64,000 nucleotides of DNA. It comes from Escherichia coli O127:H6 str. E2348/69 (lineage in GTDB: Bacteria; Pseudomonadota; Gammaproteobacteria; Enterobacterales; Enterobacteriaceae). Below are positions 1 to 64,000 of this stretch, piece by piece. The translations under genes and the position numbers were made by a program. Each line of letters opens with the position of its first letter. Positions within the stretch are counted from its first letter, which is position 1. The notes beneath the pieces were generated by a model, which worked only from the letters and a program-made list of their open reading frames with translations, was not told the DNA's origin and made no database searches. The stretch lies in assembly GCF_000026545.1 (NCBI RefSeq), contig NC_011601.1; one strand, given 5' to 3'.

Positions 1-642
1 CTCTTTTTCCGCCAGCTCTGAGCGCAAGCGCGCTAATTCCTGGCGGTTATTGGCAGATAGCTGCGCCAGCTCCAGTTCATCAACGAGCGCTTTCAGACGT
101 GCGGAGTCAGACTGCAACGCGAAATTTTGTGCCTGATTGAGCGGGGTATTGCCGGTAAGCGTCCCCAGGCGGCGTTCGATTTCATTCAACTGACGGCGGG
201 CATCGGTTTGCTGTTGCGGCAGTTGATTCAACGAATCGGCAATCTCGCGGGCGCGCTCCTGCTCTTGCTGGGCCTGACGGCTTTTATCCAGCAACTGACT
301 GCTGATCTGGAGAATTTCCTGATTCAGCGCATCGTTAGACATTCCCGGCGACACGCTGCGTGGCTCGTCACGCATGTTGTTTAACTGCGCGCGCAGAGTG
401 GCGGAAAGTTTCGGATAATTATCAATGACTTCTTGATATTGCTTGATGCGCTCAAGGGAACCTTTTCGTTCCTCAAGCGCATTTAAGGCAGACTGGAGTG
501 CCTCTACGACTTCCGGCTGCGCAGGTTTCGCCGCTTTTGCCTGCTCCAGTTCCTGGGTGATTTGTTTGCTATCGGGGGCCGTCGCGGCGTACGCCCCCCA
601 ACTGAGGCACCAGGCCATCAGAAAAGTGATAATCAGGCGCAC
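1..642 (-). CDS. mscM: Mechanosensitive channel MscM (YjeP), N-terminal part; gene continues beyond window start
   Basis: Minus-strand translation from GTG at 642 reads MRLIITFLMAWCLSWGAYAATAPDSKQITQELEQ (signal peptide plus coiled-coil N-terminus), recognised as MscM; sits 21 bp downstream of psd as in the psd-mscM operon. Confidence 0.8.
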   Translation of the reverse strand, partial: MRLIITFLMAWCLSWGAYAATAPDSKQITQELEQAKAAKPAQPEVVEALQSALNALEERKGSLERIKQYQEVIDNYPKLSATLRAQLNNMRDEPRSVSPGMSNDALNQEILQISSQLLDKSRQAQQEQERAREIADSLNQLPQQQTDARRQLNEIERRLGTLTGNTPLNQAQNFALQSDSARLKALVDELELAQLSANNRQELARLRSELAEKE

Positions 643-663
643 GTCAGCGTTTCCTTTGATGGA

Positions 664-1632
664 TTAGACCTGGTCTTTTTTATCGTCAATCAATGGGCTG
701 GCGTCGTGTTCTGCCTCGATTTCTTCAGCAGGAAGCGGGGCTGGTTCAGCATCTGGCGTAACAAAGGTTTCGGTAGATACTGCCAGCGGCTGGCCAATTT
801 TCGTGACAGACAGGCTTTCCAGTTGCTCAACCAGGTCCACTTTACCTGGTGCAAACAGGTTGATAACGGTAGAGCCTAGTTTAAAGCGACCCATTTCCTG
901 GCCTTTCAGCAGTGCCACAGAACCGTCGTTTTCCCCGGCAGGCCAGGTCCAGCGCTTGATGATGCCTTCGCGCGGCGGCGTAATGGTGCCCGCCCATACC
1001 GTCTCAATGCTGCCTACAATCGTCGCACCGACCAGAATCTGCGCCATCGGGCCAAATTCGGTATCGAACAGGCAGATCACGCGTTCGTTACGGGCAAACA
1101 GATTCGGCACGTTCTGAGCCGTGAGATGGTTAACGGAGAAGAGATCGCCCGGCACGTAGATCATTTCACGCAGAATACCGTTGCACGGCATGTGTACGCG
1201 GTGGTAGTCACGTGGGGAGAGGTAAGTGGTCACAAACGTACCGTTACGGAAGAGATCCGCCATCAGATAGTTGCCTGCCAGCAGGGCTTCGAGGCTGTAG
1301 TTGTGGCCTTTGGCTTGCAGGATTTTATCTTCTTCGATTTTGCCCAACTGGCTGATAACGCCATCGGCAGGCATAACCAGTACATTCGGATCGGTATCGA
1401 TTGGGCGTACTTCGTCACGCAGCGGACGGACAAAGAATTCGTTAAAGGTGCGGTAGCTGGCGGTATCCGGCTTTTGCGCCTCTTTCATGTCGACCTTGTA
1501 GTATTTAACGAACAGATCGATAACCAGTTTTGTCAGCCATCCTGCCCGCTTGCTTGCGCCCCAACCCGCCAGGCGAGTAAGCCATAGTTTCGGCAGAATG
1601 TACTGTAGCGAAAGTTTAAATGAATTTAACAA
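664..1632 (-). CDS. psd: Phosphatidylserine decarboxylase proenzyme
   Basis: 322-aa ORF; contains the LGST self-cleavage motif; full-length match to recalled Psd. Confidence 0.93.
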
Positions 1633-1728
1633 GGTAGCCTCCAGGCCATTGTTTTGTCGTTCCTGATCCGGCCTACATGCCGGATCCTGAAAAAAAGGGG
1701 ACGATTCTAACGACGGTTAGCTTAATTG

Positions 1729-2781
1729 TCAGTCATCCGTATCAGAAAAGTTTTTACGCGTTTTTACCTGCGCCATGCTTTCCAGAATACGGTGATAGTT
1801 TTCGAAACGGGTTTCCGCGATTTTCCCTTCCTCAACCGCTTCCCGGATAGCGCAGCCCGGATCGGTATCGTGTTTGCAATCGCGATATTTACACAGACCT
1901 AAATAGTCATGGAATTCGACAAAGCCCTGAGTGATTTGTTCCGGCTCCAGGTGCCAGAGACCAAACTCACGCACACCTGGGGAATCAATCACATCACCGC
2001 CGTGCGGGAAGTGATACAGTCGTGCGGCGGTCGTGGTGTGCTGACCAAGCCCCGAGTTGTCAGAGACATCGTTGGTCAGGATCTCTTTTTGCAGCCCCAG
2101 CAACGCGTTCAGCAGGCTGGATTTGCCAACGCCAGACTGCCCGGCAAAAATGCTGATGCGCCCGGTCAACGCCTCTTCCAGCGGTTTCAGCCCATCCTGA
2201 GTATGACTTGAAACCATCAATACGCGATAACCGATATTGCGGTAGATATCCATCTGCTCGTTGACGAACTCCATGCCTTCGTCGTCCAGCAGGTCTATCT
2301 TGTTGAGCACAATAATCGGCTCAATCTGCAAGGTTTCGCAGGCCACCAGGTAACGGTCGATAATATTGAGCGACAGCTCCGGCAAAATGGCGGAGACAAT
2401 GACAATCTGGTCGATGTTGGCAGCAATAGGTTTCACACCGTCGTAAAAATCCGGGCGCGTCAACACTGAGGTGCGCTCATGCACCGCTTCCACGATCCCT
2501 TTGACATTTACGCCTTCCGCCGCCGGTTTACCCGGACGCCAGACTACGCGGTCGCCGGTCACCAACGAACGGATGGTACGGCGAATATTGCAGCGGTGAA
2601 CGTCGCCATCGGCGGATTCCACATCAGCGTGCATACCAAAGCGGCTGATGACGATACCTTCATCAGGCTCGCCAAACAGATTGTCGTCGTAGTCGGGCTT
2701 CTCCTTAGACGTTTTAAGACGACGCTGGTGATTGGCGTTCACGCGGCGCTGCTGGCCTTTGGAGAGTTTATTTTTACTCAA
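1729..2781 (-). CDS. rsgA: Ribosome small-subunit-dependent GTPase A
   Basis: ORF 1729..2814; recalled RsgA N-terminus [13 protein letters not shown] corresponds to a TTG start at 2781 (ATG at 2814 is the alternative); P-loop [10 protein letters not shown] present. Confidence 0.88.
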
Positions 2782-2875
2782 TCGTACAGACTCCTGGTCG
2801 CCCCTGATGGGCAAAACATCTATGATACACGCAATTGTGGATCAATATAGTCACTGTGAATGGGTGGAAAATAGC

Positions 2876-3421
2876 ATGAGTGCCAATGAAAACAACCTGA
2901 TTTGGATCGATCTTGAGATGACCGGTCTGGATCCCGAGCGCGATCGCATTATTGAGATTGCCACGCTGGTGACCGATGCCAACCTGAATATTCTGGCAGA
3001 AGGGCCGACCATTGCAGTACATCAGTCCGATGAACAGCTGGCGCTGATGGATGACTGGAACGTGCGCACCCATACCGCCAGCGGGCTGGTAGAGCGTGTG
3101 AAAGCGAGCACGATGGGCGATCGTGAAGCTGAACTGGCAACGCTCGAATTCTTAAAACAGTGGGTGCCTGCGGGAAAATCGCCGATTTGTGGTAACAGCA
3201 TCGGTCAGGACCGTCGCTTCCTGTTTAAATACATGCCGGAGCTGGAAGCCTACTTCCACTACCGCTATCTCGATGTTAGCACCCTGAAAGAGCTGGCGCG
3301 CCGCTGGAAACCGGAAATTCTTGACGGCTTTACCAAGCAGGGGACGCATCAGGCGATGGATGATATCCGTGAATCGGTGGCGGAGTTGGCTTACTACCGC
3401 GAGCATTTTATCAAGCTGTAA
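2876..3421 (+). CDS. orn: Oligoribonuclease
   Basis: ORF 2732..3421; recalled Orn starts [19 protein letters not shown] at the ATG at 2876; DEDDh exonuclease motifs. Confidence 0.92.
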
Positions 3422-3519
3422 AATTTTTCCTGGTCACGTAAGCGCCGGAATCCACTTGCGGCGGCGTGATTTTGACGCCAAATTGAACGTCTTGCTGATA
3501 ATTTCAGCACTTGAGATAA

Positions 3520-3580
3520 AAACTCAAAAAAAATTTTTTAGGGGGGTTGCAGAGGGAAAGATTTCTCGTATAATGCGCCT
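3520..3580 (+). promoter_or_regulatory. Candidate sigma70 promoter of the glyVXY tRNA operon with upstream A/T tract and GC-rich discriminator
   Basis: TTGCAG (3547-3552), 16-bp spacer, TATAAT (3569-3574), then GCGCCTCCC discriminator typical of stringently controlled stable-RNA promoters; A/T-rich tract 3521-3541. Confidence 0.6.
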
Positions 3581-3631
3581 CCCGTAACGACGCAGAAATG
3601 CGAAAATTACGAAAGCAAAATTAAGTAGTAC

Positions 3632-3707
<76 letters not shown>

Positions 3708-3864
3708 AAATTTGAAAAGTGCTGCAAAGCACAGACCACCCAATCGCAGTATTTCGAATTGCGACAAGGCGGCAACTGAACGAATCCTTGGGAGCTTACA
3801 AAAGTAAGTGACTAAGGTGAGTGAAGGCAGCCAAGGCAGTAGCGGTTCGAAAGACGAAGATTAA

Positions 3865-3940
<76 letters not shown>

Positions 3941-3975
3941 AAATTTGAAAGTGCTGTAAAGCACAGACCACCCAA

Positions 3976-4051
<76 letters not shown>

Positions 4052-4059
4052 AATTCTTC

Positions 4060-4320
4060 TCTCAATAAAATATCCACAGCGACGCGATGCGTTATTGCTG
4101 GTTTTTGTTGTCTCTGACAAACTCTTGTAAACAGAGTTATCCACAGCCTCAGGCCGTAATCTTAATTTCAAAGAAACTTCGCACGGTGAATAGTATTTTT
4201 TTAACCTATTGATAGATAAGTTAAAAATTAAGATTTCGTTTTGTCGTATCGATCACTTGACGATTTTTTCCGGCTTGAATTGCAATGCGTTTTTATTTTT
4301 ATTCACAAGCTGTGGATGAA
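4060..4320. promoter_or_regulatory. datA: datA-like DnaA-box cluster (DnaA titration locus) between glyVXY and queG
   Basis: DnaA-box matches to TTATNCACA: ATATCCACA 4070-4078 (8/9), TTATCCACA 4137-4145 (9/9), TTATTCACA 4299-4307 (9/9) and inverted TGTGGATGA 4311-4319 (8/9), with an A/T-rich stretch between; position matches recalled location of datA. Confidence 0.6.
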
Positions 4321-5458
4321 TCAGGCGTCACGCGGTAACCCTTTTTCAATTACCCGAACCAGACGCTGTTTTTTCGGCAATTGCACTTCGACTATGCACG
4401 CATTTCGTCTCTCGATTTGCTGCGCAATCGCCCACGCTATGTGCTCATCAAGAAGTGGGTGCTCACCTTTACGACTTTCCAGCGCTGTCAAAATCGTTTC
4501 ATCCCAGGGGGCATTGCCTAATGCTACGGCGATATTACGCAGCCAACGCAGGTGACCTATACGGCGAATCGCCGAACCTTCCGTGACTTTTAAAAACTTC
4601 TCTTCACTCCAGGCGAATAACTCAATGAGTTCCGGTGCGTGTAGCGGCTTACGCGGGCTGAAATCGTCTTCTGTAGTGAGTTGCGAATAGCGATTCCACG
4701 GGCAGATAAGCTGGCAGTCATCGCAACCGTAAATACGGTTTCCCATTAACGGTCGCAACTCTTCTGGGATCGCCCCTTCCAGTTCGATGGTGAGATAAGA
4801 GATACAGCGGCGAGCATCGACGGTATATGGCTCGACGATGGCACCGGTCGGGCAAATCGTCATACAGGCCACGCATTTACCGCATCCTTCCTCGACTGGT
4901 TGATCCACGGGCAGCGGAATATCGACCAGCAATTCGCCTAAAAAGAAGAACGAACCGGCCTCGCGATTGAGGATAAGTGAGTGCTTACCTGTCCAGCCAA
5001 GACCTGCTTTTTCAGCTAACGGGCGCTCGAGAATAGGCGCAGAATCGACAAACGGTCTAAAATTCAGCGAAACACAATGTTGCTGAATCATCTCGCCCAG
5101 CTTTTTGAGTCGGTTGCGCAGAAGCTTGTGATAGTCACGGCCCAGCGCATAACGGCTAACATAGCCGAGTTTAGGATTTTTCAGTGTGCTGGCAAATGCG
5201 GCGTTAGCAGGAAGGTAATTCATCCGCACGCTGATCACGCGCAGCGTACCGGGCAATAATTCGTGAGGACGAGCACGCAGCATACCGTGACGCGCCATCC
5301 AGTCCATTTCGCCGTGGTATTGTTTGTCCAGCCATGCTTGCAGTTTGGGCTCGGACGCGCTGAGATCGGTATCGGTAATACCTACCTGCTGAAAGCCCAG
5401 TTCCAGCCCCCACTGTTTAATATTTTGCGCTAATTGATTGAGATCGAGGGGCTCTGAC

Positions 5459-5460
<2 letters not shown>
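4321..5460 (-). CDS. queG: Epoxyqueuosine reductase
   Basis: ORF 4321..5568; recalled QueG N-terminus MSEPLDLNQLAQNIKQWGLELGF gives start at 5460; 4Fe-4S ferredoxin Cys motifs (CGKCVACMTICP, CDDCQLICP). Confidence 0.9.
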
Positions 5461-7439
<1,979 letters not shown>

Positions 7440-7457
7440 CCTTTGAAAGGTGGCGGG

Positions 7458-8786
7458 ATGATGTATCGCATCAGAAATTGGTTGGTAGCGACGTTGCTGC
7501 TGCTGTGCGCGCCGGTGGGTGCCGCGACGCTCTCTGATATTCAGGTTTCTAACGGTAATCAACAGGCACGGATAACGTTGAGTTTTATTGGCGATCCTGA
7601 TTATGCGTTTAGCCATCAAAGCAAACGCACCGTGGCGCTCGATATCAAACAAACGGGGGTAATTCAGGGGCTGCCGTTGTTGTTTAGCGGCAATAATCTG
7701 GTGAAGGCGATTCGCTCTGGAACGCCTAAAGATGCACAAACGCTACGGCTGGTGGTCGATCTTACCGAAAATGGTAAAACCGAAGCGGTGAAGCGGCAGA
7801 ATGGCAGCAATTACACTGTCGTCTTTACGATTAACGCAGATGTGCCACCGCCGCCGCCCGTGGTTGCGAAACGCGTTGAAACGCCTGCGGTTGTCGCACC
7901 GCGCGTCAGCGAACCGGCGCGCAATCCGTTTAAAACGGAAAGTAACCGCACTACGGGTGTTATCAGCAGTAATACGGTAACGCGTCCGGCAGCGCGCGCG
8001 ACGGCTAACACAGGCGATAAAATTATCATCGCTATTGATGCCGGACACGGCGGTCAGGACCCTGGCGCTATCGGCCCTGGTGGTACACGGGAGAAAAATG
8101 TCACCATCGCCATTGCGCGTAAATTACGTACCTTGCTCAATAACGATCCGATGTTTAAGGGCGTTTTAACCCGTGACGGGGATTACTTTATCTCGGTGAT
8201 GGGGCGCAGTGATGTGGCACGTAAGCAAAACGCCAATTTCCTTGTGTCGATTCATGCCGATGCCGCACCAAACCGTAGTGCCACCGGTGCCTCTGTATGG
8301 GTGCTCTCTAACCGTCGCGCCAACAGCGAAATGGCCAGCTGGCTGGAGCAGCACGAGAAACAGTCGGAGCTACTGGGCGGAGCGGGCGATGTGCTGGCGA
8401 ACAGTCAGTCTGACCCCTATTTAAGCCAGGCGGTGCTGGATTTACAGTTCGGTCATTCCCAGCGGGTAGGGTATGATGTAGCGACCAGTATGATCAGTCA
8501 GTTGCAACGCATTGGCGAAATACATAAACGCCGACCAGAACACGCGAGTCTCGGCGTTCTGCGTTCGCCGGATATTCCGTCAGTACTGGTCGAAACCGGT
8601 TTTATCAGTAACAACAGCGAAGAACGTTTGCTGGCGAGCGACGATTACCAACAACAGCTGGCAGAAGCCATTTACAAAGGCCTGCGCAATTACTTCCTTG
8701 CGCATCCGATGCAATCTGCGCCGCAGGGTGCAACGGCACAAACGGCCAGTACGGTGACGACGCCAGATCGCACGCTGCCAAACTAA
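7458..8786 (+). CDS. amiB: N-acetylmuramoyl-L-alanine amidase AmiB
   Basis: ORF 7443..8786; signal peptide [22 protein letters not shown]; amidase_3 domain ([14 protein letters not shown]). Confidence 0.92.
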
Positions 8787-8795
8787 GGACGATTG

Positions 8796-10643
8796 ATGCC
8801 AATTCAGGTCTTACCGCCACAACTGGCGAACCAGATTGCCGCAGGTGAGGTGGTCGAGCGACCTGCGTCGGTAGTCAAAGAACTGGTGGAAAACAGCCTC
8901 GATGCAGGTGCGACGCGTATCGATATTGATATCGAACGCGGTGGGGCGAAACTTATCCGCATTCGTGATAACGGCTGCGGTATCAAAAAAGATGAGCTGG
9001 CGCTGGCGCTGGCTCGTCATGCCACCAGTAAAATCGCCTCTCTGGACGATCTCGAAGCCATTATCAGCCTGGGCTTTCGCGGTGAGGCGCTGGCGAGTAT
9101 CAGTTCGGTTTCCCGCCTGACGCTCACTTCACGTACCGCAGAACAGCAGGAAGCCTGGCAGGCCTATGCCGAAGGGCGCGATATGGACGTGACGGTAAAA
9201 CCGGCGGCGCATCCTGTGGGGACGACGCTGGAGGTGCTGGATCTGTTCTACAACACCCCGGCGCGGCGCAAATTCCTGCGCACCGAGAAAACCGAATTTA
9301 ACCACATTGATGAGATCATTCGCCGCATTGCGCTGGCGCGTTTCGACGTCACGATCAACCTGTCGCATAACGGTAAAATTGTGCGTCAGTACCGCGCAGT
9401 GCCGGAAGGCGGGCAAAAAGAACGGCGCTTAGGCGCGATTTGCGGCACCGCTTTTCTCGAACAAGCGCTGGCGATTGAATGGCAACACGGCGATCTCACG
9501 TTGCGCGGCTGGGTGGCCGATCCGAATCACACCACGCCCGCACTGGCGGAAATTCAGTATTGCTACGTGAATGGTCGCATGATGCGCGATCGCCTGATCA
9601 ATCATGCGATCCGCCAGGCCTGCGAAGACAAACTGGGGGCCGATCAACAACCGGCGTTTGTGTTGTATCTGGAGATCGACCCGCATCAGGTGGACGTCAA
9701 CGTACACCCCGCCAAACACGAAGTGCGTTTCCATCAGTCGCGTCTGGTGCATGATTTTATCTATCAGGGCGTACTGAGCGTGCTACAACAGCAACTGGAA
9801 ACGCCGCTACCGCTGGACGATGAACCCCAACCTGCACCGCGTGCTATTCCGGAAAACCGCGTGGCGGCGGGGCGCAATCATTTTGCTGAACCGGCAGTTC
9901 GTGAGCCAGTAGCTCCGCTTTACACTCCTGCGCCCGCCTCAGGCAGTCGTCCGGCTGCCCCCTGGCCGAATGCGCAGCCAGGTTACCAGAAACAGCAAGG
10001 TGAAGTGTATCGCCAGCTTTTGCAAACGCCCGCGCCGATGCAAAAACCAAAAGCGCCAGAACCGCAGGAACCTGCACTTGCGGCGAACAGTCAGAGTTTT
10101 GGTCGGGTACTGACTATCGTCCATTCCGACTGTGCGTTGCTTGAGCTCGACGGCAACATTTCACTTTTAGCCTTGCCAGTGGCAGAACGTTGGCTGCGTC
10201 AGGCACAATTGACGCCGGGTGAAGCGCCCGTTTGCGCCCAGCCGCTGCTGATTCCGCTGCGGCTAAAAGTTTCTGGCGAAGAAAAATCTGCATTAGAAAA
10301 AGCGCAGTCTGCCCTGGCGGAATTGGGTATTGATTTCCAGTCCGATGCGCAGCATGTGACCATCAGGGCCGTGCCTTTACCCTTACGCCAACAAAATTTA
10401 CAAATCTTGATTCCTGAACTGATAGGCTACCTGGCGAAGCAGTCCGTATTCGAACCTGGCAATATTGCGCAGTGGATTGCACGAAATCTGATGAGCGAAC
10501 ATGCGCAGTGGTCAATGGCGCAGGCCATAACCCTGCTGGCGGACGTGGAACGGTTATGTCCGCAACTTGTGAAAACGCCGCCGGGTGGTCTGTTACAATC
10601 TGTTGATTTACATCCGGCGATAAAAGCCCTGAAAGATGAGTGA
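8796..10643 (+). CDS. mutL: DNA mismatch repair protein MutL
   Basis: GHKL ATPase N-terminus [38 protein letters not shown]; ~615 aa. Confidence 0.95.
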
Positions 10644-11586
10644 TATCAGTAAGGCGAGCCTGCCTAAGGCGATTTTTTTGATGGGGCCGACGGCCTCCGG
10701 TAAAACGGCGTTAGCCATTGAGCTGCGTAAAATTTTACCAGTAGAGTTGATAAGCGTTGATTCTGCCCTTATTTACAAAGGGATGGATATCGGGACGGCG
10801 AAGCCGAACGTTGAAGAGTTACTCGCCGCGCCGCACCGATTGCTGGATATTCGCGATCCGTCGCAGGCTTACTCGGCTGCTGATTTTCGCCGCGATGCGC
10901 TGGCGGAAATGGCCGATATCACCGCGGCGGGGCGGATCCCACTGTTAGTGGGCGGTACGATGTTGTATTTCAAGGCATTGCTGGAAGGGTTGTCGCCGCT
11001 ACCGTCGGCAGACCCGGAAGTGCGGGCCAGAATTGAGCAACAGGCGGCAGAGCAAGGTTGGGAGTCATTGCATCGTCAACTTCAGGAGGTAGATCCGGTT
11101 GCGGCAGCAAGGATTCATCCAAATGATCCACAAAGGCTTTCCCGGGCACTGGAAGTTTTTTTCATTTCGGGTAAAACTTTAACGGAACTGACGCAAACGT
11201 CAGGAGACGCTCTACCGTATCAGGTGCATCAGTTCGCCATCGCCCCGGCGAGCCGTGAACTGCTCCATCAACGAATTGAGCAGCGTTTTCATCAGATGTT
11301 GGCTTCAGGTTTTGAAGCAGAAGTCCGGGCGCTTTTTGCCCGAGGAGATTTGCATACGGACTTGCCTTCCATTCGTTGCGTGGGATATCGCCAGATGTGG
11401 TCTTACCTTGAAGGCGAAATCTCATACGATGAAATGGTTTATCGAGGTGTTTGCGCCACGAGACAGTTGGCGAAGCGGCAGATAACCTGGCTGCGTGGTT
11501 GGGAAGGGGTTCACTGGCTTGACAGTGAAAAACCAGAACAGGCGCGTGATGAAGTATTACAGGTTGTTGGTGCTATCGCAGGCTGA
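10636..11586 (+). CDS. miaA: tRNA dimethylallyltransferase
   Basis: 316-aa ORF, P-loop GPTASGKT; overlaps mutL stop by 8 nt. Confidence 0.95.
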
Positions 11587-11659
11587 ATGTGTACAATTGA
11601 GACGTATCGTGCGCAATTTTTTCAGAATCGAAAGGTTCAAAGTACAAATAAGCATATAA

Positions 11660-11980
<321 letters not shown>

Positions 11981-12055
11981 GGTTTCGGGCTGTTTTTTTA
12001 CACGGGGAGCCAGCGATCCTGCGTTCCCCGCTGATCTATTTAGAGGGTTATACGC

Positions 12056-13336
12056 TTGTTTGACCGTTATGATGCTGGTGAGCAGGCGGTACTGGTACAC
12101 ATCTATTTTACGCAAGACAAAGATATGGAAGACCTCCAGGAGTTTGAATCTCTGGTCTCTTCCGCCGGTGTCGAAGCATTGCAGGTGATTACCGGTAGCC
12201 GTAAAGCGCCGCACCCAAAGTATTTTGTAGGTGAAGGTAAAGCAGTTGAAATTGCGGAAGCCGTAAAAGCGACGGGAGCTTCGGTCGTTCTTTTTGACCA
12301 TGCCCTGAGCCCGGCGCAGGAGCGTAACCTGGAGCGTTTGTGCGAGTGTCGTGTCATCGACCGCACCGGCCTTATTTTAGATATTTTCGCCCAACGTGCG
12401 CGTACCCATGAGGGTAAGTTGCAGGTTGAGCTGGCGCAGTTGCGCCATCTGGCTACGCGCCTGGTGCGTGGCTGGACCCACCTTGAAAGACAGAAAGGCG
12501 GGATTGGTTTGCGTGGTCCGGGTGAAACCCAGCTCGAAACCGACCGTCGTTTGTTGCGTAATCGCATCGTGCAGATACAGTCGCGCCTGGAAAGAGTTGA
12601 AAAGCAGCGTGAGCAGGGGCGGCAATCGCGTATCAAAGCCGACGTTCCTACTGTTTCGCTGGTGGGATATACCAACGCCGGTAAATCTACCCTTTTCAAT
12701 CGCATCACCGAAGCGCGGGTCTACGCGGCAGACCAGTTGTTTGCCACCCTCGACCCGACGTTGCGGCGTATTGACGTTGCGGATGTCGGTGAAACCGTGT
12801 TGGCAGATACCGTAGGGTTTATTCGCCACCTGCCGCACGATCTGGTGGCGGCATTTAAAGCCACGTTACAAGAGACGCGGCAAGCCACATTGCTGCTGCA
12901 CGTCATTGACGCGGCGGATGTGCGTGTACAAGAAAACATCGAAGCGGTGAATACGGTTCTTGAAGAGATTGATGCTCACGAGATCCCAACCCTGCTGGTG
13001 ATGAACAAGATCGATATGCTGGACGATTTCGAACCGCGTATTGACAGAGATGAAGAGAACAAACCGATCCGTGTCTGGCTTTCCGCACAGACCGGAGCGG
13101 GGATACCACAGCTTTTTCAGGCTTTGACGGAGCGGCTTTCCGGCGAGGTGGCGCAGCATACATTGCGTCTGCCGCCGCAGGAAGGGCGTCTGAGAAGTCG
13201 TTTTTATCAGCTTCAGGCAATAGAAAAAGAGTGGATGGAGGAGGACGGCAGCGTAAGTCTGCAAGTTCGTATGCCGATCGTTGACTGGCGTCGCCTCTGT
13301 AAACAAGAACCGGCGTTGATCGATTACCTGATCTAA
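12056..13336 (+). CDS. hflX: GTPase HflX
   Basis: 426-aa ORF; G-domain motifs GYTNAGKST and DTVGF. Confidence 0.94.
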
Positions 13337-13421
13337 CGGCGTAGCGTCTGAAGCGTGGAGTCATATCCTCTGGCGTCGAAAGACAACAGGGATCACCGCA
13401 TAACAAATATGGAGCACAAAC

Positions 13422-14681
13422 ATGGCGTGGAATCAGCCCGGTAATAACGGACAAGACCGCGACCCGTGGGGAAGCAGCAAACCTGGCGGCAACTCTGAGG
13501 GAAATGGAAACAAAGGCGGTCGCGATCAAGGGCCACCTGATTTAGATGATATCTTCCGCAAACTGAGCAAAAAGCTCGGTGGTCTGGGCGGCGGTAAAGG
13601 CACCGGATCTGGCGGTGGCAGTTCATCGCAAGGCCCGCGCCCGCAGCTTGGCGGTCGCGTCGTTACCATCGCAGCGGCAGCGATTGTCATTATCTGGGCG
13701 GCCAGTGGTTTCTATACCATTAAAGAAGCCGAACGCGGCGTGGTAACACGCTTTGGTAAATTCAGCCATCTGGTTGAGCCGGGTCTGAACTGGAAACCGA
13801 CGTTTATTGACGAAGTCAAACCGGTGAACGTGGAAGCCGTGCGTGAACTGGCAGCTTCTGGTGTGATGCTGACGTCGGACGAGAACGTAGTGCGCGTTGA
13901 GATGAACGTGCAGTACCGCGTCACCGATCCGGAAAAATATCTGTATAGCGTGACCAGCCCGGATGACAGCCTGCGTCAGGCTACCGACAGCGCCCTGCGC
14001 GGGGTTATCGGTAAATACACCATGGACCGCATTCTGACGGAAGGTCGTACCGTGATTCGTAGCGATACTCAGCGCGAACTGGAAGAGACGATTCGTCCGT
14101 ATGACATGGGCATCACTCTGCTGGACGTCAACTTCCAGGCAGCTCGTCCGCCGGAAGAAGTAAAAGCGGCGTTTGACGATGCGATTGCCGCGCGTGAAAA
14201 CGAACAGCAATACATTCGTGAAGCAGAAGCGTATACCAACGAAGTTCAGCCGCGTGCGAACGGTCAGGCGCAACGTATCCTCGAAGAGGCGCGTGCGTAC
14301 AAGGCCCAGACCATCCTGGAAGCTCAGGGTGAAGTGGCGCGCTTTGCTAAACTTCTGCCGGAATATAAAGCCGCGCCGGAAATTACTCGCGAGCGTCTGT
14401 ATATCGAGACGATGGAAAAAGTGTTGGGCAACACCCGCAAAGTGCTGGTTAACGATAAAGGTGGCAACCTGATGGTTCTGCCGTTAGACCAGATGCTGAA
14501 AGGGGGTAACGCCCCTGCGGCGAAGAGCGATAACGGTGCCAGCAATCTGCTGCGCCTGCCGCCAGCCTCTTCCACCACAACCAGTGGAGCAAGCAACACG
14601 TCGTCCACCAGTCAGGGCGATATTATGGACCAACGCCGCGCCAACGCGCAGCGTAACGACTACCAGCGTCAGGGGGAATAA
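13422..14681 (+). CDS. hflK: FtsH modulator HflK (SPFH/band-7)
   Basis: 419-aa ORF; Gly-rich N-terminus, one TM segment, SPFH domain. Confidence 0.94.
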   Translation: MAWNQPGNNGQDRDPWGSSKPGGNSEGNGNKGGRDQGPPDLDDIFRKLSKKLGGLGGGKGTGSGGGSSSQGPRPQLGGRVVTIAAAAIVIIWAASGFYTIKEAERGVVTRFGKFSHLVEPGLNWKPTFIDEVKPVNVEAVRELAASGVMLTSDENVVRVEMNVQYRVTDPEKYLYSVTSPDDSLRQATDSALRGVIGKYTMDRILTEGRTVIRSDTQRELEETIRPYDMGITLLDVNFQAARPPEEVKAAFDDAIAARENEQQYIREAEAYTNEVQPRANGQAQRILEEARAYKAQTILEAQGEVARFAKLLPEYKAAPEITRERLYIETMEKVLGNTRKVLVNDKGGNLMVLPLDQMLKGGNAPAAKSDNGASNLLRLPPASSTTTSGASNTSSTSQGDIMDQRRANAQRNDYQRQGE

Positions 14682-14683
14682 CG

Positions 14684-15688
14684 ATGCGTAAGTCAGTTAT
14701 CGCGATTATCATCATCGTGCTGGTAGTGCTTTACATGTCTGTCTTTGTCGTCAAAGAAGGTGAGCGCGGTATTACGCTGCGTTTTGGTAAGGTACTGCGT
14801 GACGATGACAACAAACCTCTGGTTTATGAGCCGGGTCTGCATTTCAAGATACCGTTCATTGAAACGGTGAAAATGCTCGACGCACGTATTCAGACCATGG
14901 ACAACCAGGCCGACCGCTTTGTGACCAAAGAGAAGAAAGACCTGATCGTCGACTCTTACATCAAATGGCGCATCAGCGATTTCAGCCGTTACTATCTGGC
15001 AACGGGTGGTGGCGACATTTCGCAAGCGGAAGTGCTGTTGAAACGTAAGTTCTCTGACCGTCTGCGTTCTGAAATTGGTCGCCTGGACGTGAAAGACATC
15101 GTCACCGATTCTCGTGGTCGTCTGACCCTCGAAGTACGTGACGCGCTGAACTCCGGTTCTGCGGGTACAGAAGATGAAGTTACTACCCCTGCAGCAGATA
15201 ACGCCATTGCCGAAGCGGCAGAGCGCGTAACGGCTGAGACGAAGGGCAAAGTTCCGGTCATCAACCCGAACAGTATGGCGGCGCTGGGTATTGAAGTTGT
15301 CGATGTGCGAATTAAGCAGATCAACCTGCCGACCGAAGTGTCTGAAGCGATCTACAACCGTATGCGCGCCGAGCGTGAAGCGGTAGCACGTCGTCACCGT
15401 TCACAAGGTCAGGAAGAAGCGGAAAAACTGCGCGCGACTGCCGACTATGAAGTGACCAGAACGCTGGCAGAAGCTGAGCGTCAGGGCCGCATCATGCGTG
15501 GTGAAGGCGATGCAGAAGCAGCCAAACTGTTTGCTGATGCATTCAGTAAAGATCCGGACTTCTACGCATTCATCCGTAGCCTGCGTGCTTATGAGAACAG
15601 CTTCTCTGGCAATCAGGACGTGATGGTCATGAGCCCGGACAGCGATTTCTTCCGCTACATGAAGACGCCGACTTCCGCAACGCGTTAA
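14684..15688 (+). CDS. hflC: FtsH modulator HflC (SPFH/band-7)
   Basis: 334-aa ORF starting 3 nt after hflK stop. Confidence 0.94.
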   Translation: MRKSVIAIIIIVLVVLYMSVFVVKEGERGITLRFGKVLRDDDNKPLVYEPGLHFKIPFIETVKMLDARIQTMDNQADRFVTKEKKDLIVDSYIKWRISDFSRYYLATGGGDISQAEVLLKRKFSDRLRSEIGRLDVKDIVTDSRGRLTLEVRDALNSGSAGTEDEVTTPAADNAIAEAAERVTAETKGKVPVINPNSMAALGIEVVDVRIKQINLPTEVSEAIYNRMRAEREAVARRHRSQGQEEAEKLRATADYEVTRTLAEAERQGRIMRGEGDAEAAKLFADAFSKDPDFYAFIRSLRAYENSFSGNQDVMVMSPDSDFFRYMKTPTSATR

Positions 15689-15714
15689 TATAACGACTGC
15701 GGTACAGGTCAATA

Positions 15715-15748
15715 AAGCCACCGCATCCTCAGGGATGTCGGTGGTTTT
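15715..15748 (+). terminator. Candidate intrinsic terminator downstream of hflC
   Basis: Imperfect GC-rich inverted repeat GCCACCG...CGGTGG followed by TTTTCTTTTTCT. Confidence 0.5.
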
Positions 15749-15769
15749 CTTTTTCTATAAGGATAATGA

Positions 15770-15967
15770 ATGAATTCGACAATCTGGCTGGCGCTTGCCC
15801 TGGTTTTGGTACTGGAAGGTTTAGGGCCGATGCTTTACCCGAAGGCATGGAAGAAGATGATCTCTGCGATGACCAATTTGCCCGATAATATTTTACGTCG
15901 TTTTGGCGGTGGACTTGTGGTTGCGGGCGTTGTGGTCTACTACATGTTGAGGAAAACGATTGACTGA
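15770..15967 (+). CDS. yjeT: Small inner-membrane protein YjeT (DUF2065)
   Basis: 65-aa ORF with two hydrophobic segments; conserved position between hflC and purA. Confidence 0.8.
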   Translation: MNSTIWLALALVLVLEGLGPMLYPKAWKKMISAMTNLPDNILRRFGGGLVVAGVVVYYMLRKTID

Positions 15968-16046
15968 ACAAAAAACAGACTGATCGAGGTCATTTTTGAG
16001 TGCAAAAAGTGCTGTAACTCTGAAAAAGCGATGGTAGAATCCATTT

Positions 16047-16064
16047 TTAAGCAAACGGTGATTT
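16047..16064. promoter_or_regulatory. Candidate PurR operator upstream of purA
   Basis: AAGCAAACGGTGATTT resembles the PurR box half-site GCAAACG; lies ~10 bp upstream of the purA start, with TAGAAT -10-like hexamer at ~16035. Confidence 0.5.
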
Positions 16065-16067
16065 TGA

Positions 16068-17369
<1,302 letters not shown>

Positions 17370-17434
17370 TTCTGGTACGCCTGGCAGATATTTTGCCTGC
17401 CGGGCTAACAGTGTGATACATTGCTGTGTCGGTT

Positions 17435-17475
17435 AAGCCATTACGCTATCCGACACAGTGTTAAATCCTCGCTTT
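17435..17475 (+). terminator. Candidate intrinsic terminator downstream of purA
   Basis: 9-bp inverted repeat CTGTGTCGG...CCGACACAG followed by a T-rich tract. Confidence 0.45.
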
Positions 17476-17573
17476 TTTCCTTCCCCGAACTGAAATAAAT
17501 TAGCGACACAGCTTGTGGCTGGTTTATCATCAATATAAATGTATTTTTCCCCGATTTCCCTTTTGAGGTTGAT

Positions 17574-17999
17574 GTGCAGTTAACGAGTTTCACTGATTAC
17601 GGATTACGTGCGCTGATCTACATGGCGTCATTGCCAGAAGGGCGGATGACCAGTATTTCTGAAGTGACTGACGTCTACGGCGTCTCCCGTAATCATATGG
17701 TCAAAATAATCAATCAACTTAGTCGTGCCGGCTACGTGACAGCTGTTCGTGGAAAAAATGGCGGCATTCGCTTGGGTAAACCGGCGAGTGCAATACGTAT
17801 TGGTGATGTGGTGCGCGAGCTGGAGCCCTTATCGCTGGTGAATTGCAGCAGTGAGTTTTGCCACATTACACCTGCCTGTCGGTTGAAACAGGCGCTTTCT
17901 AAGGCCGTGCAAAGTTTTCTTACGGAACTGGATAACTACACGCTTGCCGATTTGGTTGAAGAGAATCAACCGCTTTATAAATTATTGCTGGTGGAGTGA
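17574..17999 (+). CDS. nsrR: Nitric-oxide-sensing transcriptional repressor NsrR (Rrf2 family)
   Basis: 141-aa ORF; Rrf2 HTH and Cys residues for the Fe-S cluster. Confidence 0.93.
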
Positions 18000-18037
18000 C
18001 GAAAATCTTCATCAGAGATGACAACGGAGGAACCGAG

Positions 18038-20479
18038 ATGTCACAAGATCCTTTCCAGGAACGCGAAGCTGAAAAATACGCGAATCCCATCCCTAGTCGG
18101 GAATTTATCCTCGAACATTTAACCAAACGTGAAAAACCGGCCAGCCGTGATGAGCTGGCGGTAGAACTGCACATTGAAGGCGAAGAGCAGCTTGAAGGCC
18201 TGCGTCGCCGCCTGCGCGCGATGGAGCGCGATGGTCAACTGGTCTTCACTCGCCGTCAGTGCTATGCGCTGCCGGAACGCCTCGACCTGGTGAAAGGTAC
18301 CGTTATTGGCCACCGTGATGGCTACGGCTTTCTGCGAGTTGAAGGGCGTAAAGATGATTTGTATCTCTCCAGCGAGCAGATGAAAACCTGCATTCATGGC
18401 GATCAGGTGCTGGCTCAGCCGCTGGGCGCTGACCGTAAAGGTCGTCGTGAAGCGCGTATTGTCCGCGTACTGGTGCCAAAAACCAGCCAGATTGTTGGTC
18501 GCTACTTCACCGAAGCGGGCGTCGGCTTTGTGGTTCCTGACGATAGCCGTCTGAGCTTCGATATCTTAATCCCGCCCGATCAGATCATGGGCGCGCGGAT
18601 GGGCTTTGTGGTGGTGGTTGAACTGACTCAACGCCCGACTCGCCGTACCAAAGCGGTGGGTAAAATCGTCGAAGTGCTGGGCGACAATATGGGCACCGGC
18701 ATGGCGGTTGATATCGCTCTGCGTACCCATGAAATTCCGTACATCTGGCCGCAGGCTGTTGAGCAACAGGTTGCCGGGCTGAAAGAAGAAGTGCCGGAAG
18801 AAGCAAAAGTGGGCCGTGTCGATCTGCGCGATTTACCGCTGGTCACCATTGATGGCGAAGACGCCCGTGACTTTGACGATGCAGTTTACTGTGAGAAAAA
18901 ACGCGGCGGCGGCTGGCGTTTATGGGTCGCGATTGCCGACGTCAGCTACTATGTGCGTCCGCCAACGCCGCTGGACAGAGAAGCGCGTAATCGTGGTACG
19001 TCGGTGTACTTCCCTTCGCAGGTTATCCCGATGCTGCCGGAAGTGCTCTCTAACGGCCTGTGCTCGCTCAACCCGCAGGTAGACCGCCTGTGTATGGTGT
19101 GCGAGATGACGGTTTCGTCGAAAGGCCGCCTGACTGGCTACAAATTCTACGAAGCGGTGATGAGTTCTCACGCGCGTCTGACCTACACCAAAGTCTGGCA
19201 TATACTGCAAGGCGATCAGGATCTGCGCGAGCAGTATGCGCCTCTGGTTAAGCATCTCGAAGAGTTGCATAACCTCTATAAAGTGCTGGATAAAGCCCGT
19301 GAAGAACGCGGTGGGATCTCATTTGAGAGCGAAGAAGCGAAGTTCATTTTCAACGCTGAACGCCGTATTGAACGTATCGAACAGACTCAGCGTAACGACG
19401 CCCACAAGTTAATTGAAGAATGCATGATTCTGGCGAATATCTCGGCGGCGCGTTTCGTTGAGAAAGCCAAAGAACCGGCACTGTTCCGTATTCACGACAA
19501 GCCGAGCACCGAAGCGATTACCTCTTTCCGTTCAGTGCTGGCGGAGCTGGGGCTGGAATTGCCGGGCGGTAACAAGCCGGAACCGCGCGACTATGCAGAG
19601 TTACTGGAATCGGTTGCCGATCGTCCTGATGCAGAAATGCTGCAAACCATGCTTTTGCGCTCGATGAAACAGGCGATTTACGATCCGGAAAACCGTGGTC
19701 ACTTCGGTCTGGCATTGCAGTCCTATGCGCACTTTACTTCGCCGATTCGTCGTTATCCTGACCTGACGTTGCACCGCGCCATTAAATATCTGCTGGCGAA
19801 AGAGCAGGGGCATCAGGGCAACACCACTGAAACCGGCGGCTACCATTATTCGATGGAAGAGATGCTGCAACTGGGTCAGCACTGTTCGATGGCGGAACGT
19901 CGTGCCGATGAAGCAACGCGCGATGTGTCTGACTGGCTGAAGTGTGACTTCATGCTCGACCAGGTAGGTAACGTCTTTAAAGGCGTAATTTCCAGCGTCA
20001 CTGGCTTTGGCTTCTTCGTCCGTCTGGACGACTTGTTCATTGATGGTCTGGTCCATGTCTCTTCGCTGGACAATGACTACTATCGCTTTGACCAGGTAGG
20101 GCAACGCCTGATGGGTGAATCCAGCGGCCAGACTTATCGCCTGGGCGATCGCGTGGAAGTTCGCGTTGAAGCGGTTAATATGGACGAGCGCAAAATTGAC
20201 TTTAGCCTGATCTCCAGCGAACGCGCACCGCGCAACGTCGGTAAAACGGCGCGCGAGAAAGCGAAAAAAGGCGATGCAGGTAAAAAAGGCGGCAAGCGTC
20301 GTCAGGTCGGCAAAAAGGTCAACTTTGAGCCAGACAGCGCCTTCCGCGGCGAGAAAAAACCGAAGCCGAAAGCAGCGAAGAAAGACGCGAGAAAAGCGAA
20401 AAAGCCATCGGCGAAAACGCAGAAAATAGCCGCAGCGACCAAAGCGAAGCGTGCGGCGAAGAAAAAAGTGGCAGAGTGA
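18038..20479 (+). CDS. rnr: Ribonuclease R
   Basis: ORF 17996..20479; recalled RNase R starts [20 protein letters not shown] at 18038; RNB and S1 domains, Lys-rich C-terminal tail. Confidence 0.94.
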
Positions 20480-20570
20480 TAATTCACCCTCTTCAAACAG
20501 AAGAGGGTGAATTATCCGTAGGCCGGGCAAGCGTGGCGCTCCCGGCAAAACGTAAACAACGAGTACATTA

Positions 20571-21302
20571 ATGAGCGAAATGATTTACGGCATCCATGCA
20601 GTGCAGGCCCTGCTGGAGCGCGCCCCTGAACGTTTTCAGGAAGTCTTTATTTTAAAAGGCCGTGAAGATAAACGTCTGTTACCGCTGATTCACGCCCTTG
20701 AGTCTCAGGGCGTGGTTATCCAGTTGGCAAACCGCCAATATCTCGACGAGAAAAGCGACGGTGCCGTGCATCAGGGCATTATCGCTCGTGTGAAGCCAGG
20801 ACGGCAGTATCAGGAAAACGATCTGCCGGATCTGATCGCTTCGCTCGATCAACCGTTCCTGCTGATCCTCGATGGCGTAACCGATCCGCACAACCTCGGC
20901 GCGTGCCTGCGTAGCGCGGACGCCGCTGGTGTTCATGCGGTGATTGTGCCGAAAGATCGCTCCGCACAGCTCAACGCCACGGCGAAAAAAGTGGCCTGTG
21001 GTGCGGCAGAAAGCGTTCCGCTGATTCGGGTGACTAATCTGGCGCGCACCATGCGTATGTTGCAGGAAGAGAATATCTGGATCGTCGGTACGGCAGGCGA
21101 GGCGGATCATACACTCTATCAGAGCAAAATGACCGGACGCCTGGCGCTGGTGATGGGTGCGGAAGGTGAAGGTATGCGTCGCCTGACCCGTGAACATTGC
21201 GATGAGTTGATCAGCATCCCAATGGCAGGAAGTGTTTCTTCCCTGAACGTTTCGGTTGCAACCGGAATTTGCTTATTTGAAGCGGTTCGTCAGCGCAGCT
21301 AG
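20571..21302 (+). CDS. rlmB: 23S rRNA (guanosine-2'-O)-methyltransferase RlmB
   Basis: 243-aa SpoU/TrmH-family ORF. Confidence 0.93.
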
Positions 21303-21321
21303 TTCCTCTGAATTATGAAAA

Positions 21322-21350
21322 GCCATCCAGATTTGGATGGTTTTTTTTTG
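21322..21350 (+). terminator. Intrinsic terminator downstream of rlmB
   Basis: CCATCC-agattt-GGATGG hairpin followed by nine T. Confidence 0.7.
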
Positions 21351-21428
21351 TCTATAGCTGGTAAGATAATTACGTACTGCAAATATTCATTTTATTAATA
21401 TTTAAACTTAATCTATATGGAATAATAT

Positions 21429-21830
21429 ATGACATGGAATCCGTTGGCGCTGGCGACGGCGCTGCAAACTGTACCTGAAAAAAATATTGATGTAACAAAT
21501 AGCGAAAGCGCATTAATTATTAAAATGAATGATTATGGCGATTTGCAAATCAATATTCTTTTTACTTCCCGCCAAATGATCATCGAAACCTTTATTTGTC
21601 CGGTAAGTAGTATCAGCAATCCAGATGAATTTAATACCTTCTTATTAAGAAATCAGAAGATGATGCCGTTGTCATCGGTAGGGATCTCCAGCGTGCAACA
21701 GGAAGAGTATTACATTGTTTTCGGTGCGTTATCGCTTAAATCTTCTCTTGAAGATATCCTGCTTGAGATAACCTCGCTGGTAGATAACGCATTGGATCTG
21801 GCTGAAATTACAGAAGAATATTCACACTAA
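21429..21830 (+). CDS. yjfI: Uncharacterized protein YjfI
   Basis: 133-aa ORF; conserved position, first gene of the yjfIJKLMC cluster. Confidence 0.8.
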   Translation: MTWNPLALATALQTVPEKNIDVTNSESALIIKMNDYGDLQINILFTSRQMIIETFICPVSSISNPDEFNTFLLRNQKMMPLSSVGISSVQQEEYYIVFGALSLKSSLEDILLEITSLVDNALDLAEITEEYSH

Positions 21831-21848
21831 TTACAAGGACGGGTATTT

Positions 21849-22547
21849 ATGGGGATTTTAAAAAGTTTATTTACGCTGGGGAAATCGTTTATCTCCCAAG
21901 CGGAAGAGTCTATTGAAGAAACCCAGGGCGTGCGCATGCTGGAACAGCATATTCGTGACGCAAAAACTGAACTCGATAAAGCCGGAAAATCTCGCGTTGA
22001 TCTGCTGGCGCGGGTGAAATTAAGTCACGATAAGCTGAAAGATTTACGTGAGCGCAAAGCCAGTCTGGAAGCGCGTGCGCTGGAAGCGTTAAGCAAGAAC
22101 GTGAATCCGTCGTTGATTAACGAAGTTGCTGAAGAAATCGCGCGCCTTGAGAATCTCATTACCGCTGAAGAGCAAGTGTTGTCGAATCTGGAAGTCTCTC
22201 GTGATGGCGTGGAAAAAGCAGTTACAGCGACAGCGCAGCGTATCGCTCAGTTTGAGCAGCAAATGGAAGTCGTTAAAGCCACTGAAGCCATGCAGCGTGC
22301 ACAACAGGCTGTAACGACCTCTACTGTTGGCGCATCTTCCAGCGTTTCGACAGCGGCAGAATCCTTAAAACGCCTGCAAACGCGTCAGGCCGAACGTCAG
22401 GCTCGCCTGGATGCTGCCGCACAGTTGGAAAAAGTCGCAGACGGTCGCGATCTCGATGAAAAGCTGGCGGAAGCCGGAATTGGCGGTAGCAATAAAAGTA
22501 GCGCCCAGGATGTATTAGCAAGACTGCAACGCCAACAGGGCGAGTAA
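21849..22547 (+). CDS. yjfJ: PspA/IM30-family protein YjfJ
   Basis: 232-aa coiled-coil ORF with PspA-like heptad pattern. Confidence 0.85.
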   Translation: MGILKSLFTLGKSFISQAEESIEETQGVRMLEQHIRDAKTELDKAGKSRVDLLARVKLSHDKLKDLRERKASLEARALEALSKNVNPSLINEVAEEIARLENLITAEEQVLSNLEVSRDGVEKAVTATAQRIAQFEQQMEVVKATEAMQRAQQAVTTSTVGASSSVSTAAESLKRLQTRQAERQARLDAAAQLEKVADGRDLDEKLAEAGIGGSNKSSAQDVLARLQRQQGE

Positions 22548-22597
22548 TTTTTTTGCCAGCCTCACTGCAAGGCTGGCAACTATTTTAAGGATAAAAT

Positions 22598-23257
22598 ATG
22601 TCTGGTTTTTTCCAGCGTCTGTTTGGCAAGGATAATAAGCCTGCTATCGCTCGCGGTCCGCTGGGTCTGCATCTCAATAGTGGCTTTACGCTCGACACGT
22701 TAGCGTTTCGTTTGCTGGAAGATGCATTGCTGATCGAGCTACCGGGTGAAGAATATACCGTGGCCGCCGTCAGTTGCATCGATCTGGGCGGGGGTAGCCA
22801 GATTTTCCGTTACTACACTTCGGGCGATGAGTTCCTGCAAATCAATACCACCGGCGGCGAAGATATTGATGACATTGATGATATCAAGCTCTTTGTCTAT
22901 GAAGAGAGCTACGGTATCAGTAAAGAGAGTCACTGGCGCGAGGCGATCAACGCCAAAGCGATGGGGGCAATGACCTTAAACTGGCAGGAAAAACGCTGGC
23001 AGCGATTTTTTAACAGCGAAGAACCGGGAAATATCGAACCCGTCTACATGCTGGAAAAAGTAGAAAATCAAAACCATGCCAAATGGGAAGTGCATAATTT
23101 TACCATGGGCTATCAACGGCAAGTGACCGAAGATACTTACGAATATCTGCTGTTAAATGGTGAGGAATCTTTTAATGATCTCGGCGAGCCGGAGTGGTTA
23201 TTTTCGCGCGCGCTGGGGGTCGATATCCCGCTGACATCACTTCATATTATTGGTTAA
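22598..23257 (+). CDS. yjfK: Uncharacterized protein YjfK (DUF2491)
   Basis: 219-aa ORF, conserved neighbour of yjfJ. Confidence 0.8.
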   Translation: MSGFFQRLFGKDNKPAIARGPLGLHLNSGFTLDTLAFRLLEDALLIELPGEEYTVAAVSCIDLGGGSQIFRYYTSGDEFLQINTTGGEDIDDIDDIKLFVYEESYGISKESHWREAINAKAMGAMTLNWQEKRWQRFFNSEEPGNIEPVYMLEKVENQNHAKWEVHNFTMGYQRQVTEDTYEYLLLNGEESFNDLGEPEWLFSRALGVDIPLTSLHIIG

Positions 23258-23274
23258 TTACAAGGACGTTTACG

Positions 23275-23673
23275 ATGCATATACTGGATTCACTTCTTGC
23301 CTTTAGCGCTTATTTTTTTATTGGCGTGGCGATGGTGATTATTTTCCTGTTTATCTACTCCAAAATTACACCGCACAACGAATGGCAGTTAATCAAAAAC
23401 AATAACACCGCGGCGGCACTGGCGTTCAGCGGAACATTGTTGGGGTACGTGATCCCCTTATCCAGTGCGGCAATCAATGCGGTGAGTATTCCAGACTATT
23501 TCGCATGGGGCGGGATTGCTCTGGTGATTCAATTACTCGTTTTTGCTGGCGTCAGGCTTTATATGCCCGCATTAAGCGAAAAAATTATTAATCACAATAC
23601 CGCAGCAGGAATGTTTATGGGAACCGCCGCGCTGGCTGGCGGTATTTTTAACGCAGCTTGTATGACATGGTAA
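23275..23673 (+). CDS. yjfL: Inner-membrane protein YjfL (DUF350)
   Basis: ORF 23194..23673; start taken at MHILDSLLAFSAYFFIGVAMV (23275); four predicted TM segments. Confidence 0.8.
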   Translation: MHILDSLLAFSAYFFIGVAMVIIFLFIYSKITPHNEWQLIKNNNTAAALAFSGTLLGYVIPLSSAAINAVSIPDYFAWGGIALVIQLLVFAGVRLYMPALSEKIINHNTAAGMFMGTAALAGGIFNAACMTW

Positions 23674-23682
23674 TGGACGATC

Positions 23683-24321
23683 ATGGCCAGAAAACGCAAA
23701 TCCAGAAATAACAAAAATATCGGACATGGGGCAATCAGTCGCATTGGTAGACCGCATAATCCTTTTGAGCCGCGCCGCAATCGCTACGCACAAAAATACT
23801 TAACGTTGGCACTAATGGGCGGTGCCGCTTTTTTCGTATTGAAAGGTTGTGGCGATAGTGGCGATGTCGATAACGACGGCGACGGAACGTTTTACGCGAC
23901 TGTGCAGGATTGTATTGATGACGGTAATAATGCAGACATTTGCGCGCGTGGCTGGAACAACGCCAAAGCGGCGTTTTATGCCGATGTTCCGAAGAATATG
24001 ACTCAGCAGAATTGTCAGTCTAAGTACGAAAATTGCTACTACGACAATGTTGAACAGAGTTGGATCCCGGTCGTTTCTGGATTTTTGTTAAGCCGGGTTA
24101 TTCGTAAAGATCGCGATGAGCCGTTCGTCTATAACAGCGGCGGATCCTCATTTGCTTCCCGCCCCGTCTGGCGCAACACTTCCGGTGATTACTCCTGGCG
24201 CTCCGGTTCTGGCAAAAAAGAGTCTTACTCTTCGGGCGGCTTTACCACCAAAAAAGCGTCAACCGTTTCTCGCGGCGGCTATGGTCGTTCTTCCAGCGCC
24301 CGTGGGCATTGGGGAGGCTAA
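23683..24321 (+). CDS. yjfM: Uncharacterized protein YjfM (DUF1190)
   Basis: 212-aa ORF with N-terminal TM segment. Confidence 0.8.
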   Translation: MARKRKSRNNKNIGHGAISRIGRPHNPFEPRRNRYAQKYLTLALMGGAAFFVLKGCGDSGDVDNDGDGTFYATVQDCIDDGNNADICARGWNNAKAAFYADVPKNMTQQNCQSKYENCYYDNVEQSWIPVVSGFLLSRVIRKDRDEPFVYNSGGSSFASRPVWRNTSGDYSWRSGSGKKESYSSGGFTTKKASTVSRGGYGRSSSARGHWGG

Positions 24322-24323
24322 TC

Positions 24324-25487
24324 ATGCTGAGACACAACGTTCCTGTGCGGCGGGATCTGGACCGGATTGCCGCCGATAACGGATTTGACTTTCATATCAT
24401 CGACAATGAAATCTATTGGGATGAGAGTCGGGCTTATCGCTTTACTTTGCGCCAGATTGAAGAGCAGATCGAAAAACCGACTGCGGAACTGCATCAGATG
24501 TGCCTTGAGGTGGTGGATCGCGCGGTTAAAGACGAAGAGATCCTGACGCAACTGGCGATCCCGCCGTTGTACTGGGATGTGATCGCCGAAAGCTGGCGCG
24601 CACGCGATCCTTCGTTGTATGGCCGTATGGATTTTGCCTGGTGTGGTAATGCACCGGTTAAGTTGCTGGAGTACAACGCCGATACGCCAACTTCATTGTA
24701 CGAGTCGGCTTATTTCCAGTGGTTGTGGCTGGAAGACGCCCGGCGTGGCGGCATTATTCCGCGTGATGCCGATCAGTACAATGCCATTCAGGAACGCCTG
24801 ATTTCGCGCTTTAGTGAGCTTTACAGTCGGGAACCGTTTTATTTTTGCTGCTGTCAGGACACCGATGAAGACAGGAGTACCGTGCTGTACTTGCAGGACT
24901 GCGCCCAGCAGGCAGGGCAGGAGTCGCGGTTTATCTACATTGAAGATCTCGGTTTGGGCGTCGGCGGCGTACTGACCGATCTTGATGATAATGTCATCCA
25001 GCGTGCATTTAAGCTGTATCCGCTAGAGTGGATGATGCGTGACGATAACGGTCCGCTGCTGCGCAAGCGTCGCGAGCAATGGGTGGAGCCGTTATGGAAA
25101 AGTATCTTGAGTAATAAAGGGCTAATGCCGCTGCTTTGGCGCTTCTTCCCTGGTCATCCTAACCTTCTTGCATCCTGGTTCGATGGTGAAAAACCGCAGA
25201 TTGCCGCTGGCGAAAGCTATGTGCGTAAACCGATTTACTCGCGCGAAGGCGGAAACGTCACCATTTTCGACGGTCAGAATAACGTCGTTGACCACGCTGA
25301 TGGTGATTACGCCGATGAACCGATGATCTACCAGGCGTTTCAACCTCTGCCGCGATTTGGCGATAGCTACACACTCATCGGTAGCTGGATTGTCGATGAT
25401 GAAGCGTGCGGAATGGGGATCCGTGAAGATAACACGCTGATCACCAAAGACACCTCACGTTTCGTTCCGCATTACATTGCTGGATAA
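24324..25487 (+). CDS. yjfC: Glutathionylspermidine-synthase-like ATP-grasp protein YjfC
   Basis: ORF 24309..25487; start at MLRHNVPVRRDLDRIAADNGFDF (24324); GSP_synth-like. Confidence 0.85.
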   Translation: MLRHNVPVRRDLDRIAADNGFDFHIIDNEIYWDESRAYRFTLRQIEEQIEKPTAELHQMCLEVVDRAVKDEEILTQLAIPPLYWDVIAESWRARDPSLYGRMDFAWCGNAPVKLLEYNADTPTSLYESAYFQWLWLEDARRGGIIPRDADQYNAIQERLISRFSELYSREPFYFCCCQDTDEDRSTVLYLQDCAQQAGQESRFIYIEDLGLGVGGVLTDLDDNVIQRAFKLYPLEWMMRDDNGPLLRKRREQWVEPLWKSILSNKGLMPLLWRFFPGHPNLLASWFDGEKPQIAAGESYVRKPIYSREGGNVTIFDGQNNVVDHADGDYADEPMIYQAFQPLPRFGDSYTLIGSWIVDDEACGMGIREDNTLITKDTSRFVPHYIAG

Positions 25488-25570
25488 GAATGTTTTAGCA
25501 ATCTCTTTCTGTCATGAATCCATGGCAGTGACCATACTAATGGTGACTGCCATTGATGGAGGGAGAAACA

Positions 25571-27196
25571 GTGCACTGGCAAACTCACACCGTTTTTAAT
25601 CAACCTATACCATTAAATAACAGCAACTTATACCTGTCTGATGGCGCGCTCTGCGAAGCGGTAACGCGTGAAGGTGCTGGCTGGGATAGCGATTTTCTAG
25701 CCAGTATTGGTCAGCAGTTAGGGACGGCTGAATCCCTTGAACTGGGGCGGCTGGCGAATGTGAATCCGCCTGAATTATTGCGCTACGATGCGCAGGGGCG
25801 GCGTCTGGACGATGTGCGTTTTCACCCCGCCTGGCACCTGCTGATGCAGGCGCTATGTACCAATCGGGTGCACAATCTTGCCTGGGAAGAAGACGCTCGC
25901 TCCGGCGCATTTGTGGCGCGCGCGGCGCGTTTTATGTTGCACGCACAGGTTGAGGCAGGGTCGTTATGTCCGATAACGATGACCTTTGCCGCCACGCCAT
26001 TGCTGTTACAGATGTTACCCGCGCCGTTTCAGGACTGGACCACGCCGCTGTTGAGCGATCGCTACGATTCTCACTTATTGCCAGGTGGGCAAAAACGCGG
26101 TTTGTTGATTGGCATGGGAATGACGGAAAAGCAGGGCGGTTCCGATGTCATGAGCAACACCACCCGCGCAGAGCGCCTGGAAGATGGCTCTTATCGGCTG
26201 GTGGGGCATAAATGGTTTTTCTCGGTGCCGCAAAGCGATGCGCATCTGGTGCTGGCGCAGACTACGGGCGGTTTGTCCTGCTTTTTTGTGCCGCGCTTTT
26301 TGCCTGACGGGCAACGCAACGCGATTCGCCTCGAGCGGCTGAAAGATAAGCTGGGTAATCGCTCTAACGCCAGTTGCGAAGTGGAGTTTCAGGATGCCAT
26401 TGGCTGGTTGTTAGGGCAGGAAGGGGAAGGAACTCGTCTGATCCTGAAAATGGGAGGGATGACGCGTTTTGATTGCGCCCTGGGTAGCCATGCCATGATG
26501 CGCCGTGCATTTTCGCTGGCGATTTATCATGCACATCAACGCCATGTTTTTGGTAATCCATTGATCCAACAGCCTCTTATGCGTCATGTCTTAAGTCGCA
26601 TGGCACTTCAGCTTGAAGGGCAAACGGCGTTGCTGTTTCGTCTTGCGCGAGCGTGGGACCGGCGTGCCGATGCCAAAGAAGCCCTGTGGGCGCGTTTATT
26701 TACGCCTGCGGCGAAATTTGTGATCTGCAAACGTGGCATTCCGTTTGTGGCCGAAGCGATGGAGGTGCTGGGCGGCATTGGTTATTGCGAGGAGAGCGAG
26801 CTGCCGCGGCTTTACCGGGAGATGCCGGTAAACAGTATTTGGGAAGGTTCCGGCAATATTATGTGCCTGGATGTGCTGCGCGTTCTCAATAAGCAAGCGG
26901 GCGTATACGACTTATTGTCGGAAGCATTTGTGGAAGTGAAAGGGCAGGATCGCTATTTTGATCGCGCGGTTCGTCGTTTACAGCAGCAGCTGCGTAAGCC
27001 AGCTGAAGAATTGGGGCGAGAGATTACTCATCAGCTATTCCTGCTGGGCTGCGGTGCGCAAATGTTGAAATATGCCTCTCCGCCAATGGCGCAGGCGTGG
27101 TGTAAGGTGATGTTAGATACGCGCGGCGGCGTACGGTTGTCAGAGCAGATCCAGAATGATTTATTGCTGCGGGCGACGGGAGGAGTGTGTTTGTAA
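25571..27196 (+). CDS. aidB: Adaptive-response flavoprotein AidB (acyl-CoA dehydrogenase family)
   Basis: ORF 25553..27196; recalled AidB begins (V)HWQTHTVFNQPIPLNNSNLYL at GTG 25571. Confidence 0.92.
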   Translation: MHWQTHTVFNQPIPLNNSNLYLSDGALCEAVTREGAGWDSDFLASIGQQLGTAESLELGRLANVNPPELLRYDAQGRRLDDVRFHPAWHLLMQALCTNRVHNLAWEEDARSGAFVARAARFMLHAQVEAGSLCPITMTFAATPLLLQMLPAPFQDWTTPLLSDRYDSHLLPGGQKRGLLIGMGMTEKQGGSDVMSNTTRAERLEDGSYRLVGHKWFFSVPQSDAHLVLAQTTGGLSCFFVPRFLPDGQRNAIRLERLKDKLGNRSNASCEVEFQDAIGWLLGQEGEGTRLILKMGGMTRFDCALGSHAMMRRAFSLAIYHAHQRHVFGNPLIQQPLMRHVLSRMALQLEGQTALLFRLARAWDRRADAKEALWARLFTPAAKFVICKRGIPFVAEAMEVLGGIGYCEESELPRLYREMPVNSIWEGSGNIMCLDVLRVLNKQAGVYDLLSEAFVEVKGQDRYFDRAVRRLQQQLRKPAEELGREITHQLFLLGCGAQMLKYASPPMAQAWCKVMLDTRGGVRLSEQIQNDLLLRATGGVCL

Positions 27197-27253
27197 GCGT
27201 ATACGACTGATGCGACGCTGGTTTCGATTAACTAAATGAAATATTTTAAAATT

Positions 27254-27290
27254 GTAGGCCGGACAAGGCGCTCGCGCCGCATCCGGCATT
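27254..27290. repeat. REP (repetitive extragenic palindrome) element
   Basis: GTAGGCCGGACAAGGCGCTCGCGCCGCATCCGGCA, canonical REP-like palindrome between aidB and yjfN. Confidence 0.75.
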
Positions 27291-27312
27291 GTTCATTTGC
27301 AGTAGATGATAC

Positions 27313-27588
27313 TCACGCATACAGTATCGCCTGTACGCGCCAGTTATCAGGCTGCTGGTCTTCGTACATGGTAATAATGCGGTACCATGACGCACCTTGT
27401 TCATCGGCCTTTAACGCCACGATACGTTCCACGTCCTGCGGATCCCCTGAAATATTGCTAACTGAGATCTGACCTATTTCATTCAGGCCCGTCACGCAGT
27501 CAGCACTGGCGAATTCTGCAGACTGTGCCGTGGCGCTCGCAGGATAAGTCACTAATTGCAGCGAGGGTGAGGCAAGTAATTGTTTCAT
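27313..27588 (-). CDS. yjfN: DUF1471 (YhcN/BhsA-family) periplasmic protein YjfN
   Basis: ORF 27313..27615; start at MKQLLASPSLQLVTYPASA (signal peptide). Confidence 0.82.
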   Translation of the reverse strand: MKQLLASPSLQLVTYPASATAQSAEFASADCVTGLNEIGQISVSNISGDPQDVERIVALKADEQGASWYRIITMYEDQQPDNWRVQAILYA

Positions 27589-27736
27589 CGTCAGCTCCAT
27601 TTTTCGTTTCCCCACATGTTGCAGGGCATTCCATCGCGGTAATAAACGCCCGAGCTTCCAGCCGGTAATTTATTGTGCACAGGTAAACGCATAGGGACGC
27701 AAAGCAATGTAAAGCTGACTATGTAAGTTGTCTGAT

Positions 27737-28066
27737 TTATTTACGGTACAAAATGGCTTGTGAATACCACTGTCCTGTCACGATGGTTTCGTCCACCATG
27801 ACGACAACGTAATAATCAGCTTTTGCAGCGACAGCTTTCGCTCTGATTTCTGCTAATGCGTCATCCGGAGAACCCCGAACCATCGTGCTTACGCTACCTA
27901 TTCGCTGTAACCCTTGCGTCTGGTCGCGGCGAATCTCTTGCGGATGGTCCGTTACTGGCGGTGCTGGCTGTGGCGTACCTTGCAGTGCGCTACAGGCACT
28001 TAACATCAACACCAATAATAAACTGGCAAACCGGTAAATAACGCTATTACGTTTCCTGCTAACCAT
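27737..28066 (-). CDS. bsmA: Biofilm stress and motility lipoprotein BsmA (YjfO)
   Basis: ORF 27737..28165; start at MVSRKRNSVIYRFASLLLVLMLSAC (lipobox LSAC) at 28066. Confidence 0.82.
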   Translation of the reverse strand: MVSRKRNSVIYRFASLLLVLMLSACSALQGTPQPAPPVTDHPQEIRRDQTQGLQRIGSVSTMVRGSPDDALAEIRAKAVAAKADYYVVVMVDETIVTGQWYSQAILYRK

Positions 28067-28247
28067 AGTGTAGTGCCTTATTAATTTAACTTTGGGGGAA
28101 TGTTCCCGAATTGTTACCTGGTACGCGATTTTCGAATGAAAACGTGACGAAAGCGTAACCCACATCTCAACATTATGAACTAATACCGCCAGCAGAAACT
28201 TGTGCTAAGGATTTCTTCATGTCATACCAGACAAAAAGGAGAGACAG

Positions 28248-28997
28248 ATGATTGAAATAGAATCACGCGAGCTGGCAGATATTCCCGTTCTTCATGCTTA
28301 TCCTGTCGGGCAAAAAGATACCCCGTTACCGTGTGTGATTTTTTATCACGGCTTTACTTCGTCCAGTCTGGTGTATAGCTATTTTGCCGTTGCGCTGGCG
28401 CAGGCTGGTTTGCGGGTGATCATGCCGGATGCGCCCGATCACGGTAGCCGTTTTAGTGGCGACGCAGCGCGGCGGTTAAATCAATTCTGGCAAATCTTGC
28501 TACAAAGTATGCAGGAATTCACTACCTTACGTGCGGCAATAGCCGAAGAAAACTGGCTGCTTGATGACCGTCTGGCAGTCGGTGGCGCGTCGATGGGCGC
28601 GATGACGGCACTGGGAATTACCGCTCGCCACCCCACGGTAAAATGTACCGCCAGCATGATGGGATCGGGCTATTTTACATCGCTCGCCCGTTCACTGTTT
28701 CCACCGCTGATACCTGAAACGGCAGCACAGCAGAATGAATTCAATAACATTGTCGCGCCGCTGGCAGAGTGGGAAGCGACAAACCACCTGGAACAACTTG
28801 GTGACAGACCTCTACTGCTGTGGCATGGCCTTGACGATGACGTCGTGCCTGCCGACGAATCACTACGTTTGCAGCAGGCCTTAAGCGAGACGGGGCGGGA
28901 TAAACTGCTAACCTGTTCATGGCAGCCAGGCGTGCGTCACCGCATTACGCCTGAGGCGTTAGATGCTGCCGTGACATTTTTCCGCCAGCATCTTTAA
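28248..28997 (+). CDS. yjfP: Esterase YjfP (alpha/beta hydrolase)
   Basis: 249-aa ORF with GGASMGA nucleophile-elbow motif. Confidence 0.88.
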
Positions 28998-29749
28998 ACA
29001 CGCATAATGCTGACCCCTTGCGCTTCCAGCTGTTGCAGGATTTCCGGGTTAGCATTTTTGCCGGTGATCAGCATATCGATTTGATCGGCACGGCTAAAAA
29101 GCATTCCCGCGCGTTCGCCAATCTTACTGCTATCAACCAGTACCACCAGTTTCCCTACCACGCTCAGCATCTTCTGCTCTGCCATTGCCGTCAGCATATC
29201 GGTTTTATACAACCCTTCTGCTGTCAGTCCTTTGCCGCTGGTAAACATCCAGTGCCCGGCATAGAGACTGTTTTCGCTGCCCTGCGGGCTTAAGGTGATG
29301 GACTGGCTTTTGTTGTACTGTCCGCCCATAATGATCACGCTGTCATGTTCCTGATCGATCAGGTAGTTTGCCAGTGGTAGATAATTAGTGATGATTTGCA
29401 CTGGCTTGCCACACATTTCCCGCCCAAGCAGAAACGCGGTGGAGCCGCAGTTGATGACTACGCTTTCGCCCGGATTAACCAGCTGCGAGGCCGCTTTAGC
29501 AATACGTACTTTTTCATCGTGATTCTGCGCTTGATGCAGATTCATCGGCGTCCAGCGCGGGCGCTGTTGGGTAATAGCTTCTGCGCCATTGCGCACTTTT
29601 TTCAGTTTGCCGCTTTCGTCAAGTTTATTGATATCGCGTCGTGCAGTGGCGGGCGAAATTCCCAGACGCTCAACGACTTTCTCAACGGTCACAAAGCCCA
29701 ATTGTGCGAGCATTTCCAGGAGGATTTGATGTCTTTGTGCTTCAGTCAT
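28994..29749 (-). CDS. ulaR: DeoR-family repressor of the ascorbate utilisation (ula) regulon
   Basis: 251-aa ORF; N-terminal HTH ([29 protein letters not shown]), DeoR C-terminal sugar-binding domain. Confidence 0.92.
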
Positions 29750-29856
29750 GAGCTATTCCGATAAAATTTGATTTTTTTAGATGATATTTGAAATAGCCAG
29801 GAAATACTATGCCGGATAGCGCGAGCATCTCCACGCTATCCGGTACAAGCGACAGA

Positions 29857-30921
29857 TTACAGGAACGACTTGAACGGCAGATCTGGTTCAATAGTGAAGC
29901 AATCATCGAAACCACGCGGATAGTGGTACTCGAAGTTGTCTTTATCCAGCGGCCAGGTAAATTTGCCGCCGACCTGCCAGATAAACGGCTTGAAGCCATA
30001 CTTCAGGCGATCTTTTTTCATCTCCCACAGCACGCGGATCTCTTGCGGATCGGCCTGGAAGTTTGACCAGATATCGTGGTGGAACGGGATCACTACTTTC
30101 GCATTCAGCGCTTCGCCCATACGCAAGATATCAGCACTGGTCATTTTGTCGGTAATACCGCGTGGGTTTTCGCCGTATGAACCTAAAGCCACGTCGATCT
30201 GATGCTCATTACCATGTTTTGCATAGTAGTTAGAGTAGTGGGAGTCGCCGCTGTGATACAGGGTACCGCCTGGGGTTTTGAACAGATAGTTCACCGCGCG
30301 ATCGTCCATGCCGTCCGGCAGTACGCCAGCCGCTTTTTGATCGGCAGGCAGGGTGATCAGTGCCGTACGGTCGAAAGCATCAAGTGCATGAATTTCAATG
30401 TCTTTTACCTTCACTACGTCGCCCGGTTTAACGACGATGCAACGCTCTTTCGGTACGCCCCAGCCAATCCACAAATCAACGCAAGTTTTCGGTCCAATGA
30501 ACGGTACGTCATCAGCACAGTTCTGCATCACGGCAGCAGCGACGTTAACGTCGATATGATCGTTGTGATCGTGAGTCGCCAGTACCGCGTCGATCTGGCG
30601 AATCGCAAACGGATCAAGAACAAACGGGGTGGTGCGCAGGTTTGGCTGCAGTTTTTTCACGCCAGCCATGCGCTGCATCTGGTGACCCTGTTTCATGAAC
30701 GGGTTACCGTGGCTTTGTTTGCCAGTACCGCACCAAAAATCAACACAAACGTTGGCACCGCCTTCTGATTTCAACCAGATCCCGGTACAGCCGAGCCACC
30801 ACATTGCGAAAGTGCCAGGTGCGACCTGCTCTTGCTCAATTTCTTCATTCAGCCAGCTACCCCACTCCGGGAAAGTGCTCAGGATCCAGGACTCACGGGT
30901 GATACTTTTCACTTTACTCAT
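29857..30921 (-). CDS. ulaG: L-ascorbate-6-phosphate lactonase UlaG (metallo-beta-lactamase fold)
   Basis: ORF 29857..30927; start at [21 protein letters not shown]; HDHNDH metal-binding motif. Confidence 0.93.
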
Positions 30922-32673
<1,752 letters not shown>

Positions 32674-32688
32674 TAAGGAGTTTTGATT

Positions 32689-32994
32689 ATGACCGTACGT
32701 ATTCTGGCTGTGTGTGGTAACGGACAAGGCAGTTCCATGATCATGAAAATGAAAGTGGACCAGTTTTTAACCCAGTCGAACATCGACCACACGGTAAACA
32801 GCTGCGCGGTTGGCGAATACAAAAGCGAGTTGAGCGGTGCGGATATCATCATCGCTTCTACCCATATTGCGGGCGAAATCACCGTGACCGGCAACAAATA
32901 TGTGGTTGGCGTGCGCAACATGCTCTCTCCTGCTGATTTTGGCCCGAAACTGCTGGAAGTGATCAAAGAGCATTTCCCGCAGGACGTGAAGTAA
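32689..32994 (+). CDS. ulaB: Ascorbate-specific PTS EIIB component
   Basis: 101-aa [16 protein letters not shown] (phospho-Cys site). Confidence 0.93.
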
Positions 32995-33003
32995 GGACGC
33001 GCC

Positions 33004-33468
33004 ATGAAATTACGTGATTCGCTGGCTGAAAATAAATCTATCCGCCTGCAAGCGGAAGCAGAGACATGGCAGGACGCAGTGAAAATCGGCGTTGATCTGC
33101 TGGTAGCGGCAGATGTGGTAGAGCCGCGTTACTACCAGGCGATTCTGGATGCGGTTGAACAGCACGGCCCGTACTTTGTGCTCGCACCCGGCCTGGCAAT
33201 GCCGCACGGACGCCCGGAAGAGGGGGTTAAGAAAACTGGTTTTGCGCTGGTGACGCTGAAAAAGCCGCTGGAGTTCAACCACGAAGATAACGATCCGGTG
33301 GATATCCTCATCACCATGGCGGCGGTTGATGCCAACACTCACCAGGAAGTGGGCATCATGCAGATCGTCAACCTGTTTGAAGATGAAGAGAATTTCGACC
33401 GTTTACGTGCCTGCCGTACCGAGCAGGAAGTACTGGATCTCATTGACCGCACCAACGCGGCAGCTTAA
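33004..33468 (+). CDS. ulaC: Ascorbate-specific PTS EIIA component
   Basis: 154-aa PTS EIIA-2 fold ORF. Confidence 0.93.
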
Positions 33469-33481
33469 GAAGGAATTGAAC

Positions 33482-34132
33482 ATGTCATTACCGATGTTAC
33501 AAGTCGCGCTGGACAACCAGACTATGGATAGCGCCTACGAAACCACTCGCCTGATTGCCGAAGAAGTCGACATTATCGAAGTGGGCACCATTCTTTGCGT
33601 AGGCGAAGGCGTGCGTGCGGTTCGTGACCTGAAAGCGCTGTACCCGCACAAAATCGTACTGGCTGACGCCAAAATTGCCGATGCAGGAAAAATCCTTTCT
33701 CGCATGTGCTTCGAAGCCAACGCTGACTGGGTGACCGTAATTTGCTGTGCGGATATCAACACCGCCAAAGGCGCGCTGGACGTGGCAAAAGAGTTTAATG
33801 GCGACGTGCAGATCGAACTGACCGGCTACTGGACCTGGGAACAGGCGCAGCAGTGGCGCGACGCAGGCATTGGGCAGGTGGTTTATCACCGCAGCCGTGA
33901 CGCGCAGGCCGCAGGCGTGGCATGGGGCGAAGCGGATATCACCGCGATCAAACGTCTTTCCGATATGGGCTTCAAAGTTACCGTCACTGGTGGTCTGGCG
34001 CTGGAAGATCTGCCGTTGTTTAAAGGCATTCCGATTCATGTGTTTATCGCTGGTCGCAGCATTCGTGATGCCGCTTCTCCGGTGGAGGCCGCACGTCAGT
34101 TCAAACGTTCCATCGCTGAACTGTGGGGCTAA
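33482..34132 (+). CDS. ulaD: 3-keto-L-gulonate-6-phosphate decarboxylase
   Basis: ORF 33326..34132; start at [26 protein letters not shown] (ATG 33482); OMP-decarboxylase-like. Confidence 0.93.
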
Positions 34133-34141
34133 GGAGCGGAT

Positions 34142-34996
34142 ATGTTGTCCAAACAAATCCCGCTTGGCATCTACGAAAAAGCACTCCCCGCTGGGGAGTG
34201 CTGGCTGGAACGACTGCAACTGGCAAAAACGTTAGGCTTCGATTTTGTCGAGATGTCAGTAGATGAAACGGACGATCGCCTTTCGCGCCTCGACTGGAGC
34301 CGCGAGCAGCGTCTGGCACTGGTGAATGCGATTGTTGAAACCGGCGTGCGCGTACCGTCCATGTGCCTTTCTGCTCATCGTCGTTTCCCGCTGGGAAGCG
34401 AAGATGACGCGGTGCGGGCCCAGGGGCTGGAGATTATGCGTAAAGCTATCCAGTTCGCCCAGGACGTCGGCATTCGCGTGATCCAACTGGCGGGCTATGA
34501 CGTTTACTATCAGGAAGCCAATAACGAAACGCGTCGTCGTTTTCGTGACGGCCTGAAAGAGAGCGTTGAGATGGCGAGCCGCGCGCAGGTCACACTGGCG
34601 ATGGAGATCATGGATTACCCATTGATGAACTCCATCAGCAAGGCGCTGGGCTACGCACACTATCTCAACAATCCGTGGTTCCAGCTCTACCCGGATATCG
34701 GCAACCTGTCGGCGTGGGACAACGACGTGCAGATGGAGTTGCAGGCTGGAATCGGGCACATCGTCGCGGTGCATGTGAAAGACACCAAACCAGGCGTCTT
34801 CAAAAACGTGCCGTTTGGCGAAGGCGTAGTGGATTTCGAACGTTGCTTCGAAACGCTCAAACAGAGTGGCTATTGCGGGCCGTACCTGATTGAGATGTGG
34901 AGCGAAACGGCGGAAGACCCGGCGGCAGAAGTAGCGAAAGCGCGTGATTGGGTGAAAGCGCGCATGGCCAAAGCAGGCATGGTGGAGGCGGCATAA
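34142..34996 (+). CDS. ulaE: L-ribulose-5-phosphate 3-epimerase
   Basis: 284-aa xylose-isomerase-like TIM-barrel ORF. Confidence 0.93.
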
Positions 34997-35676
34997 TGCA
35001 AAAGCTGAAACAGCAGGTGTTTGAGGCCAACATGGAGCTGCCGCGTTACGGGTTGGTGACCTTTACCTGGGGCAACGTCAGCGCTATTGACCGTGAACGC
35101 GGGCTGGTGGTGATCAAGCCCAGCGGTGTCGCCTACGAAACCATGAAAGCGGACGATATGGTAGTGGTCGATATGAGCGGCAAGGTGGTGGAAGGGGAAT
35201 ATCGCCCGTCTTCCGACACCGCCACGCATCTCGAACTCTACCGTCGTTATCCGTCGCTTGGTGGTATTGTCCATACCCACTCCACTCATGCTACCGCATG
35301 GGCGCAGGCGGGGCTGGCGATCCCGGCGTTAGGCACCACGCACGCCGACTACTTCTTTGGCGATATCCCGTGTACGCGCGGATTAAGCGAAGTGCAGGGC
35401 GAGTACGAACTGAACACCGGCAAAGTAATTATCGAAACGCTGGGCAACGCCGAGCCGCTGCATACACCGGGGATTGTGGTGTACCAGCACGGGCCGTTCG
35501 CCTGGGGGAAAGATGCTCACGATGCGGTGCATAACGCGGTGGTGATGGAAGAAGTGGCAAAAATGGCGTGGATTGCCCGCGGCATTAACCCACAATTGAA
35601 TCACATCGACAGCTATCTTATGAATAAACACTTCATGCGTAAGCATGGTCCCAACGCTTATTACGGGCAGAAGTAA
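34996..35676 (+). CDS. ulaF: L-ribulose-5-phosphate 4-epimerase
   Basis: ORF 34948..35676; ATG at 34996 overlaps the ulaE stop (TAATG); class II aldolase/adducin fold. Confidence 0.9.
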
Positions 35677-35746
35677 AACACGCGCTGCGGAAATTTCCTT
35701 CTTCGGGAGATAACTGGTCTAATTCCGCAGCCGTTTTTCAAAAAAA

Positions 35747-35764
35747 GCCCCCTGCGAAGGGGGC
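35747..35764 (-). terminator. Intrinsic terminator of yjfY (minus strand)
   Basis: GCCCCCT-gcga-AGGGGGC hairpin with A7 upstream on plus strand (a T-tract after the hairpin on the minus strand); a second inverted repeat GCTGCGGAA...TTCCGCAGC plus T-run at 35687-35737 may terminate ulaF. Confidence 0.7.
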
Positions 35765-35804
35765 AAAGCAAACTATGGCAATGTTTCGTTGGTTATACCT
35801 GGTG

Positions 35805-36080
35805 CTAGCGATAAATATCCGCGCTGGCGTGCATATTGCCGTTACTTCCCGGTTCCCGCATCAGAATCACGTGGTAGTACGTTGCGCCCTGCGCATCTGT
35901 TTCTTCATTTAATGCCTGACGTGCTTCACTTTCAGTGGCGAAATTATGATTGATATAAATCACGCCTAAGCTTTGCACATCATCCATATTTCTGGCCTGG
36001 TGGTTATTAATTTCAATGGCTGCCCATGTATTTGCACTTAGCAAAAGCACAGCCAGAAGGGCTAAAACTCGACTGAACAT
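35805..36080 (-). CDS. yjfY: DUF1471 (YhcN/BhsA-family) protein YjfY
   Basis: ORF 35805..36149; start at MFSRVLALLAVLLLSANTWA (signal peptide) at 36080. Confidence 0.82.
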   Translation of the reverse strand: MFSRVLALLAVLLLSANTWAAIEINNHQARNMDDVQSLGVIYINHNFATESEARQALNEETDAQGATYYHVILMREPGSNGNMHASADIYR

Positions 36081-36388
36081 AGATACCTCCTCGACGGCTG
36101 ACTTTATGTGCTCTCCTCTGTGATGATCTTCTGATTTAATTTTAATCAATGATAAAGAAGTTGATGGTGACCATTTCTGATGCAGTTGTTCAAAAAAACA
36201 CCATGATGAATTGTGATGAACTCCAAATCAGCGGTTTAGAGGTTATTTGCGAAAGGGGAGATTTATTTCGGCTCTGCCCTTGAGTTTAGCGGGGTATGTC
36301 AGTACTATAACGCGTCATTTTTCAGCCGACCTTTAACACGTTCCTTGCCTCCCCGGGATTCGGCTGACCCAGACAGGAGGCTGAATAA

Positions 36389-36802
<414 letters not shown>

Positions 36803-36808
36803 TTTCTG

Positions 36809-37355
<547 letters not shown>

Positions 37356-37384
37356 TCGGTCACGGTCCATTAATACGACTTTGA

Positions 37385-37846
<462 letters not shown>

Positions 37847-37867
37847 TTCGTTATTCAACGAGACGTA

Positions 37868-37900
37868 AAAACGCCGACCAGTGGTCGGCGTTTTGCTTTT
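37868..37900 (+). terminator. Intrinsic terminator of the rpsF-priB-rpsR-rplI operon
   Basis: CGCCGACCA-g-TGGTCGGCG perfect 9-bp stem followed by TTTTGCTTTT. Confidence 0.85.
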
Positions 37901-38206
37901 AAGTGATAAAAACCGCAGAAACAGACGTTCCCTCCATAAATCTCTTGTTATTCCTTTTATAAAAAGTTCGCAGTACCCATACCTGGCCCCCAGCCTCGCC
38001 GCTGGTAGTTCGTGTCATGTTTTTTACGCGTAAAACACGACAAAAGCATCAATACAGCGATCGTCTCCCTTGTATGATAATAAAAACAATATGTTATATA
38101 TGAATGTGCTGTTATTTTATTGTTTTTATATATAAAAGGATAAAATATCATCACTTTCGTAATCTTGAACGCTTTGCAGGTGCGTTCAATCCAATAAATG
38201 CTAATA

Positions 38207-38227
38207 TTATGGCTATCATAGCCATAA
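38207..38227. promoter_or_regulatory. Perfect 21-bp palindrome, candidate operator upstream of the HipB-like gene
   Basis: TTATGGCTAT-C-ATAGCCATAA (10-bp arms, 1-bp centre) 20 bp upstream of ORF start 38248; flanked by two ~24-bp near-identical direct repeats (38132-38155 and 38223-38246) containing TAAAAT. Confidence 0.5.
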
Positions 38228-38247
38228 AAAGATAAAATATTATCACT

Positions 38248-38727
38248 ATGGGTAAAAAAACAGCACCGTTACTCCCTTATACGAATCAGATGCTTAGTGA
38301 ATTTGGTGAGCGGCTGAAACTTGCTCGTTTACGACGCAGGCTTACCGCAAAGCAAGTTGCTGAACGTGCTGGGATGTCGCCAATAACATTGCGCTCTCTG
38401 GAGTCAGGAAGTGCAGGGGTCACGATAGGGGCATATTTGTCTGTGATGCAGGTTTTGGGCCTGGAAACGGATTTAAATAAGCTTGCAGCTGAAGACGACT
38501 TAGGGCGTCAGCTCCAGGATTCCCGTTTGATTAAAAAAAGAGGGCTTTCTCGTTCATCAGGTAAAAATGAAGAAGGTATTCAGACAGACCCTTTTCAAAC
38601 GAGGTATGAGAAAGAAGGTTTACTCACCACGGATTTAACAGCACTGGCAGAAGGCTCAACGCCATCTATTACAGGAGAAACATCAACCTCTCTTGCAGCA
38701 CTATTAAAACCGATAAAAAACCGTTAA
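38248..38727 (+). CDS. HipB-like Xre-family HTH protein with long low-complexity C-terminal extension (candidate antitoxin/regulator)
   Basis: 159-aa ORF; [44 protein letters not shown]; start uncertain (alternative ATG at 38290); immediately upstream of HipA-like ORFs. Confidence 0.7.
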
Positions 38728-38740
38728 AAGGAAATTAATT

Positions 38741-39001
38741 ATGGCATTAATCGGAGTGTATGCGGATTGGGAAGGCCTGGATGGTCCGGAGCGGATTGGT
38801 TATTTACACAGTCGCCGCACTCGGACGCGTGAGATATTTGAGTTTGAGTACGATAAAAAGGCGCTTGCAGATCCTTCACTTAATTTCATTCAGTTAGATC
38901 CTGAAATAATGTTGTATGAGGGAGCACAGTACCCAATTCCTCCAAAGGATAAATTTGGTGCATTTAGTGATTCCTGCCCGGATCGTTGGGGCGTATGCTA
39001 A
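38741..39001 (+). CDS. HipA N-terminal-subdomain-like ORF (HipS-like), or 5' part of a frameshifted hipA-family gene
   Basis: 86-aa ORF ending FSDSCPDRWGVC*; resembles HipA N-subdomain; overlaps the next ORF by 16 nt in another frame. Confidence 0.6.
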   Translation: MALIGVYADWEGLDGPERIGYLHSRRTRTREIFEFEYDKKALADPSLNFIQLDPEIMLYEGAQYPIPPKDKFGAFSDSCPDRWGVC

Positions 39002-40008
39002 TGAAGCGTCGTTTTGAGAGGGATATTCGAGACGGGTTATGTGATAAAGACTCCCACCTTTATGAGTCTGATTATCTACTAGGTGTTCATGATCTTTATC
39101 GGGTTGGGGCTCTTCGATACAAACGTGAAGACGCTGGAGAGTTTCTTGATAATCGCATTGATGTTGCAGCCCCACCATTTACCGAAATAGCGAGTCTGGA
39201 AAGGGCTAGCCGGGCAATTGAAGAAGATCCTGATAATAAAGAGCTAATGGGGCAAAAATGGTTAAGAATGCTAATCGCTCCGGGGGGATCATTAGGGGGG
39301 GCACGTCCGAAAGCCAGTGTTGTTGATGAAGCTGGGCATCTCTACATCGCTAAATTTCCCAGTGTAAAAGATGAGTATGATGTTGGTGGATGGGAAATGG
39401 TCGTTAATGCACTTGCTGTTGGCTGTGGACTGAATGTTGCACCTGCTCAGGCGCATAAATTTGCCAGCAATTACCATTGTTTTATGGTTCGTCGTTTTGA
39501 CCGCACTAATGCGGGAAGGCGTCTGCATTTTGCTTCGGCTATGACACTAACCAGGCATCAGGATGGTGAAGATGCCTCTACAGGTGTGAGTTATCTGGAA
39601 TTAGCAGATGTTCTTATCAGGCATGGCGCGCAGACTAATACTGATCTTAAGGAACTCTGGTCCAGGATTGTTTTTAATATTCTTGTTTCTAATACCGATG
39701 ACCATTTACGTAATCATGGATATATCTTGATACCGGGAAAAGGTTGGCGGCTTTCTGAGGCATATGATTTGAATCCTGTTGCCAGGTCTGACGGTCTAAA
39801 ACTCAATATTACAGAAAATGATAATGCACTTGATTTGGAATTAGCTCGAGAAGTTGCGGAGTATTTTCGACTTGGTTTGACAGAAGCAGATGACATTATT
39901 GCTAATTTTAGAGGGATTGTCAGTCAGTGGCGAATCATTGCCGAGCGTCTTCGATTACCTGGTCGTGAGCAAGAGTTAATGGCAGAGGCGTTCAGGGGGG
40001 CAATTTAG
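38986..40008 (+). CDS. HipA-family Ser/Thr protein kinase core (HipT-like toxin candidate)
   Basis: 340-aa ORF (TTG at 38986; in-frame ATGs at 38995, 39001); Gly-rich loop PGGSLGGARPK, catalytic-loop-like SNTDDHLRNHG, AYDLNP motif, corresponding to HipA SVAGAQEK / DGHAKN / YDIIS. Confidence 0.7.
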   Translation: MGRMLMKRRFERDIRDGLCDKDSHLYESDYLLGVHDLYRVGALRYKREDAGEFLDNRIDVAAPPFTEIASLERASRAIEEDPDNKELMGQKWLRMLIAPGGSLGGARPKASVVDEAGHLYIAKFPSVKDEYDVGGWEMVVNALAVGCGLNVAPAQAHKFASNYHCFMVRRFDRTNAGRRLHFASAMTLTRHQDGEDASTGVSYLELADVLIRHGAQTNTDLKELWSRIVFNILVSNTDDHLRNHGYILIPGKGWRLSEAYDLNPVARSDGLKLNITENDNALDLELAREVAEYFRLGLTEADDIIANFRGIVSQWRIIAERLRLPGREQELMAEAFRGAI

Positions 40009-40106
40009 AATAGTTATTTTGATATATTCGCTAAATCATAAATTTGCGAAGCAATGCCAGTAGATACTGAACGTTTTGGAAGAGACGTTTAATTTATGAG
40101 AAAAAT

Positions 40107-40139
40107 AGAAACGCTACAAAGCTAAATTATAGCGTTTCT
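40107..40139. terminator. Candidate bidirectional terminator between convergent HipT-like gene and MFS transporter gene
   Basis: 9-bp inverted repeat AGAAACGCT ... AGCGTTTCT with 15-nt loop, A/T-rich flanks. Confidence 0.45.
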
Positions 40140-40150
40140 ATGTAAAATAA

Positions 40151-41428
40151 TTAGCTTGTCGCTAACTGTACTTGTGGTTCTTCGTCTTTAACTTTGATAA
40201 GCATCCACAGCGCAATGGCGCCAATAATGTCAAAGAAAGCCAGGGCAATAAAGAACGGCGCGAAGCCAATAATGTGAACGAATGCCCCGATAAACAGGTT
40301 GAAAATCAACTGACCGCTCCATGCACAGGCTCCTGCCATACCCACAGCGGTAGCTACTTCGTCTTTTTTGAATAGGTCACCGCCCAGAGTTGCTGCAACA
40401 GTAGAAAGACATTGATGCGAGAATGCGCCAATGCTAATCAGTAATACGGCGATGTAGGGATTTTCGACAATACTCACCAGACCAATCGTCATCATAATGA
40501 CGGCTGCAATAGTGAAGGTAATTCTTCGTGAGTTAATTAAACTCACGCCGCGATCGTGGAAGAACTTCGCGACAAAACCACTGGCTAAACAGCCGAGATC
40601 GCCCAGCAGGAAAGGCAGCCAGACGAACATGGCAATTTCTTTCAGGCTAAAATGCAGCGTTTCGACGAAGAAAATCGGTACCCAGAAGTTAATGGTTCCC
40701 CATGCCGGGTCAGCGAGAAAACGCGCGATGCCAATCCCCCAGAAATTACGTTGGCTGAGGATATGCTTGATTGACGTTTTTTCTTTCTTATCTGTTTTAA
40801 GATGCTGTTCTTGCCCAGACTCAATATAGTGGCGCTCTTCATCAGAAAGGCGTTTAGCATCTTTTGGATCTTTATAACAAAAGAACCAAAATAAAGCCGC
40901 GAGTAAAGCAAGGCTACCTGAGACAATAAACGCAAATTGCCAGCTATGAAACATAATGCACCAGGCAATCAACGGTGGAGCAAGCATCGCGCCGAGTGAG
41001 GTGCCCATATTGAAAACACCTGTCGCCACGCCACGCTCTTTTGCCGGGAACCATGTTGATGCGGTTTTTACACCCGCAGGAATTGCCGATGCTTCGCTGA
41101 AACCCATCAGGGCGCGCATAAATGCCAGACCTGACCATGTTCCTGTCAAGGCATGCCCCATTGTCGCCAGGCCCCAGATTGCGGCACATATCGCAAAACT
41201 TAACTTCAGACCCACGGTATCAATAAAGAAGCCCATTATCGGTTGCCCCAATGTATAGGCCAACTGGAATGCACTGACAATCCATGAATATTGTTCTTTG
41301 GTTATTCCGGTTGTCTCCATAATCGTTGGAGCCGCAATACCTAACGCCGTTCTGTCCAGATAATTGATTACAGTGATAAAGCATACGAGGGCAATCATAT
41401 GCCATCGATAATTCTTTATTTTATTCAT
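40151..41428 (-). CDS. MFS transporter, anion:cation symporter (ACS) family (ExuT/GarP/DgoT-like organic-acid transporter)
   Basis: 425-aa ORF, ~12 TM segments, N-terminal YLDRTALGIAAP motif typical of ACS-family sugar-acid transporters. Confidence 0.8.
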   Translation of the reverse strand: MNKIKNYRWHMIALVCFITVINYLDRTALGIAAPTIMETTGITKEQYSWIVSAFQLAYTLGQPIMGFFIDTVGLKLSFAICAAIWGLATMGHALTGTWSGLAFMRALMGFSEASAIPAGVKTASTWFPAKERGVATGVFNMGTSLGAMLAPPLIAWCIMFHSWQFAFIVSGSLALLAALFWFFCYKDPKDAKRLSDEERHYIESGQEQHLKTDKKEKTSIKHILSQRNFWGIGIARFLADPAWGTINFWVPIFFVETLHFSLKEIAMFVWLPFLLGDLGCLASGFVAKFFHDRGVSLINSRRITFTIAAVIMMTIGLVSIVENPYIAVLLISIGAFSHQCLSTVAATLGGDLFKKDEVATAVGMAGACAWSGQLIFNLFIGAFVHIIGFAPFFIALAFFDIIGAIALWMLIKVKDEEPQVQLATS

Positions 41429-41520
41429 TTTTAAACCTTTTAATTATATTAATAAACCCTGGTTATTGGTATTTCCATGTAATAGGCAATAAAAATCAGG
41501 TACAGAGGAAATATTGAAAA

Positions 41521-43593
41521 TTATTGTGTGTAAATGTCTCCCTTTAAAAAGTCTGGCCAGTTTTTTTCAAAGTAAATACCGTTAATACACGGTTGAATAC
41601 GTAAAGACTTTACTTCGGTAATAAAAGAACCTTGCGAATATTGAATTGTTAATTTGTGATTTTTGTCTTCAGCGAGTTCAGAGCGAAAACGCCATTCTTC
41701 TTTTGCGCCGCGACGAGTTTGTGGTAGGCATTTGCCTTGTGGATCAATAACCATACGCGCCCCACGGCTACCACCACCAGCATCAATATAATGCGTTAAT
41801 TGTGTTAATACCGCGGCAGAAGTCAGCGCCATATGCCGCCACATAAACAGCTCGGCAACTTCACCCACATGTTTGATTGCCAATCCATGCCGTTGCACAA
41901 ATTCACTCAATAGCAGGGCATCACGAGTGGCGCGTCGGACTTTATCGGCATGGCAAATAAATCCCGCATGGTCAGACATTCGTGCCTGAATTTTTTCTCT
42001 CACAACCGACAACGGCATCCCGGTCCCGTTATCGTGCGCCTGAGTAATGATCTCTCTTATAGAAGCCAGTGCCGGAGCTGCCAGCTGTGCAATATCTCCA
42101 TCAATATTCCGCTTTTGCGTGCAACCAATAAAGCGCGCCAGACGAACAGCAAAAACCTGCCCGGCATTCAACGCCGCGCCGCCAGGTCGGGTGACGCCGT
42201 GTGTGCCAGCAACTTCCCCCACCGCAAAACAACCGGGCAGAGATGTTTGTCCCCAGATATCGACTTCAATGCCGCCATTCATGTGCTGATTATTCATGGC
42301 AAACTGCAATGGCTGCGTGATGAGATCGTAACCGTGCATCTTATACAGCGAGATAGACAGAGGATTCATTCGTTGCAGGCGTTCGATGGGCGATGGTGCC
42401 AGAGCGTCGTTATTTTCCAGATACGTGCGAACGTCGTCGTCCAGTCGATCTAATGAGAACGGCAGGTCACCCGGCACAGGTTCAGGATTGCGATTGAAAT
42501 CCATAAATACCTGACGCCCTGATTGCTGCTCTTGCGCCACCGCCATATCTAACAAGCTGGAGCCAAAATCCATTACCCGCGTGGCGTGGAATGGCCACTG
42601 ATAGCCTTTACGGAAGATGTTTGAAGCCAACTCCTGGGTGGTGCGATAGTAATCTGCGAGGAAGTTATACTCGTTGCCCCCAGCATCCACGGAATAGATA
42701 TATGGGATCACCTGTACATAGGTGCCGGACAAATTCCACGGAAACGTGCTGCGCGGTGTGCCGATACCAAACTGGCTTTCAGTCAGATTCGTTAACGTCA
42801 GACCTTCCTCCAGCGCCAGCCCCAGCGAGCCGAAACATTTGTGTGGATACACACTGTCGCGATAAAGCTCGCCAGGCCCGCCTGTTGCCAGTACCACATT
42901 GGGTGCAGTCACAATTGCCAGCCCCCATGGGTTATGGGCGCGATGACCGGTCGCGAGGATTGCCCCCGCCACACGGTCTTCACCGTTTTCGTCACGCTGA
43001 TGCAGCAGTTTAATCACTGTTGCACTGGTCAACATTGGGATAGCAAGACGCTGTACTTCTTCCAGCAGCACTTTCACCATTAACCTTGAGGTACGCGGCC
43101 CACACGAGGTTGCACGCCCGGCTTCGTCGTGGTCGGTTTGATAACGAAGAATCGCGCCATAGCGATCTTCCGGTAATTCCAGACCAAGATATTGCAACCC
43201 GCCAAGAGTGTGCAGAGAACCTACCGCTTCAACATAAGCGGTGTCGTGATCCATCGCCCCACCGCTCGCCAGTGCCTCTGCCAGTTTGGCGAAGTTGTCG
43301 CCGTTGCCCGCGGTAGCGGCGGTAAACAGTGTTTGTTTATCAGAGCCAGAACATGCCGACGTCCCCATATATAACCCGGCGGTGGCGATTAACACATTTT
43401 GCTGGCGGCGTTTAAGTTCCACAGCTGCACGCAGCCCGGCTGCACCACTGCCGACTACCAGGGCATCTGTTTTCCAGAGTGGGTAATCAACACCGTCTAC
43501 CGTGACAACCCATGCGGGGTCTGCCTGTGCAAAACCCTTTGGGAAAGTAACGTGCGTCAGCGCATCAAGGATGGTGTCATCAAGCTGACTCAT
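41521..43593 (-). CDS. FAD-binding oxidoreductase (fumarate reductase/succinate dehydrogenase flavoprotein-like superfamily)
   Basis: 690-aa ORF with Rossmann dinucleotide motif ALVVGSGAAGLRAAVEL near N-terminus; start codon overlaps upstream gene stop (ATGA). Confidence 0.7.
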   Translation of the reverse strand: MSQLDDTILDALTHVTFPKGFAQADPAWVVTVDGVDYPLWKTDALVVGSGAAGLRAAVELKRRQQNVLIATAGLYMGTSACSGSDKQTLFTAATAGNGDNFAKLAEALASGGAMDHDTAYVEAVGSLHTLGGLQYLGLELPEDRYGAILRYQTDHDEAGRATSCGPRTSRLMVKVLLEEVQRLAIPMLTSATVIKLLHQRDENGEDRVAGAILATGHRAHNPWGLAIVTAPNVVLATGGPGELYRDSVYPHKCFGSLGLALEEGLTLTNLTESQFGIGTPRSTFPWNLSGTYVQVIPYIYSVDAGGNEYNFLADYYRTTQELASNIFRKGYQWPFHATRVMDFGSSLLDMAVAQEQQSGRQVFMDFNRNPEPVPGDLPFSLDRLDDDVRTYLENNDALAPSPIERLQRMNPLSISLYKMHGYDLITQPLQFAMNNQHMNGGIEVDIWGQTSLPGCFAVGEVAGTHGVTRPGGAALNAGQVFAVRLARFIGCTQKRNIDGDIAQLAAPALASIREIITQAHDNGTGMPLSVVREKIQARMSDHAGFICHADKVRRATRDALLLSEFVQRHGLAIKHVGEVAELFMWRHMALTSAAVLTQLTHYIDAGGGSRGARMVIDPQGKCLPQTRRGAKEEWRFRSELAEDKNHKLTIQYSQGSFITEVKSLRIQPCINGIYFEKNWPDFLKGDIYTQ

Positions 43594-45131
43594 GCATCCT
43601 CCATCGGCGTAAACAGGCTGCTTTCCATCAGACGTGGGTGCCTGATAATCGGACGGAAGGCCATGAATGGCAGAATGTCGCGCTCAATCTCTACGCCAGG
43701 GGCGATCTCAATTAATTCAACGCCTTCTGCCGTTAACTGGAATACCGCACGTTCGGTGATATACAGCACTTCCTGACCGCTTTGCTGTGCGTAGGCGGCG
43801 CTAAAGGTGATTTTTTCCACCAGGGCAACCAATTTAGGGATTTGACCTGACTGGGCGATATGCAAGCCATCTGGCGTTACATCAATCTTGCTGCCTTTGG
43901 CGTCGAACGTACCGCAAAACACCACTTTACGGGCGTTTTGTGCAATTTCGAGAAATCCGCCGGGGCCAATGAGATTGCCATTAAGATGGGATACGTTGAC
44001 GTTACCGTACCGATCCATCTCTCCCATGCCGAGGAAGGTGATATCGATACCGCCGCCACTGTAGAATTCGAATTGATCGAGTGATGGAATAATGGCATCG
44101 GCGTTACGGGCGCAGCCGAACAGAGCATCATCCAGCATCATGCCGTTATGTACACCCTGTTCTACACTCAGCCACAAACTTTGATAAGGCACGCCTTCGC
44201 GCAGCGCAACCCCAGGAATACCGCCGGGAATACCAAAGCCAAAGTTGGTTGAAGCGCCTGCCACCAGTTCCCGCGCTGCCCGACGGGCAATCAGGCGACG
44301 CACCGGATGACTAACCAGTTCAATAGCGTCGTTAGAACTTAGACGGCGATGTTGACCGCTGATGGTCAGGTCGTAACCGCCAAGATAGGTTTGCGGTTGT
44401 TCGCGGTGCTCAACGATGCCATCGACCAGAATTCCTGGTAGCTTGACCCGACGTGGTTCAATGGTACCTGCTTCCAGCACATCGCGGACCTGTACGAACA
44501 CTTTGCCGCCGCTGTTGTGTGCTGCCAGCGCCATCGAATAGCTATCCATATAAATCGCTTCTTCTTCGAGGCTAACGTTGCCTCGTGGATCGGCATAAGT
44601 GCCACGCAAAATCGCGTAATCCACTTTGAAAGGGCGATAACGAAGTTTGGTCTCACCGTCGATTTCAATCAGTTCTACCAGGTCGTCGGTAGTGCATTCA
44701 TTCGACTTACCGCCGCCATTGCGTGGATCAACAAACGATCCCAGCCCAACGTGGGTAAAAAGCCCCGGACGTCCGGCACCGATCTCCCGCAGCAGTGCCT
44801 GAATTACGCCACCAGGGAAACAGTAGGCTTCAATAGCATTGCTTTTCACCAGTTCCTGCATCTTGGGCGACCAGGTAAAATGTCCGGCAATAATGCGTTT
44901 GAGCATTTCGGCGTGAGCAAAACGGTTAGTGCCTTTGCTGTCGCGATCGCCAATACCCAGCGAGTGGATTAATGTCAGATCGCGCGGGTGTCCGGTTTGC
45001 AGGAAACGCGCTTCAATGGCGGCCAGAATATGGTCAGCTTCCACCATACCGCCGCCGTTACCGCTAATGGCAATGGTTGCGCCGTCCTGAATTTGCGCCG
45101 CCAGTGTCTCGGCGGTTGATAACTTACGCAT
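43590..45131 (-). CDS. Family-I acyl-CoA:acetate/3-ketoacid CoA-transferase (fused alpha/beta, YdiF-like)
   Basis: 513-aa ORF; N-terminus MRKLSTAETLAAQIQDGATIAISGNGGG and overall layout resemble fused family-I CoA-transferases. Confidence 0.75.
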   Translation of the reverse strand: MRKLSTAETLAAQIQDGATIAISGNGGGMVEADHILAAIEARFLQTGHPRDLTLIHSLGIGDRDSKGTNRFAHAEMLKRIIAGHFTWSPKMQELVKSNAIEAYCFPGGVIQALLREIGAGRPGLFTHVGLGSFVDPRNGGGKSNECTTDDLVELIEIDGETKLRYRPFKVDYAILRGTYADPRGNVSLEEEAIYMDSYSMALAAHNSGGKVFVQVRDVLEAGTIEPRRVKLPGILVDGIVEHREQPQTYLGGYDLTISGQHRRLSSNDAIELVSHPVRRLIARRAARELVAGASTNFGFGIPGGIPGVALREGVPYQSLWLSVEQGVHNGMMLDDALFGCARNADAIIPSLDQFEFYSGGGIDITFLGMGEMDRYGNVNVSHLNGNLIGPGGFLEIAQNARKVVFCGTFDAKGSKIDVTPDGLHIAQSGQIPKLVALVEKITFSAAYAQQSGQEVLYITERAVFQLTAEGVELIEIAPGVEIERDILPFMAFRPIIRHPRLMESSLFTPMEDA

Positions 45132-45140
45132 ACAATTTCC

Positions 45141-45923
45141 TTATTGATTGTGGAAGCTCACGCCGGCTTTTTCGGCAAATGCGTGCGTCGCCTGTTGGCA
45201 ATCCTGAGTGGCGGACATTAATCCAGCCAGTAACTGGTGGGAGTAATCGGCGTGTTTATTTTCCAGCGCCAGAATCAGTTGCTTAATATGTGCCAGTGCC
45301 ACCGGACCACATTTTTCCAGCTGCGCTAACTGGTTCACCATCCAGCTTTCCACCTGTTCTTTTTCTACCACTTCATCAATTAAATTCGCTGTCTGAGCTT
45401 CCTGCGCCGTCAGGCGTTTACCCAGCATCAGCATCTGGCGACCGACCACCGGGCCAACCTGATTAAGCACGCGTTCAATGCCCATCCAGCCAGGCACCAT
45501 GCCGAGCATCACTTCCGGGTTAGAGAATTTCGCGCCGGGGCGAGCGATACGAATATCACAGCACAAGGCGAGTTCAATCCCACCGCCAATGGTATGACCG
45601 TTGAGATTTGCAACCGTTAATTGGGGTAAATTGCGCAGGCGATTAAAAACCTCGTTACCGCGTTTAATCCATTTTCTGCCCATATCTAATGGCGAATAGG
45701 CCGACCACGATTTAATATCGCCGCCCGCACAAAAGAATTTATCGCCGGTTGCCGTTAATTCGACTAATCGTAATGTGGTGTCGTTTTCAATTTCATTTAA
45801 ATAATGGTCGAGAGATTCGATCATTTCTTCATTAATAGCATGACATTTATCTTCACGGTTCAATGTCAGGCGGCAAGAAGCCGCCGCTCTGCTGAACAGA
45901 ACGGGTTGGTCATTCATGATCAT
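45141..45923 (-). CDS. Enoyl-CoA hydratase/isomerase (crotonase superfamily)
   Basis: 260-aa ORF with crotonase oxyanion-hole motifs FCAGGDIK and NGHTIGGG. Confidence 0.75.
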   Translation of the reverse strand: MIMNDQPVLFSRAAASCRLTLNREDKCHAINEEMIESLDHYLNEIENDTTLRLVELTATGDKFFCAGGDIKSWSAYSPLDMGRKWIKRGNEVFNRLRNLPQLTVANLNGHTIGGGIELALCCDIRIARPGAKFSNPEVMLGMVPGWMGIERVLNQVGPVVGRQMLMLGKRLTAQEAQTANLIDEVVEKEQVESWMVNQLAQLEKCGPVALAHIKQLILALENKHADYSHQLLAGLMSATQDCQQATHAFAEKAGVSFHNQ

Positions 45924-45926
45924 TCC

Positions 45927-46769
45927 TTAACAATAATGTGCGATGCGATCGACGCTAATATCCAGCGTGCTGTTAATATCTTTCTGCCACCAGTACGGTG
46001 AGAATATTTCCAGTTCAATAGCGCCATTAAATCCGGCGTTTTCAACCAGCCGACGAATTGACGGAATATTGATGACACCATCTCCCGGCATTCCACGGTC
46101 ATTGACCAGATCGGTGGTCGGCACTAACCAGTCGGAAACATGAAACGCGAGGATGCGTTTTCCGGCACGCAGGATCTGACTGGCGAGATCCGGGTCCCAC
46201 CAGACATGGTAGACATCTACCGCCACGCCGAGGCCAAATTCGCCATCGGGATCGAGTTCATCACACCAGTCCAGCGCCTGACGTAACGTGCACAGACAAG
46301 AACGATCGGCAGCAGTCATCGGGTGCAGTGGCTCCAGTGCAATTGGCACGCCGACCTCTTTCGAATGTGGCAGCAACTGGCGAATCCCTTGTTTCACCTG
46401 TTCCCGTGCTTCGTACAGATCTTTTGTTCCCATTGGCAGACCGCCAACCACCTGCATATAACAGGCGGCGTTCAGTACAGCGGCGTCGTCCAGCGCCCGG
46501 CGGTTATCGTCAATCGCCAGTTTGCGCTCCGCCAGCGTCGGTGCGGTGTAGTAGGTGCTACGGCACAAACCGGAAACGTTCATGTTACTGGCAGCAAGCT
46601 GGCGGGCGATTTGCTGGAGATCTTCACTCTGCAACTCCCTGCGCCAGGGGGCAATCGCGCCAATACCGCGTGCGGCGCAGGCATCAATAATGGCGGGTAG
46701 CGGCGTTTTATAGCCCAGTGTCGCGGTATTGATACTGAATAAATCCGGGCGTTGTAACAGATCTCTCAT
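45927..46769 (-). CDS. Sugar phosphate isomerase/epimerase-like TIM-barrel protein (xylose-isomerase-like fold)
   Basis: 280-aa ORF; pattern resembles AP-endonuclease-2 / xylose-isomerase-like TIM-barrel proteins (weak, by eye). Confidence 0.55.
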   Translation of the reverse strand: MRDLLQRPDLFSINTATLGYKTPLPAIIDACAARGIGAIAPWRRELQSEDLQQIARQLAASNMNVSGLCRSTYYTAPTLAERKLAIDDNRRALDDAAVLNAACYMQVVGGLPMGTKDLYEAREQVKQGIRQLLPHSKEVGVPIALEPLHPMTAADRSCLCTLRQALDWCDELDPDGEFGLGVAVDVYHVWWDPDLASQILRAGKRILAFHVSDWLVPTTDLVNDRGMPGDGVINIPSIRRLVENAGFNGAIELEIFSPYWWQKDINSTLDISVDRIAHYC

Positions 46770-46778
46770 GATTCAGCC

Positions 46779-47570
46779 TCAGAAGCGCGGCATACTTAAG
46801 CCGCCGTCGATGGCGACCGCCTGACCACAGGTGTAAATCAGTTTACCTTCCGCCATCGCGCGGACAGTGGAAGCAATATCAGCCGGATAACCCCAACGTC
46901 CCCACGGCACCAGACCTTTGGCAATCAGTTCGTCGTAATAGGCCGTTGCCGGAATAGTCATATCGGTTTTGATGAGACCAGGACGCACTTCATATACGCC
47001 AATTTGTTCATTACAAAGGCGAGCAGCAAACAGACGAGCAGCGGCAGAGACGGCAGTTTTGGCAATGGTATATTCGCCGCGATTCATCGCCAGCATGATG
47101 GCGTTGATGGAACTGACAAAAATAATCGAGCGGTGCGGCAGTTCTGCTTCCGGTTTCGGCTGTGCCAGTAAGCGCTTACTGAATGCCTGAGCAAGGAAGA
47201 ACGGTGCGCGGGTGTTAATGGCAATATTTTGGTCGAAGCTGTCTGGTTCGAGGTCGAGAAGGTCACCGCGTTTTTTCACTGAAATGCCTGCGTTGTTGAG
47301 CAGGCAGTCCAGACGTCCCCACTGGTTTTGCGCTGCGTCGAGCATCTCTTCATGCAGGGAGAGATCGCCCACATCAGCAGGGAAGCAAATCACTTCCACG
47401 CCTTCCGCCAGACATTCTTGTTGTGTGGCATGTAATTTTTCTACGCTATCGGCATCCGGACGATCATTAATCAGCAGATTAAATCCGCCACGCGCAAGCT
47501 CCAGCGCACAGCCTTTTCCAATACCACGTGCGGCTCCGGTAATCACGGCAACAGGACGAGTGGATTTCAT
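46779..47570 (-). CDS. Short-chain dehydrogenase/reductase (SDR)
   Basis: 263-aa ORF with TGAARGIG cofactor motif, NNAG, catalytic YxxxK (YTIAK). Confidence 0.85.
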   Translation of the reverse strand: MKSTRPVAVITGAARGIGKGCALELARGGFNLLINDRPDADSVEKLHATQQECLAEGVEVICFPADVGDLSLHEEMLDAAQNQWGRLDCLLNNAGISVKKRGDLLDLEPDSFDQNIAINTRAPFFLAQAFSKRLLAQPKPEAELPHRSIIFVSSINAIMLAMNRGEYTIAKTAVSAAARLFAARLCNEQIGVYEVRPGLIKTDMTIPATAYYDELIAKGLVPWGRWGYPADIASTVRAMAEGKLIYTCGQAVAIDGGLSMPRF

Positions 47571-47783
47571 ACAATAGCTCTCTTTTTTTTGAATTTTGTT
47601 TCCTTAGTGATGATTAGCTTGCGACTGGAGGGTAAAAAGATCAACCATCTAGTTGGTTGATATGCGATGGCGATCACAGGACATTTGATAACCTGATGAA
47701 AGTACAAGTTTTTGCCCTTTTTTCTGAAGCTGAAATCAAATCAGGTTATGATAGTCACCACGAAGAGGTCGTGGGGAAGCGTT

Positions 47784-48431
47784 ATGTATCTTGATACCAG
47801 CAACGTACAGAGCCTGAAAGAAAAGCTGCTGTTATGCGCGGTTAATGAATTTGCCGAATATGGTTACGAAGGGGCCAGAGTCGATAATATCGTCAAGGCC
47901 GCGGGGTGCAGTAAACAGACGGTTTATCACCACTTTGGTAATAAAGAAAATTTATTTATCGAAGTACTGGAATATACCTGGAACGATATTCGACAAAAAG
48001 AAAAGGCCCTTGATTTCTCAGATCTTCCGCCACAGAAAGCCATTGAGAAAATAATCGATTTTACATGGGATTATTATATTTCTAATCCCTGGTTTTTAAA
48101 AATTGTGCATAGTGAAAATCAAAGTAAGGGTGTGCATTATGCAAAATCACAGCGTCTTTTAGAAATTAACCATGCGCACTTGCAGTTAATGGAATCCTTA
48201 TTGGATGAAGGGAAGAAACAAAATATTTTTAAGCCAGATATCGACCCATTGCAGGTGAATATTAATATTGCTGCGCTTGGGGGATATTATTTGATCAACC
48301 AGCATACGCTTGGCCTGGTTTATCACATCAGTATGGTTTCACCGCAGGCACTGGAAGCCAGACGTAAGGTCATCAAAGAGACAATCCTTAGCTGGCTTTT
48401 GGTTGACCCTTCATCTACCGCGCGCGAATAA
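47784..48431 (+). CDS. TetR/AcrR-family transcriptional regulator, divergent from the catabolic operon
   Basis: ORF 47712..48431; likely start ATG 47784 (MYLDTSN) preceded by GGGGAAG; Tet[32 protein letters not shown]. Confidence 0.8.
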
Positions 48432-49053
48432 AACTGCCATCCGGCTGGCGGGTAAACAGGACCTGTTGATTATTCCCCGTATCAATGGTTAAGCCCGTCA
48501 CCACGCCGCTGGCGTTCTGGCGGATTTTCACCATCTGCCCGTTTTGCAAATTACTCAGTGGCTTATCCGCGCCTTCTACCTGCGCCATGGCATAGACATC
48601 GGTAGCGGGCAGTCCGTGGTCGCGGAACAGCTGCGCCATCGTTTTACCGGGTTCGACACGATAGGAGCGCCATTGATTATCAATTCCGCTATCTGGCTGG
48701 AATGGTTGCGTATGGGTGGTTTGCGGCTGCTCTTCTGGCTGGCCTTCCTGTATTGGTTCTGGAGCGACCGGAGCCACCTGATCAGGATCATTTTGTGGCG
48801 TGACTAATTGCGCCCGCAGCTGTTCTTCTGTCGGTGGTTGTGATTGCGACTGAATATCTAACTGCGCTTCACGCGTCACCACCGGCGCGTTGGGCGTATC
48901 ATCAGATGGAAGCAGAAATCCGACCACCAATACAATGGCGGCAATAATGATCCCCCGACGATGCATCGGCGGCAGCGGGTCCATGAAGCGAAAATTGTCC
49001 GGCGCGTGCCAGACTTTCTCCAGGGTTGGTTTTAGTTCAAAGCGCCCGGGCAT
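48415..49053 (-). CDS. ytfB: Cell-division/opacity-associated protein YtfB (OapA, LysM-like)
   Basis: ORF 48415..49089; start at [23 protein letters not shown]; TM segment and Pro/Gln-rich linker; 3' end overlaps TetR gene 3' end by 17 bp. Confidence 0.88.
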
Positions 49054-49270
49054 GGTTTCCTCCTGCTCCGCGTCTTGTTCCTCAATCATAGCCTATGAAT
49101 AAGCTAACGCTATGATGTCCGTGGTAAACCCGCCTTTATTATATTCATACGGGATATTGCTATTGTTTCTTTTTCCCCGGGATTTGTCATCATTCCCGCG
49201 ACAAAGTTTTACCCAAAGAAGTGTGGCTGATATGCTGCCCGCTACTTTATACCCTAAGAAAGGAAATACG

Positions 49271-49891
49271 ATGACCACCCCAACTTTTGACACCATCGAA
49301 GCGCAAGCAAGCTACGGCATTGGTTTGCAGGTAGGGCAACAACTGAGTGAATCTGGCCTGGAAGGGCTGCTGCCAGAAGCACTGGTTGCAGGCATTGCCG
49401 ATGCGCTGGAAGGCAAACATCCGGCTGTTCCGGTTGATGTGGTGCACCGCGCGCTGCGTGAAATCCACGAACGCGCCGATGCCGTTCGTCGTCAGCGTTT
49501 CCAGGCGATGGCTGCTGAAGGTGTGAAATACCTGGAAGAAAACGCCAAAAAAGAAGGTGTAAATAGCACCGAATCTGGCCTGCAATTCCGCGTGATCAAC
49601 CAGGGTGAAGGCGCAATTCCGGCACGTACCGACCGCGTTCGTGTTCATTACACCGGAAAACTGATCGACGGCACCGTGTTTGACAGCTCCGTTGCTCGCG
49701 GCGAGCCAGCTGAATTCCCGGTTAACGGCGTGATCCCTGGCTGGATTGAAGCACTGACTCTGATGCCGGTAGGTTCTAAATGGGAACTGACTATCCCGCA
49801 GGAACTGGCATATGGCGAGCGTGGCGCAGGCGCGTCCATCCCTCCGTTCAGCACCCTGGTGTTTGAAGTCGAACTGCTGGAAATCCTCTAA
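49271..49891 (+). CDS. fklB: FKBP-type peptidyl-prolyl cis-trans isomerase FklB
   Basis: ORF 49112..49891; start at [22 protein letters not shown] (ATG 49271); FKBP domain. Confidence 0.93.
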
Positions 49892-49919
49892 GCAGCGCAT
49901 TCTGTTCCCCTCGAACCAG

Positions 49920-51469
49920 CTGTCTCTTATACACAAATCCCCACCCGGGGATTTGTGATGTCTGTCAGTCTGCTTTAGGGGGACTCTTTCCATCCGGTAG
50001 TTTCCTTCCTCCCCGGCAGCGATTTTTTGAACTTTTTCCTCACCTGTTGATCTTCTCTTATATTTCATTTTCTTCGGGTCTGTTATGGTACTTTCTGATT
50101 GTTATTCATGGGCTAACGAGCAGTTTGGACATGCCCGTCTCGGTGATCCGCGTCGTACACGACGCCTTGTGTCACTGGCCTCTTCTCTCGCTCAGCATGC
50201 AGGTCTTTCTATTGTGAAATCATCCCAGTCCACTGCTCAGGTTGAAGGTGCGTACCGCCTGATACGTAACCCGTCTGTGTCCCCGCAAGCCATTGCCGAA
50301 GCCGGATTTACCGCCACTGTAAGGGCATGTGAGGCTCATCCGCTGCTCCTCGCGCTGGAAGACACCACCACCATTAACTTCAGTCACAGTACGGCATCTG
50401 ATGACCTGGGGAATACCACCACTAACCCGAAGACGCGCGGGCTGCTGGCTCACTCTGTCCTGATGTACGCCCCCGACAGCGCCCTGCCAGTCGGTCTTAT
50501 CGAACAGCAGCGCTGGAGTCGTGCCACGGACACCTACGGTGTTAAGCACCAGCGAAAAGAACGTCCCTATGAAGAAAAAGAAAGTTACCGCTGGCAGCAG
50601 GCTTCGGAGCGCATGGCCGAACGGCTGGGGGAGATACAGAAACGGGTAATCACTGTCTGTGACCGGGAAGCGGATATCTGGCATTACCTGCATTATAAAG
50701 TCAGCCACGGGCAGCGCTTCGTGGTGCGTGCAGCACAGAATCGCCGGCTGGAAGAAGCACCCGGCAAGCTCTTCGAACTGCCGGAAGTCCTGGCAACCGC
50801 GGGAAGCCACACGCTGAATGTGATGCAAAAAGGCGGGCGGGCAGCCCGCCAGGCCCGGATGTTCATCAGTTACAGCGAAGTCAGCATAAAAAATCCCGAC
50901 AACAGCGGCCAGGCGCTCCCGCTCACGTATGTCTGTTGCCGGGAGCAGGCAGAGGACGGCGCCTGCTGGCATCTGCTGACGTCAGAAAAAGTGGCGAGTG
51001 CCGCCGATGCGCGACGTATCGTCAGCCATTACGAGCGACGCTGGCTGATAGAGGAATACCACAAGGCGTGGAAAAGTGGTGGTACATGTGTGGAATCGCT
51101 GTGAATGCAGACCCGGGATAACCTCGAGCGCATGGTGGTTATCAAGGCGTTTATCGCGGTGCGGGTGCTGGGCCTGCGGCAGGGCGGTATCAGTGAAGAA
51201 ACACAAAATGACAGCTGTGAGAAAATACTGACGCCGACAGAGTGGAAACTGCTGTGGGTTAAGCTGGAAGGAAAACCGCTTCCGTCACAGATGCCGACAC
51301 TGAAATGGGCCTGTCTGAAACTGGCGAAACTGGGGCGATGGCATGACAGCAAACGCACCGGTCGCCCCGGTTGGGTAGTCATGTGGGATGGCTGGTTCAG
51401 ACTTCAGGATATGGTTGAGGGTTACCTGGTGATGAAGTCTCTTGATCAGGAGATCTGATCAAGAGACAG
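49920..51469 (+). mobile_element. IS50-like insertion sequence (IS4 family), ~1.55 kb, with terminal inverted repeats and ~9-bp flanking direct repeats
   Basis: Left end CTGTCTCTTATACACAAAT (49920-) and right end AGATCTGATCAAGAGACAG (-51469) match IS50 OE/IE-type ends; flanks CGAACCAG at 49912-49919 and 51470-51477; internal transposase homologous to Tn5 Tnp. Confidence 0.85.
50085..51458 (+). pseudogene. IS50-like DDE transposase interrupted by in-frame TGA (339-aa + 117-aa fragments)
   Basis: ORFs 50085..51104 and 51105..51458 share one frame, separated by TGA at 51102-51104; Tn5-Tnp-like motifs GDPRRT, ALEDTT, CDREADI, RWLIEEYHKAWK in the first part and DNLERMV / DSKRTG in the second. Confidence 0.8.
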
Positions 51470-51757
51470 CGAACCAGAGGGGAGCAGACATTCAGCAATA
51501 AACCCTTCAGTTTGCCAAACGGCGCTATTTTGTGTTGCAAAGACCCCGTAAGCGTGTATTTTTGTGAGCTGTTTCGCGTTATCACCGTGATATGACACTC
51601 ACTTTAAACATAAAATTAACATTAGATCTAAATCTTAGTATTCATACCGCGTATTGTTACCTAATATCGATGAGTCCCGATACAGATTCGTCGTATCATA
51701 GACTGACTAAAGGCCGTAGAGCCTGAACAACACAGACAGGTACAGGAAGAAAAAAAC

Positions 51758-53170
51758 ATGGTAGATCAGGTAAAAGTCGTTGCCGATGATCAGGCTCCGG
51801 CTGAACAGTCGCTACGGCGCAATCTCACAAACCGACATATTCAGCTTATTGCCATTGGCGGTGCCATTGGTACAGGGTTGTTTATGGGGTCCGGCAAAAC
51901 GATTAGCCTTGCCGGGCCGTCGATCATTTTTGTTTATATGATCATTGGTTTTATGCTCTTTTTCGTGATGCGGGCAATGGGGGAATTGCTGCTTTCGAAT
52001 CTGGAATACAAATCTTTTAGTGACTTCGCTTCCGATTTACTCGGGCCGTGGGCAGGATATTTCACCGGCTGGACCTACTGGTTCTGCTGGGTTGTAACCG
52101 GTATGGCAGACGTGGTTGCCATTACCGCCTATGCGCAATTCTGGTTCCCTGGGCTTTCTGACTGGGTTGCTTCGTTATCCGTGATCATTCTGTTACTGGT
52201 TCTAAACCTCGCCACGGTAAAAATGTTCGGTGAGATGGAGTTCTGGTTTGCGATGATCAAAATCGTCGCCATCGTGTCGCTGATTGTTGTCGGCCTGGTC
52301 ATGGTGGCGATGCACTTTCAGTCACCGACCGGTGTGGAAGCATCATTTACACATTTGTGGAATGACGGCGGCTGGTTCCCGAAAGGCTTAAGCGGCTTCT
52401 TTGCCGGATTCCAGATAGCGGTTTTCGCTTTCGTGGGGATTGAGCTGGTAGGTACAACAGCTGCGGAAACCAAAGATCCGGAGAAATCACTGCCACGCGC
52501 GATTAACTCCATTCCGATCCGTATCATTATGTTCTACGTCTTCTCGCTGATTGTGATTATGTCCGTGACGCCGTGGAGTTCGGTAGTCCCGGAGAAAAGC
52601 CCGTTCGTTGAACTGTTTGTGTTGGTAGGTTTGCCTGCGGCTGCCAGCGTGATCAACTTTGTGGTGCTGACCTCTGCGGCGTCTTCCGCTAACAGCGGTG
52701 TCTTCTCTACCAGCCGTATGCTGTTTGGCCTGGCCCAGGAAGGTGTGGCACCGAAAGCGTTCGCTAAACTCTCTAAGCGCGCAGTACCCGCGAAAGGGTT
52801 GACCTTCTCTTGTATCTGTCTGCTCGGCGGCGTGGTGATGTTGTATGTGAATCCCAGCGTGATTGGCGCGTTCACGATGATTACAACCGTTTCCGCGATT
52901 CTGTTTATGTTTGTCTGGACGATTATCCTTTGCTCGTACCTGGTGTATCGCAAACAGCGTCCTCATCTGCATGAGAAGTCGATCTACAAGATGCCACTCG
53001 GCAAGCTGATGTGCTGGGTATGTATGGCGTTCTTTGTGTTTGTTCTGGTGTTGTTGACACTGGAAGATGACACCCGCCAGGCGCTGCTGGTTACCCCGCT
53101 GTGGTTTATCGCGCTGGGGCTGGGCTGGCTGTTTATTGGTAAGAAACGGGCTGCTGAACTGCGGAAATAA
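51758..53170 (+). CDS. cycA: D-serine/D-alanine/glycine transporter CycA (APC family)
   Basis: 470-aa ORF MVDQVKVVADDQAPAEQSLRRNLTNRHIQLIAIGGAIGTGLF. Confidence 0.95.
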   Translation: MVDQVKVVADDQAPAEQSLRRNLTNRHIQLIAIGGAIGTGLFMGSGKTISLAGPSIIFVYMIIGFMLFFVMRAMGELLLSNLEYKSFSDFASDLLGPWAGYFTGWTYWFCWVVTGMADVVAITAYAQFWFPGLSDWVASLSVIILLLVLNLATVKMFGEMEFWFAMIKIVAIVSLIVVGLVMVAMHFQSPTGVEASFTHLWNDGGWFPKGLSGFFAGFQIAVFAFVGIELVGTTAAETKDPEKSLPRAINSIPIRIIMFYVFSLIVIMSVTPWSSVVPEKSPFVELFVLVGLPAAASVINFVVLTSAASSANSGVFSTSRMLFGLAQEGVAPKAFAKLSKRAVPAKGLTFSCICLLGGVVMLYVNPSVIGAFTMITTVSAILFMFVWTIILCSYLVYRKQRPHLHEKSIYKMPLGKLMCWVCMAFFVFVLVLLTLEDDTRQALLVTPLWFIALGLGWLFIGKKRAAELRK

Positions 53171-53214
53171 TCGCATTATCATGCTGGATGGCGCAATGCC
53201 ATCCAGCTTTTAGA

Positions 53215-53877
53215 TCACTCACCCGCCAGCGCGCGCGGGAATAGTACATTGTTTTCCAGACTGATGTGCTCCATCAGGTCATCAATCAGTTCATTAATGC
53301 CGTTATACATCGCTTTCCAGGTGGTGCAGGCTTCCGGCGGCGGTGTGACGTTATTGGTGGTGTGTTTGATCACTTCCAGCAGTTCGCCCGCTTCATCGTG
53401 CTCGCTTTCCATTACGCTGATTGGCCCCATTGCCTGGCTGCCCATGCCTTGTTTAATCATCGGGAAGAGAATTTGCTCTTCTTTCATCATGTGGCTGGAA
53501 AGCTCTTCATGCAGCATAGTCAGGTATTTTGTCAGCCCTTTTGGCACACTTGGTTTGTCGGCGTGAACGCGCTCGACTTTAGTCGCTTGCAGGATCAGCT
53601 CCGGCAGCTGCTCGCGATGGCGATCGTGATAGCGCACAATAATGTGGTCGATGATTTCCGCCAGCGGCGCGCTACGCCAGTCTTTCTCAATCGGTTGTTC
53701 AGCAAGCTTTGCCAGTTCGGCTTCAATGACGTCAACATCCAGTTCTTTACGTGCCGCCGCGCGCGCCAGCGTCTGCTTACCGCCACAGCAGTAATCCATA
53801 TCATATTTACGAAACAGAGCCGAAGCGCGAGGAATAGAGAGCGCCAGTTCACCTAAAGGTTGGTCGCGATAAGCCAT
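53215..53877 (-). CDS. ytfE: Iron-sulfur cluster repair di-iron protein YtfE (RIC)
   Basis: 220-aa ORF with ScdA_N and hemerythrin-like domains. Confidence 0.93.
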
Positions 53878-53903
53878 AGCTGATACCTCATTCTTAATAA
53901 GAT

Positions 53904-53926
53904 AAGATGTATTTTAAATGCACCTT
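53904..53926. promoter_or_regulatory. NsrR operator in the ytfE promoter
   Basis: AAGATGTATTTTAAATGCACCTT, close match to the NsrR inverted-repeat consensus AAGATGCATTTAAAATACATCTT; 27 bp upstream of the ytfE start. Confidence 0.75.
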
Positions 53927-53984
53927 TAAGGCAAAAGCTATAACCCTTACGTAGCAGAGGCTTATTTAACTCACTGCCAGCGTG

Positions 53985-54959
53985 TCAACTTTCTGAGACA
54001 GATTCAGTTAAAGGTTTTTCTGGTTTTGCTCTGACCGCGATGACCACGCCAATCACTAACAGCGCGATACCGCTCAGCGTCATTAGCGGCGGCATTTGCT
54101 GGCGGAGTAAAAAGGTGTACAGCAAACCTGCCAGCGTTTCGAAAACAATCAGCGGCCCGAGAATCACTGTCGGTAATCGCTGGCTGGCGACGTTCCAGCA
54201 GAGTGCGCCAACCCATGAGCAAAGCACGGCTATCGCAACCATCAGACTAATAAACACCAGCGGACGGGGGCCAAAGGGTAAGGAGAAGTCCGGCGTTTGC
54301 ATATTCAGCCAGTAACAGGCGACGAGATAGCCGATGAGAGAAACCGGCAGCGTGACCAGCGCCTGCGCCGTCGCCCACATCATCGGATGTTTGTCGGGAT
54401 TTTCCCGCAGCCAGCGGGCGTTGCGCAGGGCATACCATGCCCAGCAGACCACGGAAACTAACGCTAGCACGATGCCTGAGGTATAACGTGCCCAGTCAAA
54501 ATCGGGGAGTCCGTGGTTTAACTCAGCAATATTCACACACGCCAGGCCGATGCCAATACAAACCAGTGCCGGGGCGAGTTTTCCCCACGCGAGTTTGCCA
54601 TCGCGCTGGCTATAAAGCAGATTGGCAAAAACGGGAATCACCACCGGCAGGGTGCCGATAATCATCGTGGAAACAGGTGCGCCAGTACGTTGAATGGCAC
54701 TGGCGAGGCAGAAGTAATAGATGAGGTTGCCCATCATAGTGAGCATCAAGGCGGTAAGCCAGTCGCGACGCGCCAACTGACGCAGACGCACGCGTCCCAG
54801 CCAGGCAATGGGCAGCGCAATTAACCCTAACGCCAGATAACGCCCCATCGACTGCAACATCGCCGGGTATTCCGGTACGATCAACGGCCCGACAAAAATA
54901 AGCCCCCACATCAACCCTGCTAACAGGGCGTACAGCACGCCGCTAATCATTACTGGCAT
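53985..54959 (-). CDS. ytfF: DMT-superfamily inner-membrane transporter YtfF
   Basis: 324-aa polytopic ORF (EamA-like); true start may be a few codons downstream. Confidence 0.85.
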   Translation of the reverse strand: MPVMISGVLYALLAGLMWGLIFVGPLIVPEYPAMLQSMGRYLALGLIALPIAWLGRVRLRQLARRDWLTALMLTMMGNLIYYFCLASAIQRTGAPVSTMIIGTLPVVIPVFANLLYSQRDGKLAWGKLAPALVCIGIGLACVNIAELNHGLPDFDWARYTSGIVLALVSVVCWAWYALRNARWLRENPDKHPMMWATAQALVTLPVSLIGYLVACYWLNMQTPDFSLPFGPRPLVFISLMVAIAVLCSWVGALCWNVASQRLPTVILGPLIVFETLAGLLYTFLLRQQMPPLMTLSGIALLVIGVVIAVRAKPEKPLTESVSES

Positions 54960-55058
54960 CCATTGGTCTGTCAGAAGAAACGTTCAGGAAGCAGACATGA
55001 TTGCTCCCGGCATCCCGTCATTATCAGAGAGGATGCGGGAGGATGCCACTTTAATTAA

Positions 55059-55919
55059 CTATTTATTAACATTAAAAAGATGGCTTACGCTCTCGGCTAA
55101 CGTTGTCGTTGGGCGGCCAATCAATTTGCTCAGTGTTTTGCTGTCATCAAACAGACCGCCTTTCGATGCGCCAACGTCAGAATCCGCCAGCATATCCGCC
55201 AGTCCGTCAGGCAGGCCAACGCTTTTCAGCGCCGCAGCGAAATCGGTTTCGCTCAGATTTTGATAGGTAACCGATTTGCCGCTCTGTTTGGTCAGCTCTG
55301 CCGCTAACTGTGTCAACGTCCAGGCACTATCGCCCGCCAGTTCGTAAACCTTGCCTTCGTGACCGGCTTCGCTAATCACGCGTGCCGCAGCTACCGCATA
55401 ATCAGCCCGCGTTGCTGAGGCAATTTTGCCATCGCCCGCGGCACCGATAAATACGCCGTGTTCCAGTGCTGCCGGGGCGCTGGCGAGGTAGTTTTCGGTG
55501 TACCAGCCGTTGCGCAGCAGGGTGTAAACGATGCCAGAATCAACCAGCATTTTCTCCGTCTCGATGTGCTCATCGGCGAGGCCGAGCGGGGAGGAATCGG
55601 CATGTAGCAGGCTGGTATAAGCGATAAATTTCACGTCGGCCGCCTTTGCGGCATTAATAACATTACGATGCTGCGGGGCACGTTGACCCACTTCGCTGGA
55701 AGAGATCAGCAGTAGTTTTTCCACTCCCTGAAGCGCAGATGTCAGTGCGGCTTCATCGCCGTAATCAGCCTTACGCACGGTAATGCCTTGTGCTGTCAGT
55801 ACCTGTGCTTTTGCCGGATTACGAACGATAGCCACTATTTGGCTGGCAGGAACCGTTTTCATCAAGGATTCAATAACATAGTGACCAAGTTGGCCAGTGG
55901 CACCAGTAATAGCGATCAT
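55059..55919 (-). CDS. qorB: NAD(P)H:quinone oxidoreductase QorB (YtfG), NmrA-like
   Basis: 286-aa ORF MIAITGATGQLGHYVIESL (Rossmann GxxGxxG). Confidence 0.9.
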   Translation of the reverse strand: MIAITGATGQLGHYVIESLMKTVPASQIVAIVRNPAKAQVLTAQGITVRKADYGDEAALTSALQGVEKLLLISSSEVGQRAPQHRNVINAAKAADVKFIAYTSLLHADSSPLGLADEHIETEKMLVDSGIVYTLLRNGWYTENYLASAPAALEHGVFIGAAGDGKIASATRADYAVAAARVISEAGHEGKVYELAGDSAWTLTQLAAELTKQSGKSVTYQNLSETDFAAALKSVGLPDGLADMLADSDVGASKGGLFDDSKTLSKLIGRPTTTLAESVSHLFNVNK

Positions 55920-56007
55920 GGGAAGTCTCCATCGTTTTGTCTTGTGTTTAAATACGCTAACACTTAAACTTACTTTTAGTAAGTACGTACAAAAAGGTAA
56001 GTATGAA

Positions 56008-56388
56008 ATGAGTCAGGTTAGCCTGTCGCAACAACTGAAAGAGGGAAATCTCTTTGCGGAACAGTGCCCGTCGCGCGAGGTGTTGAAACACGTCACCAGC
56101 CGTTGGGGGGTGTTGATTCTGGTGGCGCTACGCGAAGGTACTCATCGCTTTAGCGACCTGCGGCGCAAAATGGGCGGGGTGAGTGAAAAGATGCTTGCGC
56201 AGTCGTTACAGGCATTAGAACAGGATGGTTTTCTTAACCGTATCGCGTATCCGGTGGTGCCGCCGCATGTGGAATATAGCCTCACGCCGCTGGGCGAGCA
56301 GGTGAGCGAAAAGGTTGCTGCACTGGCGGACTGGATTGAGTTGAATTTGCCCGAGGTGTTAGCGGTGCGGGATGAACGTGCGGCATAA
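56008..56388 (+). CDS. ytfH: HxlR-family transcriptional regulator YtfH
   Basis: ORF 55897..56388; start ATG 56008 (MSQVSLSQQLKEG) preceded by AAAAAGG; winged-helix HxlR motif. Confidence 0.88.
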   Translation: MSQVSLSQQLKEGNLFAEQCPSREVLKHVTSRWGVLILVALREGTHRFSDLRRKMGGVSEKMLAQSLQALEQDGFLNRIAYPVVPPHVEYSLTPLGEQVSEKVAALADWIELNLPEVLAVRDERAA

Positions 56389-56390
56389 CT

Positions 56391-56505
56391 GCCGGATGCG
56401 CTGCGCTTATCCGGACTACGGTTCATGGCTTGTAGGGCGGATAAGATGCGTCAGCATCGCATCCGCCAATAAATGCCGGATGCGGTTGATGATTTGTAGG
56501 CCGAA
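56391..56505. repeat. Cluster of REP elements (BIME-like)
   Basis: Repeated GCCGGATGCG / CGCATCCGGC-type palindromic units and TTGTAGGGCGGATAAG between ytfH and cpdB. Confidence 0.7.
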
Positions 56506-56516
56506 AAAGAAGTGTT

Positions 56517-58460
56517 TTACTTACTCAGATCCACCTGATAAATCGCAAACCCGATATCATCGGTCGCGACTTTATTCATCGGATACTGCCCTTTTTCTTT
56601 AATAAACGCTGCGGCTTTATCTGACGGAGAGGTTTCGAAACGGATATCCAGTTTCTTATCGCCAGCTATCGGTGCTAAACGCCAGTTGTTATCTGCAGCC
56701 GGGTGAATTTCCCCCGCACGTTTCGACTCATCAGCAATCCACGCTGCCAGCACCGAGCGGTTCTCATCCGGTGAAGCAAAAGCGATATGGCTGTCGCCCG
56801 TACCGGCAAATTTGCCGCCGTAAGCGCGATAGTTATTGGTGGCAACGAGGAACATGGCGTTCGGATCAATCGGCTTGCCGTTAAAGGTCAGGTTCTTAAT
56901 CCTTTCCGCATTGGCATTAATCATCTGGCACTCGCCGTCATAACGGGCGGGCTGGGTAACATCAATCTGATAATTCACACCATCAATAACATCAAAGTTA
57001 TAGGTGCGGAAACCATCCCAGTTGATGAGTGACTGTGGTTTCGTGCTGTTAGGATCAATCTGGTTAAACTGTCCGGCGGAGCACTCCAGCCACTCTTTCA
57101 CCTCTTTACCGCTGGCTTTCACCACAATCAGCGTATTGGGGTAGAGATAAAGATCGGCGGCATTACGGAAGGTCAACTGGCCTTTTTCCACCTCCACATA
57201 GCTTGCCGGGTCATTTTTGCGACCACCAACTTTAAACGGTGCGGCAGCTGAAAGCACTGGCAGTTTTGCCAGATCCGGATCGCCCTGAATGTAATGCTCG
57301 ACATACGCTTTTTGCGCGTTGTTCACCACCTGCACGGTCGGATCGTCCTGCACAAGCGCCAGATAGCTATACATATTGTCGGCAGATTTACCGATTGGCT
57401 TGCTGACGAACTGGCGTGTGGCATCGTGATCGGCTTTGAGTGTTTCTACCAGCTTGCTGTCTTCCGCCGCGAGGGATTTTTTATTAGCGATGTCGTAAAT
57501 CGGCCGTGCTTCCGCTTTCGCCTGCGTCACCTGCCATTTACCGCTGTCATTACTGAGTTGTAAGTCGACCACACCAAGATGATCGCCCCACATGCCTGGC
57601 ATTACCGCCGGAACACCATTCAGCGTGCCTTTCGCGATATCAGCCCCTTCGATATCAGCAAAATCTTTACCTGGGAAAACGGCGTGAGCATGGCCAAACA
57701 TAATGGCGTTAACGCCCGGAATTTCACTGAGGTAATAAACTGAGTTTTCCGCCATCACTTTATACGGATCGGCAGACAGCCCGGAATGCGCCAGAACGAC
57801 AACGACATCGGCACCTTTCTCGCGCATTTCAGGCACGTATTTGCGTACGGTTTCGGTAATATCATTCACCGTCACTTTCCCGGATAAATTAGCTTTATCC
57901 CAGCCCATGATTTGTGGCGGGACGACGCCAATATAGCCAATCTTCAGCGTCTGTTTTTTTCCGTCTGTATCGACCACTTCGGTGTCTTTAATTAAATACG
58001 GTGTAAACATTGGCTGTTTGGTTCTGGCGTCAATGACGTTGGCATTTACATAAGGGAATTTCGCTCCCGCCAGCGCATTTTTCAGATAATCCAGACCGTA
58101 GTTAAACTCGTGGTTGCCAAGCGTGCCGACGGTATAGTCCAGCGTATTTAATGCCTTATAGACCGGGTGAATATCACCTGCTTTTAATCCTTTCGCCGAC
58201 ATGTAATCTGCCAGCGGACTCCCCTGAATCAAATCGCCGTTATCGACCAGTAGGCTGTTTTTCACTTCATTGCGGGCATCGTTAATCAGGCTTGCCGTAC
58301 GTACCAGTCCGAATTTTTCCGTGGCGGTGTCTTTGTAATAATCGAAATCCATCATGTTGCTATGCAGATCAGTGGTTTCCATGATACGCAGATCGACCGT
58401 CGCTGCATTCACACTGGCGGCAATCAGCGTGGCCAGGAGCGTTGCGCTAAACTTAATCAT
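56517..58460 (-). CDS. cpdB: 2',3'-cyclic-nucleotide 2'-phosphodiesterase/3'-nucleotidase (periplasmic)
   Basis: ORF 56517..58469; signal peptide [19 protein letters not shown]; calcineurin-like phosphoesterase and 5'-nucleotidase C domains. Confidence 0.93.
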
Positions 58461-58649
58461 CAGGGACATCCTTTTATCATCGGGAATACGAAAGAAAAGG
58501 GAGAATAAACGTCTTACTTATAGAACAGTGAAGAATGCCACAATTTTACGCTTTGAAAATGATGACACTATCACAGTTGGCGCATTCATTAACGATAGGG
58601 TATAAGTAAAACAATAAGTTAACACCGCTCACAGAGACGAGGTGGAGAA

Positions 58650-59390
58650 ATGTTAGATCAAGTATGCCAGCTTGCACGGAATGCAGGCGATGCCATTATG
58701 CAGGTCTACGACGGGACGAAACCGATGGACGTCGTCAGCAAAGCGGACAATTCTCCGGTAACGGCAGCGGATATTGCCGCACATACCGTTATCATGGACG
58801 GTTTACGTACGCTGACACCGGATATTCCGGTCCTTTCTGAAGAAGATCCTCCCGGTTGGGAAGTCCGTCAGCACTGGCAGCGTTACTGGCTGGTAGACCC
58901 GCTGGATGGTACTAAAGAGTTTATTAAACGTAATGGCGAATTCACCGTTAACATTGCGCTCATCGACCACGGCAAACCGATTTTAGGTGTGGTGTATGCG
59001 CCGGTAATGAACGTAATGTACAGCGCGGCAGAAGGCAAAGCCTGGAAAGAAGAGTGCGGTGTGCGCAAGCAGATTCAGGTCCGCGATGCGCGCCCGCCGC
59101 TGGTGGTGATCAGCCGTTCCCATGCAGATGCGGAGCTGAAAGAGTATCTGCAACAGCTTGGCGAACATCAGACCACGTCCATCGGCTCTTCGCTGAAATT
59201 CTGCCTGGTGGCGGAAGGACAGGCGCAGCTGTACCCGCGTTTCGGGCCAACCAATATTTGGGATACCGCCGCTGGTCATGCTGTGGCTGCAGCTGCCGGA
59301 GCGCACGTTCACGACTGGCAGGGTAAACCGCTGGATTACACTCCGCGCGAGTCGTTCCTGAATCCGGGGTTCAGAGTGTCTATTTATTAA
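58650..59390 (+). CDS. cysQ: 3'(2'),5'-bisphosphate nucleotidase CysQ
   Basis: 246-aa inositol-monophosphatase-fold ORF (WLVDPLDGT motif). Confidence 0.94.
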
Positions 59391-59937
59391 TTAATTTATG
59401 CAGCAGGTCCATCACTTGCTGCACCTCTTCCTGAGTAAGCGCCCCGTCTTTGGCCCATTGCACGCGACCGTCTTTATCCAGCACCACTACAGCAGAACTT
59501 TTTTCATCCAGCTGCCAGGCACCGCGTGCGACGCCATTGCTATCAACAATAAACTGCGACCAGGGATAAAGCTTTTTATTACTCTCCAGACTGCTGCGCA
59601 CAAACATCCCTGAACCCGGAATCGCGTCGTCGGTGTTAACAATGGTAGTGGTCTGGTAACGATCGTGCGGTAACTTCGCTGATTTAATCGCTTCAATCAG
59701 CGTCGCGTTTTTCTCTTTTGCAGAGGTGCGACCAGCAATATGTTGCAGTACTCGCACTTTTCCCACTAACTGCGCACTGTTCCAGGTTTTGTAGCTAAAC
59801 TGATCTTTATCAAGCACCAACTCGCCACGATCGGTGATGCCAATCGGCGGCACTCGCTGACCGGTTTCGAACTGATGTGCGGAAGCCATCATCGGCAACA
59901 GCAGGCAGGTGAGTGCCAGAATCTTGCGTAGGGTCAT
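59380..59937 (-). CDS. ytfJ: Periplasmic protein YtfJ (DUF1107)
   Basis: 185-aa ORF with signal peptide [20 protein letters not shown]; 3' end overlaps cysQ 3' end by 11 nt. Confidence 0.85.
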
Positions 59938-60261
59938 GGTGTTTCCTTCTTATGATATGCAGGTGATCCGACCACTTGGGTCTGAGTTTTAATCATATGT
60001 GCTATTTATCGAATTTCCCGCAAGTGTGATGCCAGTTTGCGGTCAAGCGCACAAATCATATGAAAAATGAATGCTTATACTGAAGACCGCGCTTCGGTAA
60101 AAAGATAATTCTGAATAATTGTAACCTTTAGGTAAAAAAAGTTATACGCGGTGGAAACATTGCCCGGATAGTCTATAGTCACTAGGCATTAAAATTTGCG
60201 CCTCATAATCGTTGGGCCGATTGTGGCACCGCAAAGGCGTAATACTCAGCAGGAGATAACA

Positions 60262-60468
60262 ATGAAAATTTTCCAACGGTACAACCCACTTCAGGTGGCG
60301 AAGTACGTAAAGATCCTGTTCCGTGGACGGTTATACATCAAGGACGTTGGCGCTTTTGAATTTGATAAGGGTAAGATTCTTATCCCAAAAGTGAAGGATA
60401 AGCTGCATTTGTCAGTGATGTCCGAAGTTAACCGTCAGGTTATGCGTCTGCAAACAGAGATGGCTTAA
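60262..60468 (+). CDS. ytfK: Small protein YtfK (DUF1107)
   Basis: ORF 60196..60468; start at [20 protein letters not shown] (68 aa). Confidence 0.85.
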
Positions 60469-60470
60469 CC

Positions 60471-60504
60471 AAAGTGCTATGCAGTAAAAAGTGCTATGCA
60501 GTAA
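60471..60504. repeat. Perfect 17-bp tandem direct repeat (2 copies) immediately after ytfK
   Basis: AAAGTGCTATGCAGTAA at 60471-60487 and 60488-60504, followed by hairpin ACGGCTCC-tgattcg-GGAGCCGT (60509-60530). Confidence 0.9.
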
Positions 60505-60545
60505 TAAGACGGCTCCTGATTCGGGAGCCGTTGATGTTTCTGGGG

Positions 60546-61889
60546 TTACGCGACGCTTTCTTCTTTATCTTTAGCGTCAGGCAGTTTTGGCGAAAGGGCG
60601 GTGGCCTTGCTGTCGATTCGGGTCACCAGCAGCTGGTCGATGCGGTAGTTATCGATATCCACCACTTCAAATTTGTAGCCGGCGAATTTCACCGAATCGG
60701 TGCGTTTCGGGATCTTACGCAGCATAAACATCATAAAGCCGCCGATGGTTTCGTAGTTGCCCGACTGCGGGAACTCGTCAATATCCAGCACGCGCATGAC
60801 GTCGTCAATCGGAGTGCCGCCGTCTATCAGCCATGAGTTCTCATCACGGGCGACAATCTGCTCTTCCAGCCCCTGACCGACCAGATCGCCCATCAGCGTG
60901 GTCATCACGTCGTTGAGGGTGATGATCCCCACTACCAGTGCGTACTCATTCATGATCACCGCGAAGTCTTCACCTGCGGTTTTAAAACTTTCCAACGCCT
61001 CTGAAAGGGTTAACGTATCCGGCACAATCAGCGTATTGCGAATTTGTACGCCGCTGTTCAGTGCCAGGCTTTGGTTAGCCAGCACGCGGTTCAGCAGGTC
61101 TTTAGAATCGACATAGCCGATGATGTGGTCAATATCTTCATTACAGACGAGAAACTTAGAGTGCGGATGTTCCGCCACCTTATTCTTCAGACTTTGCTCA
61201 TCTTCGTGGAGATCAAACCAAATCACGTTTTCACGCGGTGTCATTGAAGACGGAACGGTACGGGATTCCAGCTCAAAGACGTTTTCAATCAGCTCGTGTT
61301 CCTGTTTACGTAACACGCCCGCCAGCGCACCGGCTTCCACTACCGCGTAGATATCATCAGAAGTGATGTCATCTTTACGTACCATTGGCAGTTTGAAAAT
61401 ACGGAAGATTATGTTCGCCAGTCCGTTGAAGAACCACACCAGCGGGGTGCAAACGTACAGGCAGAAGCGCATCGGGTTGATGATACGCAAAGCCACAGCT
61501 TCTGGCGCAATCATACCGATGCGTTTCGGGGTTAAATCCGCAAACAGGATAAACATGCCAGTCACTAACGAGAAAGAGAGAATAAAGCTCAGTTGCTCAG
61601 AGAGTTCTGCCGACATATAGCGGGAGAACAGGCTGTGAAAAGCTGGAGAAAATGCCGCATCACCGACGATACCGCCGAGAATCGCCACTGCGTTCAGACC
61701 GATTTGGACCACGGTAAAGAACATGCCGGGATTTTCCTGCATATTCAGAACGCGTTGGGCATTTATATTGCCTTCATCAGCCAGCAGTTTAAGTTTGATT
61801 TTGCGTGAGGCGGCAAGCGAGATCTCGGACATCGAGAAGAACGCACTTACAGCGATCAAACAGAGTATGACTAAAATACTGTTTAACAT
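60546..61889 (-). CDS. ytfL: CNNM/CorC-family inner-membrane protein YtfL (DUF21-CBS-CorC_HlyC)
   Basis: 447-aa ORF with N-terminal TM domain, CBS pair and CorC_HlyC C-terminus. Confidence 0.9.
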   Translation of the reverse strand: MLNSILVILCLIAVSAFFSMSEISLAASRKIKLKLLADEGNINAQRVLNMQENPGMFFTVVQIGLNAVAILGGIVGDAAFSPAFHSLFSRYMSAELSEQLSFILSFSLVTGMFILFADLTPKRIGMIAPEAVALRIINPMRFCLYVCTPLVWFFNGLANIIFRIFKLPMVRKDDITSDDIYAVVEAGALAGVLRKQEHELIENVFELESRTVPSSMTPRENVIWFDLHEDEQSLKNKVAEHPHSKFLVCNEDIDHIIGYVDSKDLLNRVLANQSLALNSGVQIRNTLIVPDTLTLSEALESFKTAGEDFAVIMNEYALVVGIITLNDVMTTLMGDLVGQGLEEQIVARDENSWLIDGGTPIDDVMRVLDIDEFPQSGNYETIGGFMMFMLRKIPKRTDSVKFAGYKFEVVDIDNYRIDQLLVTRIDSKATALSPKLPDAKDKEESVA

Positions 61890-62065
61890 ATCTTATCCGA
61901 CCTTTCAGGCCAGATCCTCGGAAGGGGAAGTTGATTAATTTGTGTGAAATACACATTGAAAGCCGATTCGAAGAAAGTGAACCGGCATTTTCAGTGGCTA
62001 GTATAGCGTAAGGTACTGTAAAGCCGCCAGAGGGTTAAAATTCAGACAGCTGAAAAATGAAAAAC

Positions 62066-62168
62066 TGCCTGATGCGCTATGCCGAACAGGCCTACGCAGT
62101 CCCCACAATATATTGAATTTGGACGATTTTGTAGGCCTGGCAAGGCGTTTACGCCGTATCCGGCATAA
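62066..62168. repeat. REP elements (BIME-like) between msrA and ytfL
   Basis: TGCCTGATGCGCTATGCCGAACAGGCCTAC and GTAGGCCTGGCAAGGCGTTTACGCCGTATCCGGCA palindromic units. Confidence 0.7.
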
Positions 62169-62211
62169 ACAAAATGCACTTTATCAACAATCTACATTTG
62201 TACCCGTAACG

Positions 62212-62850
62212 CTATGCTTCCGGCGGCAGACAGACGCCAATTCCGCCAATTCCACAGTAACCATACGGGTTTTTATGCAGATATTGCTGGTGGTCATCTT
62301 CGGCATAATAAAACGGTGTGGCGTTAGCGATTTCCGTGGTGATGCGACGATCGTCATCGGCGGCAAGCATCGCCGCCTGAAAACGTTCCAGACTGGCGCG
62401 AGCGGCGGCATCCTGTTCTGGGGTCAGCGGATAAATCGCTGAACGATACTGCGTGCCGTGGTCATTGCCCTGACGCATTCCCTGGGCGGGATCGTGATTC
62501 TCCCAAAATACCTGTAGCAACTGCTCATAGCTGATGACGGAAGGATCGTAAACAATGCGTACCGCTTCGGCATGACCAGTATCACCGGAGCACACTTCCC
62601 GATAAGTCGGATTTGGCGTATAGCCGCCGGTATAACCTGCGGCGGTGCTGTAAACGCCGTGTAACTGCCAGAACAGACGCTCCACACCCCAGAAACAACC
62701 CATCGCAAAAATGGCAATCTCCATTCCGTCAGGTACATTGGTCATTGAGTGACCGTTAACCGCATGCAGCGTGGCTACGGGCATCGGGGTGTTACGTCCA
62801 GGCAGGGCATCGGCGGGGGAAACCAGATGCTTTTTATCAAATAAACTCAT
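62212..62850 (-). CDS. msrA: Peptide methionine sulfoxide reductase MsrA
   Basis: ORF 62212..62916; start at [19 protein letters not shown]; catalytic GCFWG motif. Confidence 0.93.
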
Positions 62851-63013
62851 GGTGTCGCTCTCCCGAAAATCGGTCATTGGGGTTAAGGTTGTAACAAGAG
62901 GCGTATTTGCACACAATAACCACCGTGAATAGGTCTAAAGTAAAACATAAGAAATATTTGGGGTTTAGTCTGCTTTTTAATCCATATTACTGGATTTTTG
63001 TTAAGCCGTTTAA

Positions 63014-64000
<987 letters not shown>

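Follow-up and report, generated by a model that had tools for sequence, protein, structure and literature searches.

The locus studied here raises the question of which compound is imported and converted by a group of genes whose database names are generic without exception. It lies in the analysed window, 64,000 nucleotides of the EPEC strain Escherichia coli O127:H6 E2348/69, where six minus-strand open reading frames (ORFs; 40151-47570) are packed together beside a divergent TetR-family ORF. All seven ORFs were intact and 100% identical to the RefSeq annotation of E2348/69, at the positions given in the initial annotation, and the family assignments made there also proved right. In order of transcription, the minus strand encodes a classical SDR dehydrogenase (263 aa, 46779-47570), a xylose-isomerase-like (AP_endonuc_2) TIM-barrel enzyme (280 aa, 45927-46769), a crotonase-fold enoyl-CoA hydratase (258-260 aa, 45141-45923; the PGAP start is ATG 45917, and ATG 45923 is possible too), a family I (YdiF-type) fused alpha/beta CoA-transferase (513 aa, 43590-45131), a stand-alone flavoprotein with FAD_binding_2 domain (690 aa, 41521-43593), and an ACS-family MFS anion:cation symporter (425 aa, 40151-41428). 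Literature searches revealed no functional work on the cluster, and no expression or phenotype data for it were found; the earlier statement that it is not a named E. coli pathway holds.

The spacing along the operon is 9, 9, 9, -4, and 92 bp, and a Shine-Dalgarno-like motif precedes every gene. The negative value reflects an ATGA overlap at 43590-43593, where the stop of the CoA-transferase gene overlaps the start of the flavoprotein gene. The only strong terminator is intrinsic and closes the operon directly past the MFS stop (40105-40141, minus strand; 15-bp stem, 7-nt loop, T-run); a consensus scan gave a few weak minus-strand terminator-like matches inside the operon, with a total of 7 vs a shuffle expectation of 9.9. 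The sole sizeable gap is the AT-rich 92-bp spacer ahead of the transporter gene (41429-41520, minus strand), where a promoter-like match at 41548-41520, a consensus match alone, makes an internal promoter possible. The MFS gene has a GC content of 0.47 vs 0.49-0.55 for the enzyme genes. The hipBA genes next to the cluster are pseudogenes.

The regulator gene occupies 47784-48431 on the plus strand. Its start is most likely ATG 47784 (215 aa), because PGAP calls this codon and the Salmonella and Klebsiella homologues have 215-216 aa; both points disfavor the upstream TTG 47712. Homologues carry TetR_N and TetR_C_29 domains. In the divergent control region (47571-47783), which had no Rfam match, we found the inverted repeat ATCAACCATCT/AGTTGGTTGAT (palindrome 47640-47661). 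Both E. coli variants, E. albertii, K. oxytoca, and S. enterica share an unchanged core, CAACCAAC(T/C)AGATGGTTGATC, between flanks that diverge. This 20-bp palindrome, kept across Escherichia, Klebsiella, and Salmonella within a diverging intergenic region, is probably the TetR operator, and it backs the earlier proposal of one compact operon under the divergent TetR gene. Without substrate, the regulator would occupy the palindrome between both promoters, and it would leave on binding the substrate or an intermediate.

Of 5426 complete E. coli genomes, 3097 contain 80% or more of the cluster; about 40% of E. coli, K-12 and O157 among them, have lost it by deletion. K-12-like and O157 genomes keep only the part corresponding to window positions 48029-48431 (query 7879-8281), a 3' stump of the TetR gene annotated as a pseudogene without its N-terminus; judged by sequence, K-12 'ytfA' is this 3' remnant. 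In Klebsiella oxytoca and Salmonella enterica, rplI and ytfB flank the same seven genes. Given this synteny and the deletion relic in K-12, the term 'island' used in the initial annotation is misleading, and the gene order indicates that the cluster is no recent island. A few E. coli entries contain truncated or fused ORFs of the cluster. It could be considered that the genes are a decaying, non-functional leftover that is intact in E2348/69 by chance, a reading in keeping with the deletion in about 40% of strains, with the adjoining hipBA pseudogenes, and with the damaged ORFs just mentioned. However, dN/dS was 0.025-0.067 for the five enzymes and the TetR protein against K. oxytoca and S. 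enterica (dS is saturated, so that the ratios are approximate), and values of about 0.03-0.07 between genera indicate strong purifying selection. These selection data contradict the leftover reading, and the seven intact ORFs, the conserved operator, and the more than 3000 complete genomes that retain most of the cluster also make it highly improbable. The seven-gene unit is real, well conserved, and never studied, and more than half of E. coli strains carry it.

For the flavoprotein, Pfam gave FAD_binding_2 only (residues 43-475), and no acyl-CoA dehydrogenase (ACAD) domain was found. Foldseek comparison of its AF2 model (pLDDT 90) gave FrdA/SdhA as best matches over the full length, with 14-19% identity and TM scores of 0.65-0.79. 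When it was aligned with E. coli FrdA using hhalign, H355 and R390 corresponded to conserved H437 and R469, whereas His44, H232/T234, and E245 were not conserved. On this alignment, His437 and Arg469 are retained carboxylate-binding residues; given the several missing FrdA catalytic residues, the chemistry may nevertheless be something else entirely. The family comprises 415 representative clusters at E<1e-30 and is unnamed, as is every AFDB neighbor. The last ~90 aa of the protein have a mosaic pattern when E. coli variants are compared.

The CoA-transferase aligns end-to-end with E. coli YdiF (2ahu; phmmer E 9e-116), and its Glu324 matches Glu333, the catalytic residue of YdiF. The crotonase has both catalytic Glu positions, within GGGIELAL and PE motifs; its best NCBIfam match, short-chain enoyl-CoA hydratase, is under the cut-off, and its best PDB match is the C3 hydroxyacyl-CoA dehydratase 5zai (3-hydroxypropionyl-CoA dehydratase, 2.7e-40). 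The SDR contains TGxxxGIG and YxxxK motifs and scores 420 bits to PRK12745 (cut-off 250), a generic name, as are the molecule names of its best PDB matches (4da9 and 4one). The TIM barrel matches the uncharacterised SMc04130 (3qc0/3ju2, 1.2e-85) and 7vpf (5.9e-62); its nearest characterised relatives, IolI (2e-5) and ketose 3-epimerases, are distant (E 1e-4 to 1e-7), and its NCBIfam matches to IolO, Hyi, and OtnI are weak.

The initial annotation had proposed a beta-oxidation-like route for a CoA-activated, imported acid. In full, the transferase would activate the acid, the flavoprotein would desaturate it as an ACAD equivalent, the crotonase would hydrate it, and the SDR would oxidise it as a 3-hydroxyacyl-CoA dehydrogenase. 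There is one candidate gene for each of these four steps, the crotonase keeps both glutamates, the SDR is FabG-like, the CoA-transferase and flavoprotein genes overlap, and true acyl-CoA dehydrogenases, ETF, and MaoC hydratases are encoded at some related loci. The FrdA/SdhA/NadB-type fold with His437/Arg469 and without an ACAD domain argues against it, as does the lack of a thiolase or ligase in the cluster, and the TIM barrel would be left without a role. Moreover, most members of the flavoprotein family have no CoA enzymes nearby, and the SDR and the TIM barrel accompany the flavoprotein, not the CoA enzymes. The route is poorly supported, and we consider it unlikely.

The genomic company of the flavoprotein family was counted among 72 loci. 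An SDR occurred in 25, a KdgK-like PfkB kinase in 16, a KDPG aldolase in 12, and Gfo/Idh/MocA proteins in 14 + 9; usually, the neighbors are sugar or sugar-acid genes. The same TIM-barrel enzyme and sugar transporters recur elsewhere. LacI regulators also occur, as do GH28 and BNR_4 genes and a sugar ABC transporter with a binding protein that resembles glucose-binding-protein structures; the BNR_4 family includes the PL42 and PL25 uronate lyases. Brenneria, Pseudescherichia, Phytobacter, and Mangrovibacter carry the SDR, TIM barrel, flavoprotein, and TetR gene without CoA enzymes, each with an MFS acid transporter. The CoA-transferase/crotonase pair stands beside the flavoprotein gene in varied orders in a betaproteobacterium, Devosia, Rhodobacter, and Rubellimicrobium, and a Desulfobacterales locus has the CoA-transferase with a crotonase about 5 kb off. 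This distribution indicates a conserved core of SDR, TIM barrel, and flavoprotein, with the CoA pair as an accessory module that recurs.

Enoate reductases, such as those acting on urocanate, acrylate, or cinnamate, are common among stand-alone FAD_binding_2 enzymes. In a reductive, carnitine (cai)-like scheme, a hydroxy acid would receive CoA from product-CoA, the crotonase would dehydrate it, the fumarate-reductase-like flavoprotein would reduce the enoyl group as an electron sink, and the reduced acid would be released. The combination of transporter, CoA-transferase, crotonase, and flavoprotein, with neither ligase nor thiolase, parallels caiTABCDE, and an OYE-flavoprotein fusion (P0149) and OYE neighbors in the family suggest electron input or ene-reduction. 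However, the frequent KDG-kinase-like and KDPG aldolase neighbors are catabolic and carbon-yielding, the SDR and TIM barrel are unexplained, and the E. coli cluster encodes no electron-donor partner, which makes such a scheme doubtful.

The MFS protein matches TIGR00893 (D-galactonate transporter subfamily) with 314 bits, under the cut-off; its name in IMG is 'ACS family hexuronate transporter-like'. It is just 50-51% identical to the MFS proteins of the Klebsiella and Salmonella clusters, and other E. coli have TRAP DctPQM in its place. Two divergent ACS-MFS types and a TRAP system alternate in this slot, all assigned to carboxylate types, which supports the organic-anion import suggested earlier. 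The TRAP binding protein is only moderately close to hexuronate binders (242 bits); its closest solved structures include 4N91 and 4MHF, which bind D-glucuronate/D-galacturonate (PMC7660916).

In the triad-only enterics, the MFS is of the aromatic-acid/H+ symporter type, with 369 bits to the PcaK model in Brenneria, and would fit cyclic or aromatic acids equally, a point against a uronate-like substrate. With a quinate/shikimate-like or hydroxycyclohexane-carboxylate substrate, the SDR could form the ring ketone, the flavoprotein could serve as a ring desaturase or reductase of the KstD/ChcC type, and the TIM barrel could work like a dehydroshikimate dehydratase. 3-Dehydroshikimate dehydratases belong to the same TIM-barrel superfamily, one related locus (L014) has a cyclohexanecarbonyl-CoA-dehydrogenase-like ACAD, and the flavoprotein N-terminus weakly matches the NCBIfam model of a ring desaturase, 4-oxocyclohex-2-ene-1-carboxylate 5-dehydrogenase (E 6e-5). 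That ChcC2 match is limited to the dinucleotide-binding motif, however, and the kinase, aldolase, GH28, BNR_4, and sugar-ABC contexts, like the hexuronate-binding TRAP relatives, point to sugars; a carbocyclic or aromatic acid appears even less likely than the two CoA-based schemes.

We favor, with a probability of about one half, a substrate-inducible catabolic unit for a hydroxylated organic acid, with a uronate- or keto-deoxy-uronate-type sugar acid as the most probable substrate; three carboxylate transporter types in the same slot point to a carboxylate substrate. Since E. coli has complete glucuronate and galacturonate pathways, some different acid would be needed. By family and context, the acid would enter via the ACS-family MFS here and via TRAP in other E. 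coli, and the free acid would be handled by the three-enzyme core. The SDR would form a ketone by oxidising a hydroxyl on a ring or chain, the TIM barrel would isomerise or eliminate beside that carbonyl, by analogy with its distant relatives IolI, IolO, Hyi, and OtnI, and the flavoprotein would add or remove a C-C double bond beside the carboxylate held via His437/Arg469. Against a free-acid flavoprotein, the ATGA coupling to the CoA-transferase gene would suit an acyl-CoA substrate equally. A short-chain product would go to the CoA-transferase and crotonase, which as a couple would transfer CoA, hydrate or dehydrate, and hand CoA back or over to housekeeping enzymes; such recycling or passing on of CoA would account for the absent ligase and thiolase. 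The order of reactions is a guess. Most likely, the cluster combines an unusual enzyme mix for the import and breakdown of a sugar-acid-like compound.

The flavoprotein shares with FrdA/SdhA and NadB the four-domain fold over its full length and the FAD_binding_2 domain, and with FrdA the counterparts of His355 and Arg390, but it lacks the covalent-FAD histidine and the H232/T234/E245 equivalents, carries an additional, strain-variable beta-rich segment at its C-terminus, and, unlike complex II, is encoded without Fe-S or membrane partners. The CoA-transferase shares the fused family I architecture of the acyl-CoA:acetate/3-ketoacid CoA-transferase YdiF (PDB 2ahu) and is a paralogue in another genomic context, not YdiF itself. 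Keto-sugar pathways that oxidise and then isomerise or eliminate (inositol IolG/IolE/IolI/IolO, levoglucosan LgdA/LgdB, and tetronate LtnD/OtnI) likewise pair an NAD(P)-dependent dehydrogenase with a xylose-isomerase-like TIM barrel, and in related loci these are joined by a PfkB kinase, an aldolase, and Gfo/Idh/MocA proteins resembling levoglucosan dehydrogenase; none of these pathways is known to use a FrdA-fold flavoprotein or CoA enzymes, and their TIM barrels are only distantly related to ours. Flavoprotein loci of the PVC group resemble the KduI/KduD-KdgK-Eda system in their KduD-like SDR, KdgK-like kinase, KDPG aldolase, GH28, and BNR_4 genes, whereas the E. coli cluster has neither kinase nor aldolase, and we know of no step in that route that needs a flavoprotein. 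The caiTABCDE operon, also for a polar organic acid, has in common a transporter, CoA-transferase, crotonase, flavoprotein, recycled CoA, and the lack of ligase-independent thiolysis; however, CaiA is of the acyl-CoA dehydrogenase family and CaiB is a family III transferase, and it has no SDR or TIM-barrel gene and no TetR control. The deoxyribonate pathway of Klebsiella michiganensis processes a sugar acid in the form of CoA thioesters, and this enterobacterial cluster shares MFS transporters and a CoA-transferase with ours (PMC6365646). It lies at a different locus and encodes a CoA-synthetase, beta-hydroxyacyl-CoA dehydrogenase, thiolase, lactonase, and glycerate kinase, and, unlike the E. 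coli cluster, it has no FrdA-like flavoprotein, TIM barrel, or crotonase (PMC6365646).

The cluster sequence was 100% identical to the EPEC E2348/69 chromosome across 8281 bp, and the ORF listing agreed with the initial annotation in placing six minus-strand genes beside a divergent TetR gene. In operon order, the minus-strand genes encode an SDR (46779-47570), a xylose-isomerase-like TIM barrel protein (45927-46769), a crotonase (45141-45917 or 45923, two starts being possible), a CoA-transferase (43590-45131), a 690-aa FAD_binding_2 flavoprotein (41521-43593), and an ACS-type MFS transporter (40151-41428). Successive genes are spaced by 9, 9, 9, -4, and 92 bp, and a Shine-Dalgarno-like motif was present 5' of every start. 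The terminator scan located a strong hairpin with a T-run immediately 3' of the final gene (40141-40105) and gave a few weak minus-strand matches inside the operon; terminator-like matches overall numbered 7, compared with 9.9 in shuffled sequence. Rfam searches over 37500-50500 detected no riboswitch and no other RNA family. From this operon anatomy, we infer that the six genes are co-transcribed.

The TetR regulator was assigned the start ATG 47784 (215 aa) and is transcribed divergently from the operon; the alternative start TTG 47712 was set aside because PGAP places the start at ATG 47784 and the Salmonella and Klebsiella homologues are of similar length to the 215-aa product. NCBIfam TetR-family models cover residues ~30-180 of the protein, and the Pfam domains TetR_N and TetR_C_29 were found on its homologues. 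The 213-bp divergent region contains an inverted repeat of 11+11 nt (47640-47661). When this region was aligned for both E. coli variants of the cluster, E. albertii, K. oxytoca, and S. enterica, the palindrome core CAACCAAC(T/C)AGATGGTTGATC was unchanged across the three genera while the flanking sequence diverged, a pattern expected of an operator, and we consider this palindrome the candidate TetR operator. A second block conserved across genera, ATGACTATCATAAC, lies directly upstream of the TetR start codon (~47745-47760) and may serve as the promoter of that gene or as an additional binding site.

Of 5426 complete E. coli genomes, 3097 contain 80% or more of the cluster. As estimated from an evenly spaced sample of the match list, roughly 30% of E. 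coli genomes carry the MFS form found in E2348/69, about 27% carry a second form, and in about 40% nothing is left but the final 403 bp of the TetR gene. The second form has the same TetR and five enzyme genes, with the MFS gene exchanged for a DctPQM TRAP transporter. In K-12-type genomes, the 403-bp remnant lies beside yjfZ and is annotated as a TetR pseudogene lacking its N-terminus, ytfA. The O157:H7 remnant is split further by IS609, encoding TnpA and TnpB/InsQ (locus L091, 4002-6151). The 3' ends of the convergent TetR and ytfB genes overlap by 17 bp (48415-48431), an overlap that persists in K-12 and may be the reason why the TetR 3' stump stayed there.

K. oxytoca and S. enterica have the complete seven-gene unit in the identical rplI-ytfB interval, with enzymes that are 77-94% identical to those of E. 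coli. The dN/dS values of the enzymes and TetR against these two species were 0.025-0.067, ratios that are approximate because dS is saturated. Given this synteny, identity, and low dN/dS, the comparisons indicate a unit that is ancestral, has been lost repeatedly, and is under purifying selection, rather than a recently acquired island; the term island in the initial annotation does not suit a unit held at the same place in other genera and left as a remnant in K-12. Two neighboring features differ between genomes. Between rplI and the MFS gene (38248-40008), the window contains a hipB/hipA-like toxin-antitoxin pair, annotated as two frameshifted pseudogenes, with very low GC3 (0.33-0.35); in TRAP-variant E. 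coli, K. oxytoca, and S. enterica, the pair is missing and an EamA gene takes its place. An IS4-like ISEc13 transposase gene is inserted between fklB and cycA (50085-51458), and K-12-like and O157 genomes do not have it at this site.

Pfam assigned FAD_binding_2 alone to the flavoprotein (residues 43-475), and its sequence matches in the PDB (SdhA, NadB, and FrdA) were weak, at about 1e-8. Its NCBIfam scores were all far under the cut-offs. The AlphaFold model (pLDDT 90) showed a full-length FrdA/SdhA fold at 14-19% identity (Foldseek E 5e-30, TM 0.65-0.79, about 670 columns), and Foldseek returned no solved structure closer than FrdA/SdhA. In the FrdA family, His355 and Arg390 grip the substrate carboxylate, and hhalign to E. 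coli FrdA showed that both have kept counterparts, His437 and Arg469. Although the fold is common to the respiratory subunits, hhalign placed no histidine at the covalent-FAD position (FrdA His44), QFG replaces FrdA H232-P-T234, E245 is not conserved, and genes for Fe-S or membrane-anchor subunits were found neither in the cluster nor in 80 related loci.

The flavoprotein family comprises 415 representative clusters at E<1e-30 and is without a name. Its AFDB neighbors, whose names are generic throughout, come from Proteobacteria, Planctomycetota, Verrucomicrobiota, Lentisphaerota, Firmicutes, Spirochaetes, Coriobacteriia, and one Asgard archaeon. Some E. coli entries (P0003 and P0030) join CoA-transferase residues 1-386 and the flavoprotein in one ORF, a join that probably reflects a deletion or frameshift where the two genes overlap (ATGA) rather than a functional fusion. 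An Old-Yellow-Enzyme (OYE) domain is naturally fused to one family member (P0149), and OYE is encoded beside a member, or fused to it, at five loci (L063, L071, L073, L075, and L082); this association hints at enone/enoate chemistry or at an electron-input partner.

The CoA-transferase, which has alpha and beta CoA_trans domains, could be aligned end to end with YdiF (2ahu; E 9e-116), and its Glu324 pairs with YdiF Glu333, which we take to be the catalytic residue. NCBIfam and PDB matches (ECH_1 fold) span the full length of the crotonase, in which GGGIELAL and NPE motifs provide both catalytic glutamates, as assigned by motif alone. The nearest solved relative of the crotonase is a 3-hydroxypropionyl-CoA dehydratase, and this closeness suggests that its substrates are short. 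The SDR contains the cofactor motif TGAARGIG and the catalytic motif YTIAK. It matched PRK12745 with 420 bits, making it the only cluster protein to exceed a curated NCBIfam cut-off, but the model name is generic, as are the molecule names of its best solved relatives, 4da9 and 4one. The TIM barrel protein has an AP_endonuc_2 fold (Pfam PF01261 on orthologues; PDB matches 3qc0, 3ju2, 7vpf, and 1i60) and is about 58% identical to SMc04130 (3qc0/3ju2, deposited as uncharacterized) and about 50% identical to 7vpf, for which no paper was found. Similarity to IolI, IolO, Hyi, OtnI, and ketose 3-epimerases was remote, and membership in these characterized subfamilies was rejected at 22-29 bits against cut-offs of 300-353.

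The initial annotation did not recognize the cluster as a named E. coli pathway, and we likewise found no evidence that it is a known one. PGAP, UniRef, IMG, NCBI, NCBIfam, Pfam, PDB, and Foldseek (PDB and AFDB50) offered generic names only, and literature searches with ytfA, the E2348/69 locus tags, SMc04130, the related PDB entries, and the enzyme combinations retrieved nothing on function.

To place the flavoprotein in its wider gene context, we took 80 reference-genome loci with the flavoprotein family, located counterparts of the E. coli proteins in them, and sorted every neighboring protein into clusters. Across 72 loci, the commonest neighbors were SDRs (25), KdgK-like PfkB kinases (16), KDPG aldolases (12), and the same TIM barrel protein as in E. 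coli (12), together with Gfo/Idh/MocA dehydrogenases akin to levoglucosan dehydrogenase (14 + 9). Alphaproteobacterial loci additionally contain a LacI regulator, two GMC oxidoreductases, and a sugar ABC transporter whose binding protein matches a solved 'ABC sugar transporter' binding protein and a 'glucose-binding protein'. Outside the Proteobacteria, mostly in the PVC group, the same-strand neighbors were SDR (11), KDPG aldolase (9), PfkB (5), BNR_4 (5), OYE (4), and GH28 (3). Pfam BNR_4 takes in a PL42 rhamnose-glucuronate lyase and a PL25 ulvan lyase, both of which yield unsaturated uronates. Five Phycisphaerae-type loci (L060, L064, L068, L081, and L086) share a conserved block of UvrA, an OYE/GltD-like fusion, SDR or another gene, KDPG aldolase, BNR_4, the flavoprotein, in some cases PfkB, and an MtnA-like isomerase, and this block is an uncharacterized sugar-acid locus of its own.

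Several plant-associated enterics have the triad of SDR, TIM barrel, and flavoprotein without CoA enzymes: Brenneria, with TetR divergent from SDR-TIM-flavoprotein-MFS, and Pseudescherichia, Phytobacter, and Mangrovibacter, with TetR divergent from SDR-Gfo-TIM-MFS-flavoprotein. The MFS proteins of these units are of the aromatic-acid/H+ symporter type. Among the examined loci, apart from the Escherichia/Salmonella/Klebsiella type, just four have the CoA-transferase and crotonase pair beside the flavoprotein gene; these loci are unrelated, differ in gene order, and come from a betaproteobacterium (which also has TRAP, MaoC, ACAD, and ETF), Devosia, Rhodobacter, and Rubellimicrobium. A Desulfobacterales locus combines CoA-transferase, MaoC, ACADs, and an IlvD/Edd sugar-acid dehydratase, with a crotonase match about 5 kb off. 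Since triad units occur without CoA enzymes and the CoA pair recurs in unrelated loci, we read the operon as two putative modules, an old SDR/TIM/flavoprotein core that would act on a free acid resembling a sugar, and a CoA add-on that turns up repeatedly.

These results bear on the beta-oxidation-like route that the initial annotation had drawn from the CoA-transferase, crotonase, SDR, and flavoprotein. Pfam found no acyl-CoA dehydrogenase (ACAD) domain in the flavoprotein and the cluster contains no ACAD gene; no thiolase, lyase, aldolase, or other C-C cleaving enzyme is encoded between rplI and ytfB; and the family-wide gene context fits such a route less well than an operon for a hydroxylated acid. 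We therefore regard beta-oxidation as improbable. A reductive scheme of the cai type also fits the family-wide context more poorly, and we think it quite unlikely.

The transporter slot has had at least three occupants: the ACS-MFS of E2348/69, the ACS-MFS of Klebsiella and Salmonella, which is just 50-51% identical to it, and the TRAP DctPQM. The boundary of the MFS/TRAP exchange falls inside the flavoprotein gene (41521-41790, the C-terminus), such that the two E. coli forms share 47-64% identity over the last ~90 residues of the flavoprotein and 96-100% over the remainder. Judged by homology, every version appears to import carboxylates. The best NCBIfam match of the MFS protein was TIGR00893 (314 bits; curated cut-off 395), and IMG automatically assigned it the name 'hexuronate transporter-like'. 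Among the top matches of the TRAP binding protein (about 200-240 bits), the solved relatives include 4N91, a D-glucuronate binder, and 4MHF, a D-glucuronate/D-galacturonate binder; 4N15 served as the template for a glucuronate-binding Salmonella protein (PMC7660916). The TRAP relatives and the IMG name, along with the kinase, aldolase, GH28, and BNR_4 genes near family members elsewhere, point indirectly to a putative uronate-type or keto-deoxy sugar acid substrate. On the other hand, E. coli already consumes glucuronate and galacturonate via other genes. A cyclitol or an aromatic acid is also in play, because the triad-only clusters use aromatic-acid-type transporters.

The best-supported model, to which we give a probability of about one half, is a TetR-repressed, substrate-induced operon for a hydroxylated acid. 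The acid would be taken up by the transporter, the triad would carry out keto-sugar-type chemistry on the free acid, and the CoA-transferase/crotonase couple would perform CoA transfer and hydration on a short product. Within this model, we are far more confident that the operon serves to break down an organic acid than that this acid resembles a uronate. We advance only tentatively, as a rather unlikely extension, that the flavoprotein is the E. coli member of a large, uncharacterized stand-alone FrdA-fold class acting on free sugar acids (for example, unsaturated or keto-deoxy uronates) and that the operon is a new, partly CoA-dependent gut uronate-type route. If true, this route would open a nutrient niche, closed to K-12, to more than half of E. 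coli strains as well as to K. oxytoca and to some Salmonella.

The cluster is an orphan pathway in an organism that has otherwise been studied intensively, carried by most complete E. coli genomes and by related enteric pathogens and commensals, and it escaped study because it is deleted in K-12 and O157. Naming its substrate would give a function to a FrdA-like family of hundreds of 50%-identity clusters, from Proteobacteria to Asgard archaea, and to the structural-genomics orphans SMc04130 (3qc0/3ju2) and 4da9. A strain-specific nutrient niche, with a bearing on gut colonization, is possible, and simple assays are feasible given the conserved candidate operator, the small regulator, and the soluble TRAP binding protein of the sister variant.

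The CoA-dependent deoxyribonate pathway of K. michiganensis was considered as a known counterpart and rejected, as it has a distinct locus and a distinct gene set, with CoA-synthetase, hydroxyacyl-CoA dehydrogenase, thiolase, lactonase, and glycerate kinase (PMC6365646). It serves purely as a conceptual precedent for CoA-activated sugar acids. The E2348/69 cluster is real and uncharacterized, and it represents an unusual version of a familiar type of system.

Follow-up and report, generated by a model that had tools for sequence, protein, structure and literature searches.

A widespread clade of fumarate reductase-like flavoproteins and its possible place in sugar-acid catabolism in Escherichia coli

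We have analysed a flavoprotein gene of Escherichia coli O127:H6 strain E2348/69 within a stretch of 64,000 nucleotides (the window, to which all coordinates refer). Sequence comparison places its 690-residue product in a distinct, widespread and so far uncharacterised branch of the FrdA/SdhA/NadB superfamily, here called the ‘GSDKQT’ clade, whose members appear to have kept the fumarate-reductase fold and lost its catalytic residues save for a carboxylate-binding arginine (R469), with invariant polar residues of their own instead. The conserved partner gene of this flavoprotein across phyla encodes a PRK12745-type SDR, and the E. coli operon in which both genes lie probably breaks down an imported glucuronate-like sugar acid.

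The flavoprotein gene and its operon

An ORF scan identified the gene as a 690-codon ATG ORF on the minus strand (43593-41521), annotated in RefSeq as WP_000080318.1. The gene is real and above chance because it carries this annotation, is spread through E. coli, has full-length homologues in many phyla (35-59% identity) and yields an AF2 model with a pLDDT of 91.9. Around it lie SDR, TIM-barrel, crotonase, CoA-transferase and MFS transporter genes and a divergent tetR gene, as follows.

40105..40141, minus strand: terminator-like hairpin, a 15-bp stem then a T run, just past the MFS gene (pattern match only)
40151..41428, minus strand: anion:cation symporter-type MFS transporter, closing the operon (Pfam, NCBIfam)
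41521..43593, minus strand: flavoprotein, 690 aa, of a distinct FrdA/NadB-superfamily clade by sequence and model (ORF, Pfam, family profile, AF2, Foldseek)
43590..45131, minus strand: fused alpha/beta family-I CoA-transferase, YdiF/FadX-like, 513 aa (Pfam CoA_trans; NCBIfam staphylococcal FadX, E 1.7e-113, under cut-off)
45141..45923, minus strand: crotonase-family enoyl-CoA hydratase (Pfam ECH_1, E 5e-46; RefSeq start 45917)
45927..46769, minus strand: xylose-isomerase-like TIM barrel, 280 aa (Pfam AP_endonuc_2, E 1e-37)
46779..47570, minus strand: PRK12745-type SDR, 263 aa (420 bits with NCBIfam PRK12745, whose cut-off is 250)
47640..47661, no strand assigned: 22-bp palindrome ATCAACCAnnnnnnTGGTTGAT in the tetR-SDR intergenic region
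47784..48431, plus strand: divergent TetR/AcrR regulator with TetR_N and TetR_C_29 (Pfam; RefSeq start 47784)

The flavoprotein ATG overlaps the CoA-transferase stop by 4 nt, ATGA (...GAG GAT GCA TGA), as the first-pass annotation of this DNA had noticed. E. coli, Klebsiella and Salmonella share the order SDR–TIM barrel–crotonase–CoA-transferase–flavoprotein, the last two genes being translationally coupled. The crotonase, whose best NCBIfam match (short-chain enoyl-CoA hydratase) falls under the cut-off, has both catalytic Glu residues, read from the sequence in GGGIELA and NPEV. The TIM barrel belongs to the 3QC0/3JU2 (SMc04130)/7VPF family (PDB sequence search, E 1e-85), has weak NCBIfam matches to IolO, Hyi and OtnI, and is predicted to be an isomerase, epimerase or dehydratase; identification as a dehydroshikimate dehydratase, IolE or KduI was considered and rejected, there being no specific similarity to these in NCBIfam or the PDB. 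The SDR is annotated by NCBIfam as a 3-ketoacyl reductase. The MFS transporter is most like the D-galactonate transporter subfamily and is replaced by TRAP DctQMP in about half of the operon-carrying E. coli genomes; the hairpin beyond it is the probable end of the operon. At the other end, the longest ORF of the tetR gene begins at 47712, against the RefSeq start of 47784, and the palindrome, whose sequence Salmonella and the TRAP-type locus of E. coli also conserve, is a candidate TetR operator. A promoter scan returned sites no more frequent than in shuffled sequence and plays no part in the argument.

Among 5426 complete E. coli genomes, 3136 have the flavoprotein gene, and ~58% carry the operon. 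With its six genes the operon occupies one and the same chromosomal site in E. coli, EPEC E2348/69 included, in strains of the Klebsiella oxytoca group and in some Salmonella. E. coli K-12 has lost the operon and retains only the 3' 403 nt of tetR, as the pseudogene ytfA. This loss is probably the reason why the operon has never been studied; literature searches on it, its protein accessions and the structures of TIM-barrel homologues found nothing relevant. The acyl-CoA deoxyribonate cluster of Klebsiella michiganensis was considered as possibly the same locus and rejected on its different gene set (CoA-synthetase, hydroxyacyl-CoA dehydrogenase and thiolase; PMC6365646).

Fold, active site and family of the flavoprotein

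The GSGAAG motif on which the first-pass superfamily placement rested is part of a Rossmann motif, VVGSGAAG, at residues 46-53, and Pfam FAD_binding_2 (PF00890), the only Pfam domain in the protein, covers residues 43-475 (E 2e-26); Succ_DH_flav_C, the other domain that the first-pass annotation had named, gave no match at E <= 0.01. Residues ~415-600 align with the FrdA/NadB helical domain in the family profile. Its length exceeds that of E. coli FrdA (602 aa) by 88 aa, the original estimate against typical FrdA/SdhA being ~100 aa, and that of NadB (540 aa) by 150 aa; by comparison with these two, the extra length looks to consist of an N-terminal extension of ~40 aa, a larger capping domain (~276-415) and a beta-rich C-terminal tail (~605-690). 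No transmembrane segment was predicted (top 19-aa-window hydropathy 1.11), none of the eight cysteines falls in an invariant column of the family, and no Fe-S or membrane-anchor gene was found in the operon, its flanks or the related loci surveyed. On these grounds the flavoprotein, having no partner subunits, is judged stand-alone and soluble, as had been suggested.

Foldseek returned FrdA, SdhA, NadB and AprA as best matches (E ~1e-31 to 1e-24, identity 15-19%), with FrdA/SdhA at E ~1e-31 and a query-normalised TM-score of ~0.65; the modelled fold is that of FrdA/SdhA/NadB, which bears out the superfamily placement made at first pass. The flavoprotein shares with NadB and FrdA/SdhA/TfrA the FAD, capping and helical domains, an N-terminal GxGxxG and a C-terminal GE..G..G.R motif with the carboxylate-binding Arg, and with NadB the absence of partner subunits and a predicted non-covalent binding of FAD. 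The covalent 8-alpha-FAD histidine (FrdA H44, SdhA H45) is absent from the aligned segment GTSACSGSDKQT; unlike FrdA/SdhA, the flavoprotein has a GSDKQT insertion at that position.

Active-site residues were compared by profile alignments to FrdA and NadB, with FrdA R287 numbered as in the literature. Only R390 of the FrdA catalytic set (H232, T244/E245/R248, R287, H355, R390) is kept, as R469, which also aligns with NadB R386, the carboxylate-binding Arg. Q436 stands at the position of NadB H351 and G276 at that of NadB H244, and these two take the place of the histidines of the FrdA set; FrdA T244/E245 have no aligned counterpart; S345 and S289 occupy the positions of FrdA R287 and R248, in the capping-domain part of the alignment, where sequence similarity is low and reliability modest. 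R469, Q436, G276, S345 and S289 are invariant across 73 family sequences. All 73 show replacement of five of the six classic catalytic or substrate residues, and the same set strictly conserves the motifs that bind FAD and the residues close to the flavin. R386 alone is conserved from the NadB active-site set (H244, R290, H351, R386), and the counterpart of R544 alone from the Fcc3 set R402, E378, R381 and R544 (Motif I/III, proton channel). With these replacements and 15-19% identity to NadB, FrdA and SdhA, the protein is more than a longer FrdA. It further differs from NadB and FrdA in its larger capping domain, which has its own invariants (W286, N287, Y292, K329, Y331, W333, R405), in an extra C-terminal domain with an invariant SRG motif, and in its probable context of sugar-acid catabolism, as against NAD synthesis or respiration for NadB and FrdA/SdhA.

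All NCBIfam matches lie far under their cut-offs: TfrA, the best, scores 123 bits against 718, the NadB model TIGR00551 99 against 453, and the curated FrdA/SdhA models (TIGR01812, PRK09231, sdhA_forward and others) 44-82 against 567-932. No well-characterised family claims the protein; a claim of that kind, by an unrelated family, would have told against the first-pass reading. The family comprises 415 representative clusters at 50% identity (E < 1e-30) from many phyla, mostly full length, and ranges from gut Proteobacteria to Planctomycetes and Rhizobia, its hosts being gut- and plant-associated. Members have ~650-700 aa and share ~60 invariant residues, with motifs (numbered on the E. coli flavoprotein as reference) GSDKQT 83-88, YxTDHD 151-156, NLTESQFG 269-276, WNLSGTY 286-292, KGYQWP 329-334, SS..D 345-349, QHxNGG 436-441, R469 and SRG 609-611. 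The E. coli protein combines this length and these invariants with a PRK12745 SDR neighbour. Database names of distant homologues are generic (‘FAD-binding protein’) or mistaken (‘succinate dehydrogenase flavoprotein subunit’).

Conserved gene neighbourhoods

A PRK12745-type SDR is encoded near the flavoprotein in 30 of 72 loci, and SDRs adjoining the flavoprotein exceed the PRK12745 cut-off in five distant lineages (Aminicenantes, Succinatimonas, Lentisphaeria, Phycisphaerae and Bacteroidia). Other frequent neighbours are xylose-isomerase-like TIM barrels, Gfo/Idh/MocA dehydrogenases, OYE flavoproteins with Fe-S, KdgK-like kinases and KDPG/HpcH-type aldolases. The KdgK-like PfkB kinase lies directly downstream of the flavoprotein in nine of the ten loci that have one, overlapping it by 4 nt in L031. 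Among the 29 group-2 loci, 12 have a KDPG-type aldolase; L089 has one of HpcH type. These kinases and aldolases score under the curated KdgK/Eda cut-offs. A levoglucosan-dehydrogenase-like Gfo enzyme found nearby matches PDB 6A3F (E 1.5e-74) and reaches 310 bits in NCBIfam, under the cut-off, and a D-2-hydroxyacid dehydrogenase adjoins the flavoprotein in L038, L062 and L089. The OYE partners, adjacent in 14 of the 29 group-2 loci, are of the Fe-S-containing FadH/enoate-reductase type; in L089 the OYE and flavoprotein genes share 4 nt, and P0149, of the second subfamily, is a natural OYE-flavoprotein fusion.

Wherever a locus has a transporter it is of a carboxylate type: ACS-type MFS, aromatic-acid-type MFS, TRAP or TctABC. 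The E. coli TRAP allele and Succinatimonas encode TRAP binding proteins whose best matches fall in a hexuronate-binding cluster (4OVR, 4X8R, 4N8Y, 4N15, 4N91 and 4MHF; E 1e-71 to 1e-47), and ligands are documented for five of these six structures (PMC7660916, PMC11668362). The transporter of the Brenneria operon is a PcaK-like aromatic-acid:H+ symporter (369 bits), and the group-2 locus L091 carries an ABC system of branched-chain type together with a URO-D-like gene. The minimal operon, in Succinatimonas, consists of TetR, SDR, flavoprotein, TIM barrel and TRAP only. CoA genes lie near the flavoprotein in only ~6 of 80 related loci. Loci with CoA-transferase and crotonase bring their own ACAD with ETF (L011) or ACADs with MaoC dehydratases (L069), or have an aldehyde dehydrogenase alongside (L042, L031); Succinatimonas, Brenneria, Pseudescherichia and Lentisphaeria combine SDR, TIM barrel and flavoprotein without CoA genes.

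Proposed function and competing explanations

Starting from the observed fold, the loss of fumarate-reductase residues, the gene partnerships and, where present, the carboxylate-type transporters, we infer a substrate, a reaction direction, an electron partner and a role for the CoA module as follows. Our working proposal, to which we give slightly less than an even chance, is that the flavoprotein would be a cytoplasmic, soluble oxidoreductase with non-covalent FAD that attacks a hexuronate-like sugar acid at a site adjoining its carboxylate, on the way to a 2-keto(-3-deoxy) acid. The divergent TetR repressor would keep the operon off, and a glucuronate-like (hexuronate-type) sugar acid would enter through the MFS transporter, or through TRAP in other E. 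coli strains. The flavoprotein would catalyse a two-electron redox step at the carbon adjoining the carboxylate, with oxidation favoured: either of a 2-hydroxy acid to a 2-keto acid, as by NadB at C-alpha, or by C-alpha/C-beta desaturation. The PRK12745 SDR and the TIM-barrel isomerase/dehydratase may supply carbonyl reduction and isomerisation, and the resulting 2-keto(-3-deoxy) sugar acid could be cleaved via a chromosomal KdgK/Eda-type kinase and aldolase. Reduced FAD would pass its electrons to quinone or a different acceptor in E. coli, and to the OYE Fe-S flavoprotein in second-subfamily anaerobes; crotonase and short-chain CoA-transferase may form an accessory module for salvage of a small hydroxy-acid by-product or for beta-elimination on a CoA ester. 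A sugar-acid (hexuronate-like) context was absent from the first-pass readings.

Known hexuronate and unsaturated-uronate routes ending in KDG (UxaC-UxuB-UxuA; KduI-KduD-KdgK-KdgA) are similar in their hexuronate-type transporters, in an SDR in the place of KduD/UxuB, in the KdgK-like and Eda-like genes found downstream here, and in that the TIM barrel shares a broad fold class with UxuA and sugar isomerases; they differ in having no flavoprotein, CoA-transferase or crotonase, and in kinases and aldolases that here remain under the KdgK/Eda cut-offs. Pseudomonas kguEKTD, for 2-ketogluconate, encodes a TIM-barrel ‘epimerase’, a PfkB 2-keto-aldonate kinase, an ACS-type MFS, a D-2-hydroxyacid dehydrogenase and a LacI regulator, the 2-keto acid being made by a periplasmic, membrane-bound gluconate 2-dehydrogenase, a flavoprotein of GMC type. 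The likeness lies in the set of parts, extending to the D-2-hydroxyacid dehydrogenase beside the flavoprotein in three of our loci, whereas the flavoprotein here would be cytoplasmic and is FrdA-like. The cai (carnitine) and bai (bile acid) systems remove a hydroxyl from a carboxylic acid with a CoA-transferase, a dehydratase, an SDR and flavoproteins. The combination of CoA-transferase, crotonase-type or other dehydratase, SDR and flavoprotein is common to both, but their flavoproteins are of ACAD or OYE types and act on CoA esters, whereas ours is FrdA-like, keeps the carboxylate-binding Arg and mostly occurs without CoA enzymes.

Against the sugar-acid route, CoA-transferase and crotonase have no obvious place in it, reaction direction is unreadable from sequence, and the OYE-like partners in K. 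pneumoniae FRD and V. harveyi ARD are electron-input modules. E. coli already degrades glucuronate and galacturonate by the UxaC pathway, so the substrate must differ or the routes be redundant; the PcaK-like transporter of Brenneria and the ABC/URO-D locus therefore keep a hydroaromatic acid in consideration. An enoate reductase, acting on a free alpha,beta-unsaturated carboxylate with electrons from a separate donor, is unlikely and yet a live rival, and comes close to the enoate/acyl-CoA role originally suggested. Its substrate might be a 4,5-unsaturated uronate, shikimate, dehydroshikimate, or an enoate formed from a 3-hydroxy acid by CoA-transferase and crotonase, as CaiB/CaiD convert carnitine. 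The characterised soluble FAD_binding_2 enzymes for monocarboxylates (urocanate, acrylate, methacrylate) described in bioRxiv 10.1101/2022.01.20.477176 are reductases, and in K. pneumoniae FRD and V. harveyi ARD an OYE-like domain passes them NADH electrons. The second subfamily resembles FRD and ARD in pairing a FAD_binding_2 module with an OYE-family flavoprotein (by adjacency, natural fusion and 4-nt overlap) and in a presumed monocarboxylate substrate; the carboxylate-binding Arg is retained. However, the E. coli protein and operon have no OYE or FMN_bind module, nor any electron-input domain or partner, and the family's OYE partners are Fe-S-containing, not of the NADH-dehydrogenase type with bridging FMN_bind; their Fe-S motif is that of enzymes with ene-reductase activity of their own. 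The flavoprotein lacks the Motif III proton-channel residues, and in the profile alignment invariant Ser stands where these reductases have their proton-delivering Arg and Glu/Arg relay, with no relay Glu aligned. The family is frequent, too, among aerobes (Rhizobium, Devosia, Rhodobacteraceae), where its gene clusters are rich in GMC and Gfo dehydrogenases and a 2-keto-acid kinase is adjacent, so that an oxidative step fits better. Loss of the FRD proton-transfer residues with retention of the carboxylate grip would also suit a dehydratase or isomerase with a net redox-inactive flavin, such as a uronate 4,5-dehydratase or a KduI replacement that makes the substrate of a KduD-like SDR. SDR, kinase and aldolase resemble KduD, KdgK and KdgA, the surveyed loci have no KduI, no electron acceptor is visible in the self-contained three-enzyme operon of Succinatimonas, a strict anaerobe, and fumarate reductases show weak hydratase side activity; we nevertheless regard this as very improbable, given the strict conservation around the flavin and the Fe-S flavoprotein fusion and adjacency, which argue for real electron transfer.

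A different substrate, a hydroaromatic or aromatic carboxylate (quinate or shikimate-like) in place of a uronic or aldonic acid, is distinctly unlikely. Oxidation, dehydration and reduction of the ring would then fall to SDR, TIM barrel and flavoprotein, and its further dehydroxylation to the CoA module, a scheme with which the PcaK-like symporter of Brenneria, the gut- and plant-associated hosts and the second-best match of the L011 and L069 ACADs (cyclohexane-1-carbonyl-CoA dehydrogenase) are consistent; quinate and shikimate, as ring polyhydroxy-carboxylates shaped like a pyranuronate, might also fit a hexuronate-type binding protein. Reduction of a ring acid, however, would leave the recurrent downstream KdgK-like kinases and KDPG/HpcH aldolases without a role, the TIM barrel has no similarity to dehydroshikimate dehydratases in NCBIfam or the PDB, and two independent TRAP binding proteins match hexuronate binders best. 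The enterobacterial gene order with its coupled last pair, the 3-ketoacyl reductase annotation of the SDR and both catalytic Glu of the crotonase would suit an acyl-CoA dehydrogenase or reductase in a beta-oxidation-like module, in which the CoA-transferase activates an acid, the flavoprotein desaturates or saturates the acyl-CoA, the crotonase hydrates it and the SDR oxidises the 3-hydroxyacyl-CoA. This acyl-CoA part of the original suggestion is poorly supported and quite improbable: most of the 80 loci, including those of the four lineages named above, do without CoA enzymes, L011 (with ETF) and L069 have separate ACADs beside the flavoprotein, Pfam finds no Acyl-CoA_dh domain in it, and the invariance of R469 implies a free carboxylate. 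We know of no member of the FrdA fold that acts on CoA esters. That the protein is a plain paralogue working as a fumarate reductase, succinate dehydrogenase or L-aspartate oxidase is scarcely credible; its best sequence and fold matches are FrdA, SdhA, NadB and TfrA, but it scores far under every curated cut-off, His232, the Thr244/Glu245/Arg248 relay, Arg287 and His355 are replaced or unaligned in every family member, and FrdB/C/D partners are missing.

Returning to the sugar-acid reading, we consider it somewhat doubtful, but worth stating, that the remodelled fumarate-reductase scaffold and the PRK12745 SDR form the core of an unrecognised uronic or aldonic acid route of many phyla that has no classical dehydratase, in which the scaffold would yield a 2-keto(-3-deoxy) acid by a redox step on the sugar acid, and that is wired to an Fe-S OYE in anaerobes, so as to turn over redox-neutrally, and has a CoA-level step in Enterobacteriaceae. 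If true, this would be a nutrient niche for many E. coli pathotypes, Klebsiella oxytoca and some Salmonella, and one that K-12 is without; the interest would be modest if the substrate were an ordinary uronate handled redundantly. The family is large, with hundreds of clusters at 50% identity, and the operon is present in over half of complete E. coli genomes. Finding the substrate would assign functions to two families, that of this flavoprotein and PRK12745, the latter probably misnamed ‘ketoacyl-ACP reductase’. It would tell what use a fumarate-reductase fold has once its catalytic arginine and histidines are gone, and might point to a carbon source, from gut or plant, by which E. coli lineages differ.

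The flavoprotein, its operon and its rebuilt active site

The 690-residue flavoprotein, annotated in RefSeq as 'FAD-dependent oxidoreductase' (WP_000080318.1), has the scaffold of a fumarate reductase and an active site that, by profile alignment, has been rebuilt; across many phyla it is paired with a conserved SDR. The window matches Escherichia coli O127:H6 strain E2348/69 at 100% identity. Its gene is the fifth of six successive minus-strand genes separated by gaps of -4 to +92 nt.

Genes of the operon
47570-46779, minus strand, PRK12745-type SDR
46769-45927, minus strand, xylose-isomerase-like TIM barrel
45923-45141, minus strand, crotonase, both catalytic glutamates present
45131-43590, minus strand, fused family-I CoA-transferase, YdiF/FadX type
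43593-41521, minus strand, flavoprotein
41428-40151, minus strand, anion:cation-symporter-type MFS transporter

The first-pass annotation had described an open reading frame at 41521-43593, a Rossmann motif and a start codon overlapping the CoA-transferase stop, and all three were borne out: the frame lies on the minus strand, opens with ATG and encodes 690 residues, VVGSGAAG occupies residues 46-53, and the junction reads GCA TGA with an ATGA overlap. Beyond the 3' end of the MFS gene lie a hairpin and, directly after it, a T run. A TetR gene is divergent from the operon, and the intergenic region between it and the SDR gene (47571-47711) contains a 22-bp palindrome at 47640-47661, ATCAACCAnnnnnnTGGTTGAT (ATCAACCA...TGGTTGAT), which is a candidate TetR operator. 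The palindrome is kept at the same place in Salmonella (locus L088) and in E. coli with a TRAP transporter version of the operon (L004); the exact pattern was not found in K. oxytoca.

FAD_binding_2 (residues 43-475) was the sole Pfam match to the flavoprotein, and Succ_DH_flav_C, a domain suggested by the first-pass annotation, was undetected. No NCBIfam model among the best 25 of 39 matches came near its cut-off, the top match being TfrA (123 bits against a cut-off of 718) followed by NadB and SdhA/FrdA, and PDB sequence matches were weak (E of approximately 1e-8). An AlphaFold2 model built from an alignment of 42 diverse homologues was confident (pLDDT 91.9, pTM 0.93), and its Foldseek neighbours were FrdA, SdhA, NadB and the A subunits of APS/PAPS reductases at 15-19% identity. 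Together these results make the earlier assignment to the FrdA/SdhA/NadB superfamily sound. The protein was also correctly described as stand-alone and unusually long: neither an Fe-S nor a membrane-anchor gene lies nearby, and it exceeds E. coli FrdA by 88 residues and NadB by 150. No membrane segment was predicted and no cysteines are conserved among the family.

Active-site residues were mapped by aligning a family profile with NadB and by profile-profile alignment with E. coli FrdA, NadB and SdhA; reliability in the capping-domain stretch is modest.

Active-site positions of FrdA/NadB and their equivalents in the flavoprotein
Covalent-FAD histidine (flavin attachment): absent, with a GSDKQT insertion at that place
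HPT histidine, FrdA H232/NadB H244 (substrate binding): G276
TEGxRGE relay T244, E245, R248 (proton relay): WNLSG, with S289 at the R248 position
FrdA R287/NadB R290 (catalytic proton donor): S345, part of an invariant SS motif that opens the corresponding helix
FrdA H355/NadB H351 (substrate binding): Q436, followed by an invariant H437
FrdA R390/NadB R386 (carboxylate binding): R469, kept

None of the mapped positions varies among 73 full-length members of the family, which come from many phyla. The carboxylate-binding arginine is thus common to this protein and FrdA/SdhA/NadB, whereas the other catalytic residues are replaced. The flavoprotein is therefore predicted to be a soluble single-subunit enzyme with non-covalent FAD, in which a one-carboxylate grip is kept and the remainder of the active site rebuilt.

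An unnamed family and its conserved partners

A search of 1.84 billion cluster representatives returned 3143 matches at E <= 0.001, 415 of them at E < 1e-30. The best were mostly full length (approximately 600-700 aa) and 34-55% identical, and in their sources they bear no more specific name than 'FAD-binding protein' or 'succinate dehydrogenase/fumarate reductase flavoprotein subunit'. This is a distinct, large and unnamed family, which divides into group 1 (50-85% identity to the E. coli protein, P285 and R328) and group 2 (<43% identity, R285 and L328). The near-perfect covariation of residues 285 and 328 (codons at approximately 42739-42741 and 42610-42612) suggests a single, spatially conserved arginine that has shifted between these two sites, which probably lie near each other in the folded protein. 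Approximately 60 residues are invariant across the family despite an overall identity of 36%, which argues that both groups catalyse the same reaction.

The partner of the flavoprotein conserved across phyla is the SDR, found within six genes in 30 of 72 loci from a survey of 80 species-level neighbourhoods. SDR neighbours of the flavoprotein from Aminicenantes, Succinatimonas, Lentisphaeria, Phycisphaerae and Bacteroidia scored 297-341 bits against the PRK12745 cut-off of 250. The equivalog cut-off was exceeded by every tested SDR of these sugar-acid-type clusters from five phyla (loci L007, L064, L081, L083 and L084, and 46779-47570 in the window, which scored 420 bits), and the NCBI label '3-ketoacyl-ACP reductase' is probably wrong for the family.

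Group 2 loci come mostly from anaerobes and typically run from an old-yellow-enzyme-type flavoprotein (OYE) with FeS, with or without a GltD-like domain, through the SDR, a KDPG-type aldolase and sometimes BNR_4 to the flavoprotein and a PfkB kinase; OYE was present in 14 of 29 such loci and the KDPG-type aldolase in 12. A metagenomic homologue of 1084 aa (P0149) is a natural fusion of OYE (Oxidored_FMN) and a flavoprotein-family member. In L089 the OYE and flavoprotein genes overlap by 4 nt, and behind them come the SDR, a TctABC carboxylate transporter, a Gfo enzyme, a D-2-hydroxyacid dehydrogenase and an HpcH-type aldolase; adjacency or 4-nt overlap is seen in group 2 members at L089 and L090. 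The fusion and these gene arrangements indicate a physical redox partnership of OYE and flavoprotein in group 2.

Within group 1, alphaproteobacterial loci carry a sugar ABC transporter, two GMC oxidoreductases, a Dabb protein and LacI upstream, then a levoglucosan-dehydrogenase-like Gfo enzyme, the flavoprotein and a KdgK-like kinase. This kinase lies directly downstream of the flavoprotein gene in nine of the ten loci that have it, and the two genes overlap in L031. Group 1 loci of other Enterobacterales, Verrucomicrobia, Lentisphaeria and one betaproteobacterium combine TetR or another regulator with the SDR, Gfo enzyme, TIM barrel and flavoprotein, with or without an MFS transporter.

The gut anaerobe Succinatimonas has a minimal set of TetR, SDR, flavoprotein, TIM barrel and TRAP transporter.

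Likely substrate, reaction and alternatives

Transporters near flavoprotein genes are nearly all of carboxylate type, which fits with the kept R469. They include MFS proteins of the anion:cation-symporter type (E. coli, Klebsiella, Salmonella) and of a PcaK-like aromatic-acid type (Brenneria), TRAP systems, which at least six loci have (L004, L011, L032, L036, L055, L084), and TctABC; the exceptions are a sugar-type ABC transporter in Alphaproteobacteria and a branched-chain-type one in L091. E. coli itself is polymorphic, with the MFS allele in 1692 complete genomes and a DctQMP TRAP allele at the same position in 1481, which together approximate the 3136 genomes having the flavoprotein. The last approximately 77 flavoprotein codons also differ between the two alleles (window 40151-41428 versus L004 11103-13946).

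The E. coli TRAP allele encodes a binding protein whose best matches were 4OVR, 4X8R, 4N8Y, 4N15, 4N91 and 4MIJ/4MHF (E 1e-71 to 1e-60), and that of Succinatimonas matched the same set (E of approximately 1e-53 to 1e-47); for both, binders of 2-keto-3-deoxygluconate (7BBR), isethionate and sialic acid ranked well below. The published ligands are galacturonate for 4N8Y, glucuronate for 4X8R and 4N91, and both for Bpro_3107 (4MHF), while 4N15 has been used as a glucuronate-type template (PMC11668362, PMC7660916). These matches and the carboxylate-type transporters make a hexuronate, or a closely related polyhydroxy-carboxylate of ring shape, the most likely import. Glucuronate and galacturonate are already handled in E. 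coli by the UxaC route, so either this operon serves a different uronate or aldonate or it may duplicate that route.

Three kinds of enzyme recur downstream: KdgK-like PfkB kinases (2.3e-77 against the KdgK model, under its cut-off), kinases similar to the kinase portion of KHG/KDPG-aldolase fusions, and KDPG/KHG-type and HpcH-type aldolases, all of which act on 2-keto(-3-deoxy), 4-hydroxy-2-oxo acids. Most simply, then, the imported acid would be turned into a 2-keto acid of this sort, predicted to be KDG or a similar 4-hydroxy-2-oxo acid, by the flavoprotein and SDR together with a third enzyme that varies (TIM barrel, Gfo or OYE). We favour an oxidative role, in which the flavoprotein would convert a 2-hydroxy acid to a 2-keto acid or desaturate the C-alpha/C-beta bond, because NadB is among its nearest relatives, its gene directly precedes a 2-keto-acid kinase, and it is common in aerobes and among other dehydrogenases. 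Moreover, the E. coli protein is without an electron-input module, and a dehydrogenase can feed its electrons straight to quinone, like several E. coli flavoprotein dehydrogenases that consist of one subunit. The Fe-S OYE partner found in anaerobes could accept these electrons and use them to reduce an enone at another site of the molecule, rendering the process redox-neutral overall. This model of an oxidative flavoprotein in a route from sugar acid to 2-keto acid, OYE-coupled in anaerobes, is tentative but quite possibly correct.

Its strongest rival, a somewhat unlikely one, is an enoate reductase acting on the free acid; the OYE partnership and the NADH:enoate oxidoreductases FRD of K. pneumoniae and ARD of V. 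harveyi (bioRxiv 10.1101/2022.01.20.477176) provide precedent, but the electron donor is missing in E. coli and the proton-delivery residues are lost. If the substrate were instead hydroaromatic, for example quinate or shikimate, the PcaK-like transporter of Brenneria would be accounted for, but this is unlikely given the kinase and aldolase links. It is very unlikely that the flavoprotein is a net non-redox dehydratase or isomerase, and barely credible that it is a plain fumarate reductase or aspartate oxidase.

The first-pass annotation considered an acyl-CoA role plausible, and a beta-oxidation-like role on CoA esters appears quite unlikely. Homologous CoA-transferase and crotonase genes, both resembling short-chain types, lie near the flavoprotein in only approximately six lineages and have locus-specific companions: a butyryl/acryloyl-CoA-type acyl-CoA dehydrogenase and ETF alpha/beta in a betaproteobacterium (L011); two acyl-CoA dehydrogenases, MaoC dehydratases and an IlvD/Edd-type sugar-acid dehydratase in Desulfobacterales (L069); and an aldehyde dehydrogenase in Rhodobacter and Devosia (L042, L031). 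The flavoprotein is thus unlikely to be the acyl-CoA dehydrogenase of this module, L011 and L069 having their own. The two enzymes are better regarded as an accessory unit, which may serve for salvage of a small hydroxy-acid by-product or for beta-elimination on a CoA ester. The gene content of L011 (Betaproteobacteria bacterium MS502-56, 1-11100) is CoA-transferase, crotonase, TRAP DctPQM, acyl-CoA dehydrogenase, ETF beta, ETF alpha, TIM barrel and flavoprotein. As the only surveyed locus with ETF beside the flavoprotein, it raises ETF as a possible alternative electron partner. The earlier reading was therefore partly supported, and had missed the sugar-acid context.

An old locus lost from K-12

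In Klebsiella oxytoca and in Salmonella enterica, too, the operon is flanked by rplI and ytfB, and it is therefore an old Enterobacteriaceae locus and not a recent island. K. michiganensis M5al has an orthologue at 79% identity. K-12 MG1655 is without the whole operon (window 37900-48028; K-12 locus L086, 1612-2693): homology ends just after rplI (37899) and restarts inside the TetR gene (48029), so that the K-12 pseudogene ytfA is a remnant comprising the 3' 403 nt of the TetR gene, and yjfZ replaces the intervening approximately 10 kb. Between rplI and the operon (38248-40008) are HipB-like HTH and HipA-family toxin genes, both frameshifted pseudogenes according to RefSeq, which with the MFS gene form a stretch of 43% GC compared with 51-54% for the operon enzyme genes. 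Inserted between fklB and cycA (50085-51458) is a transposase gene of the IS4-like element ISEc13, which is interrupted by a stop and is also a RefSeq pseudogene.

Literature searches aimed at the operon found no publication on it, and it has probably been overlooked owing to its loss from K-12. The flavoprotein is not a new kind of system; it marks a clearly delimited gap in what is known of E. coli metabolism, and one that is open to experiment.

Follow-up and report, generated by a model that had tools for sequence, protein, structure and literature searches.

A copy of ISEc13 between fklB and cycA of Escherichia coli E2348/69 with a nonsense change in its Tn5-type transposase gene

In the window analysed here, a 64-kb stretch of the chromosome of the enteropathogenic E. 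coli (EPEC) reference strain E2348/69, serotype O127:H6, the region between fklB and cycA is occupied by what appears to be a whole insertion sequence with a stop codon inside its transposase gene. The locus raises the question of which element this is, how it came to lie at this position, and whether the stop codon is a genuine change, an artefact or a functional part of the element. An earlier note, made from the letters of the sequence, had read the locus as a complete IS50-like element with flanking direct repeats and a transposase killed by one in-frame TGA, and we compared this reading with public genomes, domain and structure databases and RNA folding.

The element and its insertion site

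Inspection of the sequence placed the element at 49920-51469 on the plus strand, 1550 bp that begin with CTGTCTCTTATACACAAATC at 49920 and run up to AGATCTGATCAAGAGACAG at 51469, and a complete IS50-like element is indeed present between the two genes. The upstream neighbour is fklB (49271-49891, plus strand), encoding an FKBP-type peptidyl-prolyl isomerase, as taken from the ORF list and from RefSeq, which annotates the identical locus in NZ_LT827011.1. The downstream neighbour is cycA (51758-53170, plus strand; RefSeq annotation), encoding a D-serine/D-alanine/glycine transporter and separated from the IS end by 288 bp, within which a promoter scan marked a promoter-like site at 51587-51616. 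A stretch of 2551 bp, which takes in the element with its two flanks, has 100% identity to NZ_LT827011.1 and NZ_LT903847.1. The left-end 16-mer occurs once in the 64-kb window, and a search of the window with the right-end 13-mer for a second full copy found none.

RefSeq/PGAP names the product of the coding sequence 'IS4-like element ISEc13 family transposase', and the element is 99.9-100% identical over 1550 bp to copies that RefSeq names ISEc13; under the ISfinder naming convention, as we understand it, a name applies at 95% or more DNA identity to the reference element. By RefSeq/PGAP naming, the fklB-cycA element is thus a complete ISEc13, an insertion sequence of the cut-and-paste DDE type. 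The IS4 family is marked by a single-ORF DDE transposase with the signature Y-(2)-R-(3)-E-(6)-K (PMC2266710), and in ISEc13 the catalytic D93, D193 and E323 are conserved together with Y316, R319, E323 and K330. Elements of the IS50 subgroup measure 1350-1550 bp, have ends of the form CW------Y---CA-A--W- and generate direct repeats of 8-9 bp (PMC2266710, Table 1); the element studied here is 1550 bp long, its left end CTGTCTCTTATACACAAATC fits all fixed positions and its duplication is of 8 bp.

Both ends are abutted by CGAACCAG, at 49912-49919 on the left and at 51470-51477 on the right (neither with a strand assigned). The flanking direct repeats of the earlier note are therefore real, whereas their proposed length of 9 bp has to be corrected to 8 bp, because the uninterrupted site of strain 2015C-3101, TTCCCCTCGAACCAGAGGGGAGC, holds one copy of CGAACCAG. 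This strain also provides the empty-site comparison that the earlier note had asked for. Folding of the reconstructed empty site gave a hairpin with a 12-bp stem and a 6-nt loop (dG −23.6 kcal/mol, z −6.1), which begins 10 nt past the fklB stop codon and contains the motif CCCCT-N8-AGGGG. The insertion has split it into a left arm, TCTGTTCCCCTC (49901-49912, plus strand), and a right arm, GAGGGGAGCAGA (51477-51488, plus strand). The hairpin lacks a T tract and is therefore not a canonical intrinsic terminator. ISEc13 has accordingly inserted in the loop of a strong hairpin downstream of fklB, duplicating the 8 bp CGAACCAG.

The insertion is recent, as had been suggested. Among 5426 complete genomes, only the three E2348/69 assemblies and B19374 have the fklB-cycA site occupied, B19374 through an independent event. 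In B19374, ISEc13 lies at the same nucleotide and in the same orientation, but its own allele, CGAGCCAG, is duplicated on both sides, which identifies a separate insertion event. The same two junctions are found in CP148541.1, where an inversion between two copies of the IS now separates them. The reading as an old element, fixed or domesticated, was rejected, since nearly all of the 5426 genomes have an empty site. The element itself is common: at least a fragment of ISEc13 is present in 2991 of the 5426 complete E. coli genomes, and copies covering at least 80% of it occur in 873, where the number of places per genome has a median of one and reaches 32 at most. The E2348/69 chromosome assemblies, with 29, 27 and 30 places, have some of the highest counts seen, so that ISEc13 has expanded in this strain, and plasmid pMAR2 carries two more places. 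The differences in copy number between E2348/69 stocks suggest that ISEc13 is still moving or recombining; literature searches by assembly accession returned nothing on such stock differences.

The in-frame TGA in the transposase gene

The ORF list and domain searches delimited a truncated transposase ORF of 339 codons plus a premature TGA (50085-51104, plus strand), followed in the same frame by a remainder of 117 codons and the natural stop (51105-51458, plus strand; 51105-51455 when the stop is left out). The in-frame TGA at 51102-51104 is thus present as first described, and the translation across the junction reads ...CVESL*MQTRDNLERMV..., with the codon of the native Met341 directly after the stop (TGAATG). 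The remainder corresponds to positions 299-405 of the NCBIfam profile NF033590 and contains the Tn5-type dimerisation domain. The intact sister protein, WP_000244358.1, has 457 amino acids and scores 514 bits against NF033590, 'IS4 family transposase', for which the cut-off is 160. It has the Tn5-type set of Pfam domains, namely Tnp_DNA_bind (PF14706) at residues 8-65, DDE_Tnp_1 (PF01609) at 177-357 and Dimer_Tnp_Tn5 (PF02281) at 377-452. The truncated ORF keeps Tnp_DNA_bind as well as D93, D193 and E323, and the stop at codon 340 of 457 deletes residues 340-457, and with them the end of the DDE domain and all of the dimerisation domain. It is apparent that the stop separates the catalytic core from the dimerisation region, as had been proposed from the sequence, and that this copy does not have the uninterrupted ORF of an autonomous element. 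PGAP already marks the fklB-cycA copy as a pseudogene with an 'internal stop'.

Comparison with intact copies traced the stop to one base. The copies at ygfK and on pMAR2 share 1549 of 1550 bases with the fklB-cycA copy, and the sole difference is T in place of C at 51102, which turns CGA, the codon of Arg340, into TGA; Arg340 is aligned to Arg342 of Tn5. The copy at the same fklB-cycA locus in NZ_CP059840.2, a third E2348/69 assembly, also differs at 51102 alone. These comparisons bear out a single nonsense change. An 81-bp query centred on the T matched exactly in 2 of the 1135 E. coli records that have this stretch, both of them Sanger assemblies of E2348/69, NZ_LT827011.1 (4.85 Mb, 29 ISEc13 places) and NZ_LT903847.1 (4.79 Mb, 27 places). 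In NZ_CP059840.2 the insertion point and the duplication are the same, the base at 51102 is C and the copy is annotated as intact, and C is found in every other copy examined. Whether the TGA is copy-specific, a check that the earlier note had recommended, can be answered in the affirmative: sister copies carry C, and T in 2 of 1135 records with C in NZ_CP059840.2 makes the change specific to the fklB-cycA copy and to one lineage. Not all E2348/69 assemblies share the T allele.

The same distribution gives some weight to a sequencing or assembly artefact, according to which the fklB-cycA copy is really intact: the corresponding codon in NZ_CP059840.2 is CGA and the encoded protein is the intact WP_000244358.1, all other copies examined have C, and an error common to both Sanger assemblies is possible. 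We nevertheless consider an artefact unlikely. The T is present in two E2348/69 assemblies that differ in size and IS copy number, and in a repeat of about 30 copies an error would be expected to pull the base towards the majority C and not away from it, which argues that the T is real. The same bias, with short-read polishing homogenising a multicopy IS, could account for the C in the polished NZ_CP059840.2. The most economical reading, which covers both when the change happened and in which direction, is that C>T at 51102 arose very recently in one stock. The base at 51102, together with the ISEc13 copy number, would serve as a marker separating E2348/69 laboratory lineages.

A genuine mutation could still be a functional one. 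Selenocysteine insertion or programmed recoding at the TGA was rejected, with sister copies reading CGA and the allele confined to one lineage. It is also very improbable that the stop yields a 339-residue inhibitor acting in trans like the Tn5 Inh protein, or that read-through of the UGA or restart at the AUG restores an active protein. The fragment keeps Tnp_DNA_bind and the DDE residues; Met56, the start of Tn5 Inh, aligns with Gln52 of ISEc13, and with no Met at this position another route to an inhibitor is conceivable; and the Met341 codon is suitably placed, directly after the stop, for a restart. Tn5 Inh, however, inhibits via its C-terminal dimerisation domain, which is exactly the part lost here. 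Furthermore, an allele that is confined to one laboratory lineage and that none of the 1133 other records carries bears the mark of a mutation newly arisen, neutral or a loss, and not that of selection, and an Rfam search of 49000-52200 returned no known RNA, whether an RNA family or a recoding element.

In Tn5, the C-terminal domain is required for dimerisation and for synaptic complex formation, and by analogy the predicted 339-residue product would bind the ends without forming a synaptic complex; having lost the dimerisation domain, the R340* product should be inactive. The description of the transposase as killed is appropriate for the encoded protein and does not extend to the element, the ends of which are the same as those of the intact copies and are flanked by the 8-bp duplication, and which shares the cell with identical intact copies. 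Since both ends are intact, the fklB-cycA copy is disabled but not immobile. It would be non-autonomous, and transposase from the intact sister copies could mobilise it in trans, probably inefficiently because Tn5-type transposases act preferentially in cis. Taken together, we hold with considerable confidence that a copy of ISEc13 inserted into the hairpin loop downstream of fklB and that a recent C>T transition at 51102 then produced the stop at Arg340 and a non-autonomous copy; the transition would have followed the insertion, in one E2348/69 lineage and during its laboratory or clonal history. A nonsense-mutated copy of ISEc13 is in itself ordinary and already known, being a catalogued IS that public annotation flags.

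End structures and target choice

The left terminal inverted repeat (49920-49938, plus strand), delimited by comparison with the IS50L of plasmid pO86A1, contains TTATACACA at 49927-49935, which fits the DnaA-box consensus. It matches the synthetic Tn5 mosaic end at 17 of 19 positions, the first 16 nt being identical. A hairpin, CACAAATCCCC-ACCC-GGGGATTTGTG, with an 11-bp stem (49932-49957, plus strand; dG −22.1 kcal/mol, z −5.3), overlaps the inner part of this repeat and probably blocks read-in transcription from fklB. A simple promoter scan did not call this hairpin a terminator, nor did it find a sigma-70-like promoter for the transposase gene. The right terminal inverted repeat (51451-51469, plus strand) holds two GATC (Dam) sites, at 51452 and 51457, and a third lies 7 nt further inward at 51444. 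Folding revealed a second hairpin at this end, GTCTCTTGATCAG-GAGAT-CTGATCAAGAGAC, with a perfect 13-bp stem (51437-51467, plus strand; z −4.7 on the plus and −5.7 on the minus strand), which overlaps both the end of the transposase ORF and the right repeat.

Four additional insertion sites, obtained first, were biased in that BLAST had picked them for flanks resembling the query; the 18 independent ISEc13 sites considered here were collected afterwards without regard to their flanks. The consensus of these sites is CCYCY[N8]RGRGG, with C at −4 in all 18 and at −2 in 17, and with G at +2 and at +4 in 18/18 each. The duplication measures 8 bp at 12 of the 18 sites, 9 bp at five and 7 bp at one. 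The mean match to CCCCT/AGGGG is 7.9 out of 10 at the 18 sites versus 2.5 at random positions of the window, and 16 of them score 7 or more, against a null frequency of 0.0023 (probability about 1e-40). Elsewhere in the window, nothing comes within one mismatch of the motif.

Many of the ISEc13 insertions lie in hairpins at gene 3' ends or in true terminators, for example at lysP and satP-mog, and such hairpins, including the one at fklB, have been struck repeatedly in unrelated strains. The agp-yccJ site and the tRNA-Pro flank were each hit in different strains with duplications of 8 bp in one case and 9 bp in another, and these are repeated independent insertion events. At an ibs-type site ISEc13 is present in both orientations, as expected for a symmetric target. 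In light of these data we propose, tentatively and at a little less than even confidence, that ISEc13 is strongly site-specific for the centre of GC-armed palindromes of the form CCYCY-N8-RGRGG, mostly 3'-end hairpins, and that its own left-end hairpin may replace the host structure it splits. The literature that we could search lists ISEc13 by name only and, ISfinder aside, yielded no statement of such a target specificity for ISEc13 or for the IS50 subgroup.

Relatives of the left end were sought by exact scans. A 25-mer gave no match in contigs representing one genome per species, and a 17-mer gave at least 120 loci in public genomes, mostly Nextera adapter remnants, with real relatives in marine Gammaproteobacteria and in Pluralibacter. 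Relatives with the same 17-nt left terminus come from Photobacterium, Psychrosphaera, Aeromonas and related marine Gammaproteobacteria, and their left hairpin is a textbook intrinsic terminator, made up of a stem and 6-9 T, after which most of them have TTGAAC; between elements the inner stem varies in sequence while the pairing is kept. In their left flanks a GC-rich stem arm typically comes after a run of A, and where both flanks are available the insertion site is a palindrome. The right end of several relatives did not turn up in a simple search for GAGACAG. It is a reasonable inference that hairpins or terminators are the insertion targets of this clade and that its own terminator keeps outside transcription off the transposase gene. 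A recent preprint reports, for IS families, an enrichment of terminator-like sequences within IS ends and immediately upstream of them (10.1101/2025.07.22.666184), so the idea of terminators at IS ends is not new in general.

Target specificity is the only part of this locus that may be of interest to specialists. Tn5-type transposases are the enzymes of tagmentation and mutagenesis, and an element that combines near-identical ends with a strict palindromic target offers a comparison for the study of target choice among them. As a consequence of the palindromic target, the same intergenic hairpins are reoccupied across E. coli lineages, which can mislead IS-based typing. In addition, the first 16 nt of the element equal the Nextera mosaic end, so that adapter trimming may clip genuine reads at an ISEc13 boundary.

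Comparison with IS50/Tn5 and other IS4 elements

The reference for IS50 was the complete IS50L of plasmid pO86A1, 1534 bp long; the IS50 of pCE33-1 is incomplete at its outside end. Compared over 19 positions, ISEc13 agrees with the IS50 outside end at 17 in its left end and with the inside end at all 19 in its right end, so that the IS50-type ends recognised in the earlier note stand. The intact sister protein aligns over its full length with the Tn5 transposase structures (PDB 1MUH, 1MUS and 4DM0; best E=6e-84), in which D97, D188 and E326 correspond to D93, D193 and E323 of ISEc13 and Y319, R322, E326 and K333 to its YREK residues. This agrees with the earlier description of a Tn5-like transposase in which the DDE contexts are intact. 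In contrast, ISEc13 and the pO86A1 IS50L are about 45% identical in DNA over their whole length and 39-41% identical in protein, and near-identity is restricted to the terminal 19 bp. With ends that match and interiors that do not, the element is IS50-like but not IS50. There is next to no chance that it is IS50/Tn5 itself, a laboratory mini-Tn5 insertion or Nextera adapter contamination, for although its first 16 nt coincide with the Tn5 mosaic end of Nextera adapters and the matches listed in the 17-mer scan of public genomes are mostly adapter remnants at contig ends, both the identity values and the lengths (1550 versus 1534 bp) refute it, as does the natural distribution: 873 natural E. 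coli genomes, from a wide range of hosts, contain a copy that spans 80% or more of the element.

ISEc13 and IS50/Tn5 have in common their architecture, the fold family of the transposase and the DDE and YREK residues, and the ends of both contain DnaA-box-like TTATACACA and GATC sites. They differ in the duplication, which is 9 bp for IS50 and mostly 8 bp for ISEc13, in length, and in the strong hairpins just inside both ends, which are a feature of ISEc13. A further difference concerns the target: the Tn5 target consensus is weak (cited in PMC1525189), whereas ISEc13 has the strict motif CCYCY-N8-RGRGG.

In this respect ISEc13 resembles members of other IS4 subgroups. Arm-specific targets are known in other IS4 subgroups, for example GGG-N5-CCC for IS231A (PMC2266710), and ISRm22 targets REP sequences (PMC1525189). 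In IS231A, ISRm22 and some members of the IS4 subgroup, as in ISEc13, a symmetric motif flanks the duplicated bases and the targets are extragenic palindromes. Those elements, of the IS231, IS4Sa and IS4 subgroups, use other motifs and, unlike ISEc13, generate duplications of 10-13 bp.

A precedent for the state of the fklB-cycA copy is found in IS50 itself. IS50L is the classic example of a copy disabled by one stop, in this case a premature stop at codon 451, as seen in pO86A1, which costs 26 residues, whereas the stop at residue 340 of the ISEc13 copy costs about 118. A stop just 26 codons from the end is enough to render IS50L inactive, and the transposase that moves IS50L comes from its intact sister, IS50R.

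Termini of ISEc13 and their matches in public assemblies

ISEc13, the 1550-bp IS4-family element of the IS50 subgroup between fklB and cycA (window 49920-51469), carries a strong hairpin just inside each of its ends, at 49932-49957 on the left and 51437-51467 on the right. In marine relatives of the element (L064, L068, L072, L076, L097, L111, L124, L126, L133 and L137) the left hairpin forms a canonical intrinsic terminator, made up of a stem and 6-9 T, with TTGAAC after the T run in most of them; the sequences of the inner stem vary and the pairing is kept. The marine relatives lie within palindromes that resemble terminators and are flanked by an A run.

At window 49920-49935, ISEc13 begins with 16 nt identical to the mosaic end of Tn5 that Nextera adapters carry. 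When public genome assemblies were scanned for CTGTCTCTTATACACAA, the matches listed, at least 120 loci (L027-L146), were mostly adapter remnants at contig ends, continuing with CTGACGCTGCCGACGA or CTCCGAGCCCACGAGAC and coming from Streptomyces, Frankia, Nonomuraea, MAGs and others among those listed, and their presence there shows that deposited assemblies hold untrimmed adapters. Genuine reads at the left ends of ISEc13 may be clipped by adapter trimmers. At some of the listed loci the same left terminus is followed 48-198 bp further on by a GAGACAG end, and these short-spaced loci resemble non-autonomous, MITE-like derivatives of miniature size; the candidates are L134, L144 and L145, with 157-198 bp between the ends, L102, with 48 bp, and L085-L088 from Pluralibacter gergoviae, where the copies are located in CCCTCTCCC...GGG repeats.

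Rearranged copies and plasmid fragments

The fklB-side and cycA-side junctions of CP148541.1 (L153 and L154) are found on separate ISEc13 copies about 60 kb apart and have reciprocal flanks, CTCCCCAA/AGGGGCGAGGGG, which indicates an inversion through recombination between the two copies. Two full-length copies, one on pMAR2 (L003) and one in NCTC10444 (L024), lack matching flanking repeats, suggesting not a simple insertion but a later recombination event or a deletion next to the copy. In hundreds of plasmids from E. coli, Shigella and Salmonella, most of them predicted to be conjugative, there are only short ISEc13-related fragments of 92-97% identity (e.g. plasmid matches H102-H119) that cover ISEc13 positions 1231-1550 or 1427-1550; these are putative old remnants of a related element.

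Target motif and repeated use of the same hairpins

RefSeq product names for the fklB protein, WP_000211225.1, are inconsistent, since one record (NZ_CP059840.2; window-equivalent 49271-49891) gives 'BamJ family beta-barrel-assembly machinery protein' and the others give 'FKBP-type peptidyl-prolyl cis-trans isomerase'.

The same hairpins have been independently occupied by ISEc13 in unrelated strains (L005; L153/L154; L015 vs L149; L011 vs L017). At the fklB hairpin of B19374 (L005) the duplicated bases are the strain-specific allele CGAGCCAG. At the agp-yccJ and tRNA-Pro-flank sites the duplication is 8 bp in one strain and 9 bp in another, 8 bp being the usual length. Hairpins at gene 3' ends make up the majority of insertion sites, and the sites share a symmetric motif, CCYCY-N8-RGRGG (window 49901-49919 and 51470-51488; L002, L005, L007-L023, L147-L156). 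Among the 18 independent sites chosen without regard to their flanks, C at -4, G at +2 and G at +4 are each present in all 18 (P about 1e-40 for the motif). The known target preference of Tn5/IS50 is, in contrast, far looser than this motif.

Follow-up and report, generated by a model that had tools for sequence, protein, structure and literature searches.

The left-end hairpin of ISEc13 is probably a degenerate inward-facing terminator shared with Tn5-like relatives

The hairpin at the left end of the insertion sequence ISEc13 is probably a copy of an intrinsic (rho-independent) terminator which faces inward and which, judging from aligned left ends, is found at this place in a large clade of IS50/Tn5-group elements. 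In the compact layout that we take as ancestral, the stem has at its base the A-rich sequence ACAAAU with which the 19-bp end closes, a GC-rich covarying stem-loop follows, and a run of 6-9 U leads directly into the -35 element, TTGAAC, of a weak Dam-sensitive promoter. An RNA polymerase arriving from flanking DNA would thereby be released immediately ahead of the transposase promoter, and we propose that external promoters would therefore be unable to drive transposase synthesis. Where the element has inserted into the loop of a host hairpin or terminator, the destroyed terminator would, on the same proposal, also be replaced. In the lineage of ISEc13 itself this arrangement has been remodelled: the inner three pairs and the loop were deleted, the stem grew to 11 bp through new pairs at its base (CAC with GUG), and some 66 nt were inserted between the hairpin and the U-run/-35. 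The ISEc13 hairpin would thus probably be a weak terminator or pause site, possibly the apex of a longer stem formed with the CCCCU arm of the target and a G-run inside the element.

The element and its left-end hairpin

The DNA analysed here, a stretch of 64,000 nucleotides called the window throughout, is 100% identical to Escherichia coli O127:H6 E2348/69, in which positions 49920-51469 are annotated as 'IS4-like element ISEc13 family transposase' and marked 'internal stop' (Table 1). The transposase of this copy is inactivated by that stop; intact copies encode Arg at the position, the protein P0001 is 100% identical and has R where the window copy has TGA, and 8 other ISEc13 copies do not carry the stop. 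The DNA-binding, DDE and dimerisation domains of a Tn5-type transposase are all found: PF14706 Tnp_DNA_bind (7.6e-20) and PF02281 Dimer_Tnp_Tn5 (3.5e-6) are matched in Pfam, as is PF01609 DDE_Tnp_1 at an E of 1.6e-4 and 22.0 bits, slightly under the curated 23-bit cut-off. In alignment, the protein is 41% identical to the IS50R transposase, its N-terminus aligning with that of the Tn5 transposase, and the list of open reading frames shows no in-frame start upstream of the one at 50085. The boundaries of the element and its 8-bp duplication are fixed because the empty site, obtained by removing 49920-51477, is found intact in other E. coli (a 193-nt sequence, 100% identity). Over its first 9 bp the left terminus repeats the right one in inverted orientation, and the two ends together with the duplication conform to the 5'-CTG...CA-A ends and 8-9 bp target duplications given for the IS50 subgroup in Table 1 of PMC2266710.

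Table 1. Coordinates in the window of ISEc13 and of the features discussed in the text
Feature	Position	Strand	Basis or remark
Target duplication CGAACCAG, 8 bp	49912..49919 (left copy); 51470-51477 (right copy)	.	sequence and empty site
ISEc13 (IS4 family, IS50/Tn5 group), 1550 bp	49920..51469	+	100% match to annotated E2348/69 records
Left terminus, outside-end-like, 19 bp, CTGTCTCTTATACACAAAT	49920..49938	+	17/19 match to IS50 outside end CTGACTCTTATACACAAGT
Left-end hairpin, 11-bp stem, loop ACCC	49932..49957	+	folding, covariance model match
6-codon ORF ATG TCT GTC AGT CTG CTT TAG	49958..49978	+	read off the sequence; transposase start is elsewhere (50085)
G-run GGGGG, predicted partner of the flank CCCCU arm in read-through RNA	49978..49982	+	suggested by folds
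T-run 50023-28 fused to -35 TTGAAC 50027-32	50023..50032	+	adjoins the hairpin in compact relatives
Small fold-back helix ACCUG 50042-46 / CGGGU 50075-79	50042..50079	+	pair probability ~1.0 in transcripts that start upstream
Predicted -10 ATCTTC, overlapping Dam site GATC 50049-52	50050..50055	+	aligned with IS50 P1
Transposase gene	50085..51458	+	start from ORF listing and RefSeq; TGA 51102-51104 in frame
Right-end hairpin, 13-bp perfect stem	51437..51467	+	terminal repeat with internal inverted copy; covers the transposase stop codon
Right terminus CTGTCTCTTGATCAGATCT	51451..51469	-	19/19 bp identity to IS50 inside end (IS50R right end read)

The left-end hairpin consists of the arms CACAAATCCCC (49932-49942) and GGGGATTTGTG (49947-49957), which form 11 perfect pairs around the loop ACCC (49943-49946), just as the initial annotation of this DNA had described the stem and loop. 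Its end coordinate is likewise correct; the start, however, belongs at 49932 and not at 49931, because A49931 faces A49958 and no pair is possible. The hairpin had also been placed directly after the terminal repeat and said to end in an ATG at 49955-49957. It instead occupies IS nt 13-38, so that its 5' arm shares positions 13-19 with the Tn5-type 19-bp end, and the three bases in question are GTG, the ATG being 49958-49960, right after the stem.

Folded as RNA, the region 49920-49975 reaches -22.1 kcal/mol (z = -4.8), a stability equalled by 0 of 200 shuffles, and the hairpin alone, with its four central G-C pairs, reaches -17.5 kcal/mol; it has the stable GC-rich stem and the 3-8 nt loop that are a trait of intrinsic terminators. 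The 64-kb window has just four distinct perfect hairpins with stems of 11 bp or more and loops of 3-8 nt, and two of them lie within this ISEc13; the mean in block shuffles is 0.2, and the left-end hairpin is not a chance feature. No family was matched in an Rfam scan of 49700-51700 with E up to 1. The hairpin at the right end occurs in the same relatives as the left one and is missing in ISPlu9-like elements and IS50; it was considered as a terminator in its own right and rejected, since a U-run is absent on both strands.

Homologous hairpins and the terminator signature

Relatives were collected by their transposase, with loci from one genome per species, and to these were added contigs for proteins of 70-77% identity (Enterobacterales, Salmonella, Serratia). 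About 35 distinct relatives from about 35 other species, with transposase identities of 50-77%, share one common left-end layout, namely the 19-bp end, then AAAUCCC and GGGAUUU around an inner stem and loop that vary, followed by 6-9 U and GAAC, so that their left ends read CTGTCTCTTATACACAAATCCC-stem-loop-stem-GGGATTTTTTTTGAAC. The U-run ends inside the -35 TTGAAC, and GATCNGATC stands 17 nt further on, as in IS50. Some sub-clades do not have the left hairpin: it is missing from ISPlu9-like elements and, in the leader comparison, from IS50.

The pairing is conserved more strictly than the bases that form it. In the consensus structure of 28 aligned relatives, which comprises 11 pairs, 97.7% of cells are paired compared with 83.7% in shuffles, and changes on both sides of a pair occur in 48 cells compared with 15.1 in shuffles, a count that 0 of 500 shuffles attained; when the partner column is shifted by 1-3 columns, pairing falls to 38-66%. 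Among the same relatives, G·U occupies 23 cells and A·C only 2, and therefore the functional form is the plus-strand RNA that enters the IS, not the DNA or the minus-strand RNA. A covariance model, R1, that was built from the relatives alone, with ISEc13 left out, matches the window at 49920-49962 with 41.7 bits (E = 1.6e-11), pairing AAAUCCCC with GGGGAUUU; in this alignment ISEc13 is missing the inner three pairs and the loop. By this match, the ISEc13 hairpin has the homologous position and sequence that mark the left ends of the clade, where AAAUCCC...GGGAUUU follows position 15 of the end and encloses an inner stem that covaries.

The hairpins of the relatives have the U-rich tract of a terminator directly after the stem (6-9 U), and a U-rich tract is also present in a remnant of such an element between rluA and yabQ of E. 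coli K-12. A terminator consensus scan was positive for this remnant (GGGGATTT TTTGTTTCTG) and for the Salmonella relative L097. With a d'Aubenton-Carafa-type score, which serves here for ranking only, 28 of the 34 compact-layout relatives (the aligned set plus near-duplicates) were positive, at +10 to +78. The six with scores below zero are L026, L100, L030 (about -55), L091 (about -87), L032 and L050; two of these six are near-duplicates that were scored and left unaligned, and the values for L032 and L050 were calculated by hand. At least L030, L100, L032 and L050 are negative because the scoring fold runs the stem into the U-run.

ISEc13 itself scored about -8 to -32 on this scale, and its left hairpin went unflagged in the terminator scan of the window. 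Downstream of its stem lies UUUGUGAUGU or AUGUCUGU, and the U-tract is degenerate: T makes up 4 of 8 positions after the full stem (AUGUCUGU) and 5 of 8 after the GC core (UUUGUGAU), and a U-rich tract was not found directly after the stem. The comparison with the K-12 remnant, which is 76% identical over the left end, suggests how this came about. Both carry 66-85 extra nt between the hairpin and TTTTTTGAAC; after the hairpin, the remnant retains GGGGAUUUUUUGUUU and ISEc13 has GGGGAUUUGUGAUGU, the GUG of which pairs with the CAC of the end, making the stem longer and removing the U-tract. The ISEc13 hairpin is at best a weak terminator or a pause site.

As for the 66-nt insert, the idea that it represents a decayed second end plus hairpin was rejected when model R1, run with filters off, gave no match. 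Local alignment of the insert with the IS50 outside end pairs GACTCTT-TCCATCCGGTAG with GACTCTTATACA-CAAGTAG (p ~0.012, uncorrected, with 7 comparisons made), a resemblance that is suggestive only. A second hairpin at about 49970-50019, ahead of the U-run, is predicted in ISEc13 variants and weakly backed by K-12 remnants; we do not rely on it.

The position of the hairpin relative to the promoter also points to a terminator. The leaders of ISEc13 and IS50 align over a shared promoter region that reads TTGAAC-17 nt-ATCTTC in the former and CGGAAC-17 nt-ATCTGA in the latter. According to published constructs (PMC4265352), the T1 transcript of IS50 begins at nt 66 and its promoter is Dam-sensitive. 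By analogy, the transposase transcript of ISEc13 would start near 50062; a sigma-70-like promoter scan of the ISEc13 leader found none, and the promoter is placed here by IS50 homology alone. Both arms of the hairpin would lie upstream of this start, and the hairpin would therefore be present only in read-through RNA. Measured from the start deduced from IS50 P1, it lies about 105 nt upstream. A hairpin upstream of an IS50-homologous promoter, as the alignment suggests it to be, would thus support the terminator reading.

Competing explanations and comparison with known systems

The initial annotation had seen in the hairpin the counterpart of the IS50 element that hides the transposase start. 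Krebs and Reznikoff in 1986 and Schulz and Reznikoff in 1991 reportedly found that an RNA structure blocks translation of IS50 read-through transcripts. Our partition-function calculations, which took the ribosome-binding window as -15 to +4, are in keeping with such a block in IS50 itself, where opening this window costs 8.1-9.8 kcal/mol in read-through RNAs compared with 5.7 in T1, and in ISEc13 an ATG does adjoin the hairpin stem. This ATG, however, begins the 6-codon ORF, the transposase ATG being 128 nt downstream, and the hairpin is paired with itself only, containing neither a Shine-Dalgarno sequence nor the transposase start codon. The predicted opening energy for ISEc13 is 6.5-8.1 kcal/mol in read-through RNAs that include the hairpin and 7.6 in an RNA from 49958 that does not, and is thus independent of the hairpin; in the putative native RNA it is 2.4. 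In the long transcripts, the weak SD-like GGG at 50076-78 is predicted to be occluded not by the left hairpin but by another helix, 50042-46/50075-79, the 5' arm of which lies upstream of the proposed native start; according to these folds, this helix is a closer analogue of the IS50 structure than the left hairpin. The IS50 leader, when compared as the annotation had advised, has no homologue of the ISEc13 left hairpin either. An IS50-style start-codon mechanism fails because the transposase ATG is 128 nt away and its predicted accessibility is equal with and without the hairpin, and we consider it highly improbable, while the purpose that the annotation had in mind, shielding the transposase from flanking read-through, agrees with the comparative evidence.

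Two further explanations compete with a terminator. It could be argued that the hairpin acts as DNA, by extending the end to which the transposase binds, by binding a host factor or by forming a cruciform that tunes the use of the end: its 5' arm covers end positions 13-19, including the DnaA-box-like TTATACACA of Tn5-type ends, DnaA is a protein that binds the Tn5 outside end, and the right end too has a hairpin that includes terminal bases. This we regard as improbable, given that the sequence of the inner stem is free to vary as long as pairing is retained, that G·T mismatches would weaken a cruciform, the 23 G·U to 2 A·C asymmetry indicating one RNA strand, and that the U-run, which is invariant and present on just one side, is a signal for transcription. 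The U-run, for its part, could equally be an UP-like promoter element. A less distant possibility, still a rather doubtful one, is that in ISEc13 the hairpin is a functionless relic, separated from its U-run by the insertion of about 66 nt and kept through the youth of the element. The inner stem is indeed deleted and the U-tract gone; ISEc13 copies are 91-100% identical and offer little evolutionary depth; the truncated copy AVS0969 has two uncompensated mismatches; and conservation within so young a group proves little, because the hairpin has persisted in the dead K-12 remnant too, where selection no longer acts. Against decay stand the perfect stem with its three new pairs (CAC/GUG) compared with the K-12 remnant, A-to-G changes in three variants that preserve a G·U pair, and the predicted place of the hairpin at the apex of a composite stem of about -40 kcal/mol with the flank in read-through RNA.

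The reading of the hairpin as a terminator copy also finds a parallel outside the IS4 family. IS200 has at its left end a rho-independent terminator (nt 12-34) that, as described in PMC4513863, protects tnpA from impinging transcription. Like the ISEc13 hairpin, this stem-loop lies in the first ~40 nt, upstream of the transposase transcript start, and is oriented against incoming transcription, and in both elements a second structure occludes the SD, as described for IS200 in PMC4513863 and as predicted for ISEc13 from its small helix. IS200 belongs, in contrast, to the IS200/IS605 family, with an HUH transposase and no sequence homology; its terminator is experimentally supported and bidirectional, whereas the hairpin of the ISEc13 clade has its U-run on the inward side only, fused to the -35, and that of ISEc13 lacks an adjoining U-run. 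The IS200 left-end terminator is the nearest precedent for the clade hairpin, the reduction of read-through being demonstrated for IS200 only. IS50/Tn5 belongs to the same IS group as ISEc13, with homologous ends, transposase and Dam-sensitive promoter, and its fold-back, like that of IS10, has the same aim of insulating the transposase from outside promoters. The IS50 block is nevertheless translational: the ribosome-binding region takes part in the structure, which the native T1 transcript no longer forms, whereas the ISEc13 hairpin includes no part of a ribosome-binding site, is located entirely upstream of the promoter and has relatives that carry a terminator U-run. Canonical intrinsic terminators resemble the relatives and the K-12 remnant in their GC-rich stem, short loop, upstream A-tract and downstream U-tract, while in ISEc13 the tail, AUGUCUGU or, counted from the GC core, UUUGUGAU, falls short of the U-tract that is usually required.

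In the searchable literature, outside which most of the classical Tn5 papers lie, there is no description of a left-end terminator or of hairpin-loop targeting in the IS50 group. The IS4-family review does not use the words terminator and stem-loop, and the matches listed there for 'hairpin' are a protein beta-hairpin and the title of an IS200/IS605 reference. By title and abstract, the mentions of ISEc13 are in resistance and virulence genomics surveys.

Insertion into host hairpins and significance for the family

The sites of insertion add a second aspect to the terminator reading. In the window, the host hairpin that ISEc13 interrupts is GTTCCCCTC-gaacca-GAGGGGAGC (-25 kcal/mol), just past the fklB stop; the insertion lies in its loop, and the bases duplicated are, in the empty site, the loop and the top of this target hairpin; fklB has thus lost its own 3' hairpin to the insertion. 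Empty sites were likewise reconstructed where the duplications are clean, in about 25 relatives and 7 further copies of ISEc13, and they fold into a strong hairpin with the duplicated sequence as its loop. Many of the target hairpins of the clade are textbook terminators, e.g. gaaaaggccaCCTTCGGGtggcctttttttg, and the sites of ISEc13 follow CCCCT-N8-AGGGG. Insertion into a terminator destroys it and leaves the element exposed to read-through, which would be a reason for the clade to carry a terminator of its own. Elements that target hairpins are known from other families: IS1397 and ISKpn1 insert in BIME loops, and group IIC introns at terminators. ISPpu9 is located in REP sequences (PMC8450116). 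They are comparable to the ISEc13 clade in that insertions of the clade duplicate the loop bases of a strong hairpin, in many cases a terminator, but the transposase families differ.

When read-through RNA is folded with its flank, the C-run of the flank is paired with the G-run at 49978-82 in the minimum-energy structures of about 11 of the 14 contexts of insertion, with the 11-bp hairpin at the apex; the composite stem-loop of the flank CCCCU arm and the G-run has a predicted energy of about -40 kcal/mol. It is conceivable, although we put this forward as a speculation with the odds against it, that the clade is specialised for the loops of host terminator or REP-like hairpins and carries a built-in repair, ISEc13 preferring CCCCT-N8-AGGGG and its G-run re-pairing the CCCCU arm as these folds predict. 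If this is true, compact members bring along a full inward terminator fused to their own promoter, and in ISEc13 the hairpin and the G-run give the upstream gene a long stem-loop at its 3' end again. Silencing of the transposase and renewed 3'-end formation of the host mRNA would then both come from one RNA structure, and insertions would be nearly neutral.

No bacterial cut-and-paste transposon has been studied better than Tn5, which is also a major laboratory tool, but its natural relatives are little characterised. The comparison presented here suggests that most of the clade shields its transposase otherwise than IS50, by means of a covarying terminator between the transposase-binding end and the promoter, where IS50 relies instead on a translational block. 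The best-supported interpretation of the ISEc13 hairpin, as judged by homology, is that of a degenerate member of this clade-wide, covariation-supported inward terminator or insulator. For annotation, this would mean that hairpins at ISEc13-type ends belong to the element and are not host regulatory sites. Taken together, the terminator and the preference for insertion into loops suggest a coherent low-damage strategy, in which the element lands in a terminator and brings its own.

Insertion into hairpin loops and predicted pairing with the flank

For ISEc13 and its relatives, the sites of insertion are loops of strong hairpins, as seen in the window (49895-49919 joined to 51470-51500) and at the comparison loci L013, L022, L026, L039, L046-L050, L054-L057, L065, L070, L098-L101 and L105-L109. 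The target duplication of 8-10 bp corresponds to the loop together with the upper stem, many of the sites are canonical rho-independent terminators, and those of ISEc13 match the pattern CCCCT-N8-AGGGG. Insertion splits the target hairpin, and at most insertion sites the internal G-run at 49978-49982 is predicted to pair, in read-through RNA, with its CCCCU half, as judged against the left flanks of L003-L007, L013 and L105-L110. Such pairing would restore a long stem carrying the 11-bp left hairpin at its tip. The window has only two other hairpins with a perfect stem of 11 bp or more, at 20483-20511 and 37868-37894; the latter (AAAACGCCGACC...GGTCGGCGTTTT) looks like a bidirectional terminator.

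Features of ISEc13 and of the related K-12 fragment
Feature	Position	Description
Right-end hairpin, 13-bp perfect	window 51437-51467	terminal repeat and internal inverted copy; span includes the transposase stop codon
Five-pair helix ACCUG/CGGGU	window 50042-50046 with 50075-50079	promoter spacer paired to SD-like GGG
Insert, 66-85 nt	window 49958-50022	separates left hairpin from U-run/-35
ISEc13-like left-end fragment, decayed, fixed	L010 2501-2860	E. coli K-12, rluA-yabQ interval

The transposase leader

The GGG in the downstream arm of the leader helix is the only SD-like element upstream of the transposase ATG. The predicted helix can form only in RNAs begun upstream of the native promoter, and in this it would resemble the fold-back inhibition of IS50 and IS10. 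Most ISEc13 variants have ACCCG in place of ACCUG, which renders the helix fully Watson-Crick. The insert that precedes the U-run is confined to ISEc13 and the K-12 remnant, all other relatives being without it, and part of it weakly resembles outside ends of the IS50 type (GACTCTTTCCATCCGGTAG; uncorrected p ~0.01).

The right end and the transposase gene

The right-end and left hairpins co-occur, in that the same relatives carry both. The right-end hairpin is absent from ISPlu9-like elements and IS50, in which the KS(V/L)D residues are the same but different codons are used, and no U-run lies beside it on either strand. An in-frame TGA at 51102-51104, where intact copies have CGA (Arg), renders this ISEc13 copy non-autonomous; the gene is intact in the eight other copies examined.

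The remnant between rluA and yabQ

The left-end fragment is carried by ~1,680 E. coli genomes, K-12 included, and it keeps a canonical terminator-like hairpin directly downstream of rluA.

Follow-up and report, generated by a model that had tools for sequence, protein, structure and literature searches.

Positions 53904–53926 of the stretch analysed here, a window of 64,000 nt from Escherichia coli O127:H6 strain E2348/69 (NC_011601.1), very probably form the NsrR operator of the ytfE promoter, at which NsrR carrying its Fe-S cluster (holo-NsrR) would occlude the promoter until nitric oxide (NO) relieves the block. We put the probability of this reading at about 95%. Four things are established here: the identities of both genes, the motif match of the operator, its conservation, and the fact that it is orthologous to a site shown by experiment to be bound. 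The NsrR–ytfE circuit itself is already known: a prediction of 2005 was followed by its demonstration in 2006 and by genome-wide ChIP mapping. New here are only the rare operator allele at position 53923 in E2348/69 and a conserved block upstream of the operator. An earlier reading of the DNA letters (the sequence-only reading) had described the classical nitrosative-stress circuit in this window, and that description holds: NsrR and YtfE both pass equivalog models, and the operator is orthologous to the ChIP-bound site of strain CFT073. The regulator and operator pair can thus be identified correctly from sequence alone.

The coordinates that had been proposed for nsrR are exactly those of the RefSeq annotation. 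The gene starts with GTG and encodes a protein of 141 amino acids that is identical in sequence to K-12 NsrR and passes the NCBIfam equivalog model NF008240 over its whole length (292.8 bits against a cut-off of 182, residues 1–141 of 141). The Rrf2 superfamily model was also passed, the Rrf2 winged-helix domain PF02082 was found at residues 3–130 with 129.5 bits, and cysteines 91, 96 and 102 correspond to the three conserved C-terminal ligands of the Fe-S cluster. An identity as IscR was rejected on scores of 55.6 against a cut-off of 207.55 (TIGR02010) and 43.3 against 275 (NF008110), and an identity as RirA on a score of 102.7 against 193. Judged by these model scores, the product is NsrR proper, not IscR or RirA. 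The GTG start of nsrR and its Shine-Dalgarno region, GAGGTTGAT (start codon and region together within 17560–17576), are conserved in the nine Enterobacterales genera compared; GTG was found in all nine, and the Shine-Dalgarno stretch varies slightly in Dickeya and Yersinia. Chhabra & Spiro reportedly described, in 2015, inefficient translation of nsrR and low abundance of NsrR, and the conserved GTG and Shine-Dalgarno region are consistent with both.

The regulated gene, ytfE, had also been named correctly. It is annotated in RefSeq on the - strand, with cycA and ytfF as neighbours, and its product passes the equivalog model NF008221 (417.7 bits, cut-off 254) and contains the domains ScdA_N (PF04405) and hemerythrin-like (PF01814). 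Compared with its K-12 counterpart, YtfE carries two conservative changes, E49D and D203E.

Features of the NsrR–ytfE system, with positions counted from the first letter of the window
Feature	Position	Strand	Basis
NsrR operator of ytfE	53904..53926	-	Matrix score; orthology to K-12 and CFT073 sites; 80/80 Enterobacteriaceae loci
Promoter-proximal half-site AAGATGTATTT	53904..53914	+	Best 11-nt half-site in the window, 14.76 bits
Promoter-distal half-site AAGGTGCATTT	53916..53926	-	14.29 bits, second only to the proximal half-site in the window
Rare operator variant, G in the ytfE sense (C on +), A in K-12 and CFT073; position 4 of the distal half-site	53923	-	Comparison with K-12
Candidate -10 hexamer TAAAAT at the operator centre, operator positions 11–16 (model A)	53911..53916	-	Deduced from conservation
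Model B: alternative -10 hexamer TATCTT, in most taxa TATATT; its first base is the operator's last	53899..53904	-	Deduced from conservation
Conserved upstream block, GTAAGGGTTATAGC in E. coli; overlaps NarL/NarP-like 7-2-7 TGCTACG-TA-AGGGTTA	53937..53956	-	Column conservation, 80 loci
ytfE Shine-Dalgarno GAGG	53886..53889	-	Read from the sequence; conserved across 80 loci
ytfE (RIC), di-iron protein for Fe-S cluster repair; regulated gene	53215..53877	-	220-codon ORF, RefSeq annotation
nsrR, trans-acting NO-sensing Rrf2-family repressor; first gene upstream of rnr	17574..17999	+	141-codon ORF, RefSeq annotation

On the + strand the operator reads AAGATGTATTT-T-AAATGCACCTT, an 11-1-11 inverted repeat with exactly the letters given by the sequence-only reading. 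In the ytfE sense it is AAGGTGCATTT-A-AAATACATCTT, with two inverted AAGATGCATTT-like half-sites of 11 bp and an exact 1-bp spacer. A script check found the arms complementary at 9 of 11 positions. The arms share no exact complementary run longer than 4 nt, and a repeat finder using 6-nt exact seeds therefore did not detect the operator. The operator base closest to ytfE lies at -27, with 26 nt between the operator and the ATG (whose A is 53877 on the - strand), in agreement with the 27 bp proposed earlier; the operator centre is 38 nt 5′ of the ytfE start.

For scoring, a palindromic weight matrix was derived from the 25 distinct NsrR palindromes that have been published for CFT073, not counting that of ytfE (PMC5320621 Table 4). 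With this ytfE-free matrix the operator scored 29.5 bits, above all of the 25 other published sites, which scored 7.9–25.9 bits when each was left out in turn. This score, together with the orthology to the published ytfE site, supports the earlier description of a near-consensus NsrR operator.

The ytfE NsrR site was first predicted through comparative genomics (PMC1274295), and the orthologous sites of two other E. coli strains have been reported. The K-12 site, AAGATGCATTTAAAATACATCTT (Bodenmiller & Spiro 2006, Partridge et al. 2009, as cited in PMC5320621), is at the same locus and position and shares 22 of its 23 bases with the operator in the window. Over 131 aligned nt the window differs from K-12 MG1655 at one base, 53923, and the rest of the 107-nt ytfF–ytfE intergenic region is identical. 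The CFT073 site, AAGATGCATTTAAAATGCATCTT, has the same geometry and is the top-ranked 11-1-11 palindrome of that genome, with ln P -25.13 (PMC5320621); its arms are perfectly complementary, whereas the window differs from it at 53910 and 53923, which reduces the match between the arms to 9/11. NsrR ChIP-seq in CFT073 gave a peak over the site, enriched 9.65-fold and with its summit ~50 nt upstream of the ytfE start (PMC5320621), which agrees with the position of the operator centre here within the resolution of ChIP. Expression of ytfE responds as expected of an NsrR target in several systems: CFT073 ytfE was 69.6-fold up with nitrate (PMC5320621), ytfE mRNA was 544-fold up in a Salmonella nsrR mutant (PMC2884951), and in EHEC a PytfE fusion stayed off in the absence of NO and was switched on by an NO donor (PMC7336997).

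Conservation was assessed in 80 ytfE loci, taken from one genome per species of Escherichia, Enterobacter, Citrobacter, Klebsiella, Kosakonia, Kluyvera, Lelliottia and other genera of the Enterobacteriaceae. The operator was present in all of them, with scores of 23.8–31 bits, and ended 24–27 nt 5′ of the ATG; the gap was 26 nt in 64 of the 80. Sixteen of its 23 positions were invariant across these loci and the upstream flank was near random. The variable positions (4/20, 7/17, 10/14 and 21, plus 13, with T for A in 2/80 loci) mirror the degenerate positions of the motif. Within E. coli, a 1-kb query containing the 3′ end of cycA, ytfE and the 3′ end of ytfF matched E2348/69 at 100% identity and was 95–99% identical to most of 5,416 other complete genomes. 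Relative to K-12, 25 of the 663 nt of the ytfE coding region are changed, and one of the 107 nt of the ytfF–ytfE intergenic region. The ytfE protein and promoter are both under strong purifying selection. E. albertii ytfE differs from that in the window at 34 nt, all of them synonymous, and encodes an identical protein.

The single intergenic change relative to K-12 falls within the operator, at 53923. Of ~5,400 complete E. coli genomes, 7 have the exact 47-mer containing the operator; they come from 5 distinct strains and are three E2348/69 assemblies, CFSAN018748, Z0117EC0116, MS 85-1 and 20KM2222. The K-12 allele of the 47-mer was found in 2,020 genomes and the CFT073 allele in 875, and the differences in other common versions were confined to the flank. 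Three of ~5,415 matches to the ytfE promoter 47-mer were on plasmid-labelled records, and some genomes had two copies.

We consider it unlikely that the A-to-G change at 53923 lowers NsrR binding to what would still be a real operator, so that E2348/69 and the few strains with the same allele would express ytfE more leakily or induce it at a lower NO level. The allele is rare (7 of ~5,410 genomes), and it is the lone change in an otherwise invariant intergenic region beside a coding region with many changes; both observations would fit weaker binding. The change also costs ~1.3 bits of matrix score, from 30.8 in K-12, but the remaining 29.5 bits are still above the score of every other published site. 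Orthologous operators mostly have A at this position (71/80 species), yet T, G and C also occur there, and position 4 is the least constrained core position among 50 published half-sites (T 21, A 20, G 9). Moreover, the published ygbA site has the resulting 11-mer, AAGGTGCATTT, as its left half. Because position 4 is degenerate and the same half-site is found at ygbA, the change is predicted to be near-neutral, leaving the operator functional and at most slightly weakened. In E2348/69, the EPEC prototype, the strongest NsrR operator of the genome is present as a rare natural variant. PytfE serves as an in vivo reporter of NO, and NsrR also affects the LEE virulence genes of attaching/effacing E. 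coli (PMC7336997, PMC3887101); for these reasons a change of operator affinity confined to particular strains would be of interest, although the change predicted here is nearly nil.

A scan of positions 53700–54100, which include the ytfF–ytfE intergenic region, found no consensus sigma-70 promoter and no terminator-like structure between ytfF and ytfE. The promoter geometry was therefore deduced from conservation, and two arrangements were considered. In model A the -10 hexamer would coincide with the centre of the operator, where TAAAAT, TAATAT or TATAAT is present in 80 of 80 orthologous loci. The central base of the operator, which is the second base of this hexamer, is A in 81/81 loci; in other NsrR sites the centre is free. 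In model B the hexamer would begin at the last base of the operator, and the ATATT directly 3′ of the operator is conserved in 69–80 of the 80 loci. Under either model NsrR would cover or abut the -10 hexamer and the start site, making promoter occlusion the likeliest mode of repression. The abstract of the 2006 paper reportedly states that the ytfE inverted repeat overlaps the -10 element. From this statement and from conservation we infer promoter occlusion, the exact -10 hexamer and the start site.

In the proposed mechanism, NsrR produced from nsrR would act in trans on the ytfE promoter, its cluster-bound form binding as a dimer to the two 11-bp half-sites. As the operator covers or adjoins the -10 and start region, bound NsrR would bar RNA polymerase and ytfE would be silent. 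On exposure to NO the cluster of NsrR would be nitrosylated, DNA binding would be lost and ytfE would be strongly induced. Release of NsrR through nitrosylation of its Fe-S cluster is described in two reports (PMC2577008, PMC4432287).

It is quite improbable that NsrR instead blocks elongation at an operator lying in the transcribed leader, with transcription coming from further upstream, for example from the TATAGC block or as read-through out of ytfF. A conserved, TATA-containing block does lie 10–24 nt 5′ of the operator, but it ends in C rather than the near-invariant T of a -10 hexamer. Read-through would be compatible with the lack of a terminator-like structure in the scanned region between ytfF and ytfE, and neither candidate -10 hexamer has a consensus -35; nevertheless, two good and conserved -10-like hexamers are present in or directly after the operator, and the 2006 paper reportedly puts the repeat over the -10 element.

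Arm symmetry alone does not set the operator apart from chance, since generic 11-1-11 repeats matching at 9 or more of 11 positions number 24 in the window. Agreement with the NsrR motif, in contrast, goes far beyond chance: the score has p ~6e-12 per position and is expected 4e-7 times per 64 kb, and none of 200 first-order Markov simulations, each of 64 kb, exceeded 23.7 bits. The generic repeats, and the resemblance of the operator centre to a -10 hexamer, could suggest a chance AT-rich palindrome, a mere -10 region without NsrR binding or the site of another regulator, but this is effectively refuted by the rarity of such a score, by the invariance in 80 species of the outer AAG.TG and CA.CTT, which a -10 hexamer cannot explain, by ChIP-seq binding of the orthologous CFT073 site (PMC5320621) and by derepression of ytfE in nsrR mutants (PMC2884951).

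When the window was scanned for further NsrR sites, as the sequence-only reading had proposed, the next-best full match scored 17.35 bits. This sequence, AAATTGAATGTGTAATGCAATTA (31066–31088), is in the ulaG–ulaA intergenic region, a divergent promoter region. A score of this size is expected 0.03–0.07 times per window and 0.008 times in the AT-rich ulaG–ulaA region. No peak near ula is found among the 49 promoter-associated NsrR ChIP-seq peaks of CFT073 (PMC5320621), and we regard the sequence as a candidate NsrR site only.

A single half-site of 13.5 bits was found close to nsrR itself, TAAATGTATTT on the + strand (17536–17546) and AAAATACATTT on the - strand, together spanning 17536–17547. 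It lies 27–37 nt 5′ of the nsrR GTG, directly after the predicted promoter GCGACA-16-TATCAT. The half-site was missing from all eight of the other Enterobacterales nsrR loci compared, and in these the promoter core, Shine-Dalgarno and GTG start were conserved. Autoregulation of nsrR through TAAATGTATTT as a conserved feature is therefore unlikely and was rejected; the half-site probably resembles the motif by chance. Overlapping NsrR-like half-sites, AAAGTGCATTT on the - strand (13.6 bits) and AAAATGCACTT on the + strand, were also seen at 62171–62182, between the 3′ end of msrA and the region upstream of paeA.

The conserved block upstream of the operator, C-n-AAAGGG-K-TATA-K-C, is located ~10–29 nt 5′ of it and equals it in conservation across the 80 loci. 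The block was compared with the NarL/NarP 7-2-7 pattern TACYYMT-NN-AKRRGTA, and the centre of the match was 21.5 nt 5′ of the operator in 74/81 loci. In 43 loci 12–13 of the 14 positions matched, and random 60-mers reached 12 in <1% of trials. The right heptamer matched at 6–7 of 7 positions in 74 of the 77 non-Escherichia loci, and the left half was weaker; the E. coli copy (53956–53941) matched at only 10 of 14. Model A would place the centre of the pattern near -43.5 or -44.5.

These matches raise the possibility, which we advance tentatively, that in most Enterobacteriaceae the ytfE promoter has two inputs, the NsrR operator and a NarL/NarP-type heptamer pair nnCYYCn-AA-AGGGKTA. Alternatively, the block could be the site of another factor or a structural element. 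Readings of it as an IscR type-2, FNR, sigma-54 or sigma-28 element were considered by inspection only, and none fits. Candidate NarP sites have been noted near some NsrR targets (PMC1274295), and our literature search found no statement of direct regulation of ytfE by NarL or NarP. The K-12 yeaR promoter was examined as a geometric analogue from which the ytfE start site might be fixed, and was not decisive: between its NsrR site and its best 7-2-7 match, which lies upstream, the distance is 39.5 nt instead of the 21.5 nt seen at ytfE. If the ytfE promoter does have two inputs, nitrate/nitrite sensing would activate what NO sensing derepresses; the Escherichia lineage would then have retained the right heptamer only, and E2348/69 would add to this its rare operator variant. 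Further upstream, 5′ of the conserved block and ~40–55 nt 5′ of the operator, many Enterobacter, Citrobacter and Kluyvera loci have a CRP-like TGTGA-N6-TCACA sequence. E. coli is without a good copy because the ytfF stop codon occupies that spot.

The sequence-only reading had drawn attention to the presence of the regulator gene and its operator in one window. Both are indeed there and were correctly named, but their co-occurrence is incidental. NsrR targets are spread around the chromosome and NsrR acts on them in trans (PMC5320621). As the two genes are also 36 kb apart, the shared window has no demonstrated meaning. A cis relationship between nsrR and ytfE was considered and found no support. 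The distance shifts with strain-specific insertions: it is 25 kb in K-12, and the greater distance here is due to insertions between rplI and cycA. Relative to K-12, the inserted segments of this interval are 38248–48431 and 50085–51458. They consist of a toxin-antitoxin pair (HTH/HipA-like, frameshifted), a cluster of six genes for an MFS transporter, an FAD oxidoreductase, a CoA transferase, an enoyl-CoA hydratase, an isomerase and a reductase, accompanied by a TetR regulator, and an ISEc13 transposase pseudogene interrupted by an internal stop.

The 11-1-11 architecture of the ytfE operator is shared by the NsrR operators of ygbA, hmp, hcp and yeaR. The likeness to ygbA, which is cited as NsrR-regulated (PMC5320621), extends to the half-site that its operator has in common with the distal arm at ytfE. 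The yeaR and ygbA operators also resemble that of ytfE in having a -10-like hexamer (TAAAAT and TATATT, respectively) at operator positions 11–16. The four operators differ from the ytfE site in their weaker match to the motif, with leave-one-out scores of 17–26 bits against 29.5, and in their partner regulators and promoter geometry. At the level of the protein, NsrR has its fold family and the ligation of its cluster by three cysteines in common with the other Rrf2-family Fe-S repressors IscR, RirA and Streptomyces NsrR.
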